DNA from: an uncultured Planctomycetia bacterium | GTDB taxonomy: Bacteria; Omnitrophota; Gorgyraeia; 2-02-FULL-51-18 | Reading direction: 5' to 3' | DNA: 64,000 nucleotides | Assembly: GCA_964431835.1 (NCBI GenBank) | Contig: CAYSKO010000009.1 | Span: 8,330-72,329 of the forward strand | Part shown: piece by piece, positions 1 through 64,000 of the stretch | Layout of the letters: each line of letters begins with the position of its first letter | Numbering within the stretch: position 1 is the stretch's first letter | The notes under the pieces: generated by a model | Seen by the model: the letters and a program-made list of their open reading frames with translations, nothing else | What the model was told of the DNA's origin: nothing | Databases searched by the model: none | Program-made: the position numbers and the translations under genes

Positions 1-1
1 C

Positions 2-3000
2 GATTCCGCGCAGCGCGAGACCCGCCAGTACCGCGGCGGCTCGGCCGGCTCCTCCGTCATCTCCGCAACGATGAAACTGCAGACTTGGACCTATTTCAAG
101 GGCGACGCCGGCGAAGAGCGGACCGACTATCAGCAGAACTACAAGTCCAACGGCACCGACGTGCGGAACACGCAGATCAGCTATTACCAGGATCCCGCAG
201 GCGCCGCCGGCGGGCTCGTACGCGCGGCCGCGGCAGGCCCCGACGCGGCGCTTCGTGAGACGAAACTCTGGCGCGGCGGCACGCCGAATTCGGACACGAT
301 CTCCGCCACGATGAAGCTCCAGACGTGGACCTACTATCTCGGCGAGGTCAATGAAGAGAAGACGGATTATTCGCAGAATTACAAGTCGAACGGCACGGCG
401 GTGCGCAACACGACGCTCTACTACTACGAAAATCCGGCGGGCGCGGGTCTCGTGCGCGCCGTGGGCGCGAACGTCGACTCCGCACAACGCGAGACCAAGC
501 TCTACCGCGGCGGCACCGGCGGCTCGGCCGCCGTCTCGGCCGCGATGAAGCTTCAGACCTGGACTTACTTCCAGGGCCTTTCCGGGGAAGAGAAAACCGA
601 TTACGCGCAGAACTACAAGGCCGACGGCGCGGCCGTCCGTAACACGACGATTTCCTATTATGAGGACCCCGCGGGCGGCGTCGGCCTCGTGCGTGCCGTC
701 GCCGCGACCCCGGACACCGCGCTCCGCCAGACCAAACAGTGGCGCGGCGGCTCGGCCGGTTCCGACGCGATCACCGCCGCGATGAAGCTTCAAACTTGGA
801 TCTACTTCCAGGGCGTCGTCGGCGAGGAAAAGAACGACTTCCTGCAGAACTACAAAGCCAACGGCACCGACGTCCGGAACACGATGTTCTATTATTACGA
901 GGATCCGGCGAACGCCGCCGCCCTCGTGCGGGCGATCGACGCGAACGGCGATTCCGCCCAGCGCGAAACGAAGCTCTTCCGCGGTGGTGCCGCCGGATCG
1001 GACACCATCACCGCCGCGATGAAACTCCAGACGTGGTCGTACTTCAAGGGTCAGGTCAGCGAAGAAAAACTCGACTACGTGCAGAACTACAAGGCGGACG
1101 GCACGACGGTCCGCAGCACCGTGATCACCTATTACGAAGGTCCCACCGGCGGGCTCATCCGCGCCTCGGTCGCCGACGTCGACTCGGCTCAGCGCGAGAC
1201 CAAGAGCTGGCGCGGCGGCGTGGCCGGTGCCGACACGATCTCCGCCACGATGAAACTCCAGACTTGGACGTACTTCCTCGGCGAAGTAAACGAGGAGAAG
1301 ACCGACTACTCACAGAACTACAAGTCCGACGGCACGACGATCCGCAACACGACGCTCCATTACTACGAAGACCCCGCGAACGCCGCGGCTCTCGCGCGCG
1401 CGGCCACTGCCGGAGCGGACTCCGCCCAGAAGGAAACCAAGCTCTACCGCGGCGGCGCCACCGGCTCCGACGACGTCTCGAGCCTCAAGCTCCAGACTTG
1501 GACCTACTTCAAGGGAATGGCCAACGAGGAAAAGACCGATTACCTCCAGAATTACAAACTCGACGGCACCACCGTCCGGAACACCCAGCTTCATTATTAC
1601 GAGGACCCGGCGAACGCGGCGGGTCTCGTGCGCGCGACGGCCGCGGACGTCGATTCCGCCCAGCGCGAGACGAAGCTTTACCGCCGCGGCACCGCGGGCA
1701 CGGACGCGCTCGCCGCCAACATGAAGCTCCAGACCTGGACGTACTTCCAGGGTGTGGCGAACGAAGAAAAGACCGATTACGTTCAGAGCTATCGCACCGA
1801 CGGCGCCACCGTCCGCAACACGACGATCAATTACTACGAAGACCCGGCCAACCCGGCCGGTCTCGTGCGCGCGGTCGCGGCCAGCGTCGATTCCGCCCAG
1901 CGACAGACGAAGGTGTACCGCCTCGGAACGGCTGGCTCGGACAACGTCTCCGCCCTCAAACTTCAGACCTGGACCTACTTCAAGGGCGAGGCGAACGAGG
2001 AGAAGATCGATTACCTGCAGAACTACAAGTCCGACGGCGTCGGCCTCCGCAACACCCAGATCAATTACTACGCCGATCCCGCCGGCGGCACGGGCGTCGT
2101 TCGCGCCACGGCCGCGGACGTCGACTCCGCCCAGCGCGAGACGAAGCTCTGGCGCGGCGGCACGGCGGGCTCGGACGTCATTGGGGCGACGATGAAATTG
2201 CAGAACTGGAGCTACTTCAAAGGCGACGCGAACGAAGAGAAGCTCGATTATCTCCAAAACTACAAGGGCGATGGCACGACGGTCCGCAACACGCAGGTCA
2301 GCTACTATCAGGATCCCGCGAACGCTGCCCCGACGGCTCTCGTGCGCGCCGCCGGCGCCAACTCGGATTCCGCCCAGCGCGAGACGAAGCTCTACCGCCT
2401 GGGCACTGCCGGCTCGGACAACGTCTCCGCCCTCAAGCTGCAGACTTGGACCTATTTCAAAGGCGACGTGAACGAAGAGAAGACCGACTACCTCCAGAAC
2501 TACAAGGTCAACGGCACGACGGTCCGCAACACGACGATCTCGTACTACGAGGGCGCGACCGCCGCCGCCCTAGTCCGCGCCGCCGCCGCCGATCCGGACG
2601 CCGCGCTCCGCGAGACCAAGACGTGGCGCCAGGGCACGGCCGGCTCCGACACGATCGCCGCCACGATGAAGCTCCAGACCTGGACCTACATGAAGGGCTT
2701 CGTCGGTGAAGAGAAGACGGACTTCCTCCAAAACTACAAGTCGAACGGCACCGACGTGCGCAGTACGCAGGTCCACTACTACGAAGACGCGGTGAACGCA
2801 GCAGCCGTCGTTCGCGCCGACGTCGCGGGCCCCGACTCGGCAATGCGTCAGACCAAGCTCTACCGGAAGGGAACTGCCGGATCCGACAATGTCGCGAGCC
2901 TCAAGCTCCAGACCTGGACCTATTTCCTCGGGACTTCGGGCGAGGAGAAGACGGATTACCTTCAGAACTACCGCACCGACGGCGCGACCGTCCGAAACAC

Positions 3001-4700
3001 CCAGCTCCACTATTACGAGGATCCCGCCAATCCAGCCGCGCTCGTGCGTGCGACCGCAACGAACGTGGATTCCGCCCAGCGCGAGACCAAACTCTACCGC
3101 GGCGGCTCGGCGGGCTCCGACGACGTCTCTTCCTTGAAGCTCCAGACTTGGACGTACTTCAAGGGCCTCTCGGGCGAAGAGAAGGTCGACTACACCCAGA
3201 CCTACAAGTCGAACGGAACCGACGTCCGCAACACGACGATTTCCTATTACGAGGATCCCGCCAACGCCGCCGCCCTCGTGCGCGCTTCCACCGCCGACGT
3301 GGATTCGGCGATGCGCGAAACGAAACTCTACCGCCTTGGCACCGCCGGCTCCGACGACGTATCCTCCTTGAAGCTCCAGACTTGGACTTATTTCAAGGGC
3401 GATGTCAGCGAGGAGAAGGTGAACTTCGCGCAAAACTACAAGGCGAATGGTACTGACGTCCGCAACACCACCATTTCCTACTACGAGGACCCCGCCGACC
3501 CGAACGCGCTCGTACGGGCGGCCGCGGCGCAGGCCGACTCCGCGATGCGCGAGACCAAACAGTGGCGCGGAGGCACGGCCGGCTCGGACACGATCTCCGC
3601 CACGATGAAACTCCAGACCTGGACCTACTTCAAGGGCGACGTCTCGGAGGAAAAGACCCACTACATGCAAGCTTACAAGTCCGACGGGAGCGTCCGTTCC
3701 ACGCAGATCTACTATTACGAAGATCCTGCGGGCGGAAACGGTCTGGTGCGCGCCGACGTCGCGGGCGTGGATTCGGCGATGCGCGAGACGAAGATGTTCC
3801 GCCTCGGAACCGCGGGTTCGGACAACGTCTCTTCCTTGAAGCTCCAGACTTGGACATACTTCAAGGGATTCGCGACCGAAGAAAAAACCGACTTCGCGCA
3901 GAACTACAAGTTCGATGGCACGAGCGTTCGCTCGACGACGATCAGCTACTACGAGGACCCCGCGGGCGGGGCGGCTCTCGTGCGCGCGGCGCTGGCGGGC
4001 CCCGACTCGGCGCTTCGCGAGACCAAGATGTACCGTTTCGGTTCGGCGGGTTCCGCGGCGACGGGCGGGCTCAATCTTCAGACCTGGACCTACTTCAAGG
4101 GAATCTCCGGCGAGGAAAAGACCGACTACGCTCAGAACTACAAGCGCGACGGCGTCACGGTACACGGCACCACGATCTCGTTCTACGAGGACCCCGCAGG
4201 TGGCACGGGCGTCGTGCGCGCGGAGACGGCCAACGGCGACTCCGCCCTCCGCGAAACCAAGAGCTACAAGAACGGCACTGGTGGCTCGGACGCGATCGTC
4301 GCCGGTATGGATCTCTTGAGCTGGACCTACTTCAAGGGGCTTTCGAGCGAGGAAAAGAGCGACTTTTCGATCAGCTACAAGAAGAACAACGACGTGCGCA
4401 GCACCCAGATCACCTGGTATGAGGACGTGAACGGCGCCGGTCTTGTGCGCGCGGCCGACGCGGATGTGGATGCGGCGATGCGCGAGACGAAGCTCTACCG
4501 GAAGGGCACGACGGGCTCCGACAACGTCGCGAGCCTCAAGCTCCAGACCTGGACCTACTTCAAGGGCCAGATGAACGAAGAAAAAACCAATTTCTCGCAG
4601 TCTTACTGGACGAACGGAACGACCGTCCAGAACACGACGATTTCCTACTACGAGTCGAACCCCTCGGGCGGCGCGCCCGAGCGCGCGGCCCAGGCGTCCG
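2..4700 (+). repeat. Tandem array of about 20 copies of a 79-aa (237-nt) coding repeat; degenerate copies continue to about nt 5460
   Basis: The motif (M/L)KLQTWTYFKG recurs with its first codon at nt 71, 311, 545, 782, 1019, 1249, 1487, 1721, 1958, 2192, 2435, 2676, 2903, 3135, 3371, 3604, 3838, 4070, 4308 and 4535. Unit consensus: ...SAQRETKLYRGGTAGSDxISAxMKLQTWTYFKGxxxEEKTDYxQNYKxDGTxVRNTxIxYYEDPANAAALVRAxAADVD. Two subtypes alternate: xISATMKLQ with ALRETKxWRGG, versus DNVSALKLQ with SAQRETKLYRLG. The window starts inside a copy, so the array extends upstream. Confidence 0.85.
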
Positions 4701-7700
4701 GCGATCAGGCGCTCGTGCGCAGCGATTCCTTCAAGAAAGGCGCCACCGGCTCCGACAGCACCTCCGGACTCAAGCTTTCTGCCAAGAGCTTCTTCAAGGG
4801 CCTCTCGAGCGAGGAAAAGACCGACTACGCACTCAATTACAACGGTCCCGCGGGTCAGGAAGACGTGGTCTCTGAGACGACGTCCTTCTACGGGGAAGCG
4901 AATCCGAGCCCCGACTACCGCGCTCAGGATGCGTACCTCTACGATCCGATGAAGCGCACTGAAACCCGCATCGGTGGTTCGAATAACGGAACCAACGACG
5001 GCCGTAAACGCACGTTCTCGTACTTCACGGGCAGCTCGGGTGAAGAGAAGGTGCTCTTCACGCAGTCGTACACCTACGACCAGCTCGTGTACGAGACCAC
5101 GAAAAACGCGTACGACCCGAACGACGGCCGCATGACCGAGTCGACGACCTACCGCCGCGGCAGCGAGGGCGTCAGCACCGTGACGGGCCTCCTTAAGAAG
5201 AGCAAGACGGTGTTCGCCGGCGAAGAGAGTTACGAGAAGGTGCACGAGTCGTTCGCGTACCGTCCGAATGGGTCGCTCAAGAACCACACGCTGTCCGAGT
5301 ACGAGGGCGGCTTGCTTGCGACGAACCCGAACATTCCGTTCGAAGCGGCTCTCCGCCGCCAGCAGACCTTCTACGGCCCCGCCTCGGCAGGCCGCCGCGT
5401 GAACGAATCGGTTTATCTCGGGGACTGGAGCGAGGAAAAGATCGACAGGATCACCGATTATAAAGGCGTCGTCACTCAGCACTATTACGACGGGTTCTTC
5501 TTCACTCCGGCCGGCGGCATGATGATGCCGAACGCCGCGCAGCCGAACAAATACGAGCTCGTCACGCGCACGGAGATCATCGGAAACGGCGACGTGAGCT
5601 ACTTCGGCATCAACCAGTTCAAGGAATCGCAGCAGAAATTCCAGACCGACTACAAGGGCACCATCACGACGTACGTTTATGATGCTTCCGACGTGCTCGT
5701 GAAGACGTCGGCCATCCAGACTGTTGCCCGCGCGATCGGCCTCGCCGGCTTCGTGCCGGAGCAGTCGGAGCTCGCGACGTTCTTCGAGCGCGATCTCTAC
5801 CTCGACACACGCGCCGTGTTCTCGACGAACGGCCTCAACAATATCACCTACAACCGCTACGACGGCGGCACCGGCGACCTCTTTTACACCATCGAGGTGA
5901 CGAACGCCTTCGCGGGGGCCGTCGCCGCCGTGAAATCCGCACCGGCCTCGATCGGAGCCTTCATTGGCGGCCTGACCGGCAACCCCGACACGTTCGTCCC
6001 CTCGGGCGGCCTCGGCGTGAACAAGATGACGAAGACTTACATGGAGTACGACCCCGACGACGGCACGACGCGCGCCTCGTTCCAGTTCAGCCCCAGCGGC
6101 AAGCGCATCGCCTTCACCTACGAGAAGATCATCCAGCCGACGTTCCCCGATGCGTCGAAGCGCTACCGCACGCTCGTGACGCGCACCTCGATGGGCATCG
6201 CCTCGACATTCGATTCGATCACGATTCAGAACAAGTACGGCCGCGTGACCGAGACCATCGACGCGGGCGGTATCTTGAGCTACTCGTACTACGTCCCGCC
6301 GCCCGGCCTGTGGGGTGTGCCGCTTAACGAGCAGACCTCGGTGCTCAATACGATCACGAAGTCGGATCTGAACGGCAAGACTCTCCAGACCCTGCAGACC
6401 GAAGTCTGGAACAACCAGGTCCCGATGTCCAACGAGATGGGCGAACAGGCGTTCAACACGCAGATCCTGACGCGCACCGAGTACCGCTATATGGAAGATC
6501 CGAGCACGGGCCTCCTCATCACCGCCGAAGCGGAGACCTATGCGGGCACGATTCGCATCCGCCGCCAAGTGTTCGACCAGTACATGCGCGTCACCGAAAT
6601 CTACGAGTGGCTGCCGACCGAAAACGGCCAGAAGCTGTGGGGCTTGGCGCAGAAATTCACGTACTACACGCCTCCGGGATACGGCCAGTTGAACCTGGGC
6701 GCCGGCGGGATGCTTCCGATGCCGACCAACGCGATCGCCTCGATCGTGAATGGCGGCGCGGTGAACGTCGGCGGCAACCTCGGCGGCGCTTCGCTGACCG
6801 GCGATGCGCTCACCGCGTGGGCCCTCAAGATGATCAACGCCGGCGACGCGTGGAGCAAGTACCAGACGATGGGTACGGGCGTCACGATGGCGATCCTCGA
6901 TTCGGGCTTCAACCTCGATTCCACCGCGGTCTGGAGGAACGCCGCGGAAGCTGCGGGCCTGCCGGGCGTCGACGACGACGGCAACGGCTACATCGATGAC
7001 GTCGACGGCTGGAACTTCGTCGCCGGCAACAACGACGTCTCGGACAAGCTCGGCCACGGCACGAACGTTGCTCGTGCGGCGCTGGCGGCGGCTCCCGGGG
7101 CGAACGTGATGCGTCTCAGCGTTCTCGACGAGTTTGGCCGCGGCACGGTCGAGAAGATCGCCGAGGGCATCGTCTACGCGGCCCGCAACGGCGCGAAGGT
7201 CATCAATCTTTCGATCGGCGGCGGTCTCCTCGACCTCCAAAGCTTCGGCATCGTCCGGACCGCGATCGAGACCGCAATGCAGATGGGCGCGCTCATCGTC
7301 GCGGCCGCCGGCAACCAGGGCAAGGAAGTCGATCCGTACTCGATCGCCGCGATCCAGGGCGTCATCGGCGTCGGCGCCAGCGACCAGGCAGACAAGAAGA
7401 GCGCTTTCTCGAACGTCGGCGGCAACGTCCGGATCGTAGCGCCTTCCGAGAGCGGCACGTCGATGGCGGCTCCGCTCGTCGCCGGCGCGGTCGCGCTCCT
7501 TATGAGCAAATATCCGTACAAGTCCACCGAAGAGATCCGCGGCCTACTCGAAGCGGGCGCGGTCGACCTTGGCGTTCCGGGCTTCGACCGTGAGACCGGC
7601 GCGGGCCGCCTCGATGTTGGCCGCTCTCTCGCCCTCGCGGCGCTTGGCGGTCCGATTTCGCCGCTCGCTCCCCAGGGTCCCGGCCCCGGCGGCTCTCCCG

Positions 7701-10700
7701 TTCCTCCGCCCGCGGGCGGCGAAGACCGCGGCGATCTCCTTTCGGCCCAGGATGGCATTGAGAGTGTCGAGATCACGATGCCCGAAGGCGGCAAGATCCG
7801 TTTCCCCGAAGGCGGCACGGTCGTCAAGAAGGGCGCCACGATCGTTGTGTCGGCCAACGGCGAGATCTCGGTCGAACCCGGCGAGGCCGTCACGCTGATC
7901 GGTGCCGCGAAACTCTTCCTGGTCGGCCCCGCGCTTATCCGCTCGCTGAACAACAACGTCGTTCTCACGTTCCCCAACGGCGGCGCGGTAAACCCGCCCG
8001 CGAAGCAATTTATCCCCGTGAGCGCGGGCAGCAGCGTCGGTCTCGAGGCGGGGGCCAAGCTTTCGTTCAAGAGTGGCGGCACCGTCACCGCGTCGGGCTA
8101 CGCGCGCGTGCGCCTGACCGCCGCCGGCACGCTGACCTTCGCGAACGCGACCCGTGTGATCCACAAGGGCTCTCCGATCATGGTCCCCGCGGGCGGAACA
8201 CTCGCGCTTGACGAGAACGAAGAGGTCATCATGCCGGACGGCGGCAAGGTGACCCTACCGTCGGCCGGAAGCATCCAGGCGGGCGAAACCGCGATCAACG
8301 TGACGCTCAACTCCGCGGCCGAAGTCGCACTCGAGGAGCAAGCGAGCGCCACGATCAAGGACCGCATCTCGAACATGTCTCTCGATGCGGCCAAAACTTC
8401 CGGCGTAATGTACATCGCTGGAAGCGCCCTCACGCTCGACCCGAACACCCGCGTGTACGGCTTGACTGGCCTGCCGACCACGCTTGCGGAGCTCGAGACG
8501 ACGTACCTCGACAACCGTCAGCGTACCTATCTCAAGTTGCTCGTCTCGAAGGACTCGTATGGACAGTGGCGCGCGGACCGCATCGATATGGTCCCGGCCC
8601 CGATCGAAACGACCGCGGGCCAGATCGACAGCCTCTACAACCCGAACGGTCTGAGCGTCCTGCCCGGCGTGCTCGACGGCACGAACGCGGCCGCCGGATT
8701 CGTGCGCTTCAACGACAACGATATCCGCGTGCTCGAGAGCACGATCATCAAGGACGCGAAGGGGAACACGATCACGGGCACGACGGCCGAGAAGATCGCC
8801 GTCCTCGAGCGCATCCGCCTCGAGGCCGAGGCCGACGGCATGATCCCGACCGTGAAGCTCGTCGCCACGAAGTCGGCCGACGGCTGGCAGGCTCTCCAGA
8901 TCCTCGTGACCACGAACCAGCCGACCGATCTCAACCCGACCCGGTTCACCGGCGCGATCACGGCGATCGATATGGCCAAAGGCGAGCTCACCTTCGACGG
9001 TAAGAAGATGACGTTCGACGCGGGCACGTTCATCGACAGCGTCACGGGCGAAGCGATGGAAGCCGCAGCCCTTAAGGCGTTCTTCGACGCGAACGTTTCT
9101 CGCAGCGTCGGTACTTTCGCGAAAGTCAACGCACGCCGCATCAACGGCGAATGGAAACTCGAGCGCATCGGCGTCATCTCCGACAGCGAGGGCGACGCGA
9201 AGCTCTTCGGCACGCTCGAGCTCGTGACCATCGGTGTCGCGCCAGCTCCGACGACAGTCAAGATGAACGGAAAGACGTTCACGCTCGACGCGACGGCTGA
9301 GCTTCTCGACGCCAACGACGCGCCGATCACTGCGCAAACTTTGAGTTCGATCCTCGGCCAGCAGGCGCTGGAAGGCGTCGCGACGAAGATCGATGTGAAG
9401 CTGAAGGCGACCCCGTCCGGCGTGAAGATCACGTCGCTCCGCACGCGCACCCGCCTGCAGTCGACGCTGAATCACACCGCGCAGGTCGTCTCCGTCGTGA
9501 TCGATCCGAACGACCCGACGAAGGGCACGATCGACTTCGGCTCGGGCGTGGTCGCGACCGTGGACGCCGGGACGGTCCTTCGCGACTCGCGCAGCCGCAC
9601 GATCACGCTCGCCGACCTGAAGCCCGAAGATTACGTGCAGATCCGCCTCGTGCAGACTCCCGAGGGCTGGCACGCCGAGCGCGTGACGATCTCCGACGGC
9701 GCCGCGCCGGTCAGCTCCATGACCGGCCCCGTCAACTCCGTGAACGTGAACGCCAACACGCTTTCGATCGCCGGCGTCACCGTGAACGTTTCACAGGACG
9801 CGACCGTCGAGGACGTCGAAGGCCGCATTTTCCCCGGCGGCCTCGCCGATCTGAGCGCCCTTCTTCAGGCCGGCCAGGTCCGCGTTTCCATCAAACTCGC
9901 GCTTCGCAACGGCCAGTGGATCGCGGACCGGATCGTCGTGCAAAGCGTCTCCGCGAAGGCGACCGAATTCGCCAGCTCCTCCATCCAGGCCGCGCACCTG
10001 ACGACGGACGCGCAGGGCAACGTCGTTTCGATGACGGTCAACGGCGAGACGGTGCGGGTCGGAAACGGCGGCACCGACGGCTTCTTCACGCGCGTCGAAC
10101 TGAACTACAAGGATCTCACCGACGTCGCCGGTCTCCAGCGCATCGGCATCCGCACGGACGCCAATTTCCCGGTGAATGACCCGATGTACACGGCCGTCAA
10201 GGGCCTGAACGGTCTTCTGACCGGAGCTTCGCCCACCATCGTCGACCCGACGACGCCCGTCACCGTGAACGTATACGCGGTGAAGGTCGGAAACGAGTGG
10301 CGCGCCTCGAAGGTCGTCGCCCGCACGATCGACGAACTCGCGGGCGGCCCCGGTTCGACGCTGAACGGCCCGCTCGAGGGGGTCGATCTCGACCGGCAGA
10401 TGATCACGATCAACGGCCAGTCGATCGTCGTCTTCAACCCGATGGCCGTCTTCGACGCTAACGGAGAATCCTACTCGCTGGCGGCCCTCAAGGAACTCTT
10501 CGAGGCCAACCGCCTCCGCGGCATCGAGACATACCTGAACGTCAGCTCCGCGCGCGGCTACAACCTGCAGACGAAGGCGATCGGCCACGGCCAGACGGCA
10601 ACGATCAAGAAGACCGTGACGGTGGCTCGTGACTCCAAACTCTCGTTCAACTGGAAGGTTTCCTCGGAAGCCAACGACAAATTCAGCTTCTTTATCGACG

Positions 10701-13700
10701 GCGTTCGGGTGGGCGCCGGCATCGGCGGCGAGATCGACTGGGCGAAGGTGACGACCGACCTCTCGGCCGGCGATCACGTCCTCGAGTGGAAGTACGTGAA
10801 GGACGGCGCCGTTTCGGCTGGTCAGGACGCGGCATGGCTCGACGAAGTGTTCATCAAAGCGAACACCGTCGACGTCGCGCACGGCGAGCCGCTTTCCGCG
10901 TTCGGCCGCATCGCGCTGCCGCCCGACTTCTCCTCGCCGTCCGACAATCCGTTTTACCTCCAGTCCGACACCGCGCGCGATTCCGGCGGCTGGGCCGCGC
11001 AGGCCGGGCGCGTGGAGATCGGCCAGACGAGCACGATGCAGCGTCAGGTCACCGTCGGCGCTCCGACCACGATGAGCTTCTGGTGGAAGGTCGATTCCGA
11101 AAGCGGCAACTCGTTCAATTTCTACGTCGACGACTTCGCGACGCCGGTCCGCACGGTCTCGGGCCGGAACGGCGGCTGGCAGCTCGTGACGGTGGATCTC
11201 TCGGCCGGCGCCCACACGCTTCGCTGGTCTTATAAGAAAACCGCCGCGAACGTCTCTTCGCAGGACACGGGTTGGATCGACGACCTCCGCATCGGCGACG
11301 AGGTCATCGACCGCTCGTTCAACCACCCGCAGGGCGTGCGTGCGCCGCTGCCGTCCGGATGGACGACGGGCGCCGCCGTTTGGACGAACCAAAACATTCT
11401 CGCTTCTGACGCGGCCGGCTTCGCGCTGCAGGCCGGCTCGACCGCGGCCGGAGCTACGTCGTACGCCGAGAAGACGATGACGCTCGCCGCCGCGGGGCTC
11501 CTGCGCTTCAAGGGCCGCCTTTCCTTGCCCGCGACCGACAAGCTCCTCCTTTACGTGGACGGCGCCGCAACGCCGGCGGTTACGATCACCGGAACCGCCG
11601 GCTGGATCGACTCGGGCGACCTTTCGCTTGGCGCGGGCGCGCACACGCTGCGCTGGGTATTTGACCGCTCGGGCACCGTCGGCGACGCGAGCGACGGCGC
11701 CTGGCTCGACGAAGTTTCCGTCCGCTACCCCGTCGCCACCGAAGCCTTCTCGTATCCCGCGGGTACTTCGCTTCCGCTACCCGCCGCCTACACGGTCGCC
11801 GGTGCGGGTTGGGCCAACCAAAACTCCGTTTCGTACGACAACGGCGGTTGGGCCGCGCGCGCGAACGCCACCGCCGCCGCCGCGAAAGCTTCGATGACGC
11901 GCACGCTCGACCTTCCGGACGCGGGGACCTTCAAGTTCCGCTGGAAGATGGAAGACGCACACGCCAACGACAAGATGAACGTCTACATCGACGGCGTTCT
12001 CCGCGCGACGCTCGCCGCCGCCGACGGCACGGCTTGGATCCAGAAGTCTTTCGACCTCGCCAAGGGCGAGCACACAGTGAAATGGGAGTACGACCGGACG
12101 ACTTCCGCCGGAGCCGCCTCGAACGACAAGGTGTTCGTCGACACGATTGAGGTCGGGACCGACCGCACCGAAACCTTCACGTATCCCGCGGGCACGGAAC
12201 TTCCGCTCCCGGCGGCCTTCACCACCACCGGCGGTTGGGTGAACCAGAACGCGGTCACGGTCGACATCAACGATTTCGCCGCGCGCGCGGGCTCGACGGC
12301 GGGCGGCGCGAAGTCTTCGATGACGAAGACCCTCACGCTGGACGACCCCGGTTCGGTCACGTTCAAGGTCCAGATGCAGGACCTGCACGCCAACGACCGG
12401 GTTCGCTTCTACGTGGACGGCGTTCTCAAGACCACGCTCTCGGCTGCCGACGGCGCGGGTTGGCTGCAGCGGACGGTGACCGGTCTTTCGAAGGGTTCCC
12501 ACCAGCTCAAGTGGGAATACGATCGCTCCGGCACCGCGGCGACCGTGCCGGCCAACAACAAGGTCTTCGTCGATCAGGTCGACGTCACACACGACCTCTA
12601 CTCCGAGACCTTCTTCTACCCGCCGGGGACGGAGATCCCGCTGCCGACGGGTTTCGTGACCAACAACTGGGTGAATCAGAACACGACCTCGTTCTCGGCC
12701 GGCGGTTTCGCAGCCCGCTCGGGCGACGTCGAAGCCGGCGCAACCTCCTTCATGACGCGCTCGTTGACGCTGACGAATCCCGCTTCGATCAAGTTCAAAT
12801 GGAAGCTCGAGGACGTTTCGGCGACCGACCGTCTGCATCTGTACGTGGACGGCCAACTTCGTGCGACGCTCGATCCCTCTGAGACCGGCTGGCTCGACCG
12901 CGCGGTTGCAATCGACAAAGGCACCCACGAGGTGAAGTGGATGTTCGACCGCAGCGGCACGGCGGCGGGCGGGTCGAAGAACAAGGCCTTTGTTGATCTC
13001 GTCGACGCAACCTACGATCCATTCACCGAGACCATGGTTTATCCCGCGAATACCGTCCTCGGACTTCCCGCGGGCTACACGACCGTCGGCGGATGGAAGA
13101 GCCAGAACAACGTCGCTTTCGACACGGGCGGCTACGGCGGGTTCGCCGCGCAGGCGGGGTCCACGGCCGCGGGCCAGACGACTTCGATGTCCAAGACCGT
13201 GACGATGCCGCAGGCCGGTAAGATGACCTTCCGCTGGAAGTTGGCGGGCGCCGCCGTGGGCGACAAGTTCAAGGTGCTCGTCGACGGCGTCGAACGTACG
13301 GCGAACACGCTCTCCGCCGACGCGGATTGGGCGCTCGTGACGCTGGACGGCCTTTCCGCCGGTGCGCACGAGATCGTTTGGGCCTATGAGCGGTCCGCTT
13401 CGGCTGGTTCGGCCAACGACCAGGCCTACGTCGACGAGATTGTCGCCACCGTCGAACGGACCGAGACTTTTATCCACCCCGCGAACACGGAGCTCGCTCT
13501 TACCGCCGGTTACGCCGCCACGGGCGCGGGCTGGGTCCTTCAGAATACCGTCGCCGCGGACACCACGCCGTTCGGCGGCTGGGCCGCACGTGTGGGCGCG
13601 ACCGCGGCGGGCGCCTCGTCGGGCCTCAAGAAGACGTTCAATTACGCCGCCGCGACCAAACTTTCTTGGCGCGTGAAGCTCGGCAGCCTCGCCACGGGCG

Positions 13701-16700
13701 ACAAGTTCAAGATCTTCGTGAACGGCGTCGAGAAAACCGCGCTGACGCGCGAGGCCAACACCGACTGGACGCTCGTTTCGCTCGATCTCGTCTCCGGCGC
13801 GAACGAAATCGAATGGCGCTACGAGCGCGCGGCCGGCGCTTCCGCTTCGAACGACCAGGCTTATATCGACGACGTGCTCGTCGCCATCACCAAGACCGAA
13901 GGGTTCTCCTATCCTGCGGGCACCGAGCTGGCCCTGCCGGCTGGTTACACCATGACGGGCGGCTGGAAGAACCAGAACAGCGACGCTTACGACGCGTTCG
14001 GTTTCGCAGCCCGCTCGGGCGCGATCGCCGCGGGTGGCAACTCGACGCTCACCAAGAGCGTGAACCTGGCGGCCGCCGGGAAGGTTTCCTTCCGCTGGAA
14101 GCTCGCCGGCGCGGTCGCGGGCGATACCTTCAAGATCCTCGTCGACGGCGTCGAGCAGACGGCCAAGACGGTGACGGCAGACACGGCGGGCTGGGTGCTC
14201 GCGACGGTGGATCTCGCCGCCGGCGCCCACAACCTCCAGTGGCGCTATGACCGCTCCGCTACGGCCCCGGTCTCCAACGACGGCGCGTACGTCGACGATA
14301 TCCGCGTCTTCACGGTCGGCACGTACGACCAGGGCTTCGTCAATACCACGCTTCCCTCGGACTTCTCGACGTCGACCAACAACTATGCTTCTGTCGACGT
14401 CGATGAGAACCAGGACCACGGCACCAATTCGAACTCGGTCCGCTTGTACGGCGGCTGGGACTATTGGACCCAGGGTGCGGCCTCCATCACGAAAAACGTC
14501 ACGCTCGATCAGGCCGGAGAAGTCAGCTTCTACTGGAAGACGGACATGCAGGGTTCGAGCGACTGGGCCAAATTCTACGTGGACGGCGTGCAGAGCGCGC
14601 AGGTGACGGCGGTGAGCCAAGACTGGACGCTCGTCACGATCAACCTGACGGCGGGCACGCACGCGCTGAAGTGGGAGAACAATAAAGGCATGTGGTCGTC
14701 CACCGGTCAGACGTGGGTGGACGACATCCAGATTACGAGCGCGCAGGTGGCCGGCTTCGAGGACGCGTTCCAGCCCCCGGCGTACGAGCCCTCGTTCGAT
14801 CCGCTCTCCGGCACCTGGTCGATGGCCGCCGCGGGTGCCAACAACACCGCGTACAAGGATTCCGGCACGGGCGAATGGAGCTACCACTCGTCGCAGCTCC
14901 AGGGCCAGACGGCCGAAAACGGCACCGTCGAGGCGCGCATCAAGGTCGACAGCACGAACACGAGCTACAACGATATGGCCTTCCTTAAATTCCGCATGTC
15001 GGCCGACGATTCGACAGGCTACGCGGTAAAGGTCGGACGCGACGATTACGTCTACCTGTACCGCATGGAGTCCGGCTCGTACACTCAGATCGGCAGCGCC
15101 TATCTTGGGGCCTCTTACGACGGGACGCAGTTCAACGACGTGAAGGTCTCGTTCAACGGTTCGGCGATGGAGGTGTTCGTGAACGGCACCTCGCGTATCA
15201 CCACCAGCGATTCGACCTACTCCGGCGCGAACAACAAGTCGGTCGCCGTGGGCACGTTCCACACGGGCGCTCCGATCTGGTTCGACGACGTGAAGGTTGT
15301 CGACGCCAAATTCTTCGATACGTTCACCCAGAAGAAGGACGCTCCGTTCACGCCCGGATCCGGGAACTGGGAATCCGCCGTGGACACCAACGGCAATGTC
15401 GCCTACCGGATCAAGAATATCAACGACGGCAATTACCACCGGTCCGTGTTGAACGGCGCTTCGGTGACGAACGGCGACGTGAGCGCGAAAATCCGCCTCG
15501 CGGGCTCGGCCGGATCGTGGAACTCGGACTACGCCTTCCTTTATTTCCGCACGAACGAGGACGCGTCGAGGGGCTACGCGGCGAAGATCGACGTGGACAA
15601 AAACCTCGTCCTCTACCGCTACGACAACGGCAGCTGGTGGGCGCTTTCGAGCGTGAACCTGGGCGCGTCGTACGACCCCGCGCTGTACCACGAGATCAAG
15701 GCGCGTCTCGACGGCGACTCGATCAAGATCCTCGTCGACGGCGTGGAAAAGACGAGCGCGACCGATTCCAACTTCACCGGCGCGGAATACGACGGGGTGG
15801 CGGTCGGCAACTACTACACGAGCGGCGACGTCTGGTTCGACGACGTGAAAGCGGTCGCCGACGAGGCTGTCGGAACGTTCTCGCAGGTGAAGGCCGCGCC
15901 CTTCAACGTATTGTCCGGCACCTGGGCGACGAAGAACGAGAACGGGAATATCGTCTACCGCGTCACCGACACAAACGTTTGGGACTTCCGCCGGAGCCTA
16001 ATGGAGGACATCGCCGTCAAGACCGGCGTGTACCAGGCGAAGATCCGGATCGACGGCAACAACTTCAATTACAACGAAAACGGCTACCTCTACTTCCGCA
16101 TGTCGGACGACGGTTCCACCGGCTATGCGGTCGAGCTCGACAAGAGCCGCAATTTGATTCTCTACCGCGTGACCAACGGCAGCTACCAGGCGCTCGCGTC
16201 GACGACGCTCGCGGTGCCCTTTAACCCGCAGGCCTTCAACACGCTGAAGGTCGAACTCGGGGACGCGGGGCTCATGAAGGTCTACGTGAACGGCGCGGCG
16301 ACCGCGTCGCTCACCTTCAGCGACGCGACCTACTTCACGGACGCCAACGTGCGCGTCGGCGCGGGCAGTTACCACACCTCGATGGGCGTGACGTTCGACG
16401 ACTTCTACACGGAGAACGCCTCCGTCCTCAAGGAAGCGTTCGACCGCATCAAACCCTTCCCGTTCACCGCCCTATCGGGAACCTGGACCACGCTGGACGC
16501 GGGCGACGGCAACAAAGGCTACGCGCAGACGGGGACGGGGAACAATTACCGCATGGCCCGCATGGACGGCAAGATCCTCACCGACGGCATCCTGCAGGGC
16601 GACGTGAAGCTGAACGGCACGAGCGCGACGGACGAGGCGCACTTCATGTTCCGCATGGACGCGAACTTAAACAACGGTAACGCGGTCGGCCTCGACCGCG

Positions 16701-19700
16701 CAGGCAACCTGCGCCTCTACCGGGTGACCAACAACGGCTGGGGTCCGAGCTACCAGGAGATCAGGAAGGTCGTCCTCGCCGGCTTCAACCCCGCGCTCAA
16801 GCATAACCTTAAGGTCGTGGTCCGCGACGAGACGGTGACCGTGTTCGTGGATGGCGCCACGGCTCCCACCCTCACGTACACGGACGAGACGAGCGACTAC
16901 ATTTATTCGGGCGCCTCGCAGACCGGCGTCGCCCTCTCGACTGTCAACCTGACGGGCGCGGCGATCTTCGACGATTTCGCGGCCACGAAGGACCCTGCGC
17001 GCGATAATCTGAATCCGGTGAAGCCCGTCCAGTTTACGCCGCAGCAGGGCACGTGGGGCATGGCGGACGACGGCAATGGCAACATCGCGTATCGCGAAAA
17101 GAAAATCAACGACTGGAACGCCCACCTCGCGTACATCGAAGATCTCGAGGCCGAGGACGGCGAGATTGAGGCAAAGGTCCGCATCGACGGCCGCGCGGCG
17201 AATTCCACCGACGCCGCCTACGTGTACTTCCGCACCGACCAGTGGCGCGGCAACGGTTACGCGGCCCGCATCGACGTGGACGGCCTCGTGAAGCTCTACC
17301 GCTACAGCGGCAATTCCTACACCGAGATCGGTACCGCTTCGCTGGGTGCCTCGTTCGATCCGGCGCTCTACCACACGCTGAAAGTCGCCTACGACGGCTC
17401 GGACATCCGCGTGTCCGTCGACGGCGTCCAGAAGATCGCCGTCGACGACGACACTTACGCCGGCTCGAGCTACGTGTACGCGGCGATCGGGACCCAGAAC
17501 ACGAGCGGCCCTGTGTGGTTCGACGACGTGCGCGCGAACTTCACGCCCGTGCGCGACAACTTCACGAAGCTGAGTGCGGTGAACTTTACTCCCGTGTCCG
17601 ACGGCGGCCGCTGGAAGCAGACCGACGACGGCGGCGGGCTGTGGCGGTATTCCCAGACGCGACTGGATACCCAGCGCCACCTCACTCAGATGAACGGCGT
17701 TTCGGTGACCGACGGCACGATCCGCGCGTCGGTGCGCATCACGGGCACCGATTCGACCGACGCCGCCTACGTGTACTTCCGCATGAACTCGCAGCTTTCG
17801 AACGGCTACGCGGTCTCGATCTCGCGCGACAAGTCGATCCGCATCCACCGGATGTTGAACGGCGTGTACACGACGCTGAAGACGGTGTCGCTCGGCGCGT
17901 CGTTCGACCCCGCGGCGTTCCATAATCTCCGCATCGAGACCGAGGGTGCGATGATCAAAGTGTTCGTCGACGGCGCCGCGCAGCCGGCCGCTCACATCAC
18001 CGACACGACGTGGTCCGGCGCCTCGCAGGCGACGGTCGCGCTTGGCACGCACGACCTCTCGGGCGCCGTTTCCTTCGACGACGTTTCCGCCACGAAGGCG
18101 CCGCAGGTCGACGACCGCTTCACGCTCACGCCCGCTGTCACCGGCTTCACGCCGCTCGCCGACCAGGGCGACTGGAAGGCGATGGACGACCGCACCAACG
18201 ACTTCAAGTACGTCCAGACGAAGGTCGACGGCCTCGTGCACCGCGCGCAGGTCGACGGGGCTTCGACGCTGAACGGCGACGTCACCGCGAAGGTGCGCCT
18301 GGACGGCAAAGGCGAGGCGATGATCTTCTTCCGGAACGCCGCCGACCTGAAATCCGGTCTCGTCACCTCGCTCGACGCCGACGGTCGCCTGCACGTCTAC
18401 AGTTACACGACGGCCGCCAACGGCACGATGACTTTCACCGACGTGACCGCTCCCGTCCAAATGCCCGCTTCTTTCGACCGCTCCGCCTACCACACGATCC
18501 GCGTCTCGATGGACGGCGGCGTGGTTCGCGTGTTCGTCGATGGCGCGCAGAACCCTTCGTCGACGTACGTCCACTACGATATCCGCAATGAGTCCTCGGC
18601 GTCCACGCAGGTACTGATCGGCACGCGCGGCGCCGAGTCGTTCGTCTGGTTCGACGACGTGAAGGTCGAGAAGAATACGAGCTGGAAACCGGTCTACGCC
18701 GGCCCCGCGACTTCGCCGCACCAGATGTTCCACTTGGAGAAGGCCGCCACGGGCACGCAGATCATGCCCGACGGATTCGAGACGACCGACGCCCTCGTTC
18801 AGAATAAGACGAGCTCCAACTGGGTCGCCAACGGCGTCCTCATCAATCCCGCCGGCCGCCGCGCGGTGGTCAAGAGCGCCCTGTCGGGCGTCGACCAGGG
18901 CGAGCAGACCCTCCGCTTCGGAGACCAGGTCATCTCGATGAAGGATGTCCGTGTGTTCGTGAACGGCCAACTTACCGATCTCTCGACGCTCCAGGGGAGC
19001 TTGAGCGAAGCCGCGGCCAACGACGAAGTTCTCGAACTTTCCTCCGACACCCTCATCAAGCGCGAGCGGAACGGCCGGTGGACGCCGTTCGTCAATTTCG
19101 TGAACCTGAGCCGCCGCTCCCGCACCGCGAAGATCGCCTCCGATTCACCGATCGAGGACGTCGTCGTGGGTACTTCGACGATGCGGATCGGCGACATGGA
19201 CGTGCGTATGCCCGACGGGTGGCGTGTGAACTTCTATCCGTGCGCGATCGGGCAAGGTTGCATGCCGACGCAGATCTCCTCGATCACGGCGCTCCGACAG
19301 AAACTCCTCGAGATTCAGGCGGACCGCGCCCGTGCTGTCCTCGAGGACGCGCAGGACCTGCGCCGCACGTCCTCCGGCGAGTGGACGTTCGGCAATTCCA
19401 CGATTGACCTCCGCATGACCGCGACTCCGGCCACGACGCTGGCGGTAGGCAGCCTGCTCGCCTCGGTCGACGACGGCCCCGGGAAGACGTTCTCCACCAC
19501 GGACGGGACTCCGATCAAGACCGTGGGACGCAAGGCCTGGTGGTACAACAACGGCCAGTACGAGGAAATCAGCCTCACGTCGCTGAAGAACAAGCTCGCC
19601 GCGATCCAGGCGGCCGGAGACCGCATCCGCGTTGACGGCCAGTACGGTAACCAGAACGGGCACCTGCTTCGCGAGAATGCCTCCGGCGATTGGGAGCTCA

Positions 19701-22700
19701 CGCAGGATATCTACTTCCGCATGTCGGAGCCCGTTGCGACGCTCGGCGCCCAGTCGGTCCTCAAGACTGTCACGGTCGAAGGGGCGGACGGAACGCTCAC
19801 ATGGATCGACGGCCAGGCCGTACGGCTCGACGACCGCAAAATCTATTGGAACTACCAGGAAATTTCGATCGCAGCTCTGCGCGACAACCTCCAGGCCGCG
19901 GACCTCGAGAACCTCAAGGTACTTCTCTCGAGCCAGGTGCGCATGCGCAAGAATTCATCCGGAGTATGGTCGTTCGCCGACGACCTCCGCTTCGAAACCG
20001 GAGCGCGGTCCGCGGGCCGGCTGATGGCCGACGCGCTCGTGTCCTCCGTTCAGGACGCCGCCGCCCAGAATACGATCACGATGATCGACGGTCGCGCGAT
20101 CAAACTCGGCTCTTTCCAGATTTACTGGTGGAACGGGGTTATGTACGAGACGCTCAGCCTCACCGCATTCAAGGGCAAAGTCGACGCGGCCCAGATCGCG
20201 GGCGACAAGGTCTTCACGCGCGCCGCGGACTACTGGAACAACTCGTATGAAGTCCGAAAGAACGCCGCCGGCGAATGGGAATTCGCGCAGAACGTGTATT
20301 TCGGCGTTTCTTCCCAGACTGCGGCGATCGCCGTGGACTCGCTCTTGACGGCCGCCTCGGCCAACGCGCCCGCGACGATCACCCTTCTCGACGGACAGTC
20401 GCTCGCGATCGGCTCGAAGAAGATCTACTGGTGGAACGGGACCGCCGACGTCGAGATCAGCGCCGCCGTGCTCGTCGAAAAGATCGGCCTCATCCAGACC
20501 CGCGGCGACAAGGTTTCCTTCCGCGTGCGCGCCGCCATCAAGAAGTCCGGTTCCGACTGGGTGCTCGACGAGGACCTGCGCCTGATGGCGACGGGGTCCG
20601 CTTCCGGCATCGCTCCGGATTCGCTCCTGACGTCGGTCACGACGGGCTCCGGCGGGGCACTCAGCTTCCTCCAGGGTCTCGACGTGAAGATGAACGGCAA
20701 AAAGATTTTCTGGTTCAACGGAACCACCACTCAGGAGATCGACGCGGCGGGCCTCGCGCAAAAGATCGTCGACGCCAACACGTTTGGCGGCCGCGTTCGC
20801 ACCCGCAACCTGAACACGTACCCGGTCTCGATGTTCGGCATCCGCAAGGCCGACACCGGCGAGTGGCAGCTGTCCCAGGACATCACGTTCGAAGCGACCC
20901 AAACGACCGCGAGCCTCCGTCTCGACACTCCGGTCACGGCCGTCAACACTGCGAACGGCGGTTCGTTCCAGCTGTCCGACGGATCGTGGGTCAAGATGAA
21001 CGGCAAGCTCGTTTACTGGGGCCACGCCACGACGCAGACGATCGCGCTCTCCACGCTCGCGAGCTACGTTCAGCAGGCCAACGACGCCGGCACCCGCACC
21101 CACGTGACTTGGGGCAACATGGGATGGTCTCGTAAAGAAACGTTCGCCATGCGCAAGGTCTCCGACACGGAATGGGAGCTCACCGAGGACATCTTCATGA
21201 TGACCGACGTCTGGCCGGGCTCCACCTTCGGGCAGAGCACCCTCGTGAGCGCCGTCGACGCGGGCGCCGTGCCGTCGGTCTCGTTCGGAAGCCAGACAGT
21301 TCTCCTCGGAAGTCAGACGATCACTTGGCACGACGGCGCGACCTCGACCACGATTTCCGCGGCCACGCTCGCGGGATACCTCGACGCCGCCCGCGCGAGC
21401 GGCGACAAGATCTCTCTCAAGCTTGCCAACGGAATGACCAAGAACGCCTCCGGCCAGTGGACGCTGACGGGAACGCTTCAGGTCGAGGCCTTCCCCAAAC
21501 TCGGGACGTTCGCCGCAAGCTCTCTTCTCAAGGCGGTCTCGGCGTCGCCCGCCACCTACACGCTCTACGACGGTCAGCCGGTCAAGCTCGACGGCGCGCA
21601 GATGAACTGGTGGAATGGCACCGCGAGCGTGGCGATTTCGGCCGCGGACCTTGCCATCAAGATCGCCGAAGCCGCCGCGGTCAACGGCCGCGTGGAACTT
21701 AAGAACGCCGCCGGCGTGCGCAAGGCCGGTTCGGATTGGATCGCCACGGGGCCCGTCACCTTCCAGGCCGTCGAGCAGAAGGCGACGCTCGCGCTCGGCG
21801 CGGTCATCACCGCGGCCACCGGCACGGACACGATTTCGCTCCTCGGCGGCGATGCGGTAAAGATCGCCGGACGCAAAATTTACTGGTGGAACGGCACGGG
21901 TTACGACGAGGTGGACGTGCCCACGCTCGCGACGAATCTTGCGCTGACGGCCACCGCCGGTAAGAAAGCGCTCCTGCGCGTCCCCAACGAGACCCGCCGG
22001 AACGTGGCCAACGAGCTTGAATTCACTCAGAACGTCTACCTCGGTGCGTCCGACTCGCTTCTGACGGTCGACCGGAACTCGATGATCCTGTCCGCGAACG
22101 CGGCCGGCACGATCACTCTCCTTAGCGGCCAGGCGATCAAGCTCGGAGCGTTCACGGTCCGTTGGCAGGAAAACGGCACCATCCAGGACCTGACCGCCGC
22201 GCAGTTTGCGGAAAAGGTCGGAACCCAGGCGGGCCTCGGCAACCGTATCGGAGCCCTTGCGAATCTCGCGGCGCGCCGTGCGACCAATGGGGACTGGGAA
22301 TTCACCTCTGCGCCGCTCTTCGGCCCGATCGAGACGCTCAGCGCGATCGACGCGGATGCGCCGGTCGGCGGGATCAACCTTGTGAATGGCACGATCCGCA
22401 TCGGTACCCGCGACATCGTGCTGCCGGCGGGCGGGATCTCGGTCACCTTCACCAACGAGAACGGCGTTTCCGAAACCCTTACCACGCTGGCGGACCTCAA
22501 GAACCGCATCGATCAGGCCCTGCAGAACGGACTCGGCATCCTGACGTACGACCCTGCGACACCGATCACAATCCGGAAAGAAGGCGCCGTCTGGAAGATC
22601 GTGACCGGCAACTTCAAGCTGAAGACCTCGTCCGACCGCGCGACCCTGCGGACCGGTTCGCTCGTCGAGGCCGTGGACGTCACAAACAAGAAGGTCACCA

Positions 22701-25700
22701 TTGGCGGCACCACCTACCAGATGAGCGCCACGGCCACGGTCCGCTGGTGGAATCAGCCGATGAACCGTTACGACGTGATCACGGCGACGACGCTCCAGCA
22801 TTACCTGACCGAATACATCGACAATTGGAACGGCGTCGCGGGCTTCAACCTCGAGAAAGCCGCGTACCTGATCGAGGTGCGGGACGATCTGCAGGCTCGC
22901 CGCGCCAACGACGGCACGTGGCACTTCGCGACCGAGAACCTTTACTTCAAGCCGACGCTGGCCACGGCGACCATCACGAAGGACTCGACCGTTCAGAGCT
23001 ACGACGGCGTGAACATCACCTTCGCCGGTGGCCGCAAGGTGCGCCGCTATCATACCGCCGGTATTAGTTGGCAGACCGCCCAGAATTGCTGGAACTGCTA
23101 CGAAAACATCTCCGACGACGAGTTCGCGCGCCGCATCGCCCTAGCGGCCCAGGAAGGCCGCGTCATCAAGCTCGAGTACGACGAAACCGTTTACGTCGAC
23201 GCCAACGGCGAATACCGCTTCGACACCGTCCCCGTGTTCGTGAACGTGATTCCGACGATCTCGCTCGCGGAAGGCTCGGCGGTCGACGGTGCGAGCGGAA
23301 TCAACAAGAGCGTCAGCATCAGCGGCATGGAGATCGTTGTCCCGACGACGCCGGGCGGATGGAACCAGCCCTACGGCGAATACATCGGCTGGCGCGACAA
23401 TAACTGCGGATCTTCGCTCTGCCCCGAGCAGTCGCTTAGCATTGTCGAGTTCGCCGCGAAGATCGTGGAAGCGCAGAAGACCGGCCGCAAGGTCAAAACT
23501 TATCAGGAGACGAAGTTCAAACAAACCGAGAGCGGCTGGATCTTCGAAGGCCGCCCGGTGTTCGGCTACGCCGAAGCCGTCGCCACCGCGACGATCCAGC
23601 TGAATGCGCTGATCACGGGCCTCACGAAGACCGAAACGCGCAAGAGCATCAACTTCGGCGGCCTCGACGTGAAGGTCCCCGACAACACGATCCTCTACTG
23701 GTTCGACGGCTACTATCAGCAGCTCAATTTCGACCAGTTCAAGGCCCGCGTCGAGCAGACGATCGCCGCAGGCGAGAGGGTCGAGACCTACCTCGGCGAC
23801 CACTATATGAAGCGCACGGGCGAAGGCTGGGAGCTCACCTCGAACCCGCTCTATCTCTTCCGCAAGCCGGCCTCCAGCTCCATGAATCAGAGCGTGCTTC
23901 GCGATTTCAACGGCAACGTCTCGGCCGTCAACGCCTCTGCCAAAAAGCTCACCGTCAACGGCCTTGAGATCGAGACCATCGACGAGACGGTCATCCTGAA
24001 CGGCATCGTGATCCCGCTTTCCGAGCTTGCGACGCACGTGGGCGGCGCGGATTCACTGACGCTTCGCGAAGGCGACATCGTCTACGAAAACGGCGCGTGG
24101 AAGTTCCGTGCGCGCGCCACGATCTTCACCCGCGTCACGACGCTCGCGGATGTGAAGGGCCCGCTCACGGCCGTCGACAAGATCAAGAAGACGGTCACGA
24201 TCGGCGGTATCGTGATGACGGTGCTCGAAGGATCCAACGTAACGGTCGACGGAGTGGGCTATTCGATCGACGCTCTGGCCGAGAAGCTCGAGCAGAGCCG
24301 CTCGGCGAACCTGCCGATCTGGATCGACGATGTGCTGGGCGGCATCAACGACACTCCGACCGGCTGGGTCGTCCGCGGCAACCTCATCATGAAGACGCAG
24401 ACCACGACCCTGGGCTCGTTCGCCGGCAAGCTCGAGCGGATCAACGCGGGCAACCGCACGATCGAGGTGAACGGGATGCGGATGGTGGTCACCGAAGGCG
24501 CCAAATTCACGGTCGACAGCAAGCAGGTCGGTCTCAAGGAGCTCGAGCAAATCCTCCGCGGGAACCAGGATATCGGCGCGGTCACGTGGCTCAAACTGGC
24601 CGAAGTGCGTTACGGCGCCGCGGGCTGGGAGATCGGCGGAGGCACCTTCGAGACGAAGAAGGTCGTGCTCGGCGACGTCACCGGCACGGTCGCGTCGGTG
24701 GACGCGACAACAGGAACGATCCTCGTGAACGGCCGCACGCTGAACATCGGCTCGAAACCGGCCGCCGGATGGACGCTCGACGGAACCACCTACGATTACC
24801 TGACGTTCGTCGCGAAGCTTTCCGAAGCGCGCGGCAAGGGACACGTTGTCCGGCTCAACAATTCACGCGTGATCGACACTCCGAAGGGCCTTTCGATCGA
24901 CGGCCTCGTGAACCTTACGACGACCTCCAAGTTCGTCGAAAAGAACGTGAACATGGAAGTCACCGCACTCGGCACGCTCTCCGACGGCACGAAGACGGTA
25001 ACCGCGGGTGGCCGAGTGATCCGCGTGCCTTCGAACATGTCATGGAAGCTCGACGGCAATTACGTCACGTTCGACGCGGTCTCGGCACGCCTGGCTCAGA
25101 TCATCGCGATGAACGGTTCGTTCCGCCTGAATGGAGTCCAGATGGAAGAAGGCCCGAACGGTTGGTCGCTCGTCCCGATGGCGACGACGACGCAGTGGGG
25201 CTGGGTCACCATGGATTACGACATCAAGTTCCAATCGTTGACCGACACGCAGACCCTGACGAGCGGCACCCTGACGGCGGTCGATCCCGCCGCGGCCCAG
25301 CTCACCGTCGTGGTCTCTGGCCGCACGATCAAGCTCCCGGCGTCGACGAGCATCCAGCTCGACGGCGCGTGGTCCAATCTGGTCACGCTCAAGCAGAAGA
25401 TGCTCGACGCGGCGGCCGCAGGCGGCATCATCGAGATTCAGAACGCGGCGATGCGTTGGGAAGCAACCGGCTGGGTCATCACCTCTGCCTCCTTCGTCAC
25501 GCGACTGGCCTCGCAGTCGCTCTTCTTCGGAACGGTCACCGCCGCAAGCTCCTCGACCACGCCGCCCACACTCAGCGCCAACGGGCGCACGGTCAACATG
25601 ACGAGCGTGAATCTGTACGTCGACAACCAGTACACGACGCTCGCGGCGTTCCGCGACCGTTTGGCGCTGGCCGAATCGAAAGGCGAGAGCTTCGAATTCC

Positions 25701-28700
25701 TGAACTCCTCGCTCCGTTTCACGAAGGACGGCTGGGTGCCGGATACGACCACTTTCTACGTGCGCACGCGCTCGGTCTCCGAAACCTTCGGCGGGGTCAT
25801 GAACTCCGTGAACCCCGGTCTCGGCGAGATCACGGTCAACGGCCGTCCGATCAAGATCACGGGCTCGGTCATGCTGAACGGGCAATGGGCGAATCTTCAG
25901 ATGATTTCGGACCGTATCGCGCAGATGCCGGCCGGTTCGGGCATCGAGCTTCGCGCCGCGCCGCTGGTCTTCCGGAACGGCATCTGGACCAACGACACCG
26001 CGCAGACGCCGCAGTTCTTCACGATCCAGCCTCGCATGACCGCTTTCAGCGGGTCGGTGACCTCGTTCAATGGGACGTCGACCCCCAAGACGATCAGCGT
26101 GAACGGCCGCACTGTGATCCTGCCGGCCAGCATGAACATCTATGTCAATGACGTGTACACGACCCAGGCCAACTTCGAAAATAAGCTCGCCGCCGCCGTC
26201 GCCGCCGGTGGCCTCTTCGAGCTCTCTGGGGCCAACCTCATCGAAACGAACGCGGGCTGGACGCTGGACGGCGTGACGGTCATGTTCCGCGAGAAGACGC
26301 ACCAGCTGGCGACAGTCACCGCTCCGCTCAAGGGGATCGACCTTTCGGGTGTGCAAAAGACTCTGACCCTGACCGGCCGTACGGTGCGCGTGAAGTCGGA
26401 CGCGACGTTCTTGGTCGACGGTCGCTCGATGACACTCGCGGAACTCCAGACCGCGTTCAACGCGGCGGAAGCGGGAGGCTACGTGCTCGACGTGCAGCTG
26501 CCGACGCTGCGCAAAGTCGGAAACGACCTAGAAGCCGTCCCGACGCAGCAACAGGTTTGGCAGCCCAACATCGGCTGGACGTGGATCGACGGGCCGTTCG
26601 TCGTCACCTCCATCACGATGGCCCTGGCGGGACAATCCGCGGCGGCGACCGCGGCGAACGCAACCTCGAATCCGAAGACCGTGCGGGTAAACGGCCGCGA
26701 CGTCCGCGTCCCCGTCAATTACCAGTTCATGCTCGACGGATCGTACGTGCCGTTTGAGACCGTGGCCGCGCGCATCGCTTCCGTCGCCGAATTCGGCGGC
26801 ATGGTGGAGCTCGTGGGCGCCGCGACCAAGATGAACGCCGACGGCTGGGAGTTCAAGCCCTCCGTCCGCACGAACTCGTGGGGCCAGCAGTATTTGGCCA
26901 ACGAACTTCTGTTCTATACGAAGGACCAGATGTACGAATCCGTCGTTGGCGGTCTTACTGGCATCAACGTGGCGTCCACGCCGAAGACCCTCGCCGTTTC
27001 CGGCCGCACGGCGATCATTCCCGACGGCACGACCTTCACGATCGACGGCTCGCCGGCCGTCACGCCCGCCGAGCTCGCGACCCGTTTCGCCCAGCTGCCC
27101 GCCGGCGCCCGAATCGAATTCGCCTCCAACACGTCCATGCGTTTCACGAGTGGCGGCTGGGTGCTGACGCCCACGCGCGATTCGTGGGGCAATATCTACC
27201 CGATGAGCCTGACGACGAAGTCGATGAAGGAACAGTCGGTACGGGGAGCGGTGGGCACGGTCTCGACTTCGCCCCAGAGCATCACCATCGGCGGTCGCAC
27301 GTTCGCCGCCGAGGGCTTCGACGTGGAACTGAACGGCACGATCCTCACATTCGCCGCCGCCACGGCCGCGATCGCGGCACTGGCGGCGTCCGGTGCGAAC
27401 GTCGAGGTCACGAACGCGAACGCGAAGCTCGGGTCGAACGGCTGGGAGCTCGACACGATTATGGCGTCGGTCTGCAACAGCTGGAGCTGCTACAACCAGC
27501 CAACCAAGCGCTTGCAGATCCAGAGCGACTCGGCTTCGATCTCCGATGCCGACGGCCCGGTCACGGCGATCGGCGCGGACCGCAAAGCCACGATCCACGG
27601 CCGTTCGGTTGCGATCCCGGCCACCGCGGTTCTCACTCTGGACGGCCGCACCGTTACGTTCGCCGAGCTGCGCCAGGCGCTTTCGGACTTCCAGTCCATC
27701 GGCGCGGACGTCAATATTGAAAACGCTTCGATGACTTACGGCACGTCGGGCTGGGTCTTCACGCAGGGCTTCATGAACATGAACGGTATCGTGACGCTCG
27801 CGTTTTCTTCCGAGAGCTCGCGCCGCTCGGTCACCGGACGCGTGACGGCCGTGAACGAGGCCGCCGGCACCGTGACGTTCGCGGGCCGCGTCGTGAAAGT
27901 GAATCCGCAGATGAAGCTCAAGATCGAAGGCATCCTCATTCCGTGGACGGCGTTCGTCGAGCGTTTCCGCGCGTCCAACGCGTTCGACGCGCTGAACGCG
28001 ACGATCCAGTGGACGAAGAACGGCTGGGAGTTCGCGCGCCAGGTCACCCGCGACCAGTGGAGCAACGCCACCTACAATTACGACGTGAACTTCGGCGACA
28101 CGACCGCCACCGCCAACGGTTTCGCGGGCTCCGTCTCCGCCATCAACGTCGCCGGCGGTTTCCTGAACGTCAACGGCTCGAAGATCGCGATGCGGCCGGG
28201 TCTCGTCATGACGCTGGACGGCGAGCGCGTCACGCTCGAACAGCTGGCTGCGAAGATGCAGGCAAGCACGGCGCTCGGCAACCTCACTTGGCTTCAGAAT
28301 TCGGGCATCCGTTTCATTTCGGCCGCGGAAGGCTGGACGTTCGATTCCTCGGCGATCTCGTTCGTGACGAAGGCGTCCTCGATGCGCACCTATCCGAAGG
28401 GCGTCGCCACGAAGATCGTTTCGACCGACGCGACCTCCACGGTGGTCGAGATGAGCGGAATCCGCTTCCGCATCGACGCGCGCACGGCGTTCACCGACGG
28501 CTCCTCCGACTACGCAGCGTTCGTCACCGCGCTGCAGGCCCGCCTGGCCTCCGGCGGCCGTCCCGTCCTCGCCGCGACGCTCACGTTCATCGGGGGAGAA
28601 TGGGTGGCCATGCGTTTGGGCTCGGTCGACGTGATTCAAAAGACCGATTCGTTCAACACCTTCGGCAAGAGCTACGCGATCACGCTCGACCCGGCCAATC

Positions 28701-31700
28701 CGGCGCGCGGCACGATGACGTCTTTCGGCGTCACCGGCCGCGTCGACGAGAGCACGGCGATCGTCGACGCGAAAGGCAAGAGCTTCTCGTTCTTCGAGCT
28801 CGTGCGCCTCGCCGAGGTCAATCAGGACCTTTACTTCGACGTCTCCTACGTCGAGATCGGCGGCGTCCGCACCGCCTCCCAGATCCGCATCCTCTCCGAC
28901 CTGTCGTCCTCTCTCAGCATGTCGTCCGAGCTCGAGCTTCTCGACGTGACGAATTCCAAGGTGAAGCTGAACGGCATCGAGTTCAAGGTGGTCGCGAACA
29001 CCGCCGTCACCGACCACGCGGGCAACGTGATCACATGGGCCGAGTTCCAGGCCCGCGTCGCCCGCAATGAGATCGATACCATCACGACGCTCGTCCGGGT
29101 CGCCTCGCTCCGCCTGCCGGACGGCACGTTCCAGGCCACCGCGCTCCAGATCCTCACGAAGCCGGTCGACGCTGAACAGACCCTGACCGAGACCGTCCAA
29201 GCGCTCGACACCGTGAACCGGAAGATCACGCTGAAGGGCGTCGCCCACTCGCTCACGGCCGACTTTAAACTCACCGATCCGGCGGGCGCCGAGAAATCCC
29301 TCTCGGATCTGAAGGCCCTGATGGCCGCCAACGCCCTCCGCGGCATCTCGACGACGATCCGCGCCGAGATGGTGAAGATCGGCGCGGAATGGAAGATCGC
29401 CTCGGCGGTCCTTTATACCGCGATGTCGCGCTCCGTGACCGATCGCGGCAACTCGCCCGATTCGTACGTGAACTCCGAGATCACGATCGTCGGCGAGAAG
29501 ATTCTGGTCCGCGGCGTGGAATTCACCGCGGAGAGCGGGATCGAGATCTTCGACGTCACGGGCGCGCCGGTCTCATGGGCGGAGCTTAAGCGTCTCCAGG
29601 CCCGCGACGCGGGGAACGGCATCCCGACGTACGCCCGCATGACTATCTCCGCCGAAGACCCGTGGAAGGTCATCGACATCCAGCTCTCGAGCGACGCGTT
29701 CGATCAGTTCTCCGGCAAGCTTTCGCAGGTGGATTTGAACGCGAACACGATCAAAGTCCGCGGCGAACCCGTGAGCGTCGTAGGCGTGCCGATCGTGGGT
29801 GGTGATTTCGGAGAAACGGTCTCGCTCGAGGACCTTTCCGACTGGATCGCCAACGATCCGCGCAAGCTGGTCGCGGCGATCGACGTCGGCGTCGACGAGA
29901 AACTGCTCGCCCTCACCGTCGACGGGACCCTCACTCAGGTCGCGACGGGATGCCGCGTCTACATGGCGAGCGGCGAAGAGATCACCACCGCCGACTTCGT
30001 GAATTACCACACCACCAATCAGATCCTCGGCAAGGACGTCTACGTGAAGGTCACGAAGGACGCCCAAGGCCGCGCGATCCGCCTCGACATCCGCGAGATC
30101 CGCCCGGGCCTCTTCGCCGACGTCAAGGCCGAGAAGGCCGCCGGCCAGTGGATCGCCAAGAAGGTCACCCTCCGCCAGGTCGAAGAGTTGCAGGTCGAGC
30201 GCGTGAACTACTTCGCGCTGACCGAAGCGACCGTTTCCGTCGGCGGCGTCCGCGTGACGGTCGACCCGACCACGGCTCTCACCGACAACACGGACCCCAA
30301 CGATCCGAAGGCGATGACGCTCGAACAGCTCGCCCACCGGATCTTAAACGACAGACGTCTCCAGTTCGAGGTGAAGACCGGCGATCCCCTGAAGCCGGCT
30401 CTCTCTGGAAGCCTCGTTTTCGGGGGTGAATTGACCGTCGACAACGTGACCAAGCAAGCCATCATTGACGGCGTCACCGCGTATCTGGCCGCGGAAGTGG
30501 CCGGCGGCCGGAAGACTCAGACCGCGATGGATTCCATCGTGAAATGGCTCCAGAAGCAGGACAGCCACTTCGGCATCAGCGCGTTCAGCGCCATGTCCAT
30601 CTTCACGAACCGCGTGGCCGGCGGCCTGCCGTCCCTGGTCAGTCTCGCGACCGAGACGATCGTCCGCGACATCGCCAAAGGCCTCATCCCCGACACGCCG
30701 AATTCGCGCGAACAGCTCCTTATCTCGTTCGAGGCGCTCAAGGAAGAGATCGCCGAACGCGCGGGCGCCCAGATCCACGCGTACAACATCGGCTTCTCCG
30801 AATTCAAGAATCTCCTCGCGGCCGGCGCCAAGCTCCTCGTTCACATGGGCGACGACCACTACATCACGGTCGACGAATACGACGCCGAAAACGACCAGAT
30901 CTGGTTCTACGAGGACAACCGCCGCGTCAGCGTCAGCGCCCACTATTTCCTCACCCTGTGGGACGGCAACGTCCTTTCCGGCACGCGCCCCCTCACCGGC
31001 GAATCCCTGACGGCCCAGCAGCAGCGTGCGATCCGCGGCGCCGGCCCCGGAATTTGGCAGGGCTACGGCTGGCTCCCGAACTGGGGCGGCGGCTGGCGCA
31101 ACCTGCACTATTGGGGCGCGCTCCCGAACTCGGTCCCGCTCAAGATGCGCGTCACGTCCTACGGCTATACGAAGCGCGACCTTCCTTCCGGTTCGCCTGC
31201 GATCTTCGACCACGTCTGGACCGTGGTCAAAGACTATAAAGAACGCCAGGACCGCCTCTCCGGCGACGAGCAGATCGGCGAGTACGAGCGCCCGCAGGAA
31301 CCCAACGACCGCCAGGAAGACTTCGTCAAGCGTATCTACATGCGTCCCGAAGCCGAATGGCAGGCCGACAACATCGACGACCAGGAATTCGGCCGCATCG
31401 TCGTGTACTGGACGAAGGACACGAACGGCCGCTTCACCGAGCCGGGCGTCGTCATCCATATGGACAGCGCAGGCAACGCGATCAAGGTCATCAAGAACAA
31501 CAACCGCTATCAGTGGGATCCGATGAACGGCTTCATCGACGCGGGCGGCTCCGAGCTCGGTTTCGAGATCGACGCGATCGGTCTCAAACTGGACGAGCGC
31601 GCCGATCCGGCCGGCGGCCCGGACGTCGACACGTACGTTCCGCTCAACCAGAACATCATGAACGACACGTACGACAACCAGCTGCGCCACAACGTCGTCG

Positions 31701-34700
31701 GTTCGCTGACGCTGTACCAAAAGGCCCGGGACGAACACGAGTCCGGCCGCTGGGACGCCTCGTACGCCCTGAAAGACGACTTCATGACGTACCTCGAGAC
31801 GGCCGACGAGTCCAAGAAAGACACGACGGTCCAGTATTGGAACGACGTCAACGCCAAGCTCGAAGCCTTCGGCGACGGGATGGTGAACCCGTGGAACCAG
31901 CTCATGCGCGAGTCCAAGGAATCGGTCGGGCAGTTCGCCACGAACGCGAACGCGCTCATCGAGGAGATGAAGGCCGCCTGGGAAGAACGCTGGCACGTCG
32001 CGCTCTTCCAGCATTTCTACACCGGCGAGCCGGGCGACAACGCCGGCAATATCCTCGCAAATTCCACCGAGATCGCCCCGTTCAAGGCGACCTCCCAACA
32101 GGTCAAGGATTGGATCAAACTGTACAAGATCCTCAAGAAACACGCGTCCTTCGAGTTCGTGAAGCCCTGGGAAGCGCTCAAGACCCACGTCACCGACAAT
32201 ATGGATCTCTCGAAGACCAAAGGCCACTTCGACGCGATGGCGACCGACATCGTGAGCGATCTCACGACGCAGCGCACCGCGCTCCTTTCCCTCATCAACA
32301 CGGATTTCGTTACCGACATCGACACCTACCGCGAGAACGTCCAGAAATCGCTCGACGAGATCGAGAAGATCCTCGGCAACAAGGGCGCCGCCGCCGACAA
32401 AGGCAAGCTCTTCACGAAGAACGCAGACCCCCTGGAATGGGATGTCGATCTACCCGGCGCGCTCAATGCGGACGTCAAGCGGCAGCTCGAAGACACGCGC
32501 ACAGCACTCAACGAAATTCTCGGCGAAAACGCCGGCGGGTACGACATCTTGAAGACGATCAAGACGAAGATGCACGACGACACGATCCAGAAGGCGGCCG
32601 ACATGCTCGGCGAGAGCAAAGGCGCCGGCACGGGTCTCGTGAAGACGGTGAAGGACGCGATCGGGGAGATGAAGACCCGCTACACGAGCTTCCGCGACGA
32701 TCTTCTTTCGAAGATCAACGCGGTCCTCACCGTCGCGAACACGATCAACAACCCGAACTTTGTCCTCATCAAGGTCGCTAACGTGCACTCCGAATGGCCA
32801 CACCCGCGCCCGCCGCGCCTCAACGGCGTGGGCGGCGGCACGATCGCCAACGGCGTATGGGTCCACACGCAGGATTTCGGCCCGGGCTGCGACGATGTTC
32901 ACTGGGAAGAGGAAGTGGTCGCCAAGGGCAGCATCGAGCTCGACTTCGCGGGCCTGAATCAGGTGAAGAATTATTTCGACGCCATCAAGGGTTTCGAGGG
33001 AATCGACACGCAGGATCTGATCCAGGACCTCACCGACAGCTATCAGAAGATCACGACGAAGGCCGCGCAGGAGCTGAAGACGGCCGCGACCATGGAATTC
33101 GAGGCCCGCAAGACCCTCAACAAAGCCGACCGCGACCTGACGAAGCACCTTGGCGAGGCGATCGTGAAGCGGAACGCGGCCTACGACGAGCTCAGCCAGG
33201 AGCTCTTGATCGAAAAAGATCTCGTGAAATTCGCAGACCAGATGATCGACGAGTCGAATTCGGACGAGCGCCAGAATCCGGCCAAGGCCAACGACTTCGA
33301 GCAGTTCGCCACCAAGAGCAAGATGTGGGACGACCGCAAGGCCGAGCTCGAGAAGGCCGAGGCCTCGCTCATCAAGGTCAGGGGCTGGCTCGACGAGGAC
33401 AAGCTTTTCGGGATCAATGCCCGCGGACAGAAGATTCTCGACGACGCGTTCTGGCAGAACAACATCAAGGGCGAAAAGGGCGGCATTTTCACGAGGGCCG
33501 TCGACCCGCTTCACTCGAAAATCGGCGTGATGGGCCGCGAAAAGCTCGGTATCCTTTTCTCCACGAAGGGGATCTTCGAAGGCACAGACGGCGTCATGGG
33601 CGGGACGCAAGCGGACAGCACCGTATCGGTTCTGTGGGATTTCGCGGACCGTCTCGCGTCGACGGCGTACCAGTCACGTAATTTCTTAACGGCGCTCCGC
33701 GGCGCCCGCGGCGAGCATCTGGACGGCTCCCTGAACAAGGTCGATCCGCCGAAGGGCACCTCGCCGATCCAAATTCGCATCCTCAACCACATGCACTCCG
33801 GGCCGCGCGTGCCCACGGAAACGGTCCCCGATCCGTCGGACTCGAAAAAGACCATCACGCGCCCGATCCCGATGTATTGGGAGAAAAAGATCGCCCGGAC
33901 CGCGGACCGCCTCCAGCGCTATTTGGAGGGCACGGTCCCCGAAGGCAGTAGCCTGCCGGTATTCGCTACGATCGTCGATCCCTTCGACGCGAAGAAAGAA
34001 CTGAGGAAACAGCCGACGGCCCGCCAGCGCTACTTCGCGGACGCCCGGAAGGCTTCGTGGAAGTACGTGGGTCTTTATAAGGGCCCGGACACCGAAAACA
34101 AGTATTACGACCCCTATTTCGACACCGGCTTCAGCAACGATTACAAGGACCCGGTGCTGCCGCCGCTCCTCAACGCCGGCACGGACGAGCGCCAGAGCCT
34201 CGTCAATGCGGACCCGTACAAGATTGGCCTCACGGGCAAGCAGGTGGTCCACAAGGCGAAGACCAACGACGCGCGCAACTTCGACAACGACGACTGGTTC
34301 GGCTACTACGGCTGGAACCGCGACGAATCCGTGATCGACGCGTTCAAGACGCGCGACATCGACAGCTTCAAGCGCCTCAAGACGGCGTACCACGTCGATA
34401 CCCGAAAGTATGTGGAAGACACGAAGAAGGCCCAGGAGCAGGGCGCCGATAAGCAGTTCCAGGACAACATGCTTCGGACCGACACCTGGAACAACTTCGT
34501 GGTCCAACAGGCGGTGTTCAACAAGAACAAAGCGCTTCTGCGCCTTCAGTATCAGGAGGCCAACACCAAACGCGGCTTCGTCGTCTCGCTTCAGAGCTCG
34601 GTGAAGACCTTCTATAAAGCGTATGCGGCCATGCGCCAGCAGTTCGACCCGAGCTACACGCTTCCGGCCGCCGTTCAGCTGGCGCTTAACCGCAACGTCG

Positions 34701-37700
34701 CGACGTTCAACACGACGAGCATCGGGATGCTCGATACGTACCTCGCGCAGTACGAGGCGCTCTACAATCAAGGCACTTCGGTCATGGGTACCATCAAGGT
34801 TGGTGGCATGAACATCGGGTCGATCGAGGCGGCCCTCAATCGCGCGGGTCAGGGCATGCAGGAAGGCGCGGGACAGAGCGCCAAGGGCTATGCGAAGTCC
34901 ATGTCGAAGCTCGCCCAGAGCCGCCAGCAGACGTGGCAGGGCTATTACCAGCAGATGGACGAAATCCAGACCAAATACCAGGCTGCGGTGAACCTCGCGA
35001 AGGAAAACAAGACCAACACGTACGCCGACGCGAGGTACGGTTGGATGACGATCACCGACGCGCTCGGTGGCGCCGGCGCCGCTGGCAAGGCGAAGAACGC
35101 CGACGAGTGGGGCATCGTCTCGAAGCTCATGACGAACATCGAGGACGACATGGCCAAAGCTGCCGGCGACGACAAGAAGATCGCTTCGTGGTGGAACCGC
35201 ATGATCAACAACAACCATTCGGACAACACGAAGCAGTTCTGGTTCAGCGGCTTCACGCCGACGGCAGGCACCGGCGGCGACATCCTCGGCGCGGACTCGG
35301 CCACGAAGGCGTACATGGCGGTGACCCGGCAGTTCCAGAAATGGCAGATTGGCGACCTCGAGACGAAGGTAACCGAAGGCGGCGCGGAGAAAAACTACAT
35401 CCGCCACCGCGACGCGTCGCTCGAAAATCTCGAGGCGAACCTCCTGACCGAAGGCTACCAGTGGAAGGAAGTCCAGGACAAGCGCGCGACGGTCCTCCAG
35501 CGTGCGTCGGGCGCCGACTCGATCTTCCTCAACAATTTCTACGGCACGCAGACGCTCGCCGAAGCCGCGCAGGTCGCCAACCGGTTCAATGGCATGATCG
35601 ACGGCCTCACGATGCACCTCATCGGACAGGCGAAGGGGAAGGCGTTCTTGAACGTCCAGGTAGCCGACATCAACGACCAGGCCGCCCAGAACAACAACTT
35701 CGCGAACGGCCCGGCGGCCGTGCGTATGCGCAAGGACCGCCGCGGCGTCCTCTCGTTCAACTACGACCGCGAGAGCGGCACGATCCAGATGTCGCGCATG
35801 TTCAAGGGCCGCATCGCGTGGGATGTCCAGCAGAATGCGATCACGGGCCGCGTGAGCGGGTTCACGAACCACACGTACTCGTGGGAGTTCCGCCAGAACG
35901 CCCGGGGCCGTGAGCAGTGGATGCTCCAGGATTCCGCCCAAAGCCACAACGACGCGGGAGCCGCGCAGGGCGATCCGCGCATCACGATGGGCCGCTTCAC
36001 GCTGGACGGCCAGGGCAACTTCAAATTCATCAACGTGGCCTTCAAGCAGGACGGCCACATCGTGACGAGCTTCACGACCGGGACACAGCAGCGCGCGGAC
36101 GGCGTCAACGTTACGGTCACGAGCTATTTCCGCGGCTGGATCGACGGAAACGGCCGCATCAAGGATGAAAAGATCATCGGTCAGCAGCACGACGACGGGC
36201 TCGGAAACGCCGACTCCATCAGCTTCGCGCGGGCGTCCCACAGCGGCGACAGCTACACGCTCCGCTTCATCAACGGCGCGCGCGCCGGGGACAGCGAACG
36301 CCACATCGTGAGCCACTCGTACTACCTCGTGCGCGACACATTCGGCAATCTCCTTCGCGTGAAGCGCAAGAACGAACGCATCGAGGCTGTGAACACGCAC
36401 TTCGTCGACCCGTCCGACAACCGGAACCGCGTCACCACGCAGGTCACGGTCACTCTCAGCACGACAAACGCGCAAGGCATCTCGATCTCGACGACGTTCG
36501 CAGGCGGCGAGCGGGTGAGCGGCGGGATGGCAAACCGGTTCTTCAACACCGCCGGCCGCCAGCTGATCGCACTCGACGGCTATTACGCAAACGAGCGCTC
36601 TCTCCGCGGCACGTTCCAGAACTTCTCCAATGCCGGCTTCCAGAGCGTGAACATCAGCCTGGGGAGCGTCACTTACGGCTCTCAGCGCGGCTCGAACGCC
36701 ATCCAGGTTTCGACCACGACGCTTTCAGCCGACGGCACCGTTGTGAACGCGAGCTTCGGCGTAGGCCGCGGCCTGAACATGAACACGCTCCTGGGCACCC
36801 TCCAGAACCAGATTGGTGGCACGGACACGGCGAACGCGGCGAACCAACTTGCGTTCATGACGCAGTTCAACAACACGAATCTCTATGCGGGCTTGCAGGC
36901 CACGTTCCGAAACGCCGCCGGCGTCGAGATGTTCCGCCTGGCGCCGACGAACAACCGAGTCGAACACCGAGAGGTCGGACACGACAATGCCGGTCGCAAT
37001 GCCGTAGCCTGGGTGGGTGGAACCGTCGGCGGCAACGACGCGCTCGCAAACGGAGCGAAATTCAGAAACGACATGGCGGCCCTGAATCTCAACGACAATA
37101 CTGCCCGTTTAGCATTCATGAAGACGTTCGAAGCCGGCTCGGAATTCGTTGCTGGCGGAGCCGCGGCCAACGAGCAGCGACGTACAGGCGGGTTCACGCT
37201 TGAAGTGACCTTCTTCGCGAGCCGCCTGGAGGCGCAGATGGCGCCGCAGAACTTCCGTATCGCCGGCACGGAAGCCGAGGTCGAATACCAGCAGTTCGGA
37301 CGCGGCTCCGACGGCACTGTCATGGCCACGTGGGTCGGGCGCGACGAAGCCAACGGCAGAAACGCCCTCCAGAACGGCGCCGCGATGGCCGCCGCCGCCA
37401 GCGTCACCAACCTTTCTACGAGCGCACGCCGAGAGGCTTTCCTGAAGCAGTTCGAGACGCCTGCGATCCGTCTCCGCGATCTTCTGGGCCCGGCGGCGGC
37501 GCTGGCAGCGGCCTTCGGCCTCCCGGTCGACATGCAGATCCGCCGCGGCGGGTTCTCAGTCCAGGCAAGTTTCGAGAAACGCAACAGCGCGGGCTCCGTC
37601 TTGGGCGGCGCCGCCGAACAGATGCGTATCCAGGGCGGCGGCTCGCAGGTCGAAGTCTTCCGCGTTTCGACCAGCCGCGACGGCACCGTCGTGAGCGCGT

Positions 37701-40700
37701 GGCTCGGCCGTACCGAAGGGCCCGCGGGGACCGGCCGCACGGCCGTCGAGAACGGAACGACCTTTACGACCGCTGTCGGCGCGCGCGGTACTGATCTTTC
37801 GACGGCGGCACAGCGTGAGACGTTCCTGCGCACTTTCGAGTCGCGCCTCGTGCCCCCGCCCCCGGGCGCCGGCGTCCAAGCGCGGCAGGGCTTCGGCAAC
37901 AATCAGGCCTTCCGTGTCGGCGGCATGGCGGTGCAGGTTACCTTCGAGCGCGGCTTTAGCAACACCGACGTGATGCGCATCAGTGGCCAGCAGGGACAGG
38001 TCGAGGTGCAGCGCTCAGTCCGCTCGGCGGATGGCACGCAGTCGACGTTCTGGGCGGGCCGCAGCTCCGGGTCCAGCGCCGGGCAGAACGCCTCGCACGC
38101 CGCCGGCGAAGCCCGCCTCGCGACCCTCTCGAGTGGGCCTTTGCGCGAAGCGTTCATCCGCCAGTTCGAAGCGTTCAACTTCTCCCTGAACGCGTCGTTC
38201 GAGAAGAACGGCCAAGCGCAGAATATGCGAATCGCGCAGGCCGGCGCCCGCTTGGAAGTTCAGATCGTCACGGGCGACCAGCACGGCACTATTCTGACCA
38301 CCTGGGTCGCGAGGGGAGACGCGCCCGGTTCGACCGCCCTGGCGAACGCGAGCAGGGTCGCCGCCGACGCGCGCGGCGCCGATCTGCGGACGACCGCAGA
38401 TCGGGAGGCTTTCATCAAAAAGTACGAAGCTCGCGACAACGCGCTTCCTCCGGGGAGCTCGCTGAACGCCCCCGAGCGGGCTCTCTTCCGCACCGGCGGC
38501 TTCGCGGTCCAGGCGACTTTCGAAAGAAACGGTTTCAGCGAACAGATGCGTATCAGCGGGTCCACGGGCCGCCTGGAACTCCTGCGGACGGTCCGCGACC
38601 AATCTGGCACGACCGACGTAAGCGCCTGGATCGGAGAAGGCGGCGGCCGCACGGCGGCCCAGAACGCAAACGATTTCACGACGAAGGCCGCGACCACCGA
38701 TCTTTCCGACTCCACGAAGCGCGAAAATTTCCTCAAAACCTTCGAATCGAAGCTGTCCGGCTTAAATCCCTTGGCACAGGCGTTCCTGGGACTCGTCGGC
38801 GCCGACAACCTTCTATCCGCGCTGGGCGGTTTCTCGATCAACGCGACGTTCGAACGCGAGGGCGTGAGCCAGCAGATGCGCATACAGGGCACCTCGAGCC
38901 AAGTCGAAGTCCAGGTCTTCGTGCGCAGCGGCAACGTCGAGGTCTCGGCGTGGATCGGGCGCAGCGGAGACGCCTCAAGCGCCACCGCGAACGCCAACCT
39001 CTTCGCCAATCGCGCGGCGGCAAGCGACCTCTCCACCCCCGCGCTGCGTGAAACTTTCATGCGCCAGTTCGAATCGACGATGCGTAAGGTCGGTGGGTCC
39101 GCGACCCCCGGGATGCCCGCCGCTCAACAGATGCCGGTCGGCGGATTCTCGGTGATGGCTTCGTTCGAGCAGAACGGTGTGAACCAGCAGATGCGCATCC
39201 AGGGCCAGGGCGCGCAGGTCGAAGTACTCGCCACGGCGCGCGCGCAAGACGGCACGGAGATCTCCGTGTGGGCGGGCCGCTCCGAAGGTCCTGCCGCCGA
39301 GCAGATTTCCGCCGCCGACAAAGCTTCCCGGATTTCGTCTCTCGCCGCGCAGACGGGGCTCACGACCATGGCTTCTCGCGAAGCGTTCATGAAGTCGTTT
39401 GAAGGCGCCCGGTTCTCGGCGAACGCCTCGTTCGAGAAGGACGGCGTCTCCCAATCGATGCGGGTCGGATCTCACGTGGGAGCCGTCGTCGAAGTCCAGG
39501 TCACCGCCAAGAACGCCGCCGGCGTCGTCGTTACCGGCTGGATCCCCCGCACCGCCACCGCTACCGCCACGGAGAACTCCGCCGTGGTCGTCACCGCGGC
39601 GAGCACCGCCAATCTGACCACGACCCGTCAGCGGGTGGCTTTCATGGAGCGCTTCCAGTCCACGCTCCAGCCGATCGGCCCGAACACGCAGGGCCGCGCG
39701 GCGACGGAGCTCGTTCAGACGGGCGGAATTCCGTTCCAAGCCAGCTTCGAGCATCAGGGAATCAGCCAGAACTTCCGCATCACCGGCCCCGGCGCTCGCG
39801 TCGAAATGCAAGTGACCGTCCGTGGCAAAGCCGCAGCCGACGGGACCACCACGGACGTAACCGGCTGGGTCGGCTCGAACCCGGGCGGCGACTTAATCGC
39901 CAATGCCAACGAGCTGGCCAATCGCGCCGCCGCGACCGATCTCAACTCCGTGGCCGCCCGCGTCGCATTCATGCGAACGTTTGAATCGAAGCCGGACCTC
40001 GGCGCGACTCTCGGGGCGGCCATCACCAACCTCCTCACCGGCCAGGGCCTACCGCCGCGCAGCATGGTCCATACGGGCGGCTTCTCTGCGAGCCTCACCT
40101 TCACGATGAACGGCGTCCCGCAGCAGATGCGCGTCATGGGCACGGGCTCCAAGGTCGAAATCTTCACGTCCGTTAAGAACAACGGCGGCACCGTGGTGTC
40201 GGGCTGGATCGGCGGCAACAACACGACGTCTCCCGACCAAGTCGTTTTGAACTTCGCGGCCGCGGCCGAAACCGCCGACCTCTCCACGGGCCCCTTGCGC
40301 GAAACGTTCATGAAGACGTTCGAATCGACCACCGCCGCGGGAACGCGGGCGGAACTCGAAAACCAAGATATGAGCCTCCTGACGCTCGTTCCGCAGGGCG
40401 GTGCGGCTCTGAACGTCACTTTCGAATTGGACGGCGTCACCCAGCAGATGCGCCTCCAGGGCCCCGGCGCGAAAGTCGAAGTTCAGGTGACCGGCCGTTC
40501 CGGCGACGGCACGAATGTCGTCGCGTGGGTCGGTCGCGACAACCGTGGCAACACCGCGGTGGCCAACGCCGACCTCGTTTCGGCCCAGATCGCCGGTTCC
40601 GATCTCGGAAGCGCGCAGACGCGCCTTGCGTTCACGCGCCAGTTCGAAGGTTCGCCGTCGAGCCTCGGCGCCACGAATTCCCTGGGCGTCAGCGAAAACC

Positions 40701-43700
40701 AGCTCTTTGCCAACGGGCGCACCGTGAACATGACGTTCGAAACCAACGGCGTGACCCAGCAGATGCGCATCCAGGGCCCCGGCGCGAAAGCGGAGATCTT
40801 CGTCCAGGCGCGCGGCACCGACGGCACCGAGGTCGGCGCGTGGATCGGCGGTACGACGAGCAACAACGCGTTCGCCATCGGCGGTCCCGACGCGGTCGCC
40901 AACGTCGCCGCGTTTGCCAACGCGGCCGCCGCCACGGACCTCGGCAATTCCGCCAACCGCGAGACGTTCATGCGGACGTTCGAAAGCAAGAATTTCCCGA
41001 TCCAGGCCACCTTCGAAAAGGGCGGTATCACCCAGCAGATGCGCATCCAGGGCCCCGGCTCGCAGGTCGAAGTGCTCGTCCAGACGAAGTCCAAGGACGG
41101 CGTCGTGCTCGGTCTCTGGGTGGGCCGCGGTGCCGGGCAGAGCGCCACTCAGAACGCGGGCACGCTCGCCGCCGAAGCCGCCGACCACGACATGCGGACT
41201 CAGCCCCAGCGCGAAGCGTTCCTCTCACGGTATGTGCGCGAGCCCGCGACGAGCGCCACCGCCCAGGCCCAGGGCTTCAGCCCGAACCAGGTCTTCCCGG
41301 CGGGTTTCTCGGTGAACGCGACGTTCGAACTGAACGGCGTGAGCCAGCAAATGCGCATCCAGGGCCCCGGTTCCAAGGTCGAGATACTCGTTACCGCCAA
41401 GAGCCACGATGGTACCGACACCGCCACGTGGATCGGCGGAGGGAACGGCCTCTCCGCGAGCCAGGTCGGCCGTGCGTTCCAGCTCGCGGTCTCGACGGCC
41501 AATCTCACGACCGCCGCCCAGCGCATCGACTTTATGCGTCCTTACGAGCGCGCCGGCCACGCGGTCAGCGTCACGTTCGAGAAGAACGGCGTGAGCCAGC
41601 AGATGCGCATCACTGGCCCCGGCGCCCAGCTCGAAGTGCAGGTCATGGCCCGCGGCACCGACGGCACGATCGCGACCGCGTGGGTCGGCCGCGGTAATTC
41701 ACGCGACCACGTCGCAAACTTGAACGAATTCGCAAATCTCGCGGCCCGCGCGAACCTCTCCACTCCGGAGCGTCGCGAGGCGTTCCTTCGCCAGTTCGAG
41801 CAGTCGAACGTTCCTCCGCCGTCGGCCGCCGACGTGAACGCCGGCACCGCCAACGGAACGTCGCCGATCACCATCGGGACGGCGGGCACGCGCACGGGCG
41901 CGTCCTACGGCCTCACGGTTACCTTCGAGAAGGACGACATCACCCAGACGATGCGCATCGCGCAGGCGGGCGGGCAGGTCGAAGTCCAGGTGAGCGCCAC
42001 CAGCACGGACGGCACGCGCGTCACCGCGTGGGTCGGTCGCACGAACCGCGAGAGCGCTTCGAGGACGGCCGAGATCGTGGGCGGCTCGATTCAGTCCGCC
42101 GACCTCTCGACCCCCGAGAAACGCCTCGAATTCATGAAAACCTTCGAACGCAACGGCTCCGACCTCACCGGCGATGCCGCGACGACGTTCAACCGCCAGC
42201 GCGGCTTCTCGCTCTCGATGACCTTCGAGAAGGACGGCGTCACCCAGCAGATGCGCATCCAGGGCCACAACCGCGAAGTGCAGGTGTTCGCGCAGTTCCG
42301 CTCGGCGGACGGCGTCCTCTGTGGCGCGTGGGTGGGCGCGGGCCGCGGCGGCGCGAATGCCGTTGCCGCTTCCACGGCGCTCGTTAACGAAGGCACCGCC
42401 GCGAACCTTGCCACGGAAGACCAGCGCGTCTCGTTCCTTCAGGGCTTCGAGGTCGCGCAGGGCGGCGTCGACATCTCGGTCAATTTTGAAGTGGGCGGCG
42501 TGCTTGTGCAGTCGATCCGCATGAACGTCACGCCGCGGGCCGACGCGCAGAACGGCGACCGCAATTTCACGATGACGATCACCGACTACAACCCGAACGG
42601 CACGCCTTCGCGCGAACGCACCACCGAAGGCGTGCTCGTCAACCGGATCCAAGTCACGTACCAGCAGCGCCACGAGGCGTCGGTGAGCCGCGCCATCGGG
42701 GACCAGTTCCGGGCCGCCGGCAGGGGCCTCGCCGGTTTCGTGGCGGGCGGCGGCGTGTCGATCAGCACTGTCGGCCTCGTCACCGGCACTTTCAGGGGCG
42801 GAATGGCTTTCGTCTCCGCCCAACGCGACCCGACAGCCGATTACTACACGACCGAAACGTACATGCAGGACTTGAATCCTCCCGTGTGGGACGCCCGCAC
42901 GACGACGACGCGCGAGTTCACTTACAACCCCGACGGCAGCTCCTCGGTCGACACGACGCGCACAACGCACAACGCAGGCGTTTTCGACCACTACACCGAC
43001 ACCTTCGTTCCCGCGGGCGCCGCCACGACGACGGTCGAACATTCCGAGTACAACGCCGACGGCGACCGCACGCGGATGACCTCGACGACCACGAACCACC
43101 AGAGCGGGCAAGTGACCGAGCAGAACGGGACCGGCGCTCGAGACGCGGCGACCGGCCAGTGGGTCGAGACGATCAATACGACAGTGAGCAACACGCTGGC
43201 CGGCGGCGCCGACGGCACCGCGGCCGATCAGCCGACGAGCCGCACGCGCGACGTGATCCGCTTCGACGCCGACCACCGCGAAGTTTCCCGCACGCACACG
43301 GATGTCAACGCCGCGGGCGTCGAGTCGAACCCCGTGACCACGCAGCGTATCGTGTACAACGACGGCTCGGTCGGCGTGCAGACCACGCGCGGTGCGCTCG
43401 ACGGCCCGCGGACGGTGCACTTCCAGCGCCTCGACGAGAACGGTGCGCTCATCCCAGGTTCGAGCGTCATGCAGGTGTTCGGTGGCGCGGGCAACACGCT
43501 CGCGGCGTACACGATCCAGGTGAACGTGGCCCGTGAAGGACAGCCCCCGCGTTTCGAGGCGCGTTCGACGATCGTGAACCCGAGCGTTACGCTGAACGGG
43601 CAGAACGGGTACATGAGCATCGGCGTCTCGGCGTCGCACCAGCGCGCGATCGACACCTACGGCCTCACTCGGAACGCCAACGGCACCTACAGCAAGGCCG

Positions 43701-46700
43701 GCGACACCGGAGTTTACCGTCTGAACGCCGACGGCACCGTCCACTACTCGGGGGGAATGGTGGGCGGGACGTACAACCGTCCGTCCACCCTGACGCATTA
43801 CACCGCCGAGGGAAGCGGGGTCTGGAGCTTCGAGTTGTCCGCCGCCGGCCCGCCAGCCGCCGGTCAGCTGTACTTCATCGCTGCGGACACGACCACAGGC
43901 CCGACGACGGCCTCGCACCGAACGATCGCCACGCTCTACAACCTTTCGTCCGTGAACGGGAGCAGCAATTTCGCGAACTCCGACACGAATTTCCGTTACA
44001 CGTTCCAAGCCGACGGCACGGTCCTCGCGACGGACGTCCGCACCGGCCGCTCTCAGGTGGGCACGCTGAACGCCGCCGGAAACGGGGTTACGTGGAATGA
44101 GAACGCTTCGCCGCGGGCTCCCGCAGGCGGCGGTCCCATCGCGGTGACGTTGCCGGGCAACGACACCGTCACGCTGACCGGCGGCACGAGCGGCTTCCGC
44201 ATCACCGAGAACGGCACGGCGATGACGACCGAAGACATGATTTTCGCGGGTCCCGGCGGCCAGAGCCAAGTGCTCCGCCGTGGTGCCGAACTCAGCCTTT
44301 CGAACGATACAAACCACAACGTTAGCATCATCTCGGGCGTGATGGAATTCAACGGCGGCGCTTCCGCCAATCTCCCGAACGGCCACCTTCAGACCATCCA
44401 GCCTCCGACCCCGCCCGCCGAAGGGGACACGAGCAACGACCGGAATCAGGCCTCCGGCCCTACGACTAGTTCCCCCGGCCTCAACACGACTATCTCGCGC
44501 GACCCCGGCGGCCGCCTTCGCCTCACGGGCTCCATCGCGATCCAGAACAATCAATTCGTGATCACCGAAGGCCAGCGGATCAATATCAATACCACCGGCG
44601 ACTTCCGCTTCGGCGACCGGGCGATGACCCAGCAGGGCTCGTTCATGTTCGCGCGCCTCACCGAGCCCGATCCGAAGAAGCGCGAAGCGAACCCGAATCG
44701 CAACCAGCGCGCCGAGATCGTGACGCTCGGCGACTGGCAGTCGAACCAGCGCGCGCACCTGAGCCACACGTTCCCCAAGGAAGGCGCGACCGGGCTCCAG
44801 CGCCATTACAAGACTGAGGCCGAAAACGCGATCAACGATGGCAACGCCTCCCGCGCAAGCGCCGCGATGAACATGATCAGCGCCGCGGGCCAGGCCTACG
44901 CCATCCGCGAGCTTTCGGGCAGCGGCGCCCGAGAGCTTAACGACGTCGCGCAGAGCGGCACCTTCAACAACTTCGGGTACAATGACGTTCTCACCGAAAT
45001 GGACGAAGCGCAGCTTGCGCAAATCATCGGCGGCAACCGCCAGTTCGCCGCGTTTGTCGGGACTTATATGACCCTCCGCGGCATCCACCAGCAGCAGGAA
45101 GCTCACAAGGACGACGACGACGTGAAGGCCCAGCGCGCGCAGTTGGCCGCCATCGGCTTCAACCTGAGCAGCGACTACGATTGCGCCCGCTTGGCGCAGG
45201 CTCTCTCGGAGCCAGACTCCATGCTCCGCATCGAAGTGGGAGGCACGAGCCGCTACCTCCGCACCAAGGACGTCGAGGTCGGCGGCAAGAAACTCGAGAA
45301 GTGGGTCAAGGACGCTTCCAGCGACCTGCGCACGTGGTTCGACGAAAAGGCCTACGAAGAGAACGGTGGCAGCGGCAGCAAACTCACGTGGTGGGACCGC
45401 AACAAGTCGTACGTGTACATCGTGGGCGCGATCGCGCTCGCCGCCGCCACCTGCTGGATCCCGGGCGTGAACGTCGTGACGGCCTCCATCGCCGCGGGCG
45501 TCGCGTTCACGGTCGCGGTCGTGGCGCAGGTCGTCGCGAAAGGCCTCGACAATCTCCGCAAAGGCAACGGCTTCTTCACCGGGATGGCGACGGAGTGGAA
45601 TTGGAGCCCGATCGATAAGAACGGCATCCTTTTCAACGCAATCAACGCGGCCGCGCAGAGCTTCGCGCTCGCCAACGGCCTTGCGGCGCTGGGCCAGCTC
45701 GTGAATCACATCAAGTCCGCCGCCGACGTCGCAAAGAACGCGGGCCAAACGCTGACCACCGTGCAGCGCGTGGCGACCTCGGTGCAGGCCATGGGCACCG
45801 TGACCCGCGCGGTCACCTTGGGCCTTACGTTCGCCGCGGCGAACGTGGCGATGACCGTCGGTGCGCAAGCCGTCGAGAACATCCTGAGCGGGAAGGATAT
45901 CGGGCACAAGATCACGGCCGGAATGGTGTGGACCGCCGCCATTCAAGGTTTCGTCGTGGGCGTCACGGCGGGTTACGGCGCGAGAATGTACGGCGCGAAA
46001 GAGGCTTTCGCCAAGGCCACCGCGGGAATGCTCACGCGCGGCGCCATCACCAACGGCGTCATCGCGACCGCTCGCGCGGTTCAGTACGGCGTGATGTTCA
46101 CGGTGCCGTCCATGATCATGTGCGGTCTCGGCTTCCTCCTGGCCGCGGAAGTAGGCGCCGCGGCGGACGGCAAGACTCTGACCACGACCGACCGCGTCAC
46201 CGCGTTCGTCTCCGGCGCGATCGTCGGCATGATCATCAACTACGCGACCTCCCACAAGGCGACCGCGAAACTGAACGATTTCGCCAAGAACACCGGCAAG
46301 CTCGGAAGCGAATCCGGCAAAGGATTCCGGGACGGCGTCAAGTGGACCTACCAGCAGGGCTCCGCGTGGCACGTCACGAAGACATTCGGTCTGGGCGCCC
46401 TGGAGTGGGGCACGATGGTGTCGGTTCCGTTCACGATCGCCAACGGCCTCGTCGACGCGATGAAGAACGGGTTCGCCAACGGCGGTGGCATCGCGGGCGC
46501 CCTCAAGGGCATCATCGGCTGGTTCCACCCGATGACCGGCTTCACGATCCGGGGTCCGAGCGGCAAGCAGGACGATCAGGTCCGCATCGGTTCGCGCCAC
46601 GGCCTCGGCATGCTCTCGAACGCGATGACGCACGGCTTCATGGAAGGCCTCTATCTGAAGCCCATTCTCGGCGCCTTCCAGAAAGTGCACACGGCGCCCC

Positions 46701-49700
46701 CCCTCGGCGCTCCGGTTCAGGGGTGGGGCGGCTGGGCGATCGAGAAGTCGGTCCATCTCACATTCGACCAGGCGCACATGGCGTTCGAAATGGACTTCAT
46801 CAGCCGGGCGCTCGAGCTGGCCTCCCAGAAAGACGAGCACGGACACGACCGCGCCAGCACTGGTTTCAACGCTTTCACGGCGAACCTCATCATGTGGACG
46901 GTGCTCATCACGAAGCCCGAGGCGCTTTCGCGCGGCGGGTTCAAGGAATTCGCCCGCGAGATGAAAACCCACGCCGCGCAGGCCGAAGGCGTCCGCGCGA
47001 CGGGCCAGGGCAAGAACGACGGCGGGCTCAATACGAGCGTCGCGCGTCCCGAGACGATCGCCGAGACCGGCCAGCGCCTTGCCGAAAGCACGGCCGCCGA
47101 ACGCCAGACCGCCGCCGAAGAAGCTCCAAAGCATCAGCAGGCCGCTCATGAGCAGCTGAACCAGGATCTCGCCAACAACGTCCCGAAGGCGGAAGCGGTC
47201 GCCCGTTTCAATATGAACGTCGCTGAGGCGGACGCATCCAATGCCGCACGGACCCACGGCACCGGCTCCACCCAGCACTCCGAGGCGCTCACGCGGCTTT
47301 CGAACGCGCTCGCTGACGGTCAGGGCAAACTGCCGAAGGCCGAATTCGAAGCCGCCAAGCAGAATCTCACGGAACAATTGAACGAGGTCAACGCGTACCT
47401 CGCAGGCGGCACAGCGACGAACGCCGAGCTCGCGGCCGCCGCGCACCTCGCCGTCGCCGCCGCTCCGGTCGCCGGGCAGACGGCGCTCGCCACGACCGTT
47501 CTTCAGCAGATGCGGACGGCCGTCGCCGCGAACCCGGCCGAGGCCAAACAACTGGTCGACGCGTTCCGTGCGATGAATACCGCCTTCCAGACGTCCGTCT
47601 GGGACTCTGTACGCAAGTTGCTGACCGGCGAAGGGAACCCCATGACAGCGCTCCTCGCCGACGCCGCCGCGAACGTGGCCCGCACCGCCCTCGACGCGTG
47701 CAGGCCGGAGAACGTCGTCGACGCCGCTTCGGCGAAAGCCGCTTCCGAGGTGCTCAGCGCGCTGAACGGCGAAAAAGTCTTCCAGAACGCGATGAGCGAC
47801 GGGCAGAAGGCGCAGGTCCAAGCCCGCGCGCTCGAAATCGAAACGAAGGTCGGCGAGCTCATGAAGACGGAAGTCGACGTCACGAATCTCGAGATCTTGA
47901 TCGACACGATCTCCGCTCTCCAGGGCGTGAACGCCGCGGTCGGCACGGCCTCCGCCGCCACGATGCTCGAAGCCACGGGCAAGGCCCGCACGGCGGCTCT
48001 CGACAAGCTCCGCGAATCCAACCCCACGAAGGACGGTTACGACAAGGCCCTTGAAAACACCGAAAAGGCGTTCGAGCTGAGCACGAAAGCCACGGCGATC
48101 GTGACGCGCTCCACGGCGAAGACGCCCGCCGTCAAAGCCGCGCTCCAGACTAACGCCGACAGTCTGCTCAAGGATTCGGCGACGGCCCGCGAGAAGGTCA
48201 CGGCGGACTTGGAAGGCGCCATGGGCCCCTCGAAGGCCGGACTCAAGTTCATCGGCAGCATGATGAAGTTCCTTCAGGCCAACGCGAGCTTCCTGTCGGC
48301 CGCGATGCTCGAGATGAAGAACGCGGGTGTCAAGATCGACGCCGACGGCGTGAAGGCCAATCTCAAAGCGGTCGTGGCGACCGTCGAAAAGGCGCTGACT
48401 TTCGTCGCAGAGAATTTCGCCGATTTCGCGAAGTTGGGCCTGGACGGCCTGAACATGGTCGCCGACGTCATGAAGGCTTCGATGGATCTCCTGCGCCTGG
48501 CGGCCAAGGAAGGCGTCAATATCGAGGCGGCGACCGTGAAGCTCGTCGAATTGGCCGGCAAGTTCATGGCCCACATCGCGGACGCCAACATCGAGAAGCT
48601 CGTGGGCGGCGACTCCGGCAAGCTGCTGAATCTCGCGAACATCATCAACATCAACGCCCAGGCCATTAAGTTCGCCGCCGACGTCCTCGGTCCCGAGCAC
48701 GCGGCCGTTCAGGAAGCGGCGGAACACCTGGCGAACGCGATCACGAAGGTGAACACCTACATCGCCAACAACGTGAACCGCCTCATCGGAACCGACGCCG
48801 CGAAGCTCGCGGACGTGGCGAACGCCCTCACGATGAACGCGCAAAGCCTGCGCGTGGCCGCCGAGATCCTCGGTTTCGAGAACTCCGCGGTCCAGAAGGC
48901 CGCCACGACTCTCGCGGACGCCATCACGAAGGTCACGAATCACGTCACGAAGAACCTCGCGGCGATGGTCGGCGGGGACGCGAACAAGCTCGCGACCGTC
49001 GCTTCGGCCATCCTCGCCAACGCCTCGTCGCTCGGTGTCTCGGCCTCGATCCTCGGACACGGCCACGCGTCGGTCGTCGCGGCGTCCCGCGCGATCACGA
49101 ACGCCGTCCGGGCTATCACCGCACACACGAGCGCCAACTTCAACGCCCTGGTCAAGGACGCGAGGTCGCTCGAGAAAGTCACGACGGCCCTCGCCGACGC
49201 GGTCACCGCCCTCACGCGCGTCGCCACCAGCATGTCGCTCAACGCCAAGGACTACCGCAAGCTGAGCGAGGCCTCCGGCGAAGTGTTCTCGCTCATCGCG
49301 GGCAAGGTGTCCTCGGCGATCTCGACGATGGCGGACAAGGCCTCGACCGCCGCCGAGATGCGCAGCGTCGCCAACGCCCTCACGAAGGCGATCAACGCCG
49401 TGAACGTGATGGCTCAGCGCAACATGGTGGACGGCGTCGACGCCGCGAAGGTGACCGAGCGCCTGAGCAAGACGCTGGTGAAAGTGCTCGAAACGATGTC
49501 GGGCCAGAAGGCCAAGGGCAACACGCTTGCCGAGAAGATGAAGAACGCCCTCGAGAATTCCGTGAAGGGCGAAATCTGGTCGGGCCTCGAGACGGGCGCC
49601 AAAGCCGACATGCTGAAGGCCGCCCGCGCGGCTCTAGGCGGTGAAGCCGCCCGCGTGATGGGTGAAGGCGAGATCGGCGCCGCTGTCAAACAGGTCTCGG

Positions 49701-52700
49701 ATCATTACACGAAGCAGGCCGAGAGGGAGATGGCCAACGGCAAGGTCGGCGAAGCCGCCGAGTCGTACTCCGAGGCGCTCCGCGTCGATCCGATGTCGGC
49801 CACAGCCGTCGCGTCCGCGATCGTCGAAGCGGTGTCCTCGAAGGACGCGCGCGCGGTCGAGCAGCTCACCGAGAAGCTCCAGGACAACCCGACCGCGCAG
49901 AAAAACCTGCACGAAGCGCTTAACAAACTGATGGAACAACAGAACCTGCAGGTCAGCGACGCGCAGGTGGCCGAAATGGTCAAACTCGCCGAGCGCCTCG
50001 CGGTCGCGGAGCGTTCGCAGGAAACCGCCGCCGAAGCCAAGCCCGCCGAAGCGCGTCCCGAGACGGCCGAGGCGCCTCGCGTCGAGGGCGAGAAGAAGGC
50101 CGAAGGCGAGGCCGAGGCGAAGGATCCCACGCAGAAACTGAAGGACCTCGTCGACCAGAGCGGCATGCGGAAGAAGCTGACCGAAGTCCGCGACCGCCTC
50201 CAGGAAGACATCAAGAATAGCGCTGAGCAGGTGGAGCTGGTGAATAAGGCGATGGACGGCGTCATCGCCGAAGACGTCGCGTTCGTCCAAAAAGCCCTCG
50301 ACGGCATGCCGGAAGCCAAGCGCGCCGCCGCCGAGCAGGCGCTTAAGGAACAGTTGAACCTCGAAGTCGGCGAAGCTCTTCTGGGCAAGGACGGGAAACC
50401 GACGGGTGAATTCCGCGGTTCGAACCTGACCGTCCGGACCGCCGACGGCATCCTGACCCGCCTGGGCAACGCCGCGGTCACCCTCAGCGGACAGTCGAAA
50501 GCGCGCCAGGTGCGCGGCGCGGCCGTGGACGCAGCGATGGCCAAGCGAGACAAGGCTACGGCCGAGAAGAAAGCCACCGATCCTTCGACGGGCGCGAAGT
50601 GGACCGCCGAAGCGAAGGATGCTCTCACGGATCCCAAGCAGCTCGGCAAAAAATACGTCCGCATCGGCGGCGAGCTTTTCAACCGCAAGGCGGTCAGCGA
50701 AGCGGTCGCCAAAGCCGATGGACCCGCCGCGAAGAAACACGTCGAATCGCTGAAAGGCGAAAATAACAAGCAGGCCCGCGAAGACCTGAAGAGAGAGTGC
50801 GAAACCGCGACCGAAGTCGATCCGCTCGTCACGATCACCGTGGACGTCGACGGCACGCCCACGAAGGTCCGTCTCCATGCCGACGCATTGCGCGCCGAGG
50901 TCGAGTCCTACGAAAAGGACGCCGCGAAGGTACAGGAAAGCAAGGGCCAGGAAGGCACCATTCTTAATGAAGGCCGCCAGGCAAACGGTGATCCCGCCGT
51001 ACCGACCGGTAAGGGCACAAAGACCGCCGCTCCGGCCGCTCCGCGAACCACGGCCGAGGTTCCCAAGCCGGAAGCTCCGAAAGCCGCCGGAGAAGCGGGT
51101 GGTTCCGCGAAACCCGCCGCCGAGGGATCGCGTCGTCACCGCGCGAGCGCCGACCCGGCGAAGCTCGAAAAAGAAGCCGAAGGCCACCAGAAGAAGGCCG
51201 GAGAGCTCAACGAAAAAGCCGACCGTCTCGACGCGCGCGCCGACGCCCTGCGCGCCGAAGCCGAAGACGTCGCCCGCAAAGCCGAAGGCAAAGAAGGCGA
51301 AGCGGCCGCCGCCCAGAGCCAGGTCCAGCGCCTCTTGGCGAAAGCGGAAGCGCTGAGCAATAAAGCGGAAGGTCTCCGAGCCGAAGCGCGCGCCGCCCAT
51401 AATAAAGCCGAAACGCTCGAGAAAAAGGCGGCCAATCTGACGGCGGAATCCATCAATCTTCGCGCCAAGGCCGCCGAGAAACGCCGCGAGGCCCAAGATG
51501 TCGAGAAGAAACCGAAAGTCCAGGACGTTAACCAGGAGGACGCATTCCAGGACGGCGTCCACTACAACGCGGCGACCGACGGCCAGATGGGGCGCTCCGA
51601 AGTCTGCCGTTACGACCGCCGGACCGATTCCGTTTTCCGCAAGTTCGTCGCCGAAGGCAAGACCGCCTGCGACGCCGAGGCGCGACGCATCCAGCGCAAG
51701 GAAGGCCGCGAGATGACCGCCAAGGAAAAAGTCTTCTTCATGACCGAATTTGTGACCGAACGCATCGATTACGACAAGCCCGCTCTCCAGAAGATCAAGG
51801 CGAGGGCCGACGCAGCCGGCCGCGATTCCGTCGACATCGGCGAGATGATCAAAGAAGGCGTCGGTGTCTGCCGCCAGAAGGCGATGCTTGTCGGCTTCCT
51901 CCTCGCCGAAGTGGGCGTGAAAGCCAAGCTCTCCAACGGCGGCGCTCTGACCCACACGGGCGAACTCGGCGAGACCTACGGCGGCCACGCGTGGCTGACC
52001 GTCGAGGTGAACGGCAAGAAGTTCTACTTCGACCCCACGTGGGCCGAGGGCCAGAGCGCCAAAGACATGCGCCTTCTCTCGATGGATAGCGCGACCGTGC
52101 AGAAGACTTACAAAGAAGACATGACGCCGATGGTTAAGGGCGGCCGCAAACTTTTCGTGAAGGACGGCGGCGCTTCGCGCGCGGAAGCTCTACGAGCCGA
52201 GGCCACGGCCCTCGAGAGACAGGCCGATGCGAAATGGGCCGAAGCGGAAGTCGCCCGCGGGAGCGACGAAAGCTACCGCCGTGAGGCGACAGCCAAGGAA
52301 GCCGATGCCGCGCAACTGACCGGCCAGGAAGCGCCGATCAGGCGCGACGCGCAGTCCGCCTCGCGCCAAGCCAACGACGCCCGCCGGGAGGCGTCGAACC
52401 TCCGCCAGGACGCCGAAACCAAGAGCGAGAGGGCCGAGTCTTACGAAGTTCAGGGCGCCGAAGTCCGTGGCCGCGCGGCCGTCGAAGGGGCCAAGGCCAA
52501 CGAAGTCGGCGAGATGGCGCGTGAAGTCCGGAGCGAACAGGAAGACGCGGCGCGCCTGGCGACCGATCTCAGCGGGAATCTCCGCGGCGAGCGCGAAGCC
52601 GCTCCCGAGGCCGGAGAATCCGCCCGCCTCGCCGAGCCTGCCGGAGAGACCGCTTCCGCCGAAGCCCGCCGCGGCAATCTGCGCGGCCGCCAGGCCAGCG

Positions 52701-55700
52701 ATGTTTTGGGCGAGCTCGTCCGCGAAGGCGAGATCACGCCGGAACAGCGCGACGCGATCCAGACGCGCGTCGAGAAGATGCTCCGCGAAGGCAACGGCGA
52801 GATGCAGCCTTCCGCGTTCCTCGACCTCATGTCCACGATGCAGAACCAGATGAGCGCGAAGTCGTTCCGCCGCTCCTTCGACACGATGGATCAGTTCTGC
52901 GGTTCCTGCTCAATCCTCGCACACAACCAGATTGCGATGCGCGCCGCCGCCGGCGAGAACGTCGCCGCCGAAGTCCAAACGCTGAGCGCGGTCATCGAGA
53001 CGGCCCAGAGGGTCGGCGCGAAGATCGTGGATATCACGCCCGCCGAAATCCGCGACTTCGCCGCCGCCCGCGAAGTGCTCGCTTCGCGCGGCCAGGAAAT
53101 CCTTTCCACCGCGATCGAAAGCCGCATGGACGGTGAAGCCCGACGCTCCGCCGAAGCGGGGATCGCCCCGCCCGCGCTCGGAACCGTCACCGAAGGTCCC
53201 GAGATTTCCGCCGGTGAAAGCACTTCGAGTCCGAAGGTTGAAACCCGCGTCGAATCCGAAGCCAAGACCGAAACCAAGATCGAAACCGAAACGCGCACCG
53301 AGACCGAGACGCGCACTGAAGCCGAAGTTCGGACCGAAGCTGAAGTTCGCACCGAAGCGGAAGTTCGCATGGAAGCCGAAACCCGTACAGAAGCCGAGCC
53401 TACGCGGGCCTCCGCCGCGGCTCCCGAAGCCGAAGCACCCCGCGCCGAGTCCAAACGCGCGGCGACCGCCGAAGAAGCCCAGGTCCTCGAGAAGCGCGCC
53501 GAAGTCGAGGCCGCCCGCGCCGAGAAAACCGAAGCGCAGGCGAAGGTGGCCGAAAACAAGACCGCTCTCGAACAGAAGGCGGCTGAGCTCGACGGCGCCC
53601 GTGCCGCCGCCGAAACCGCCGCCGAAGCGGACAACGCGGCCGCCAAGCGTCTCTCGGAAGTCGACTCCCCCGAGCGCTTGCGGGCGGAAGTGGAACAGGG
53701 CGAGCGCACCGTCACCGAGAAGAAAGCGGAGAAGGAAGCCATCAGCCAAGAGAAGGCCCAGTGGAAAGCCCGCAACGAACTCGAAGCCGACCTCAAAAAG
53801 AGCGACGTCGTCGACAAGACGGAGGCCCGCGACATGGTGCTCGACGAAATCGCGGCGAAAGGCCCCTCGCCGGCGCGCGCCGAAGCCCTCCGGGAGGCGG
53901 AGAGCGCCCTCGAGGCGGCCAAGAATCATCCGCTCGGCGAACCGGCCGCACGCGCCGCGGCGGAAGCTTCCGCGAAGGCTTTCGACACCGCGAACATGAA
54001 GTGGCCGTCGCCCGTCAATTCCGCCACGCAGCGCGCCCGCGGGATCGCGCGGCTCGAAAAGGCCGAAACGGCCAAAGAAACGGAAATCCGGACGGCGGAA
54101 TCTGAAACACAGGCCAAGCGCGACCTTCTGGCCAGCGTCGAGGCTTCGAACGCCGGCAGCGCCCCGACCGCCGAAACGGCCAAACGCGAAACCGCGGCCC
54201 GCCGCGCCGAAACGGAAAGCGAAGTGCGGCGCCTCGAAGCGGAAGTCCAAACTTTAAGCGAACGGCAGACCGTCCTCGAGACGGAAGCCGCGCGCACCGG
54301 GGAAAACGCGGCCGCCCGTGAAGCCGAGCTGACCGTGCTGACGGTCGCCGACGCCCTCGTCGTCGAAAATCGCGCGAAAGTCGAAGCCGCCAAGACCGAA
54401 CACGCCTCCGCGAAAGAGAAGCTCGCCGAAAATAAGGCCGCGCAGGAAAAGAAATCGTCCGAGATCGAGACCGCCAAAGCGGAAGCGAAAGCCGCGCAGG
54501 AAACGCACGCCGACGCGTCTGTCCGTGCGAGCATCGCAATCAAAGAATTCCTCCGTATCCACAGCGAGCCGGCTCCCGCCGAGGGCCGCGAGACCGAGGT
54601 GCGTCGCGAGGAAATCGCCCGCATCGAAACGGAGCATACCGCCGCAAAAACCGCCAAGGAACAAGCGAACGTCCGCATGTACGAAGCGGGAGACAAAGTT
54701 TACCTTCTCGAAGCGGAGGGAACCGCCCTTAAGAAACAACAGTCCCTTCTCGAAGCGGAAGTCACGCGGACCGGCGAAACGGTGGTAGTCCACGAAGCCG
54801 CACTCGCCGAAAGCCTCCGCACGGTTGAAGCCCGCACGGCGCAGGCCGAAGCGAAGGCCGTAGAGGTCGAAGCGAAGGCCGAACAGGCAGAGGCCGTGCT
54901 CGATCTCACTGCGAAGACATCCGAAGCCCAAGCCGCCCGAGCCGAAGCGGATCAGGCCAAACAAGATCTCCGGAAGAACGGGGAAGACATCCGGAAGGCC
55001 GCGACCGTCAAGACTCAGGCCGAGTCAGCCCGGGACGCGGCCTTCTCCCGCGCCTCCAAAACGCGCCTGGCTTTCGACGCGGCTACCGCTCAGGTAGAAG
55101 CCCGCCGCACGTCGCTCGCCGAAGCTGAAAGCCAGCTCGCCGTCGAGACGACTCGTGCCGAAGGGGATTCCCGGACGCGCGCCGACATTCAACAAAGTAA
55201 AGCGGGGAACGCGGCCGAAACCACCAAGGCCGAGGGCCAGCTGGCTACCGCGAAGGAAAGTGCCACCGCGACCCACGCTCCCGAGGCGGAAGCCGGCAAG
55301 CGGTTCGAAGAAGCGTCGCGCGTCGCGGAAATCAAGAGCGCCGAACTTTCGACCGCCGAAACCACCGCCTCGCAGAAAAAGAGTGAACTCGCCACTCTGG
55401 TCGAGAAATGGAACGAGCTCGCCAAGCGCGCCACCGAGGGAGATCTCGCCGCGAAGGACGCCGAGTCGATTGGCCTGGACGTCCAGATCGCGGAAAAGCG
55501 AGCCGAAGTTCAGCACGCGGAGACGATCGCGCAGACCGCCCGTGAAGCGTCCGTCGTCGCCGAGACGGCCAAGACGGCCGCCGCCGAAGCGCTCAACGAC
55601 GCGATGATCGAGCGGGGCAACGCCGATCTCGAAGTGGCCGAGCTTAGCGCGCGCGTCGACTTCCTGCGCCGCGAAGGTGAGTATCTCAAGATACAGGAAA

Positions 55701-58700
55701 GCATCCTCAACGCCGACATGGACGGGGCCCGAACGAAGGTGGAAGCCGAGAAGTCCGAGCTCGCCCGAGCCGAAGGGGAAGAGGCGAAGGCCAAGGCGGA
55801 AGCGGATCGCGCGGGCCAGGACGCCGCCACTGCGGAGGCCGAGTATATCAGCGCGTCCTCCGAAGCGTCCCGCGCCGAAGCGATCCGTACGGGTCTTGAG
55901 GAAAACACCAGCCGCACCCAAACCCGCGTCGAAGAGACGACCGCCGCCGTCGAAGAAGCCCGCACGCGCGTGGCCGAAGCCGACGCCCGTCTGGGCGAAG
56001 TCGAATCCAAGGGCACCGCCGCTCCCGAAGCGTCCGCAAAGCCCACCGCAGAGGCCGCGCAAGATGCCGCCCGCGCGTACGAAAGCGCCCGAGCGGAAGT
56101 CGAGCGCGTCTTTAAGATCGTGGAACGCGCCCAAGGCGAACACGCCGCCCTTCTGGGATCCAAGAGCCTGGTCAAGGGCATGCTCGAGAAGCTGAACGCC
56201 GAGGTCGAAACCCTCGAGACGAAGAAACAGCAGCTCGAGACGATTCTCGAAGCCTTGAACGTCAAACTCCAGAGTGCCGAAACCCGCGCCGCCGACGGCC
56301 AGCGCCGCGTGGCGGAAGCGGAAGGACGTCTCGAGCAGGCCCGCACGAACCGCGACGCCCAGGCGCCGCGCCTTGAGGCGACCCGCCGCGAAGCGCGTCA
56401 GGAACGCCAGCGTGCGACGGTCGAGCGCGAAGCTGCCGAAACGACGGCGGGCGAAGCGCGCTCCACGGCCGAAACGGCCCGCGCCACCGCCGCCGAATCG
56501 CGCCGCGCGGAAGAGCCTCTCCGCCAGAAAGCCGCCGAAACCCAGGCCAAGCTCGCCGAAAAACGCGCCGAGCGCGACCGGGCCGCCGAGGCCACGAAGC
56601 CCGAAGATGTCACTCGCCTCGAGTCCGAGATCCGCGAAGCGGAAGCCCAGGCCGAAACCGCCGCCCGCGAGCTGGCCGAGGCCGAAGGCAAAACCGGCGA
56701 AGCCGAAGCCGCCGCTCGCTCCGCGGCCGCCGCCGAAACCGCCGCCGAAACCGAAGTTTCGCGGACGCGCGTCGAAGAAAAACGCCTCGGCGAAGAAGCC
56801 GAAACGCAGGAACGCGTCGCCGCCGAAGCGGAATCCCAGAGCCGCGACCTTGACCGCCACGTCGCGGAGGCCGAGCGCCAGGTTTCGGAGGCCCGCGCCG
56901 ACGTGAGCCAGACCCGCGCCGAAGCCGCCGACACCGGCCGTGAGATGAACGAGACGCGTCGCGAGATCGAGGAGATCGAAGACCGCATCAACGTCCTCAA
57001 ACTCCAGATCGTGGGCCTCCTCACCCAGCTTTCCCAGCTCGACGACGACATCGAGAAGGCCGCGCAGCGCGTCGCCGAAGCCAAGCTCGATCTCTCCAAG
57101 GCCCGTGCCGCGGAAGAGAAGGCCCAGGATGCCGTCGCTGAGACCCTGCCCCAGCCGACCATTCACGACGCCGTCAGCTTCGCCGAAGCGCTCCCGTCGA
57201 TGGAAGCGCGCCTCGTCGGCCAAAAGATGCCGCCGTCCGAACGCCGCGCCCGCATGGCGGATCTCGCCGGGAAAGCTCTCGAGCTTGCGCGCGTCGAATA
57301 CGAACGTCGGACCATCGAAAAGAAACTCGGCGTGGGAGAAGGCAGCACGATGACCGTGGGCGAGATCGCGGCGCGGTACCACCAGGCGCTCGAAGGCGTG
57401 AAGAAATTCCTCGAAGCCTCACCGAAGCCCGCGAACGCGGCCTCCGCCGCCGCCCGTGCGCGACTGGTCGAACGTCTGGCCAAGACGCTCGCCGCCCAAG
57501 AAACGCCGGTCGTGAAGGGCCTCGAAGTGAAAGGGGAGAGCGTCGTCGAGATCGTGGGCGCGGGCAAGAAGGTCGGCTTCGATTCGCCCGACGTCATGAG
57601 CCTCGCGGATCTTTCGAAAGCGCACGCCGACTCCTTCCGTACGCGCACTGTCGCCGAGCTCGCCGATCATCTTTCGAACAACGCCGCCGAGCTCCGGCGC
57701 GTGGAAGCGCACCTCGAGAACCCGACGCGCCCGACGCTTCAGTTCGAGCCATTCGGCGAAGCGAAGGTCGAAATCGACGGCCGCAAAACCGCCGCGCGCA
57801 TGGAAATCACGAACGAAACGCTCAAGAAGGCCGTCGCGGAAGTCGAGAAACGCCAGGTGAAGGCGCTGGCGGAATTCTTCGAGAAGAACCCGGAGAAGGC
57901 CGCCGCCTACCGCGAGGCGCTCGAGGCCCAGGCGAAGAAACAGTCCGAGAACGCGCAGGACGTCTCGCAAGCCAAAGACACGATCGACGGCTTGGCTCGC
58001 ACGGCGCTCGTCGAAGCGCTCGAAGCTCTGCCTCCGGCCGCCCACGGCGTCCGCGTCGAAATGCTCCGCCTCGCGCTCGGCCTCAACGGCAACGTTCCGG
58101 CCGCGATCCTGGCTCTCCAAAACGCCGGTCTCGCTCCAAAGACCGGCGAAACCGCCGCGGCGAAGCCTGCCGAGCGCGACACGCTGATCCGCCTCCTTCT
58201 CGACCTGCCGCCCGCCGCGCGGAACGCGGCGCTCTCATCTCTCCGCGCCGCCGAGCGCACGCACCGCGCCGGGGAAGCGCGCCAGACGATCGAACGCATG
58301 GAGAAGCTCACCCTCGAAGAGCGCGAGACGCTGAACCGCGCCGCCGAGACGGGCGACCTGGACACGCTGACGGGCAAGCTCGAGCCGCTCAAGGCGTTCG
58401 GCCGCGACGCCCTCTACGAAGCCACCGAGCTCCGCGGCCAGCGCGTGGCGGAGGCGTCCTCCGCCGCCCGCGTCGGCACCGCGATCGACGCGCTCATGCG
58501 CCTCAACGTGGACGCCGCCGGCGCCGCGAAAATACGCACCCAGCTTGAGTCCGACATCGCCAACCGCGGCAAGGAAGGCTACGTCGACAACCGCACTCTC
58601 TTCGATTCGAAGCTCGCGGAGCCGATCAAGTCGTTCGCGAGCGAAACGCTCGTCGAGGCCGCTCGCCGCATCGAAGCGGGCGAGGGCGCGAAGGGCCGCG

Positions 58701-61700
58701 TGACCGCCGCCCAGCTCGAGACGCTCCGCACGAACCTCGCCGAAGGCGCCGCTCCGAAGGCCCCCGAGGCGCTTCGCCGCTTCGACGCGGAAATCCTCGC
58801 CGAAGCGCTCGAAGTCGGCAAACTGGAAACTCTGAAGGCGGCCGAGATCGTCCGCACGCTGACTCTGGCCGAGCGGAACGCGATCCGCGAGCTCGGCGCC
58901 GTCGACGGAACGCTCGCCCGCTTCGACGCCGAAACACTCGCGACCGCGCTCGGCATGAACAAAGCCGAGCTCGCCGCGGCCCGCAAGCTTCTGGACGGCG
59001 TGCAGGAGACGGTGCTTCGCGGAATCCTTTCCGCGCTGCCCGACGGCGCGCGTTCCCTGACTGTTCGCGACATCCTCGACGCCGCCCGTCCCGCCGACGG
59101 CATCCTGAGGGACAAAGTGGAACTCGCCAAGGCGGAGTTCGACGCCTTGAAGCTCCACGCCGAGGAGCGCGAGGCGATCGCGGCCGACGCGGCCGCCGGC
59201 CGTATCGACGCGGCGCGCGAGAAACTCACCCGCGCCGCCGAACGCGCGGCCGTGGCGCTCGAAACCGAGCTCACCGAATCGGTCACCGCCAAGCGGATCA
59301 CGCCCGAAGTGAAGGCCGAACGCCTCGAGGCCTTCCGTAAAGGTCTCGCCGAGACGATCGCGGCCGTGGAAGCTCCCGCCCTCGGCGAAGCGATGCACCG
59401 CCTCACCAACTCGGCGGAGGTCCTGAAGGCGCGCAGAGCCTTCAAGGCGTTCGAACAATTCCTCGTGTTCCAGGTCAAGGCGGGCCGTATGACCGAGGGC
59501 CAGCGCCGTACCGCGCTCCTCGAGATGCGGAACGAGCTCCTGCACGGCCGGTCGGACGCGGTCAAGGAAAATGCGGTCAAGGCGCGCTTCGACGGCTTCA
59601 AGGCGTTCTCCCTCGAAGTGCTTCGCGAGGCGGCCGGCGTGAGCGCTGACGTCGCCTCCCGCGCGCACCAGGCGGCCCAGCAGACGATCTTCGAATTCTC
59701 TCGCTCTATCCAGCGTGATCTTCTGGCCAAGGTCGAAAAGCTCACTCTTCTGGCCAAGGTCGAAGCCGGGGATCTCGCGGTTCTTCCGGAAGGCCTCCGC
59801 GGAAAATCGCTCGAGGTGCTGCGTCAGGCCCTCGGGGCGACCTCCGAGCAAGTGGTTTTCGCCCGCGAAGCGGTCGGCGCCCTTGCGATTCCGGAGCTCC
59901 GCCGCCTGGGCGTCGAAGTGGCCCGCGATCTTCTGCGCCGCGCCGAAGCCGCCGAGCGCGACGGCCGCGCCGCCGAAGCCGCCGAGCTGCGCGACGCCTT
60001 CGCGATGGTCGGCGCCCGCGTCGCCGTGGAGCTCGAAGCCCACGCCGAACGGGCCGAAAAGAACGGCAACAAGGCCAAAGCCGCGGAGTTCCGCGACGCC
60101 GCCCGGTCGCTCGTCGAGGAAATCCGGAGCGAAGCGCTGGCCGCGGAAGAGGTCGCCCGCCTCTCGTCCGCCGAACTCGCGAGCGTGAAAGAAGCCCTCG
60201 TCCGCGGCGAAGTGAAGGGAGAGCTGGCCCTCTTCGGCGAACGGGCCGTCCGCAAGGCCGTCCTCGCCCGCGAAGCCGCGGAAGGCAAGTTCCGCGGTGA
60301 CGGCACGACGCGCGGCGAGCTTCCCGAGAAGGTCCGCGCGTTCTCGATCGAAACCCTCAAAGCGGCGCTCGGCGTCCGCGCCGAGCTCGTGCGTCCCGTG
60401 ACGAAGGTCACGGTCGAAGGACGCGAGCTCTCGAGCGCGGTGGTCCGCGACGCGCTCGCCCGCAACGTGGACGCGCAAGCCGACGCGCTCCTGGCCCGCT
60501 TCAAGGTCGCGCCCGCTCCGCGTTTCTCCGCCGCCGACTGGGTCTCTTCAAAAGTCGGCCGCGAGACGCGTGACGCGCGGGCGCAGCGCAAGCTCACCGA
60601 GACCCTTCTGGGCATGGGCGAAGCGAAGACGCACAAATTCGGCTACGAAGCGCCTCCCGCGCCGGCTCCTCGCCGGACCCGCAGCGGCGCGCCCGCGCGT
60701 GAAGGCAAGCTGGATTTGGGAGTGTTCTTCGACGCCTACCAAGTCCTTACCCAGGGCCGCGCCCAGGTCTTCAGCCGTGAAGCGATCAACCGCGCGCTCC
60801 AGAAACTCGAACAGAAGACGATGGGCGTCGACGCCGCCGCGAAATTCGTGCTCGAATGCCTCACCGTGGGCAACACGATGGAGCAGTACAACAAGCTGAA
60901 GACGCAGAAGCTCGACAAAGAAAGCGAAAGGGAGAACCTGGCCGCGCTGGAGGTCATTGCCAATCCGATGGAAGTTGCACGCCGCCTCGGCGAGTCCGTC
61001 GTCGAGAAGATCCAGGCGAAGGGCGAGGCGTACCTCCTTGCCAAAGAAGCGGTCGCCCAGCTGGAAAACGCGACTACCCGCAGAGCGCTCGAAGTCGCTC
61101 AGAGCGAACTCATGACGGCCTTCCGCGAAGCGCGCGGCGGCGCGAAGAACCAGTCGTTCCTCGATCTGGCCGTCAAGACGGGCATGGTCGAGAAGGCCGA
61201 ATTCGGGGACGTGTTCAACGCCTACAAGGCGCTCCGCGTCGGGGAAACCTCCGGTGGCTACGCCGAGTTCAACACGAAGAACCGTGCGTCGATCGAGCGC
61301 GTGATGTCCGAGTACAAGCTCGAGTTCGACGCGTACGAGAAGAGGCTTTCCGGCGACCCGATGACCCGGATCAAGCAGCTCAACGAGATCATGCGCCAGG
61401 AACAGGCGGCCGCGCCGGGCGAACGCGTCGGCGTGATCAAGGCGACGGCGATCACGGATCTCATCTTCCGCAATTCGTACGTGTCGGAAGGCACGAAGAT
61501 GCACCTGAAGGACGCCGGCTGGCGCCCGGGACAGCGCCTCATGATCATGCATCTCATGGGGAACAACAGCGTCTCGCTCGGAACCGCCGGCGGCAAAACG
61601 TACACCCTCATGGGCTACCACATCATGCGGCGCCTCACCGACGGCGAGACCTACCGCGGCAAGCAGGTCGTGGAAAGCCCCGACGCCGTGAACCAGATCA

Positions 61701-64000
61701 TCTCCGCCATGGAGCTCAAACTCCGCGTGGAAGGCAAGAAGACGGACGCGGAGATCTTCAGCGAGCTCGAATCGCGCCGTTCGGAGCTCAACTCCGAGCA
61801 TATCGTCATTAAAAACATGATGAAGGCCTCGGGCCTGCGCCTCTTCAACGCGACCGCCTACCAGGGCGGCGAGCTGCGTAACCACTCGGAACGGAGCGCG
61901 CGCGTGATCGACGCTCATACCGACAAGAACACGATCGTCGTCATCGATACCGTCAACAACGTCCACTTGAGGAACGAAGCGAAGTCGGCTGCCGAGAAGG
62001 GCGACACCAAGCTCTTCGAAGCGCTCCTCAAGTCGCGCTTCATCACGCTCGACGAATTCCACAAGTTCCTTTCGAACAAGAACTCGGGCATCATCGCGGA
62101 AAACCAGCGCATGCCGGAGCCTCGCGAAATCGAGTCGCTCATGGAAAACGTGATTTCGAAAATCGCGGACTCAAACTTCAAGCTCCATTGGGAGCCGGTG
62201 CGTTATTCCACGGAGACCGAATTTGAGGCGGCCGTCGCGAAGTACACGAACGGCGAAGGCGCGAACGAAATGAAGATCCTCATCAATTCCGAGACCGGAC
62301 AGATCAACCTGAGCAAGGCTCTCAACGACAGCCTGCGCACGGCGCTCGGCCCCGAGTTCGGTAAGGTGCGCTCGGTCATCTCGGCGCTGGACGCGAACGA
62401 ATTCCATTACAAGATCCATACCGACAAGGAAGGCAAGACGAAGGTCATCCCGGTCAACGGCCGCGAAGGCACGCCGAGCCCCGATTCGAGCTTCCAGGAC
62501 ATCGAGTACTCGATGACGCTGGCCCTGAAGCACACGAAGGGCAACACGGCGACCGCCCGAGAGATGGTCAGCCGCAGCGATACCTCGATGTCGAGCGCGA
62601 TCGCCGAGAGCGTGCACATCCCCGGCGCGGTCGTCACCGGCGTCTCGGGCACGCTCGGCGGCCTCGAGGCTCTCCAGAAATTCCAGATTGGCGAGAGGGT
62701 CGTGAACATCTCGGGTTCCGTGCTCGACGCGGTCCGCGTGGGCGGCACGAGGGGCCAGATCTTCGACATGTCGACCGGCGAGCAGGAATGGCTCGACGGC
62801 ATCAATTCGTCGCTCCGCGAGAACGTCACGGTACTCCTGGTCGTGAGCGCGAAGGAGCGCGACGCGATCGAGAAGTTCCAGAAAGGCGACTTATTCAAGT
62901 CCGCCGACGGCAAGCCGGTCGAAGTCGCGAAGATCGACTCCAACACGAGCGGCGAATCGAAGAACGGCCAGGCTTCGGAGATGGATCAGCTCGTCAAGTC
63001 GCCGTGGGGCAAGGACGGCCGCGCCCGCGTCATCCTCATCACCGAGCGCGGCTGGACGGGCCGTGACTACGCCCAGAACGCGGAGCTCGCGAAGTTCGTC
63101 GACGGCAAGCTCATGCACCAGTCGGTGCACATGGCCTTCTACAAGGCGCACACGATCGGCGCCTCCGACTTCGTGCAGGCCCTCGGCCGCGCCGGCCGCA
63201 GCGAAACCGAGGCCACGGTTCGCCGCTACTTCCTCGTGGACAAAACCGAGATCCGCCAGCGCCTTTCGGATCTGAACGACGGCCGCGTCCGTTCGGATTT
63301 CCGCCAGAAACTGAACGAGCGCCTCCGCGACAACCCCGCGGCGGTCGGCGAGACGCTGCGTCTCCTCAACAATTACGAGCGCCGCCTCAACATCGAAGAC
63401 TTGAGTCCCTCCGAACAGCTGCGCTTGAACGCTCAGTTCCTCGAGCTTTCCAACGCGATCGCCGACGGCGCGCGTCACACGGTCCGCGAGAACTGGCGCA
63501 GCTCGATCGAAATCGACCCGTTCCATCAGGCCATCAAGGCCGCCGCTCTCGCCGGCGGCAAGGGGAGCGCCCACTACCGCCGTCTGGACAAGGCTTACAA
63601 GGATCTCCTCGGCAAGCAGAGCGAAGGCGGCGATCTGACGCTGAAGGACGCCGGCGTGGGCAGCGGCGTCGACTTCGTGATGGACACGGCGCGCCAGAGC
63701 GTGAAGAACGCCAAGGAAGCGTGGAAGAACGTCGTCGACAGCATGGACGCGTCGAGCTTCGGCGCGGGCCGCCTTCTGGGCCGCGTGCCCTTCTCGATCC
63801 GCTTCTGGAAAGGCATCGTGCCGATTCCGTCGACTTCCGCGCCCGCGTACGAAGCGCGCCAGACGCTCGCCAAGCTCGAAGCGCTCGAGAAGGCTTTCCT
63901 GACCGGTAACATCGAAGCGACGCGCCTGCAGGTCGAGCGCGTCCAGCTCGGCCTCGACTCCGGCAAGGTCCGTGTCGAAACGCGCGGCATCGGCCGCCTC
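2..64000 (+). CDS. Internal fragment of a giant multidomain protein gene (21,333 codons in window; 5' and 3' ends lie outside the window)
   Basis: Continuous translation in the phase beginning at nt 2 gives protein-like sequence end to end. Hand translation at more than 10 checkpoints stayed in the same phase (atg 71, atg 545, GVTMAILD at 6881, GHGT at 7052, RWSYKK at 11222, atg 30527, atg 45986, Cys 51869, atg 52886, Lys 61595, GKVRVETRGIGRL at 63962..64000). The ORF track contains no + ORF in this phase, whereas an in-phase stop would have produced a reported Met-to-stop ORF, so there is no stop in 64 kb. Third codon positions are strongly G/C-biased in this phase only. Recognisable catalytic motifs (S8 triad, TGase triad, Walker A) all fall in this phase. 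Confidence 0.9.
6790..7650 (+). other. Subtilisin-like serine peptidase (MEROPS S8) domain embedded in the giant ORF; catalytic Asp/His/Ser all present
   Basis: Asp motif GVTMAILDSGFN (Asp codon 6899..6901). Calcium-loop-like DDDGNGYIDDVDGWNF. His motif DKLGHGTNVARAAL (His codon 7055..7057). NGAKVINLSIGGG, then AAAGNQG (oxyanion Asn region). Ser motif SESGTSMAAPLVAGAVALLMSKYP (Ser codon 7460..7462). Order and spacing D...H...N...S match subtilases. Confidence 0.85.
7750..10450 (+). other. Beta-rich region with several DUF5666-like short modules (tentative family assignment)
   Basis: Recurrent pattern G(T/S)V..VD....(T/S)I.V.G..V.V....(T/S)..........L..L..G..V.V. Examples: GTVLRDSRSRTITLADLKPEDYVQIRLVQTPEGWHAERV near 9570 and DATVEDVEGRIFPGGLADLSALLQAGQVRVSIKL near 9800. 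Family name is from memory of the DUF5666 consensus and is not verified. Confidence 0.35.
10570..14740 (+). repeat. About 10 tandem 140-aa beta-sandwich repeats (MAM/CUB-like jelly-roll; family tentative)
   Basis: Each unit shows ...G.W..Q.....(S/A)..S..I...........(S/T)F.WK(V/L)....(A/S).D.(F/L).(F/V)Y(V/I)DGV.......(G/D).W......L..G.H.L.W.Y(D/K)(R/K).(S/G)......D.A(W/Y)(I/V)D(E/D)(V/I). Units begin near 10570, 11000, 11330, 11740, 12170, 12610, 13030, 13470, 13900 and 14320 with X(T/G)F.YP.GT.LPLP.G(Y/F)T..G.W.NQN. Confidence 0.6.
14790..18670 (+). repeat. 7 tandem 185-aa repeats resembling Laminin_G_3 / concanavalin-A-like lectin domains
   Basis: Each unit contains ...Y(V/L)YFR(M/T)......GYA..(I/V)......(L/I)YR.......(I/L)......GAS(Y/F)DP(A/T).YH.LK(V/A)..DG..I.V.VDG........D..Y.G........(G/I)......P(V/I)WFDDV(K/R)(V/A). 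The WFDDV-type terminal motif recurs near 15285, 15840, 16400 (TFDDF), 16970 (IFDDF), 17525, 18085 (SFDDV) and 18655. Confidence 0.6.
18700..30450 (+). repeat. About 36 tandem 95-115-aa repeats (DUF5666-like beta modules; novel-looking array), some with Cys-pair inserts
   Basis: Period is about 300-340 nt. Recurring unit: G(E/D)W.(F/L)......(F/L)..........(S/T)LL..V......I.L.DG..I.(L/I)G...I(Y/F)WWNG.......(A/S).L...I......G..V. Examples start at 19378, 19687, 19960, 20270 and 20570, continuing to about 30450. Variant units carry Cys pairs: CAIGQGC (19241..19261), NCWNCY (23087..23098), NNCGSSLCP (23403..23425), CNSWSCY (27472..27489). Confidence 0.6.
30450..36450 (+). other. About 2,000-aa non-repetitive region of unknown function (mixed alpha/beta, many W/Y/D/N)
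   Basis: No internal periodicity seen by eye and no catalytic motif recognised with confidence. Contains the segment GISAFSAMSIF...AGAKLLVHMGDDHYITVDEYDAENDQIWFYED (30560..30930), which loosely resembles a papain/C39-like fold without the Cys. Confidence 0.4.
36450..42600 (+). repeat. About 21 tandem 85-115-aa repeats of a QQMRIQGPG family (unassigned)
   Basis: Unit: (F/V)...G(F/G)(S/A)(V/L).(A/V)(T/S)FE(K/L)(N/D)GV(S/T)QQMRIQGPG(A/S).VEV.V.(A/T)...DGT....AW(V/I)G(R/G).........NA...A..AA..DLST...REAF(M/L)..FE. The QQMRI motif occurs at roughly 38870, 39190, 39450, 39760, 40120, 40450, 40760, 41030, 41350, 41600, 41950 (TQTMRIAQAGG) and 42250; earlier copies are more divergent. Confidence 0.8.
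42900..44350 (+). other. Thr/Gly/Asn-rich beta region with YD/RHS-repeat-like motifs (tentative)
   Basis: Motifs of the Y.YD..G.. type: REFTYNPDGSS, EHSEYNADGDRTRMT, QRIVYNDGSVGVQTTRG, GVYRLNADGTVHYSGG, FRYTFQADGTVLATDVRTGR, TLNAAGNGVTWNENAS. No canonical RHS C-terminal DPxGL pair was recognised. Confidence 0.35.
45400..46540 (+). other. Polytopic membrane block: 8-9 predicted transmembrane helices (Gly/Ala-rich)
   Basis: Hydrophobic stretches of about 20-25 aa: SYVYIVGAIALAAATCWIPGV; VVTASIAAGVAFTVAVVAQVVA; ILFNAINAAAQSFALANGLAALGQLV; VTRAVTLGLTFAAANVAMTVGAQAV; ITAGMVWTAAIQGFVVGVTAGYGA; AITNGVIATARAVQYGVMFTVPSMIMCGLGFLLAAEVGAAA (probably two helices); VTAFVSGAIVGMIINYATS; TFGLGALEWGTMVSVPFTIANGLV; GGIAGALKGIIGWFHP. 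Short polar loops lie between them. The block is flanked upstream by beta repeats and downstream by alpha-helical/charged sequence. Confidence 0.6.
48590..49320 (+). repeat. About 4 tandem 60-aa alpha-helical repeats
   Basis: 180-nt period: N..(K/R)L.G.D..KL..(V/L)A.A...NA..L..AA.(I/V)LG.(E/G)(H/N).(A/S)V..AA..LA(N/D)AITKV......N, starting near 48595, 48775, 48955 and 49135. Confidence 0.5.
51780..52070 (+). other. Transglutaminase-like (papain-fold) domain core with Cys-His-Asp
   Basis: GEMIKEGVGVCRQKAMLVGFLLAEVGVKAKL (Cys codon 51869..51871). GETYGGHAWLTVEVNGKKFYFDPTWAEG (His codon 51986..51988, Asp codon 52031..52033). This reproduces the G.C...A.L...LLR..G(I/V).AR ... HAW.EV...G.W...DPT signature of transglutaminase-like cysteine-protease domains. 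Confidence 0.65.
53263..53400 (+). repeat. In-frame 18-nt (hexapeptide) short tandem repeat, about 8 units
   Basis: ETKIETETRTETETRTEAEVRTEAEVRTEAEVRMEAETRTEAE; nucleotide units such as actgaagccgaagttcgg / accgaagctgaagttcgc / accgaagcggaagttcgc at 53315..53368. Confidence 0.8.
57400..60550 (+). other. Alpha-helical region with recurring F..E.L..ALG-type motifs (unassigned)
   Basis: RRFDAEILAEALEVGK, ARFDAETLATALGMNK, FKAFSLEVLREAAGVSAD, RGKSLEVLRQALGATSEQ, VRAFSIETLKAALGVRAE each precede Ala/Leu/Arg/Glu-rich helices. Confidence 0.4.
61380..63260 (+). other. SecA-like SF2 (DEAD-like) ATPase motor domain: NBD1, PPXD-like insert, NBD2
   Basis: Q-to-Walker-A spacing identical to SecA: PGQRLMIMHLMGNNSVSLGTAGGKTYT (Lys codon 61595..61597; compare SecA [27 protein letters not shown]). 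Walker-B position is IVVIDTVNNVHLRNEA (compare ALVDEVDSILIDEA), so the catalytic Glu appears replaced. An insert of about 230 aa ends ...SMTLALKHTKGNTATAREMVSRSDTSMSSAIAESVHIPGAVVTGVSGTLGGLEA, paralleling the SecA PPXD C-terminal part and the KLAGMTGTADTEA motif. Motif V-like ARVILITERGWTGRDY (compare IATNMAGRGTDI). Motif VI-like FVQALGRAGRSETEATVRRYFLVD (compare [24 protein letters not shown]), codons 63184..63198 for GRAGR. Confidence 0.6.

Follow-up and report, generated by a model that had tools for sequence, protein, structure and literature searches.

A highly divergent SecA-type ATPase module, predicted to be catalytically intact, within a giant bacterial protein

The window, i.e. the whole 64,000-nt stretch of DNA analyzed here, is occupied by a single plus-strand frame that starts at nt 2, runs through 21,333 codons without a stop and is open at both ends; the remaining two plus-strand frames contain 165 and 570 stops. 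As the original prediction had claimed, a SecA-like module is embedded in this giant protein, which is over 21,000 residues long; the module occurs once within the window (self-blast). Long minus-strand ORFs across the module region (e.g., 60548-62062) were dismissed as antisense artefacts of GC-rich sequence; the homologues and domains sit on the plus frame. The locus has the following features.

2..64000, plus strand: giant ORF with the Pfam domains Peptidase_S8, 3keto-disac_hyd/LamG and Transglut_core; a transglutaminase/papain-like core lies at aa 17235-17340
45413..46165, plus strand: about three hydrophobic TM-like helices (aa 15138-15181 and 15364-15388), with Kyte-Doolittle 19-residue peaks of 1.9-2.1 in a simple hydropathy scan
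61367..63916, plus strand: conserved SecA-like ATPase module (aa 20456-21305), consisting of NBD1, insert, NBD2 and helical tail
61577..61603, plus strand: motif I / Walker A LGTAGGKTY (aa 20526-20534, K20532), aligned by hhalign to E. coli SecA MRTGEGKT (K108); GK[TS] is kept in relatives
61931..61975, plus strand: motif-Ib-like strand/helix TIVVIDTVNNVHLRN, which holds DTVN; hhalign pairs its HLRNEAKS with SecA YLRDNMAF, N-terminal of DEVD; relatives have hhVhD.T.r.Hl.N
62051..62062, plus strand: motif II / Walker B DEFH (D20684, E20685, H20687) within FITLDEFHKFLSNKNSGIIAE, aligned to SecA motif II; DE.H in relatives
62063..62638, plus strand: ~190-aa insert (aa 20688-20879) separating motif II from motif III, where SecA has its PPXD
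62639..62662, plus strand: motif III GVSGTLGG (aa 20880-20887, T20884), aligned to SecA GMTGTA; T430 is at least 90% conserved
63035..63070, plus strand: motif V LITERGWTGRDY (aa 21012-21023), aligned to SecA TNMAGRGTDI; G.TG.[DN][YFW] in relatives
63176..63241, plus strand: motif VI QALGRAGR followed by SETEATVRRYFLVD (aa 21059-21080), aligned to SecA motif VI; Q...R..R in relatives
63242..63916, plus strand: helical tail after NBD2 (aa 21081-21305), including ...LNAQFLELSNAIADGARHTVRENWRSSIEIDPF, conserved in relatives

The composition of the giant protein switches at the TM cluster, from an N-terminal side that is T/G/S-rich and of low charge to a C-terminal side that is rich in A, E, R, K and L, with 27–36% charged residues. 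The approximately 15,000 residues N-terminal of the TM helices look like an ectodomain, being low in charge, almost Cys-free and equipped with subtilase, LamG and CBM-like domains. Some 5,100 residues beyond the TM cluster, the SecA-like module sits in the half of the protein that is charged and helical and that, judging from the composition and the topology suggested by the hydropathy scan, is probably cytoplasmic. Its originally proposed C-terminal location holds within the window only, as the ORF runs past the window end and about 2,400 residues come after the module in relatives.

An exhaustive phmmer search identified 14 cluster representatives of the module among 1.84 billion, all of them large proteins or fragments (best E = 1e-90), whereas the word-index homologue search, with either the single sequence or the family alignment A1, gave none. 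The module motifs are also conserved at the genome loci L003 and L004, while a third locus, L002, encodes P0001; the genome matches lie in giant ORFs from Omnitrophota and Planctomycetia that measure at least about 6,000 aa. No relatives of the module were found in metagenome_contigs or viral_contigs, nor by a scan of genome_contigs with a single protein. Among members only 20–39% identical, the elements GK[TS], DE.H, [ST][GA]T, G.TG.[DN] and Q...R..R are kept, i.e. the Walker A Lys, the Walker B Asp-Glu and the arginine-rich motif VI (R21063 and R21066 in the window copy) are all present and conserved. The motifs quoted in the original prediction, including the retained Walker A Lys, are where they had been read, and their conservation in the 14 relatives shows that they are not a product of chance. 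The module is the sole strong blastp match between related giants, and Pfam searches of the flanks and neighbours of the relatives returned a weak RHS repeat only. The encoded segment is an SF2 ATPase that combines two RecA domains with motifs I, II (DEFH), III, V and VI; it is of a highly divergent SecA type and, by its motifs, is predicted to be catalytically intact.

The SecA profiles of Pfam, namely SecA_DEAD (PF07517), SecA_PP_bind (PF01043) and SecA_SW (PF07516), had no match at E<=1 in the window copy, 12 relatives and three related loci, and the NCBIfam search of the window copy was likewise without a SecA match. As a single sequence, aa 20407-21332 gave nothing relevant in Pfam, NCBIfam, PHROGs or PDB (phmmer), and the A1 profile searched against PDB sequences recovered no SecA at E<=10, with sub-threshold DEAD-box and Mfd RecA2 matches only. 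For profile-profile comparison, the SecA, DEAD-box and DinG profiles were assembled from plasmid and E. coli records; a homologue search with E. coli SecA gave only sequences at least 89% identical, which were unusable for a SecA profile. In hhalign, A1 matched 15 diverse SecA sequences with a probability of 92.5% (P = 4.8e-7, score 68, 440 columns), and the alignment spans positions 53-617 of the query and 78-595 of E. coli SecA, with motif I, motif VI and all that lies between them, the insert included, co-linear. The diverse SecA alignment was needed, as the single E. coli SecA sequence yielded a probability of only 4%. The controls were far weaker, including E. coli DEAD-box proteins (P = 0.003, score 35, 70 columns), eight DinG sequences (P = 0.05, score 27, 29 columns) and reversed sequences (P = 0.1–0.5), and the two halves of the module do not chain onto the DEAD-box profile even with the insert removed. 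The anticipated profile similarity to SecA was thus recovered by profile-profile alignment and not by the Pfam and NCBIfam SecA profiles.

The structural comparison went the way that the original prediction had anticipated. An AF2 model of the module, built from a 13-sequence alignment and ending at aa 21185, reached a pLDDT of 74 and a pTM of 0.59, whereas the model from the single sequence (pLDDT 36) was unusable. In a Foldseek search of the alignment-based model against PDB, SecA or SecA2 accounted for 15 of the best 17 matches (E = 3e-10 to 1e-6), at about 12% identity in the structural alignments to SecA; DinG was at rank 5 (E = 4e-9). By structure match and co-linear profile-profile alignment, SecA is the closest known relative of the module among the SF2 families tested.

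The presence of a large insert before the GxSGT motif was confirmed, although at a length of about 190 aa and not the 230 originally given; in E. coli SecA, motifs II and III lie about 180 aa apart. AF2 folds the insert with confidence into an alpha/beta unit (pLDDT mostly 75–93, model residues 250-430), and in the full-length hhalign alignment the insert is co-linear with SecA residues ~213-390. Aligned alone to the SecA profile, it gave P = 0.59, with z = 1.8 against a column-shuffle null in which 3 of 40 shuffles reached the real score. The insert occupies the position of the SecA PPXD, and its homology to PPXD by itself is unproven. Downstream of NBD2, AF2 places the tail helices at model residues 627-705. 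The tail (aa 21074-21185) had no significant match to the scaffold/wing/two-helix-finger region of the SecA profile, Pfam SecA_SW had zero matches in the module, and the C-terminal Zn-finger region was likewise undetectable; the search for a SecA scaffold with two-helix finger, a wing and a C-terminal linker in the module was negative.

The best explanation as a whole, to which we assign a probability of roughly two in three, is that the module represents an active divergent SecA-type ATPase, cytoplasmic and membrane-tethered, that serves as a SecA2-like export helper. By analogy to SecA and SecA2, it would bind and hydrolyse ATP, and a clamp between the insert and NBD2 would grip and push unfolded polypeptide. 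The helices of the giant protein itself may tether the module to the membrane, in place of the scaffold, wing and C-terminal domains of SecA. Its most likely job, on the same analogy, would be that of a dedicated SecA2-like translocase aiding the export of the enormous ectodomain of this protein class. Since the motor is synthesised after the ectodomain, it would have to engage other copies, operate post-translationally or serve partner proteins. A bolder scenario, which we consider quite unlikely, is a self-contained membrane-tethered 'auto-translocase', in which a SecA-derived motor of PVC-group giants, anchored by the helices of the giant protein and independent of the housekeeping SecA, would export the ectodomain of more than 15,000 residues, either that of sister copies or, once translation is complete, that of its own chain. 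If true, protein export would gain a new mode, defined by a SecA lineage whose divergence hides it from standard annotation.

The original prediction read the Walker B motif as DTVN, with the catalytic Glu lost, and suggested a SecA-like domain that binds nucleotide as a hydrolysis-impaired clamp or switch. DTVN (aa 20649-20652, nt 61946-61957) does come after a hydrophobic strand, VVVID, about 115 residues past the P-loop, which is roughly the expected Walker B spot. However, this strand is aligned with SecA "ITYGTNNEFGFDYLRDN", the segment preceding YLRDN, and the corresponding position in relatives reads DYIT, ENMT, DHTS, DKTA, DRTV etc., with no conserved acidic pair and nothing suggesting a catalytic site. 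A conserved LDEFH (nt 62048-62062) lies 35 residues C-terminal of DTVN in the canonical hhhhDExH context FITLDEFH, which hhalign pairs with SecA VDEVD. All 15 relatives that cover the motif II site have DExH there, as DE[FVIAL]H or DEGH, and the A1 columns D230, E231 and H233 are each at least 90% conserved. The degenerate Walker B was thus a misalignment of the kind that the original prediction had itself named as fatal to it, with a DExH in place of the DExD foreseen. Because DTVN is not motif II and the DExH is conserved and intact in both the window copy and its relatives, the hydrolysis-impaired reading is refuted, and we regard it as barely tenable. The predicted intact ATPase site favours an active motor over a degenerate relic.

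An active ATPase of this kind might also be a generic SF2 nucleic-acid helicase or RNA chaperone, either DEAD-box-like or a DinG/XPD-like DExH enzyme, with an insert unrelated to PPXD; its substrate would be RNA or DNA, e.g., the gene's own mRNA of more than 64 kb. XPD/DinG enzymes, too, have a DEAH and an insert that separates motif II from motif III, which, together with the rank of DinG in Foldseek, the sub-threshold Pfam DEAD and Helicase_C matches in a few members (E = 0.005–0.1), the PDB profile matches to Mss116 and Mfd RecA2 (E = 0.11–0.2) and the lack of significant PPXD similarity of the insert alone, speaks for such an enzyme. Yet the Pfam DEAD/Helicase_C matches concern one or two members and the module has 190 aa separating its motifs II and III, the insert-free halves fail to chain onto the DEAD-box profile, and the hhalign scores (68 over 440 columns for SecA, 35 over 70 for DEAD-box and 27 over 29 for DinG) agree with the predominance of SecA/SecA2 in Foldseek. 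A DinG/XPD identity, with a DExH and an Arch-like insert, was rejected for its low profile score and for want of cysteines: with no more than one Cys in 1,000 residues, the region is nearly Cys-free and incapable of holding an Fe-S cluster. The setting in a membrane-anchored giant surface protein also fits the published SecA-like domains of giant proteins, and a helicase seems unlikely to us. Alternatively, an active SecA-fold ATPase may have no part in export and instead remodel or regulate the helical cytoplasmic region of the giant, or signal across the membrane to the ectodomain. In canonical SecA, the scaffold, wing and two-helix finger contact SecY, and the SecY-docking parts (scaffold, two-helix finger) are undetectable in the module, which moreover lies thousands of residues from the membrane helices, with a further ~2,400 residues after it in relatives, and is made long after the ectodomain. 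On the other hand, the scaffold may be represented in a divergent form by the conserved helical tail, and dedicated accessory SecA2 proteins are divergent SecA paralogues that keep export roles, so that a SecA-type motor without an export function appears improbable. A SecA2-like export helper remains our preferred reading.

As to how bacterial proteins of 20,000–100,000 residues are made and exported, we know of no recurrent machine-like module other than the built-in SecA-type motor that has so far been tied to this problem. Giants from two phyla, unrelated in other respects, share the present module as their only strongly conserved one. The lineage of this motor reaches well below the Pfam detection limit, and surveys counting SecA_DEAD therefore underestimate such motors.

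Compared with the soluble housekeeping SecA of about 900 aa (E. coli, PDB 2fsf; B. subtilis, 1tf5), which is the best structural match, the module has the same order of NBD1, insert and NBD2, as well as a series of corresponding local elements. These include a non-Gly/Ala first position of motif I (LGTAGGKT here, MRTGEGKT in SecA), the element before motif II (hLRN and YLRDN), hhDE.. followed by a strand ending in IIS (IIA in SecA), GxSGT (GMTGTA in SecA) followed by a hydrophobic strand, TG.D (GRGTD in SecA), and Q..GR.GR....R.Y (..SRFY in SecA). The module differs from SecA in its low structural identity (~12%), in escaping the SecA sequence profiles, in having DEFH for DEVD, in the unproven PPXD homology of its insert, in the lack of a detectable scaffold, wing and C-terminal Zn-finger region, and in being built covalently into a membrane protein that exceeds 21,000 aa. 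Accessory SecA2 proteins (mycobacterial SecA2, PDB 4uaq; SecA2 of the Gram-positive aSec system) are free-standing, keep DEVD and are readily found by SecA profiles at 33–39% identity to SecA, whereas the module escapes such profiles. DEAD-box and DinG/XPD helicases share with it short local profile matches only. DEAD-box RNA helicases are marked by a contiguous RecA1 carrying a Q motif, with DEAD and SAT spaced by about 30 residues, and XPD/DinG (Rad3) helicases by DEAH, an Fe-S cluster domain between motifs Ia and II and an Arch domain behind motif II; the module has no Q-motif, DEAD signature or Fe-S cysteines, and its insert is incompatible with a DEAD-box core.

The occurrence of a SecA-like domain in a giant protein, which had seemed unexpected in the original prediction, is already published. 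Divergent SecA DEAD-like and preprotein-binding domains located after membrane anchors have been described in giants of Omnitrophota and Actinobacteriota (West-Roberts et al. 2023, bioRxiv 10.1101/2023.11.21.568195); among these, the 'Archaeovorin' and 'Dockerin-type' giants of Omnitrophota carry SecA_DEAD and preprotein-binding domains (bioRxiv 10.1101/2023.11.21.568195). An architecture cluster with PF07517 in giant proteins has also been reported (bioRxiv 10.64898/2026.06.07.730766). The present protein shares with them an ORF longer than 10,000 aa (here at least 21,333 aa), TM helices (aa 15138-15388) followed by a SecA-related ATPase (aa 20456-21305) with undetectable scaffold and wing, extreme divergence from housekeeping SecA, and an ectodomain of peptidase and carbohydrate-binding type; relatives of the module are also found in giants of Omnitrophota and Planctomycetia. 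The published domains are recognized by Pfam SecA_DEAD/SecA_PP_bind, whereas the present subfamily has DExH instead of DEVD as motif II, shows no such match at E<=1 and had to be recognized by exhaustive phmmer, AF2 modelling and profile-profile alignment. The picture published in 2023 is unchanged by the present case: the module is a very divergent further case of a SecA-like domain in a giant bacterial protein, an arrangement described in that year.

The plus-strand frame starting at nt 2 contains no stop codons in 64,000 nt (21,333 codons; residue i begins at nt 2+3(i-1)), compared with 165 and 570 stops in the remaining two plus frames; the whole window is thus internal to a single giant gene, both ends of which fall outside it. 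Open frames of up to 2,644 codons were also found opposite this gene on the minus strand (e.g., 14368-22299, 56458-61428 and 60548-62062), where one frame has only 42 stops per 64 kb. These frames were rejected as genes and most likely arise from GC-rich codon usage.

The original observation of a SecA-like motor in this gene (aa 20460-21087) is largely real, and every motif quoted for it is present in the translation at its place. The motifs, together with motif II as revised by the family alignment, are:

aa 20526-20534, plus strand: LGTAGGKTY, motif I
around aa 20646-20654, plus strand: VVVIDTVNN, containing the DTVN of the original prediction
nt 62051-62062 (DEFH), plus strand: FITL-DEFH-KFLSNKNSGIIAE, canonical motif II with D20684 and E20685
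aa 20880-20887, plus strand: GVSGTLGG, motif III
aa 21013-21023, plus strand: ITERGWTGRDY, motif V
aa 21059-21080, plus strand: QALGRAGRSETEATVRRYFLVD, motif VI region

DTVN had been taken for a degenerate Walker B, and the module for a hydrolysis-impaired clamp or switch. The alignment of the module with its relatives (A1, 13 sequences), inspected for a conserved DExD/H that might have been misaligned, revealed exactly such a case: the DTVN strand (TIVVIDTVNNVHLRN) is a separate conserved element, and motif II is the DEFH located 35 residues downstream, in which D, E and H each reach 90% conservation or more. All family members that cover this site have DE[FVIAL]H or DEGH, and in the profile-profile alignment HLRN of the DTVN strand adjoins SecA YLRDN, while LDEFH falls on SecA VDEVD. 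Relatives likewise conserve motifs I, III, V and VI. The conserved motif II with its E20685 refutes the impaired-hydrolysis reading, and by its motifs the module looks like an active ATPase. In NBD1 of the window copy, between motifs Ia and Ib, there is an extra charged stretch of ~25 residues (KLRVEGKKTDAEIFSELESRRSELN; about 61715-61789, aa about 20572-20596), which is missing from almost all relatives.

Measured from the corrected motif II, the insert preceding motif III comprises about 190 aa (aa 20688-20879) rather than 230, and it occupies the same place as the insert of E. coli SecA, where the motif spacing is about 180 aa. In the full-length alignment, EMKILINSETGQINLS pairs with SecA EGHFSVDEKSRQVNLT, and VIPVN.REG...FQDIEYSMTLALKH pairs with SecA VIIVDEHTGR...WSDGLHQAVEAKEG. 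Compared alone, the insert shows no significant similarity to the SecA PPXD (P=0.59; column-shuffle null z=1.8, with the real score reached by 3/40 shuffles). Homology of the insert to PPXD is thus no more than plausible. The family also conserves a helical tail after NBD2; this tail matches neither the SecA scaffold nor the wing profile.

Searches of the window copy against Pfam, NCBIfam, PHROGs and PDB sequences (phmmer) gave no SecA or helicase match, even at E<=1-10, but structure and profile-profile comparison favour SecA. The AF2 model from the single sequence was unusable (pLDDT 36); the model with A1 (pLDDT 74, pTM 0.59) shows a pair of alpha/beta domains plus a helical tail, and its insert is folded confidently. 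Among its Foldseek matches in PDB, SecA or SecA2 take 15 of the 17 top places (E=3e-10 to 1e-6) with DinG as the sole intruder, and DEAD-box, Snf2 and RecQ enzymes follow at 1e-6 or worse, so that the structure favours SecA without sharp separation from DEAD-box cousins.

Comparison of A1 with profiles that we built from public records
15 diverse SecA/SecA2: score 68, P 4.8e-7 (Prob 92.5%), 440 aligned columns
5 E. coli DEAD-box proteins: score 35, P 0.003, 70 aligned columns
8 DinG proteins: score 27, P 0.05, 29 aligned columns

The alignment with SecA is co-linear over E. coli SecA residues 78 to 595, and reversed-sequence controls gave P=0.1-0.5. By the yardstick of SecA versus DEAD-box (score 77), the distance between the module family and SecA is about the same as that between SecA and DEAD-box proteins, although the family shares the SecA architecture. 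Together, the predicted structure and the profiles support the SecA-like reading. The main rival, an SF2 helicase directed at nucleic acid, appears unlikely given the shorter and weaker DEAD-box and DinG alignments. We consider an active, membrane-tethered SecA-type polypeptide motor the most likely mechanism (probability roughly 0.65); the active SecA-fold ATPase is the firmer part of this proposal, and possible export of the ectodomain the more tentative one.

Word-index homologue search, whether started from the single sequence or from the family alignment, found no relatives, whereas exhaustive phmmer recovered 14 among 1.84 billion cluster representatives, showing that the fast search gives false negatives for such proteins. 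The best relatives (E=1e-90, 6e-63 and 2e-60) have 35-40% identity, and all 14 are either large proteins (1.2-7.2 kaa) or fragments thereof. In a scan of GTDB species genomes, three MAGs yielded relatives, two of them from Candidatus Omnitrophota and one from an uncultured Planctomycetia bacterium, always within an ORF that spans roughly 6,000 aa or more:

L002, 1-17811: related giant ORF
L003, 2930-22063: related giant ORF
L004, 2-19363: related giant ORF

When the entire window protein was compared with these ORFs by blastp, the motor module (aa 20456 to about 21305) alone matched strongly, so the module is a cassette conserved among giants that are otherwise unrelated; the sole other match is weak (aa 16183-16556 vs L004, E=5e-4). 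In the relatives' ORFs the motor is followed by ~2,400 residues without a Pfam domain, and the module is therefore not C-terminal, contrary to the original proposal. In relatives, too, hydrophobic clusters precede the motor, by 1,500-2,600 residues, and L002 and L003 have further hydrophobic segments downstream of it. Outside the PVC group, another SecA-type module in a large protein was observed on the Mycolicibacterium arabiense plasmid pJCM18538 (MOBF), in a 3,473-aa hypothetical protein (CDS 188139-198560) whose SecA-like domain is 25% identical to E. coli SecA (over residues 17-597).

The rest of the window protein contains:

6872-7606 and 17117-18070: Peptidase_S8 (E=7e-35), three 3-keto-disaccharide-hydrolase/LamG-type stretches and Laminin_G_3, presumed ectodomain (Pfam)
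45413-46165 (aa 15138-15181 and 15364-15388), plus strand: cluster of about three transmembrane-like helices (hydropathy scan)
51704-52021 (aa 17235-17340): Transglut_core, transglutaminase-like (papain-fold) core downstream of the helices (Pfam E=2e-5)

There is an abrupt change in composition at the transmembrane cluster (aa 15138-15388): the ~15,000 residues upstream are T/G/S/A/D/Y-rich, almost Cys-free and of low charge (17-26% charged), and those downstream are A/E/R/K/L-rich and 27-36% charged. The jump in AT skew at 50-58 kb coincides with aa 17000-19000, where Ala makes up 20-22% and Glu 14-17% of the residues. CBM-like matches also lie upstream of the cluster, and Pfam gave no match at all over about 12,000 residues, given as aa 8001-16000. 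The odd helix number and the ectodomain-like N-terminal part would place the motor on the cytoplasmic side, with access to ATP. The transglutaminase-like core, presumably also cytoplasmic, may parallel the C39-type peptidase domains of giant proteins, which have been linked to self-cleavage (West-Roberts et al. 2023, bioRxiv 10.1101/2023.11.21.568195).

A SecA-like motor within a membrane-anchored giant protein is an arrangement already known. Divergent SecA DEAD-like domains and SecA preprotein-binding domains are encoded by most full-length Omnitrophota giant genes and by some from Actinobacteriota; these domains lack scaffold and wing, follow transmembrane anchors near the C-terminus, form clusters distinct from housekeeping SecA and may function in exporting the giant protein or accessory proteins (West-Roberts et al. 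2023, bioRxiv 10.1101/2023.11.21.568195). For Omnitrophota giants, a 2026 preprint also lists an architecture cluster with PF07517 (bioRxiv 10.64898/2026.06.07.730766). The window module matches the description by West-Roberts et al.; the new aspects are how far it has diverged (no Pfam match), that its motif II is DExH, and that one relative comes from Planctomycetia.
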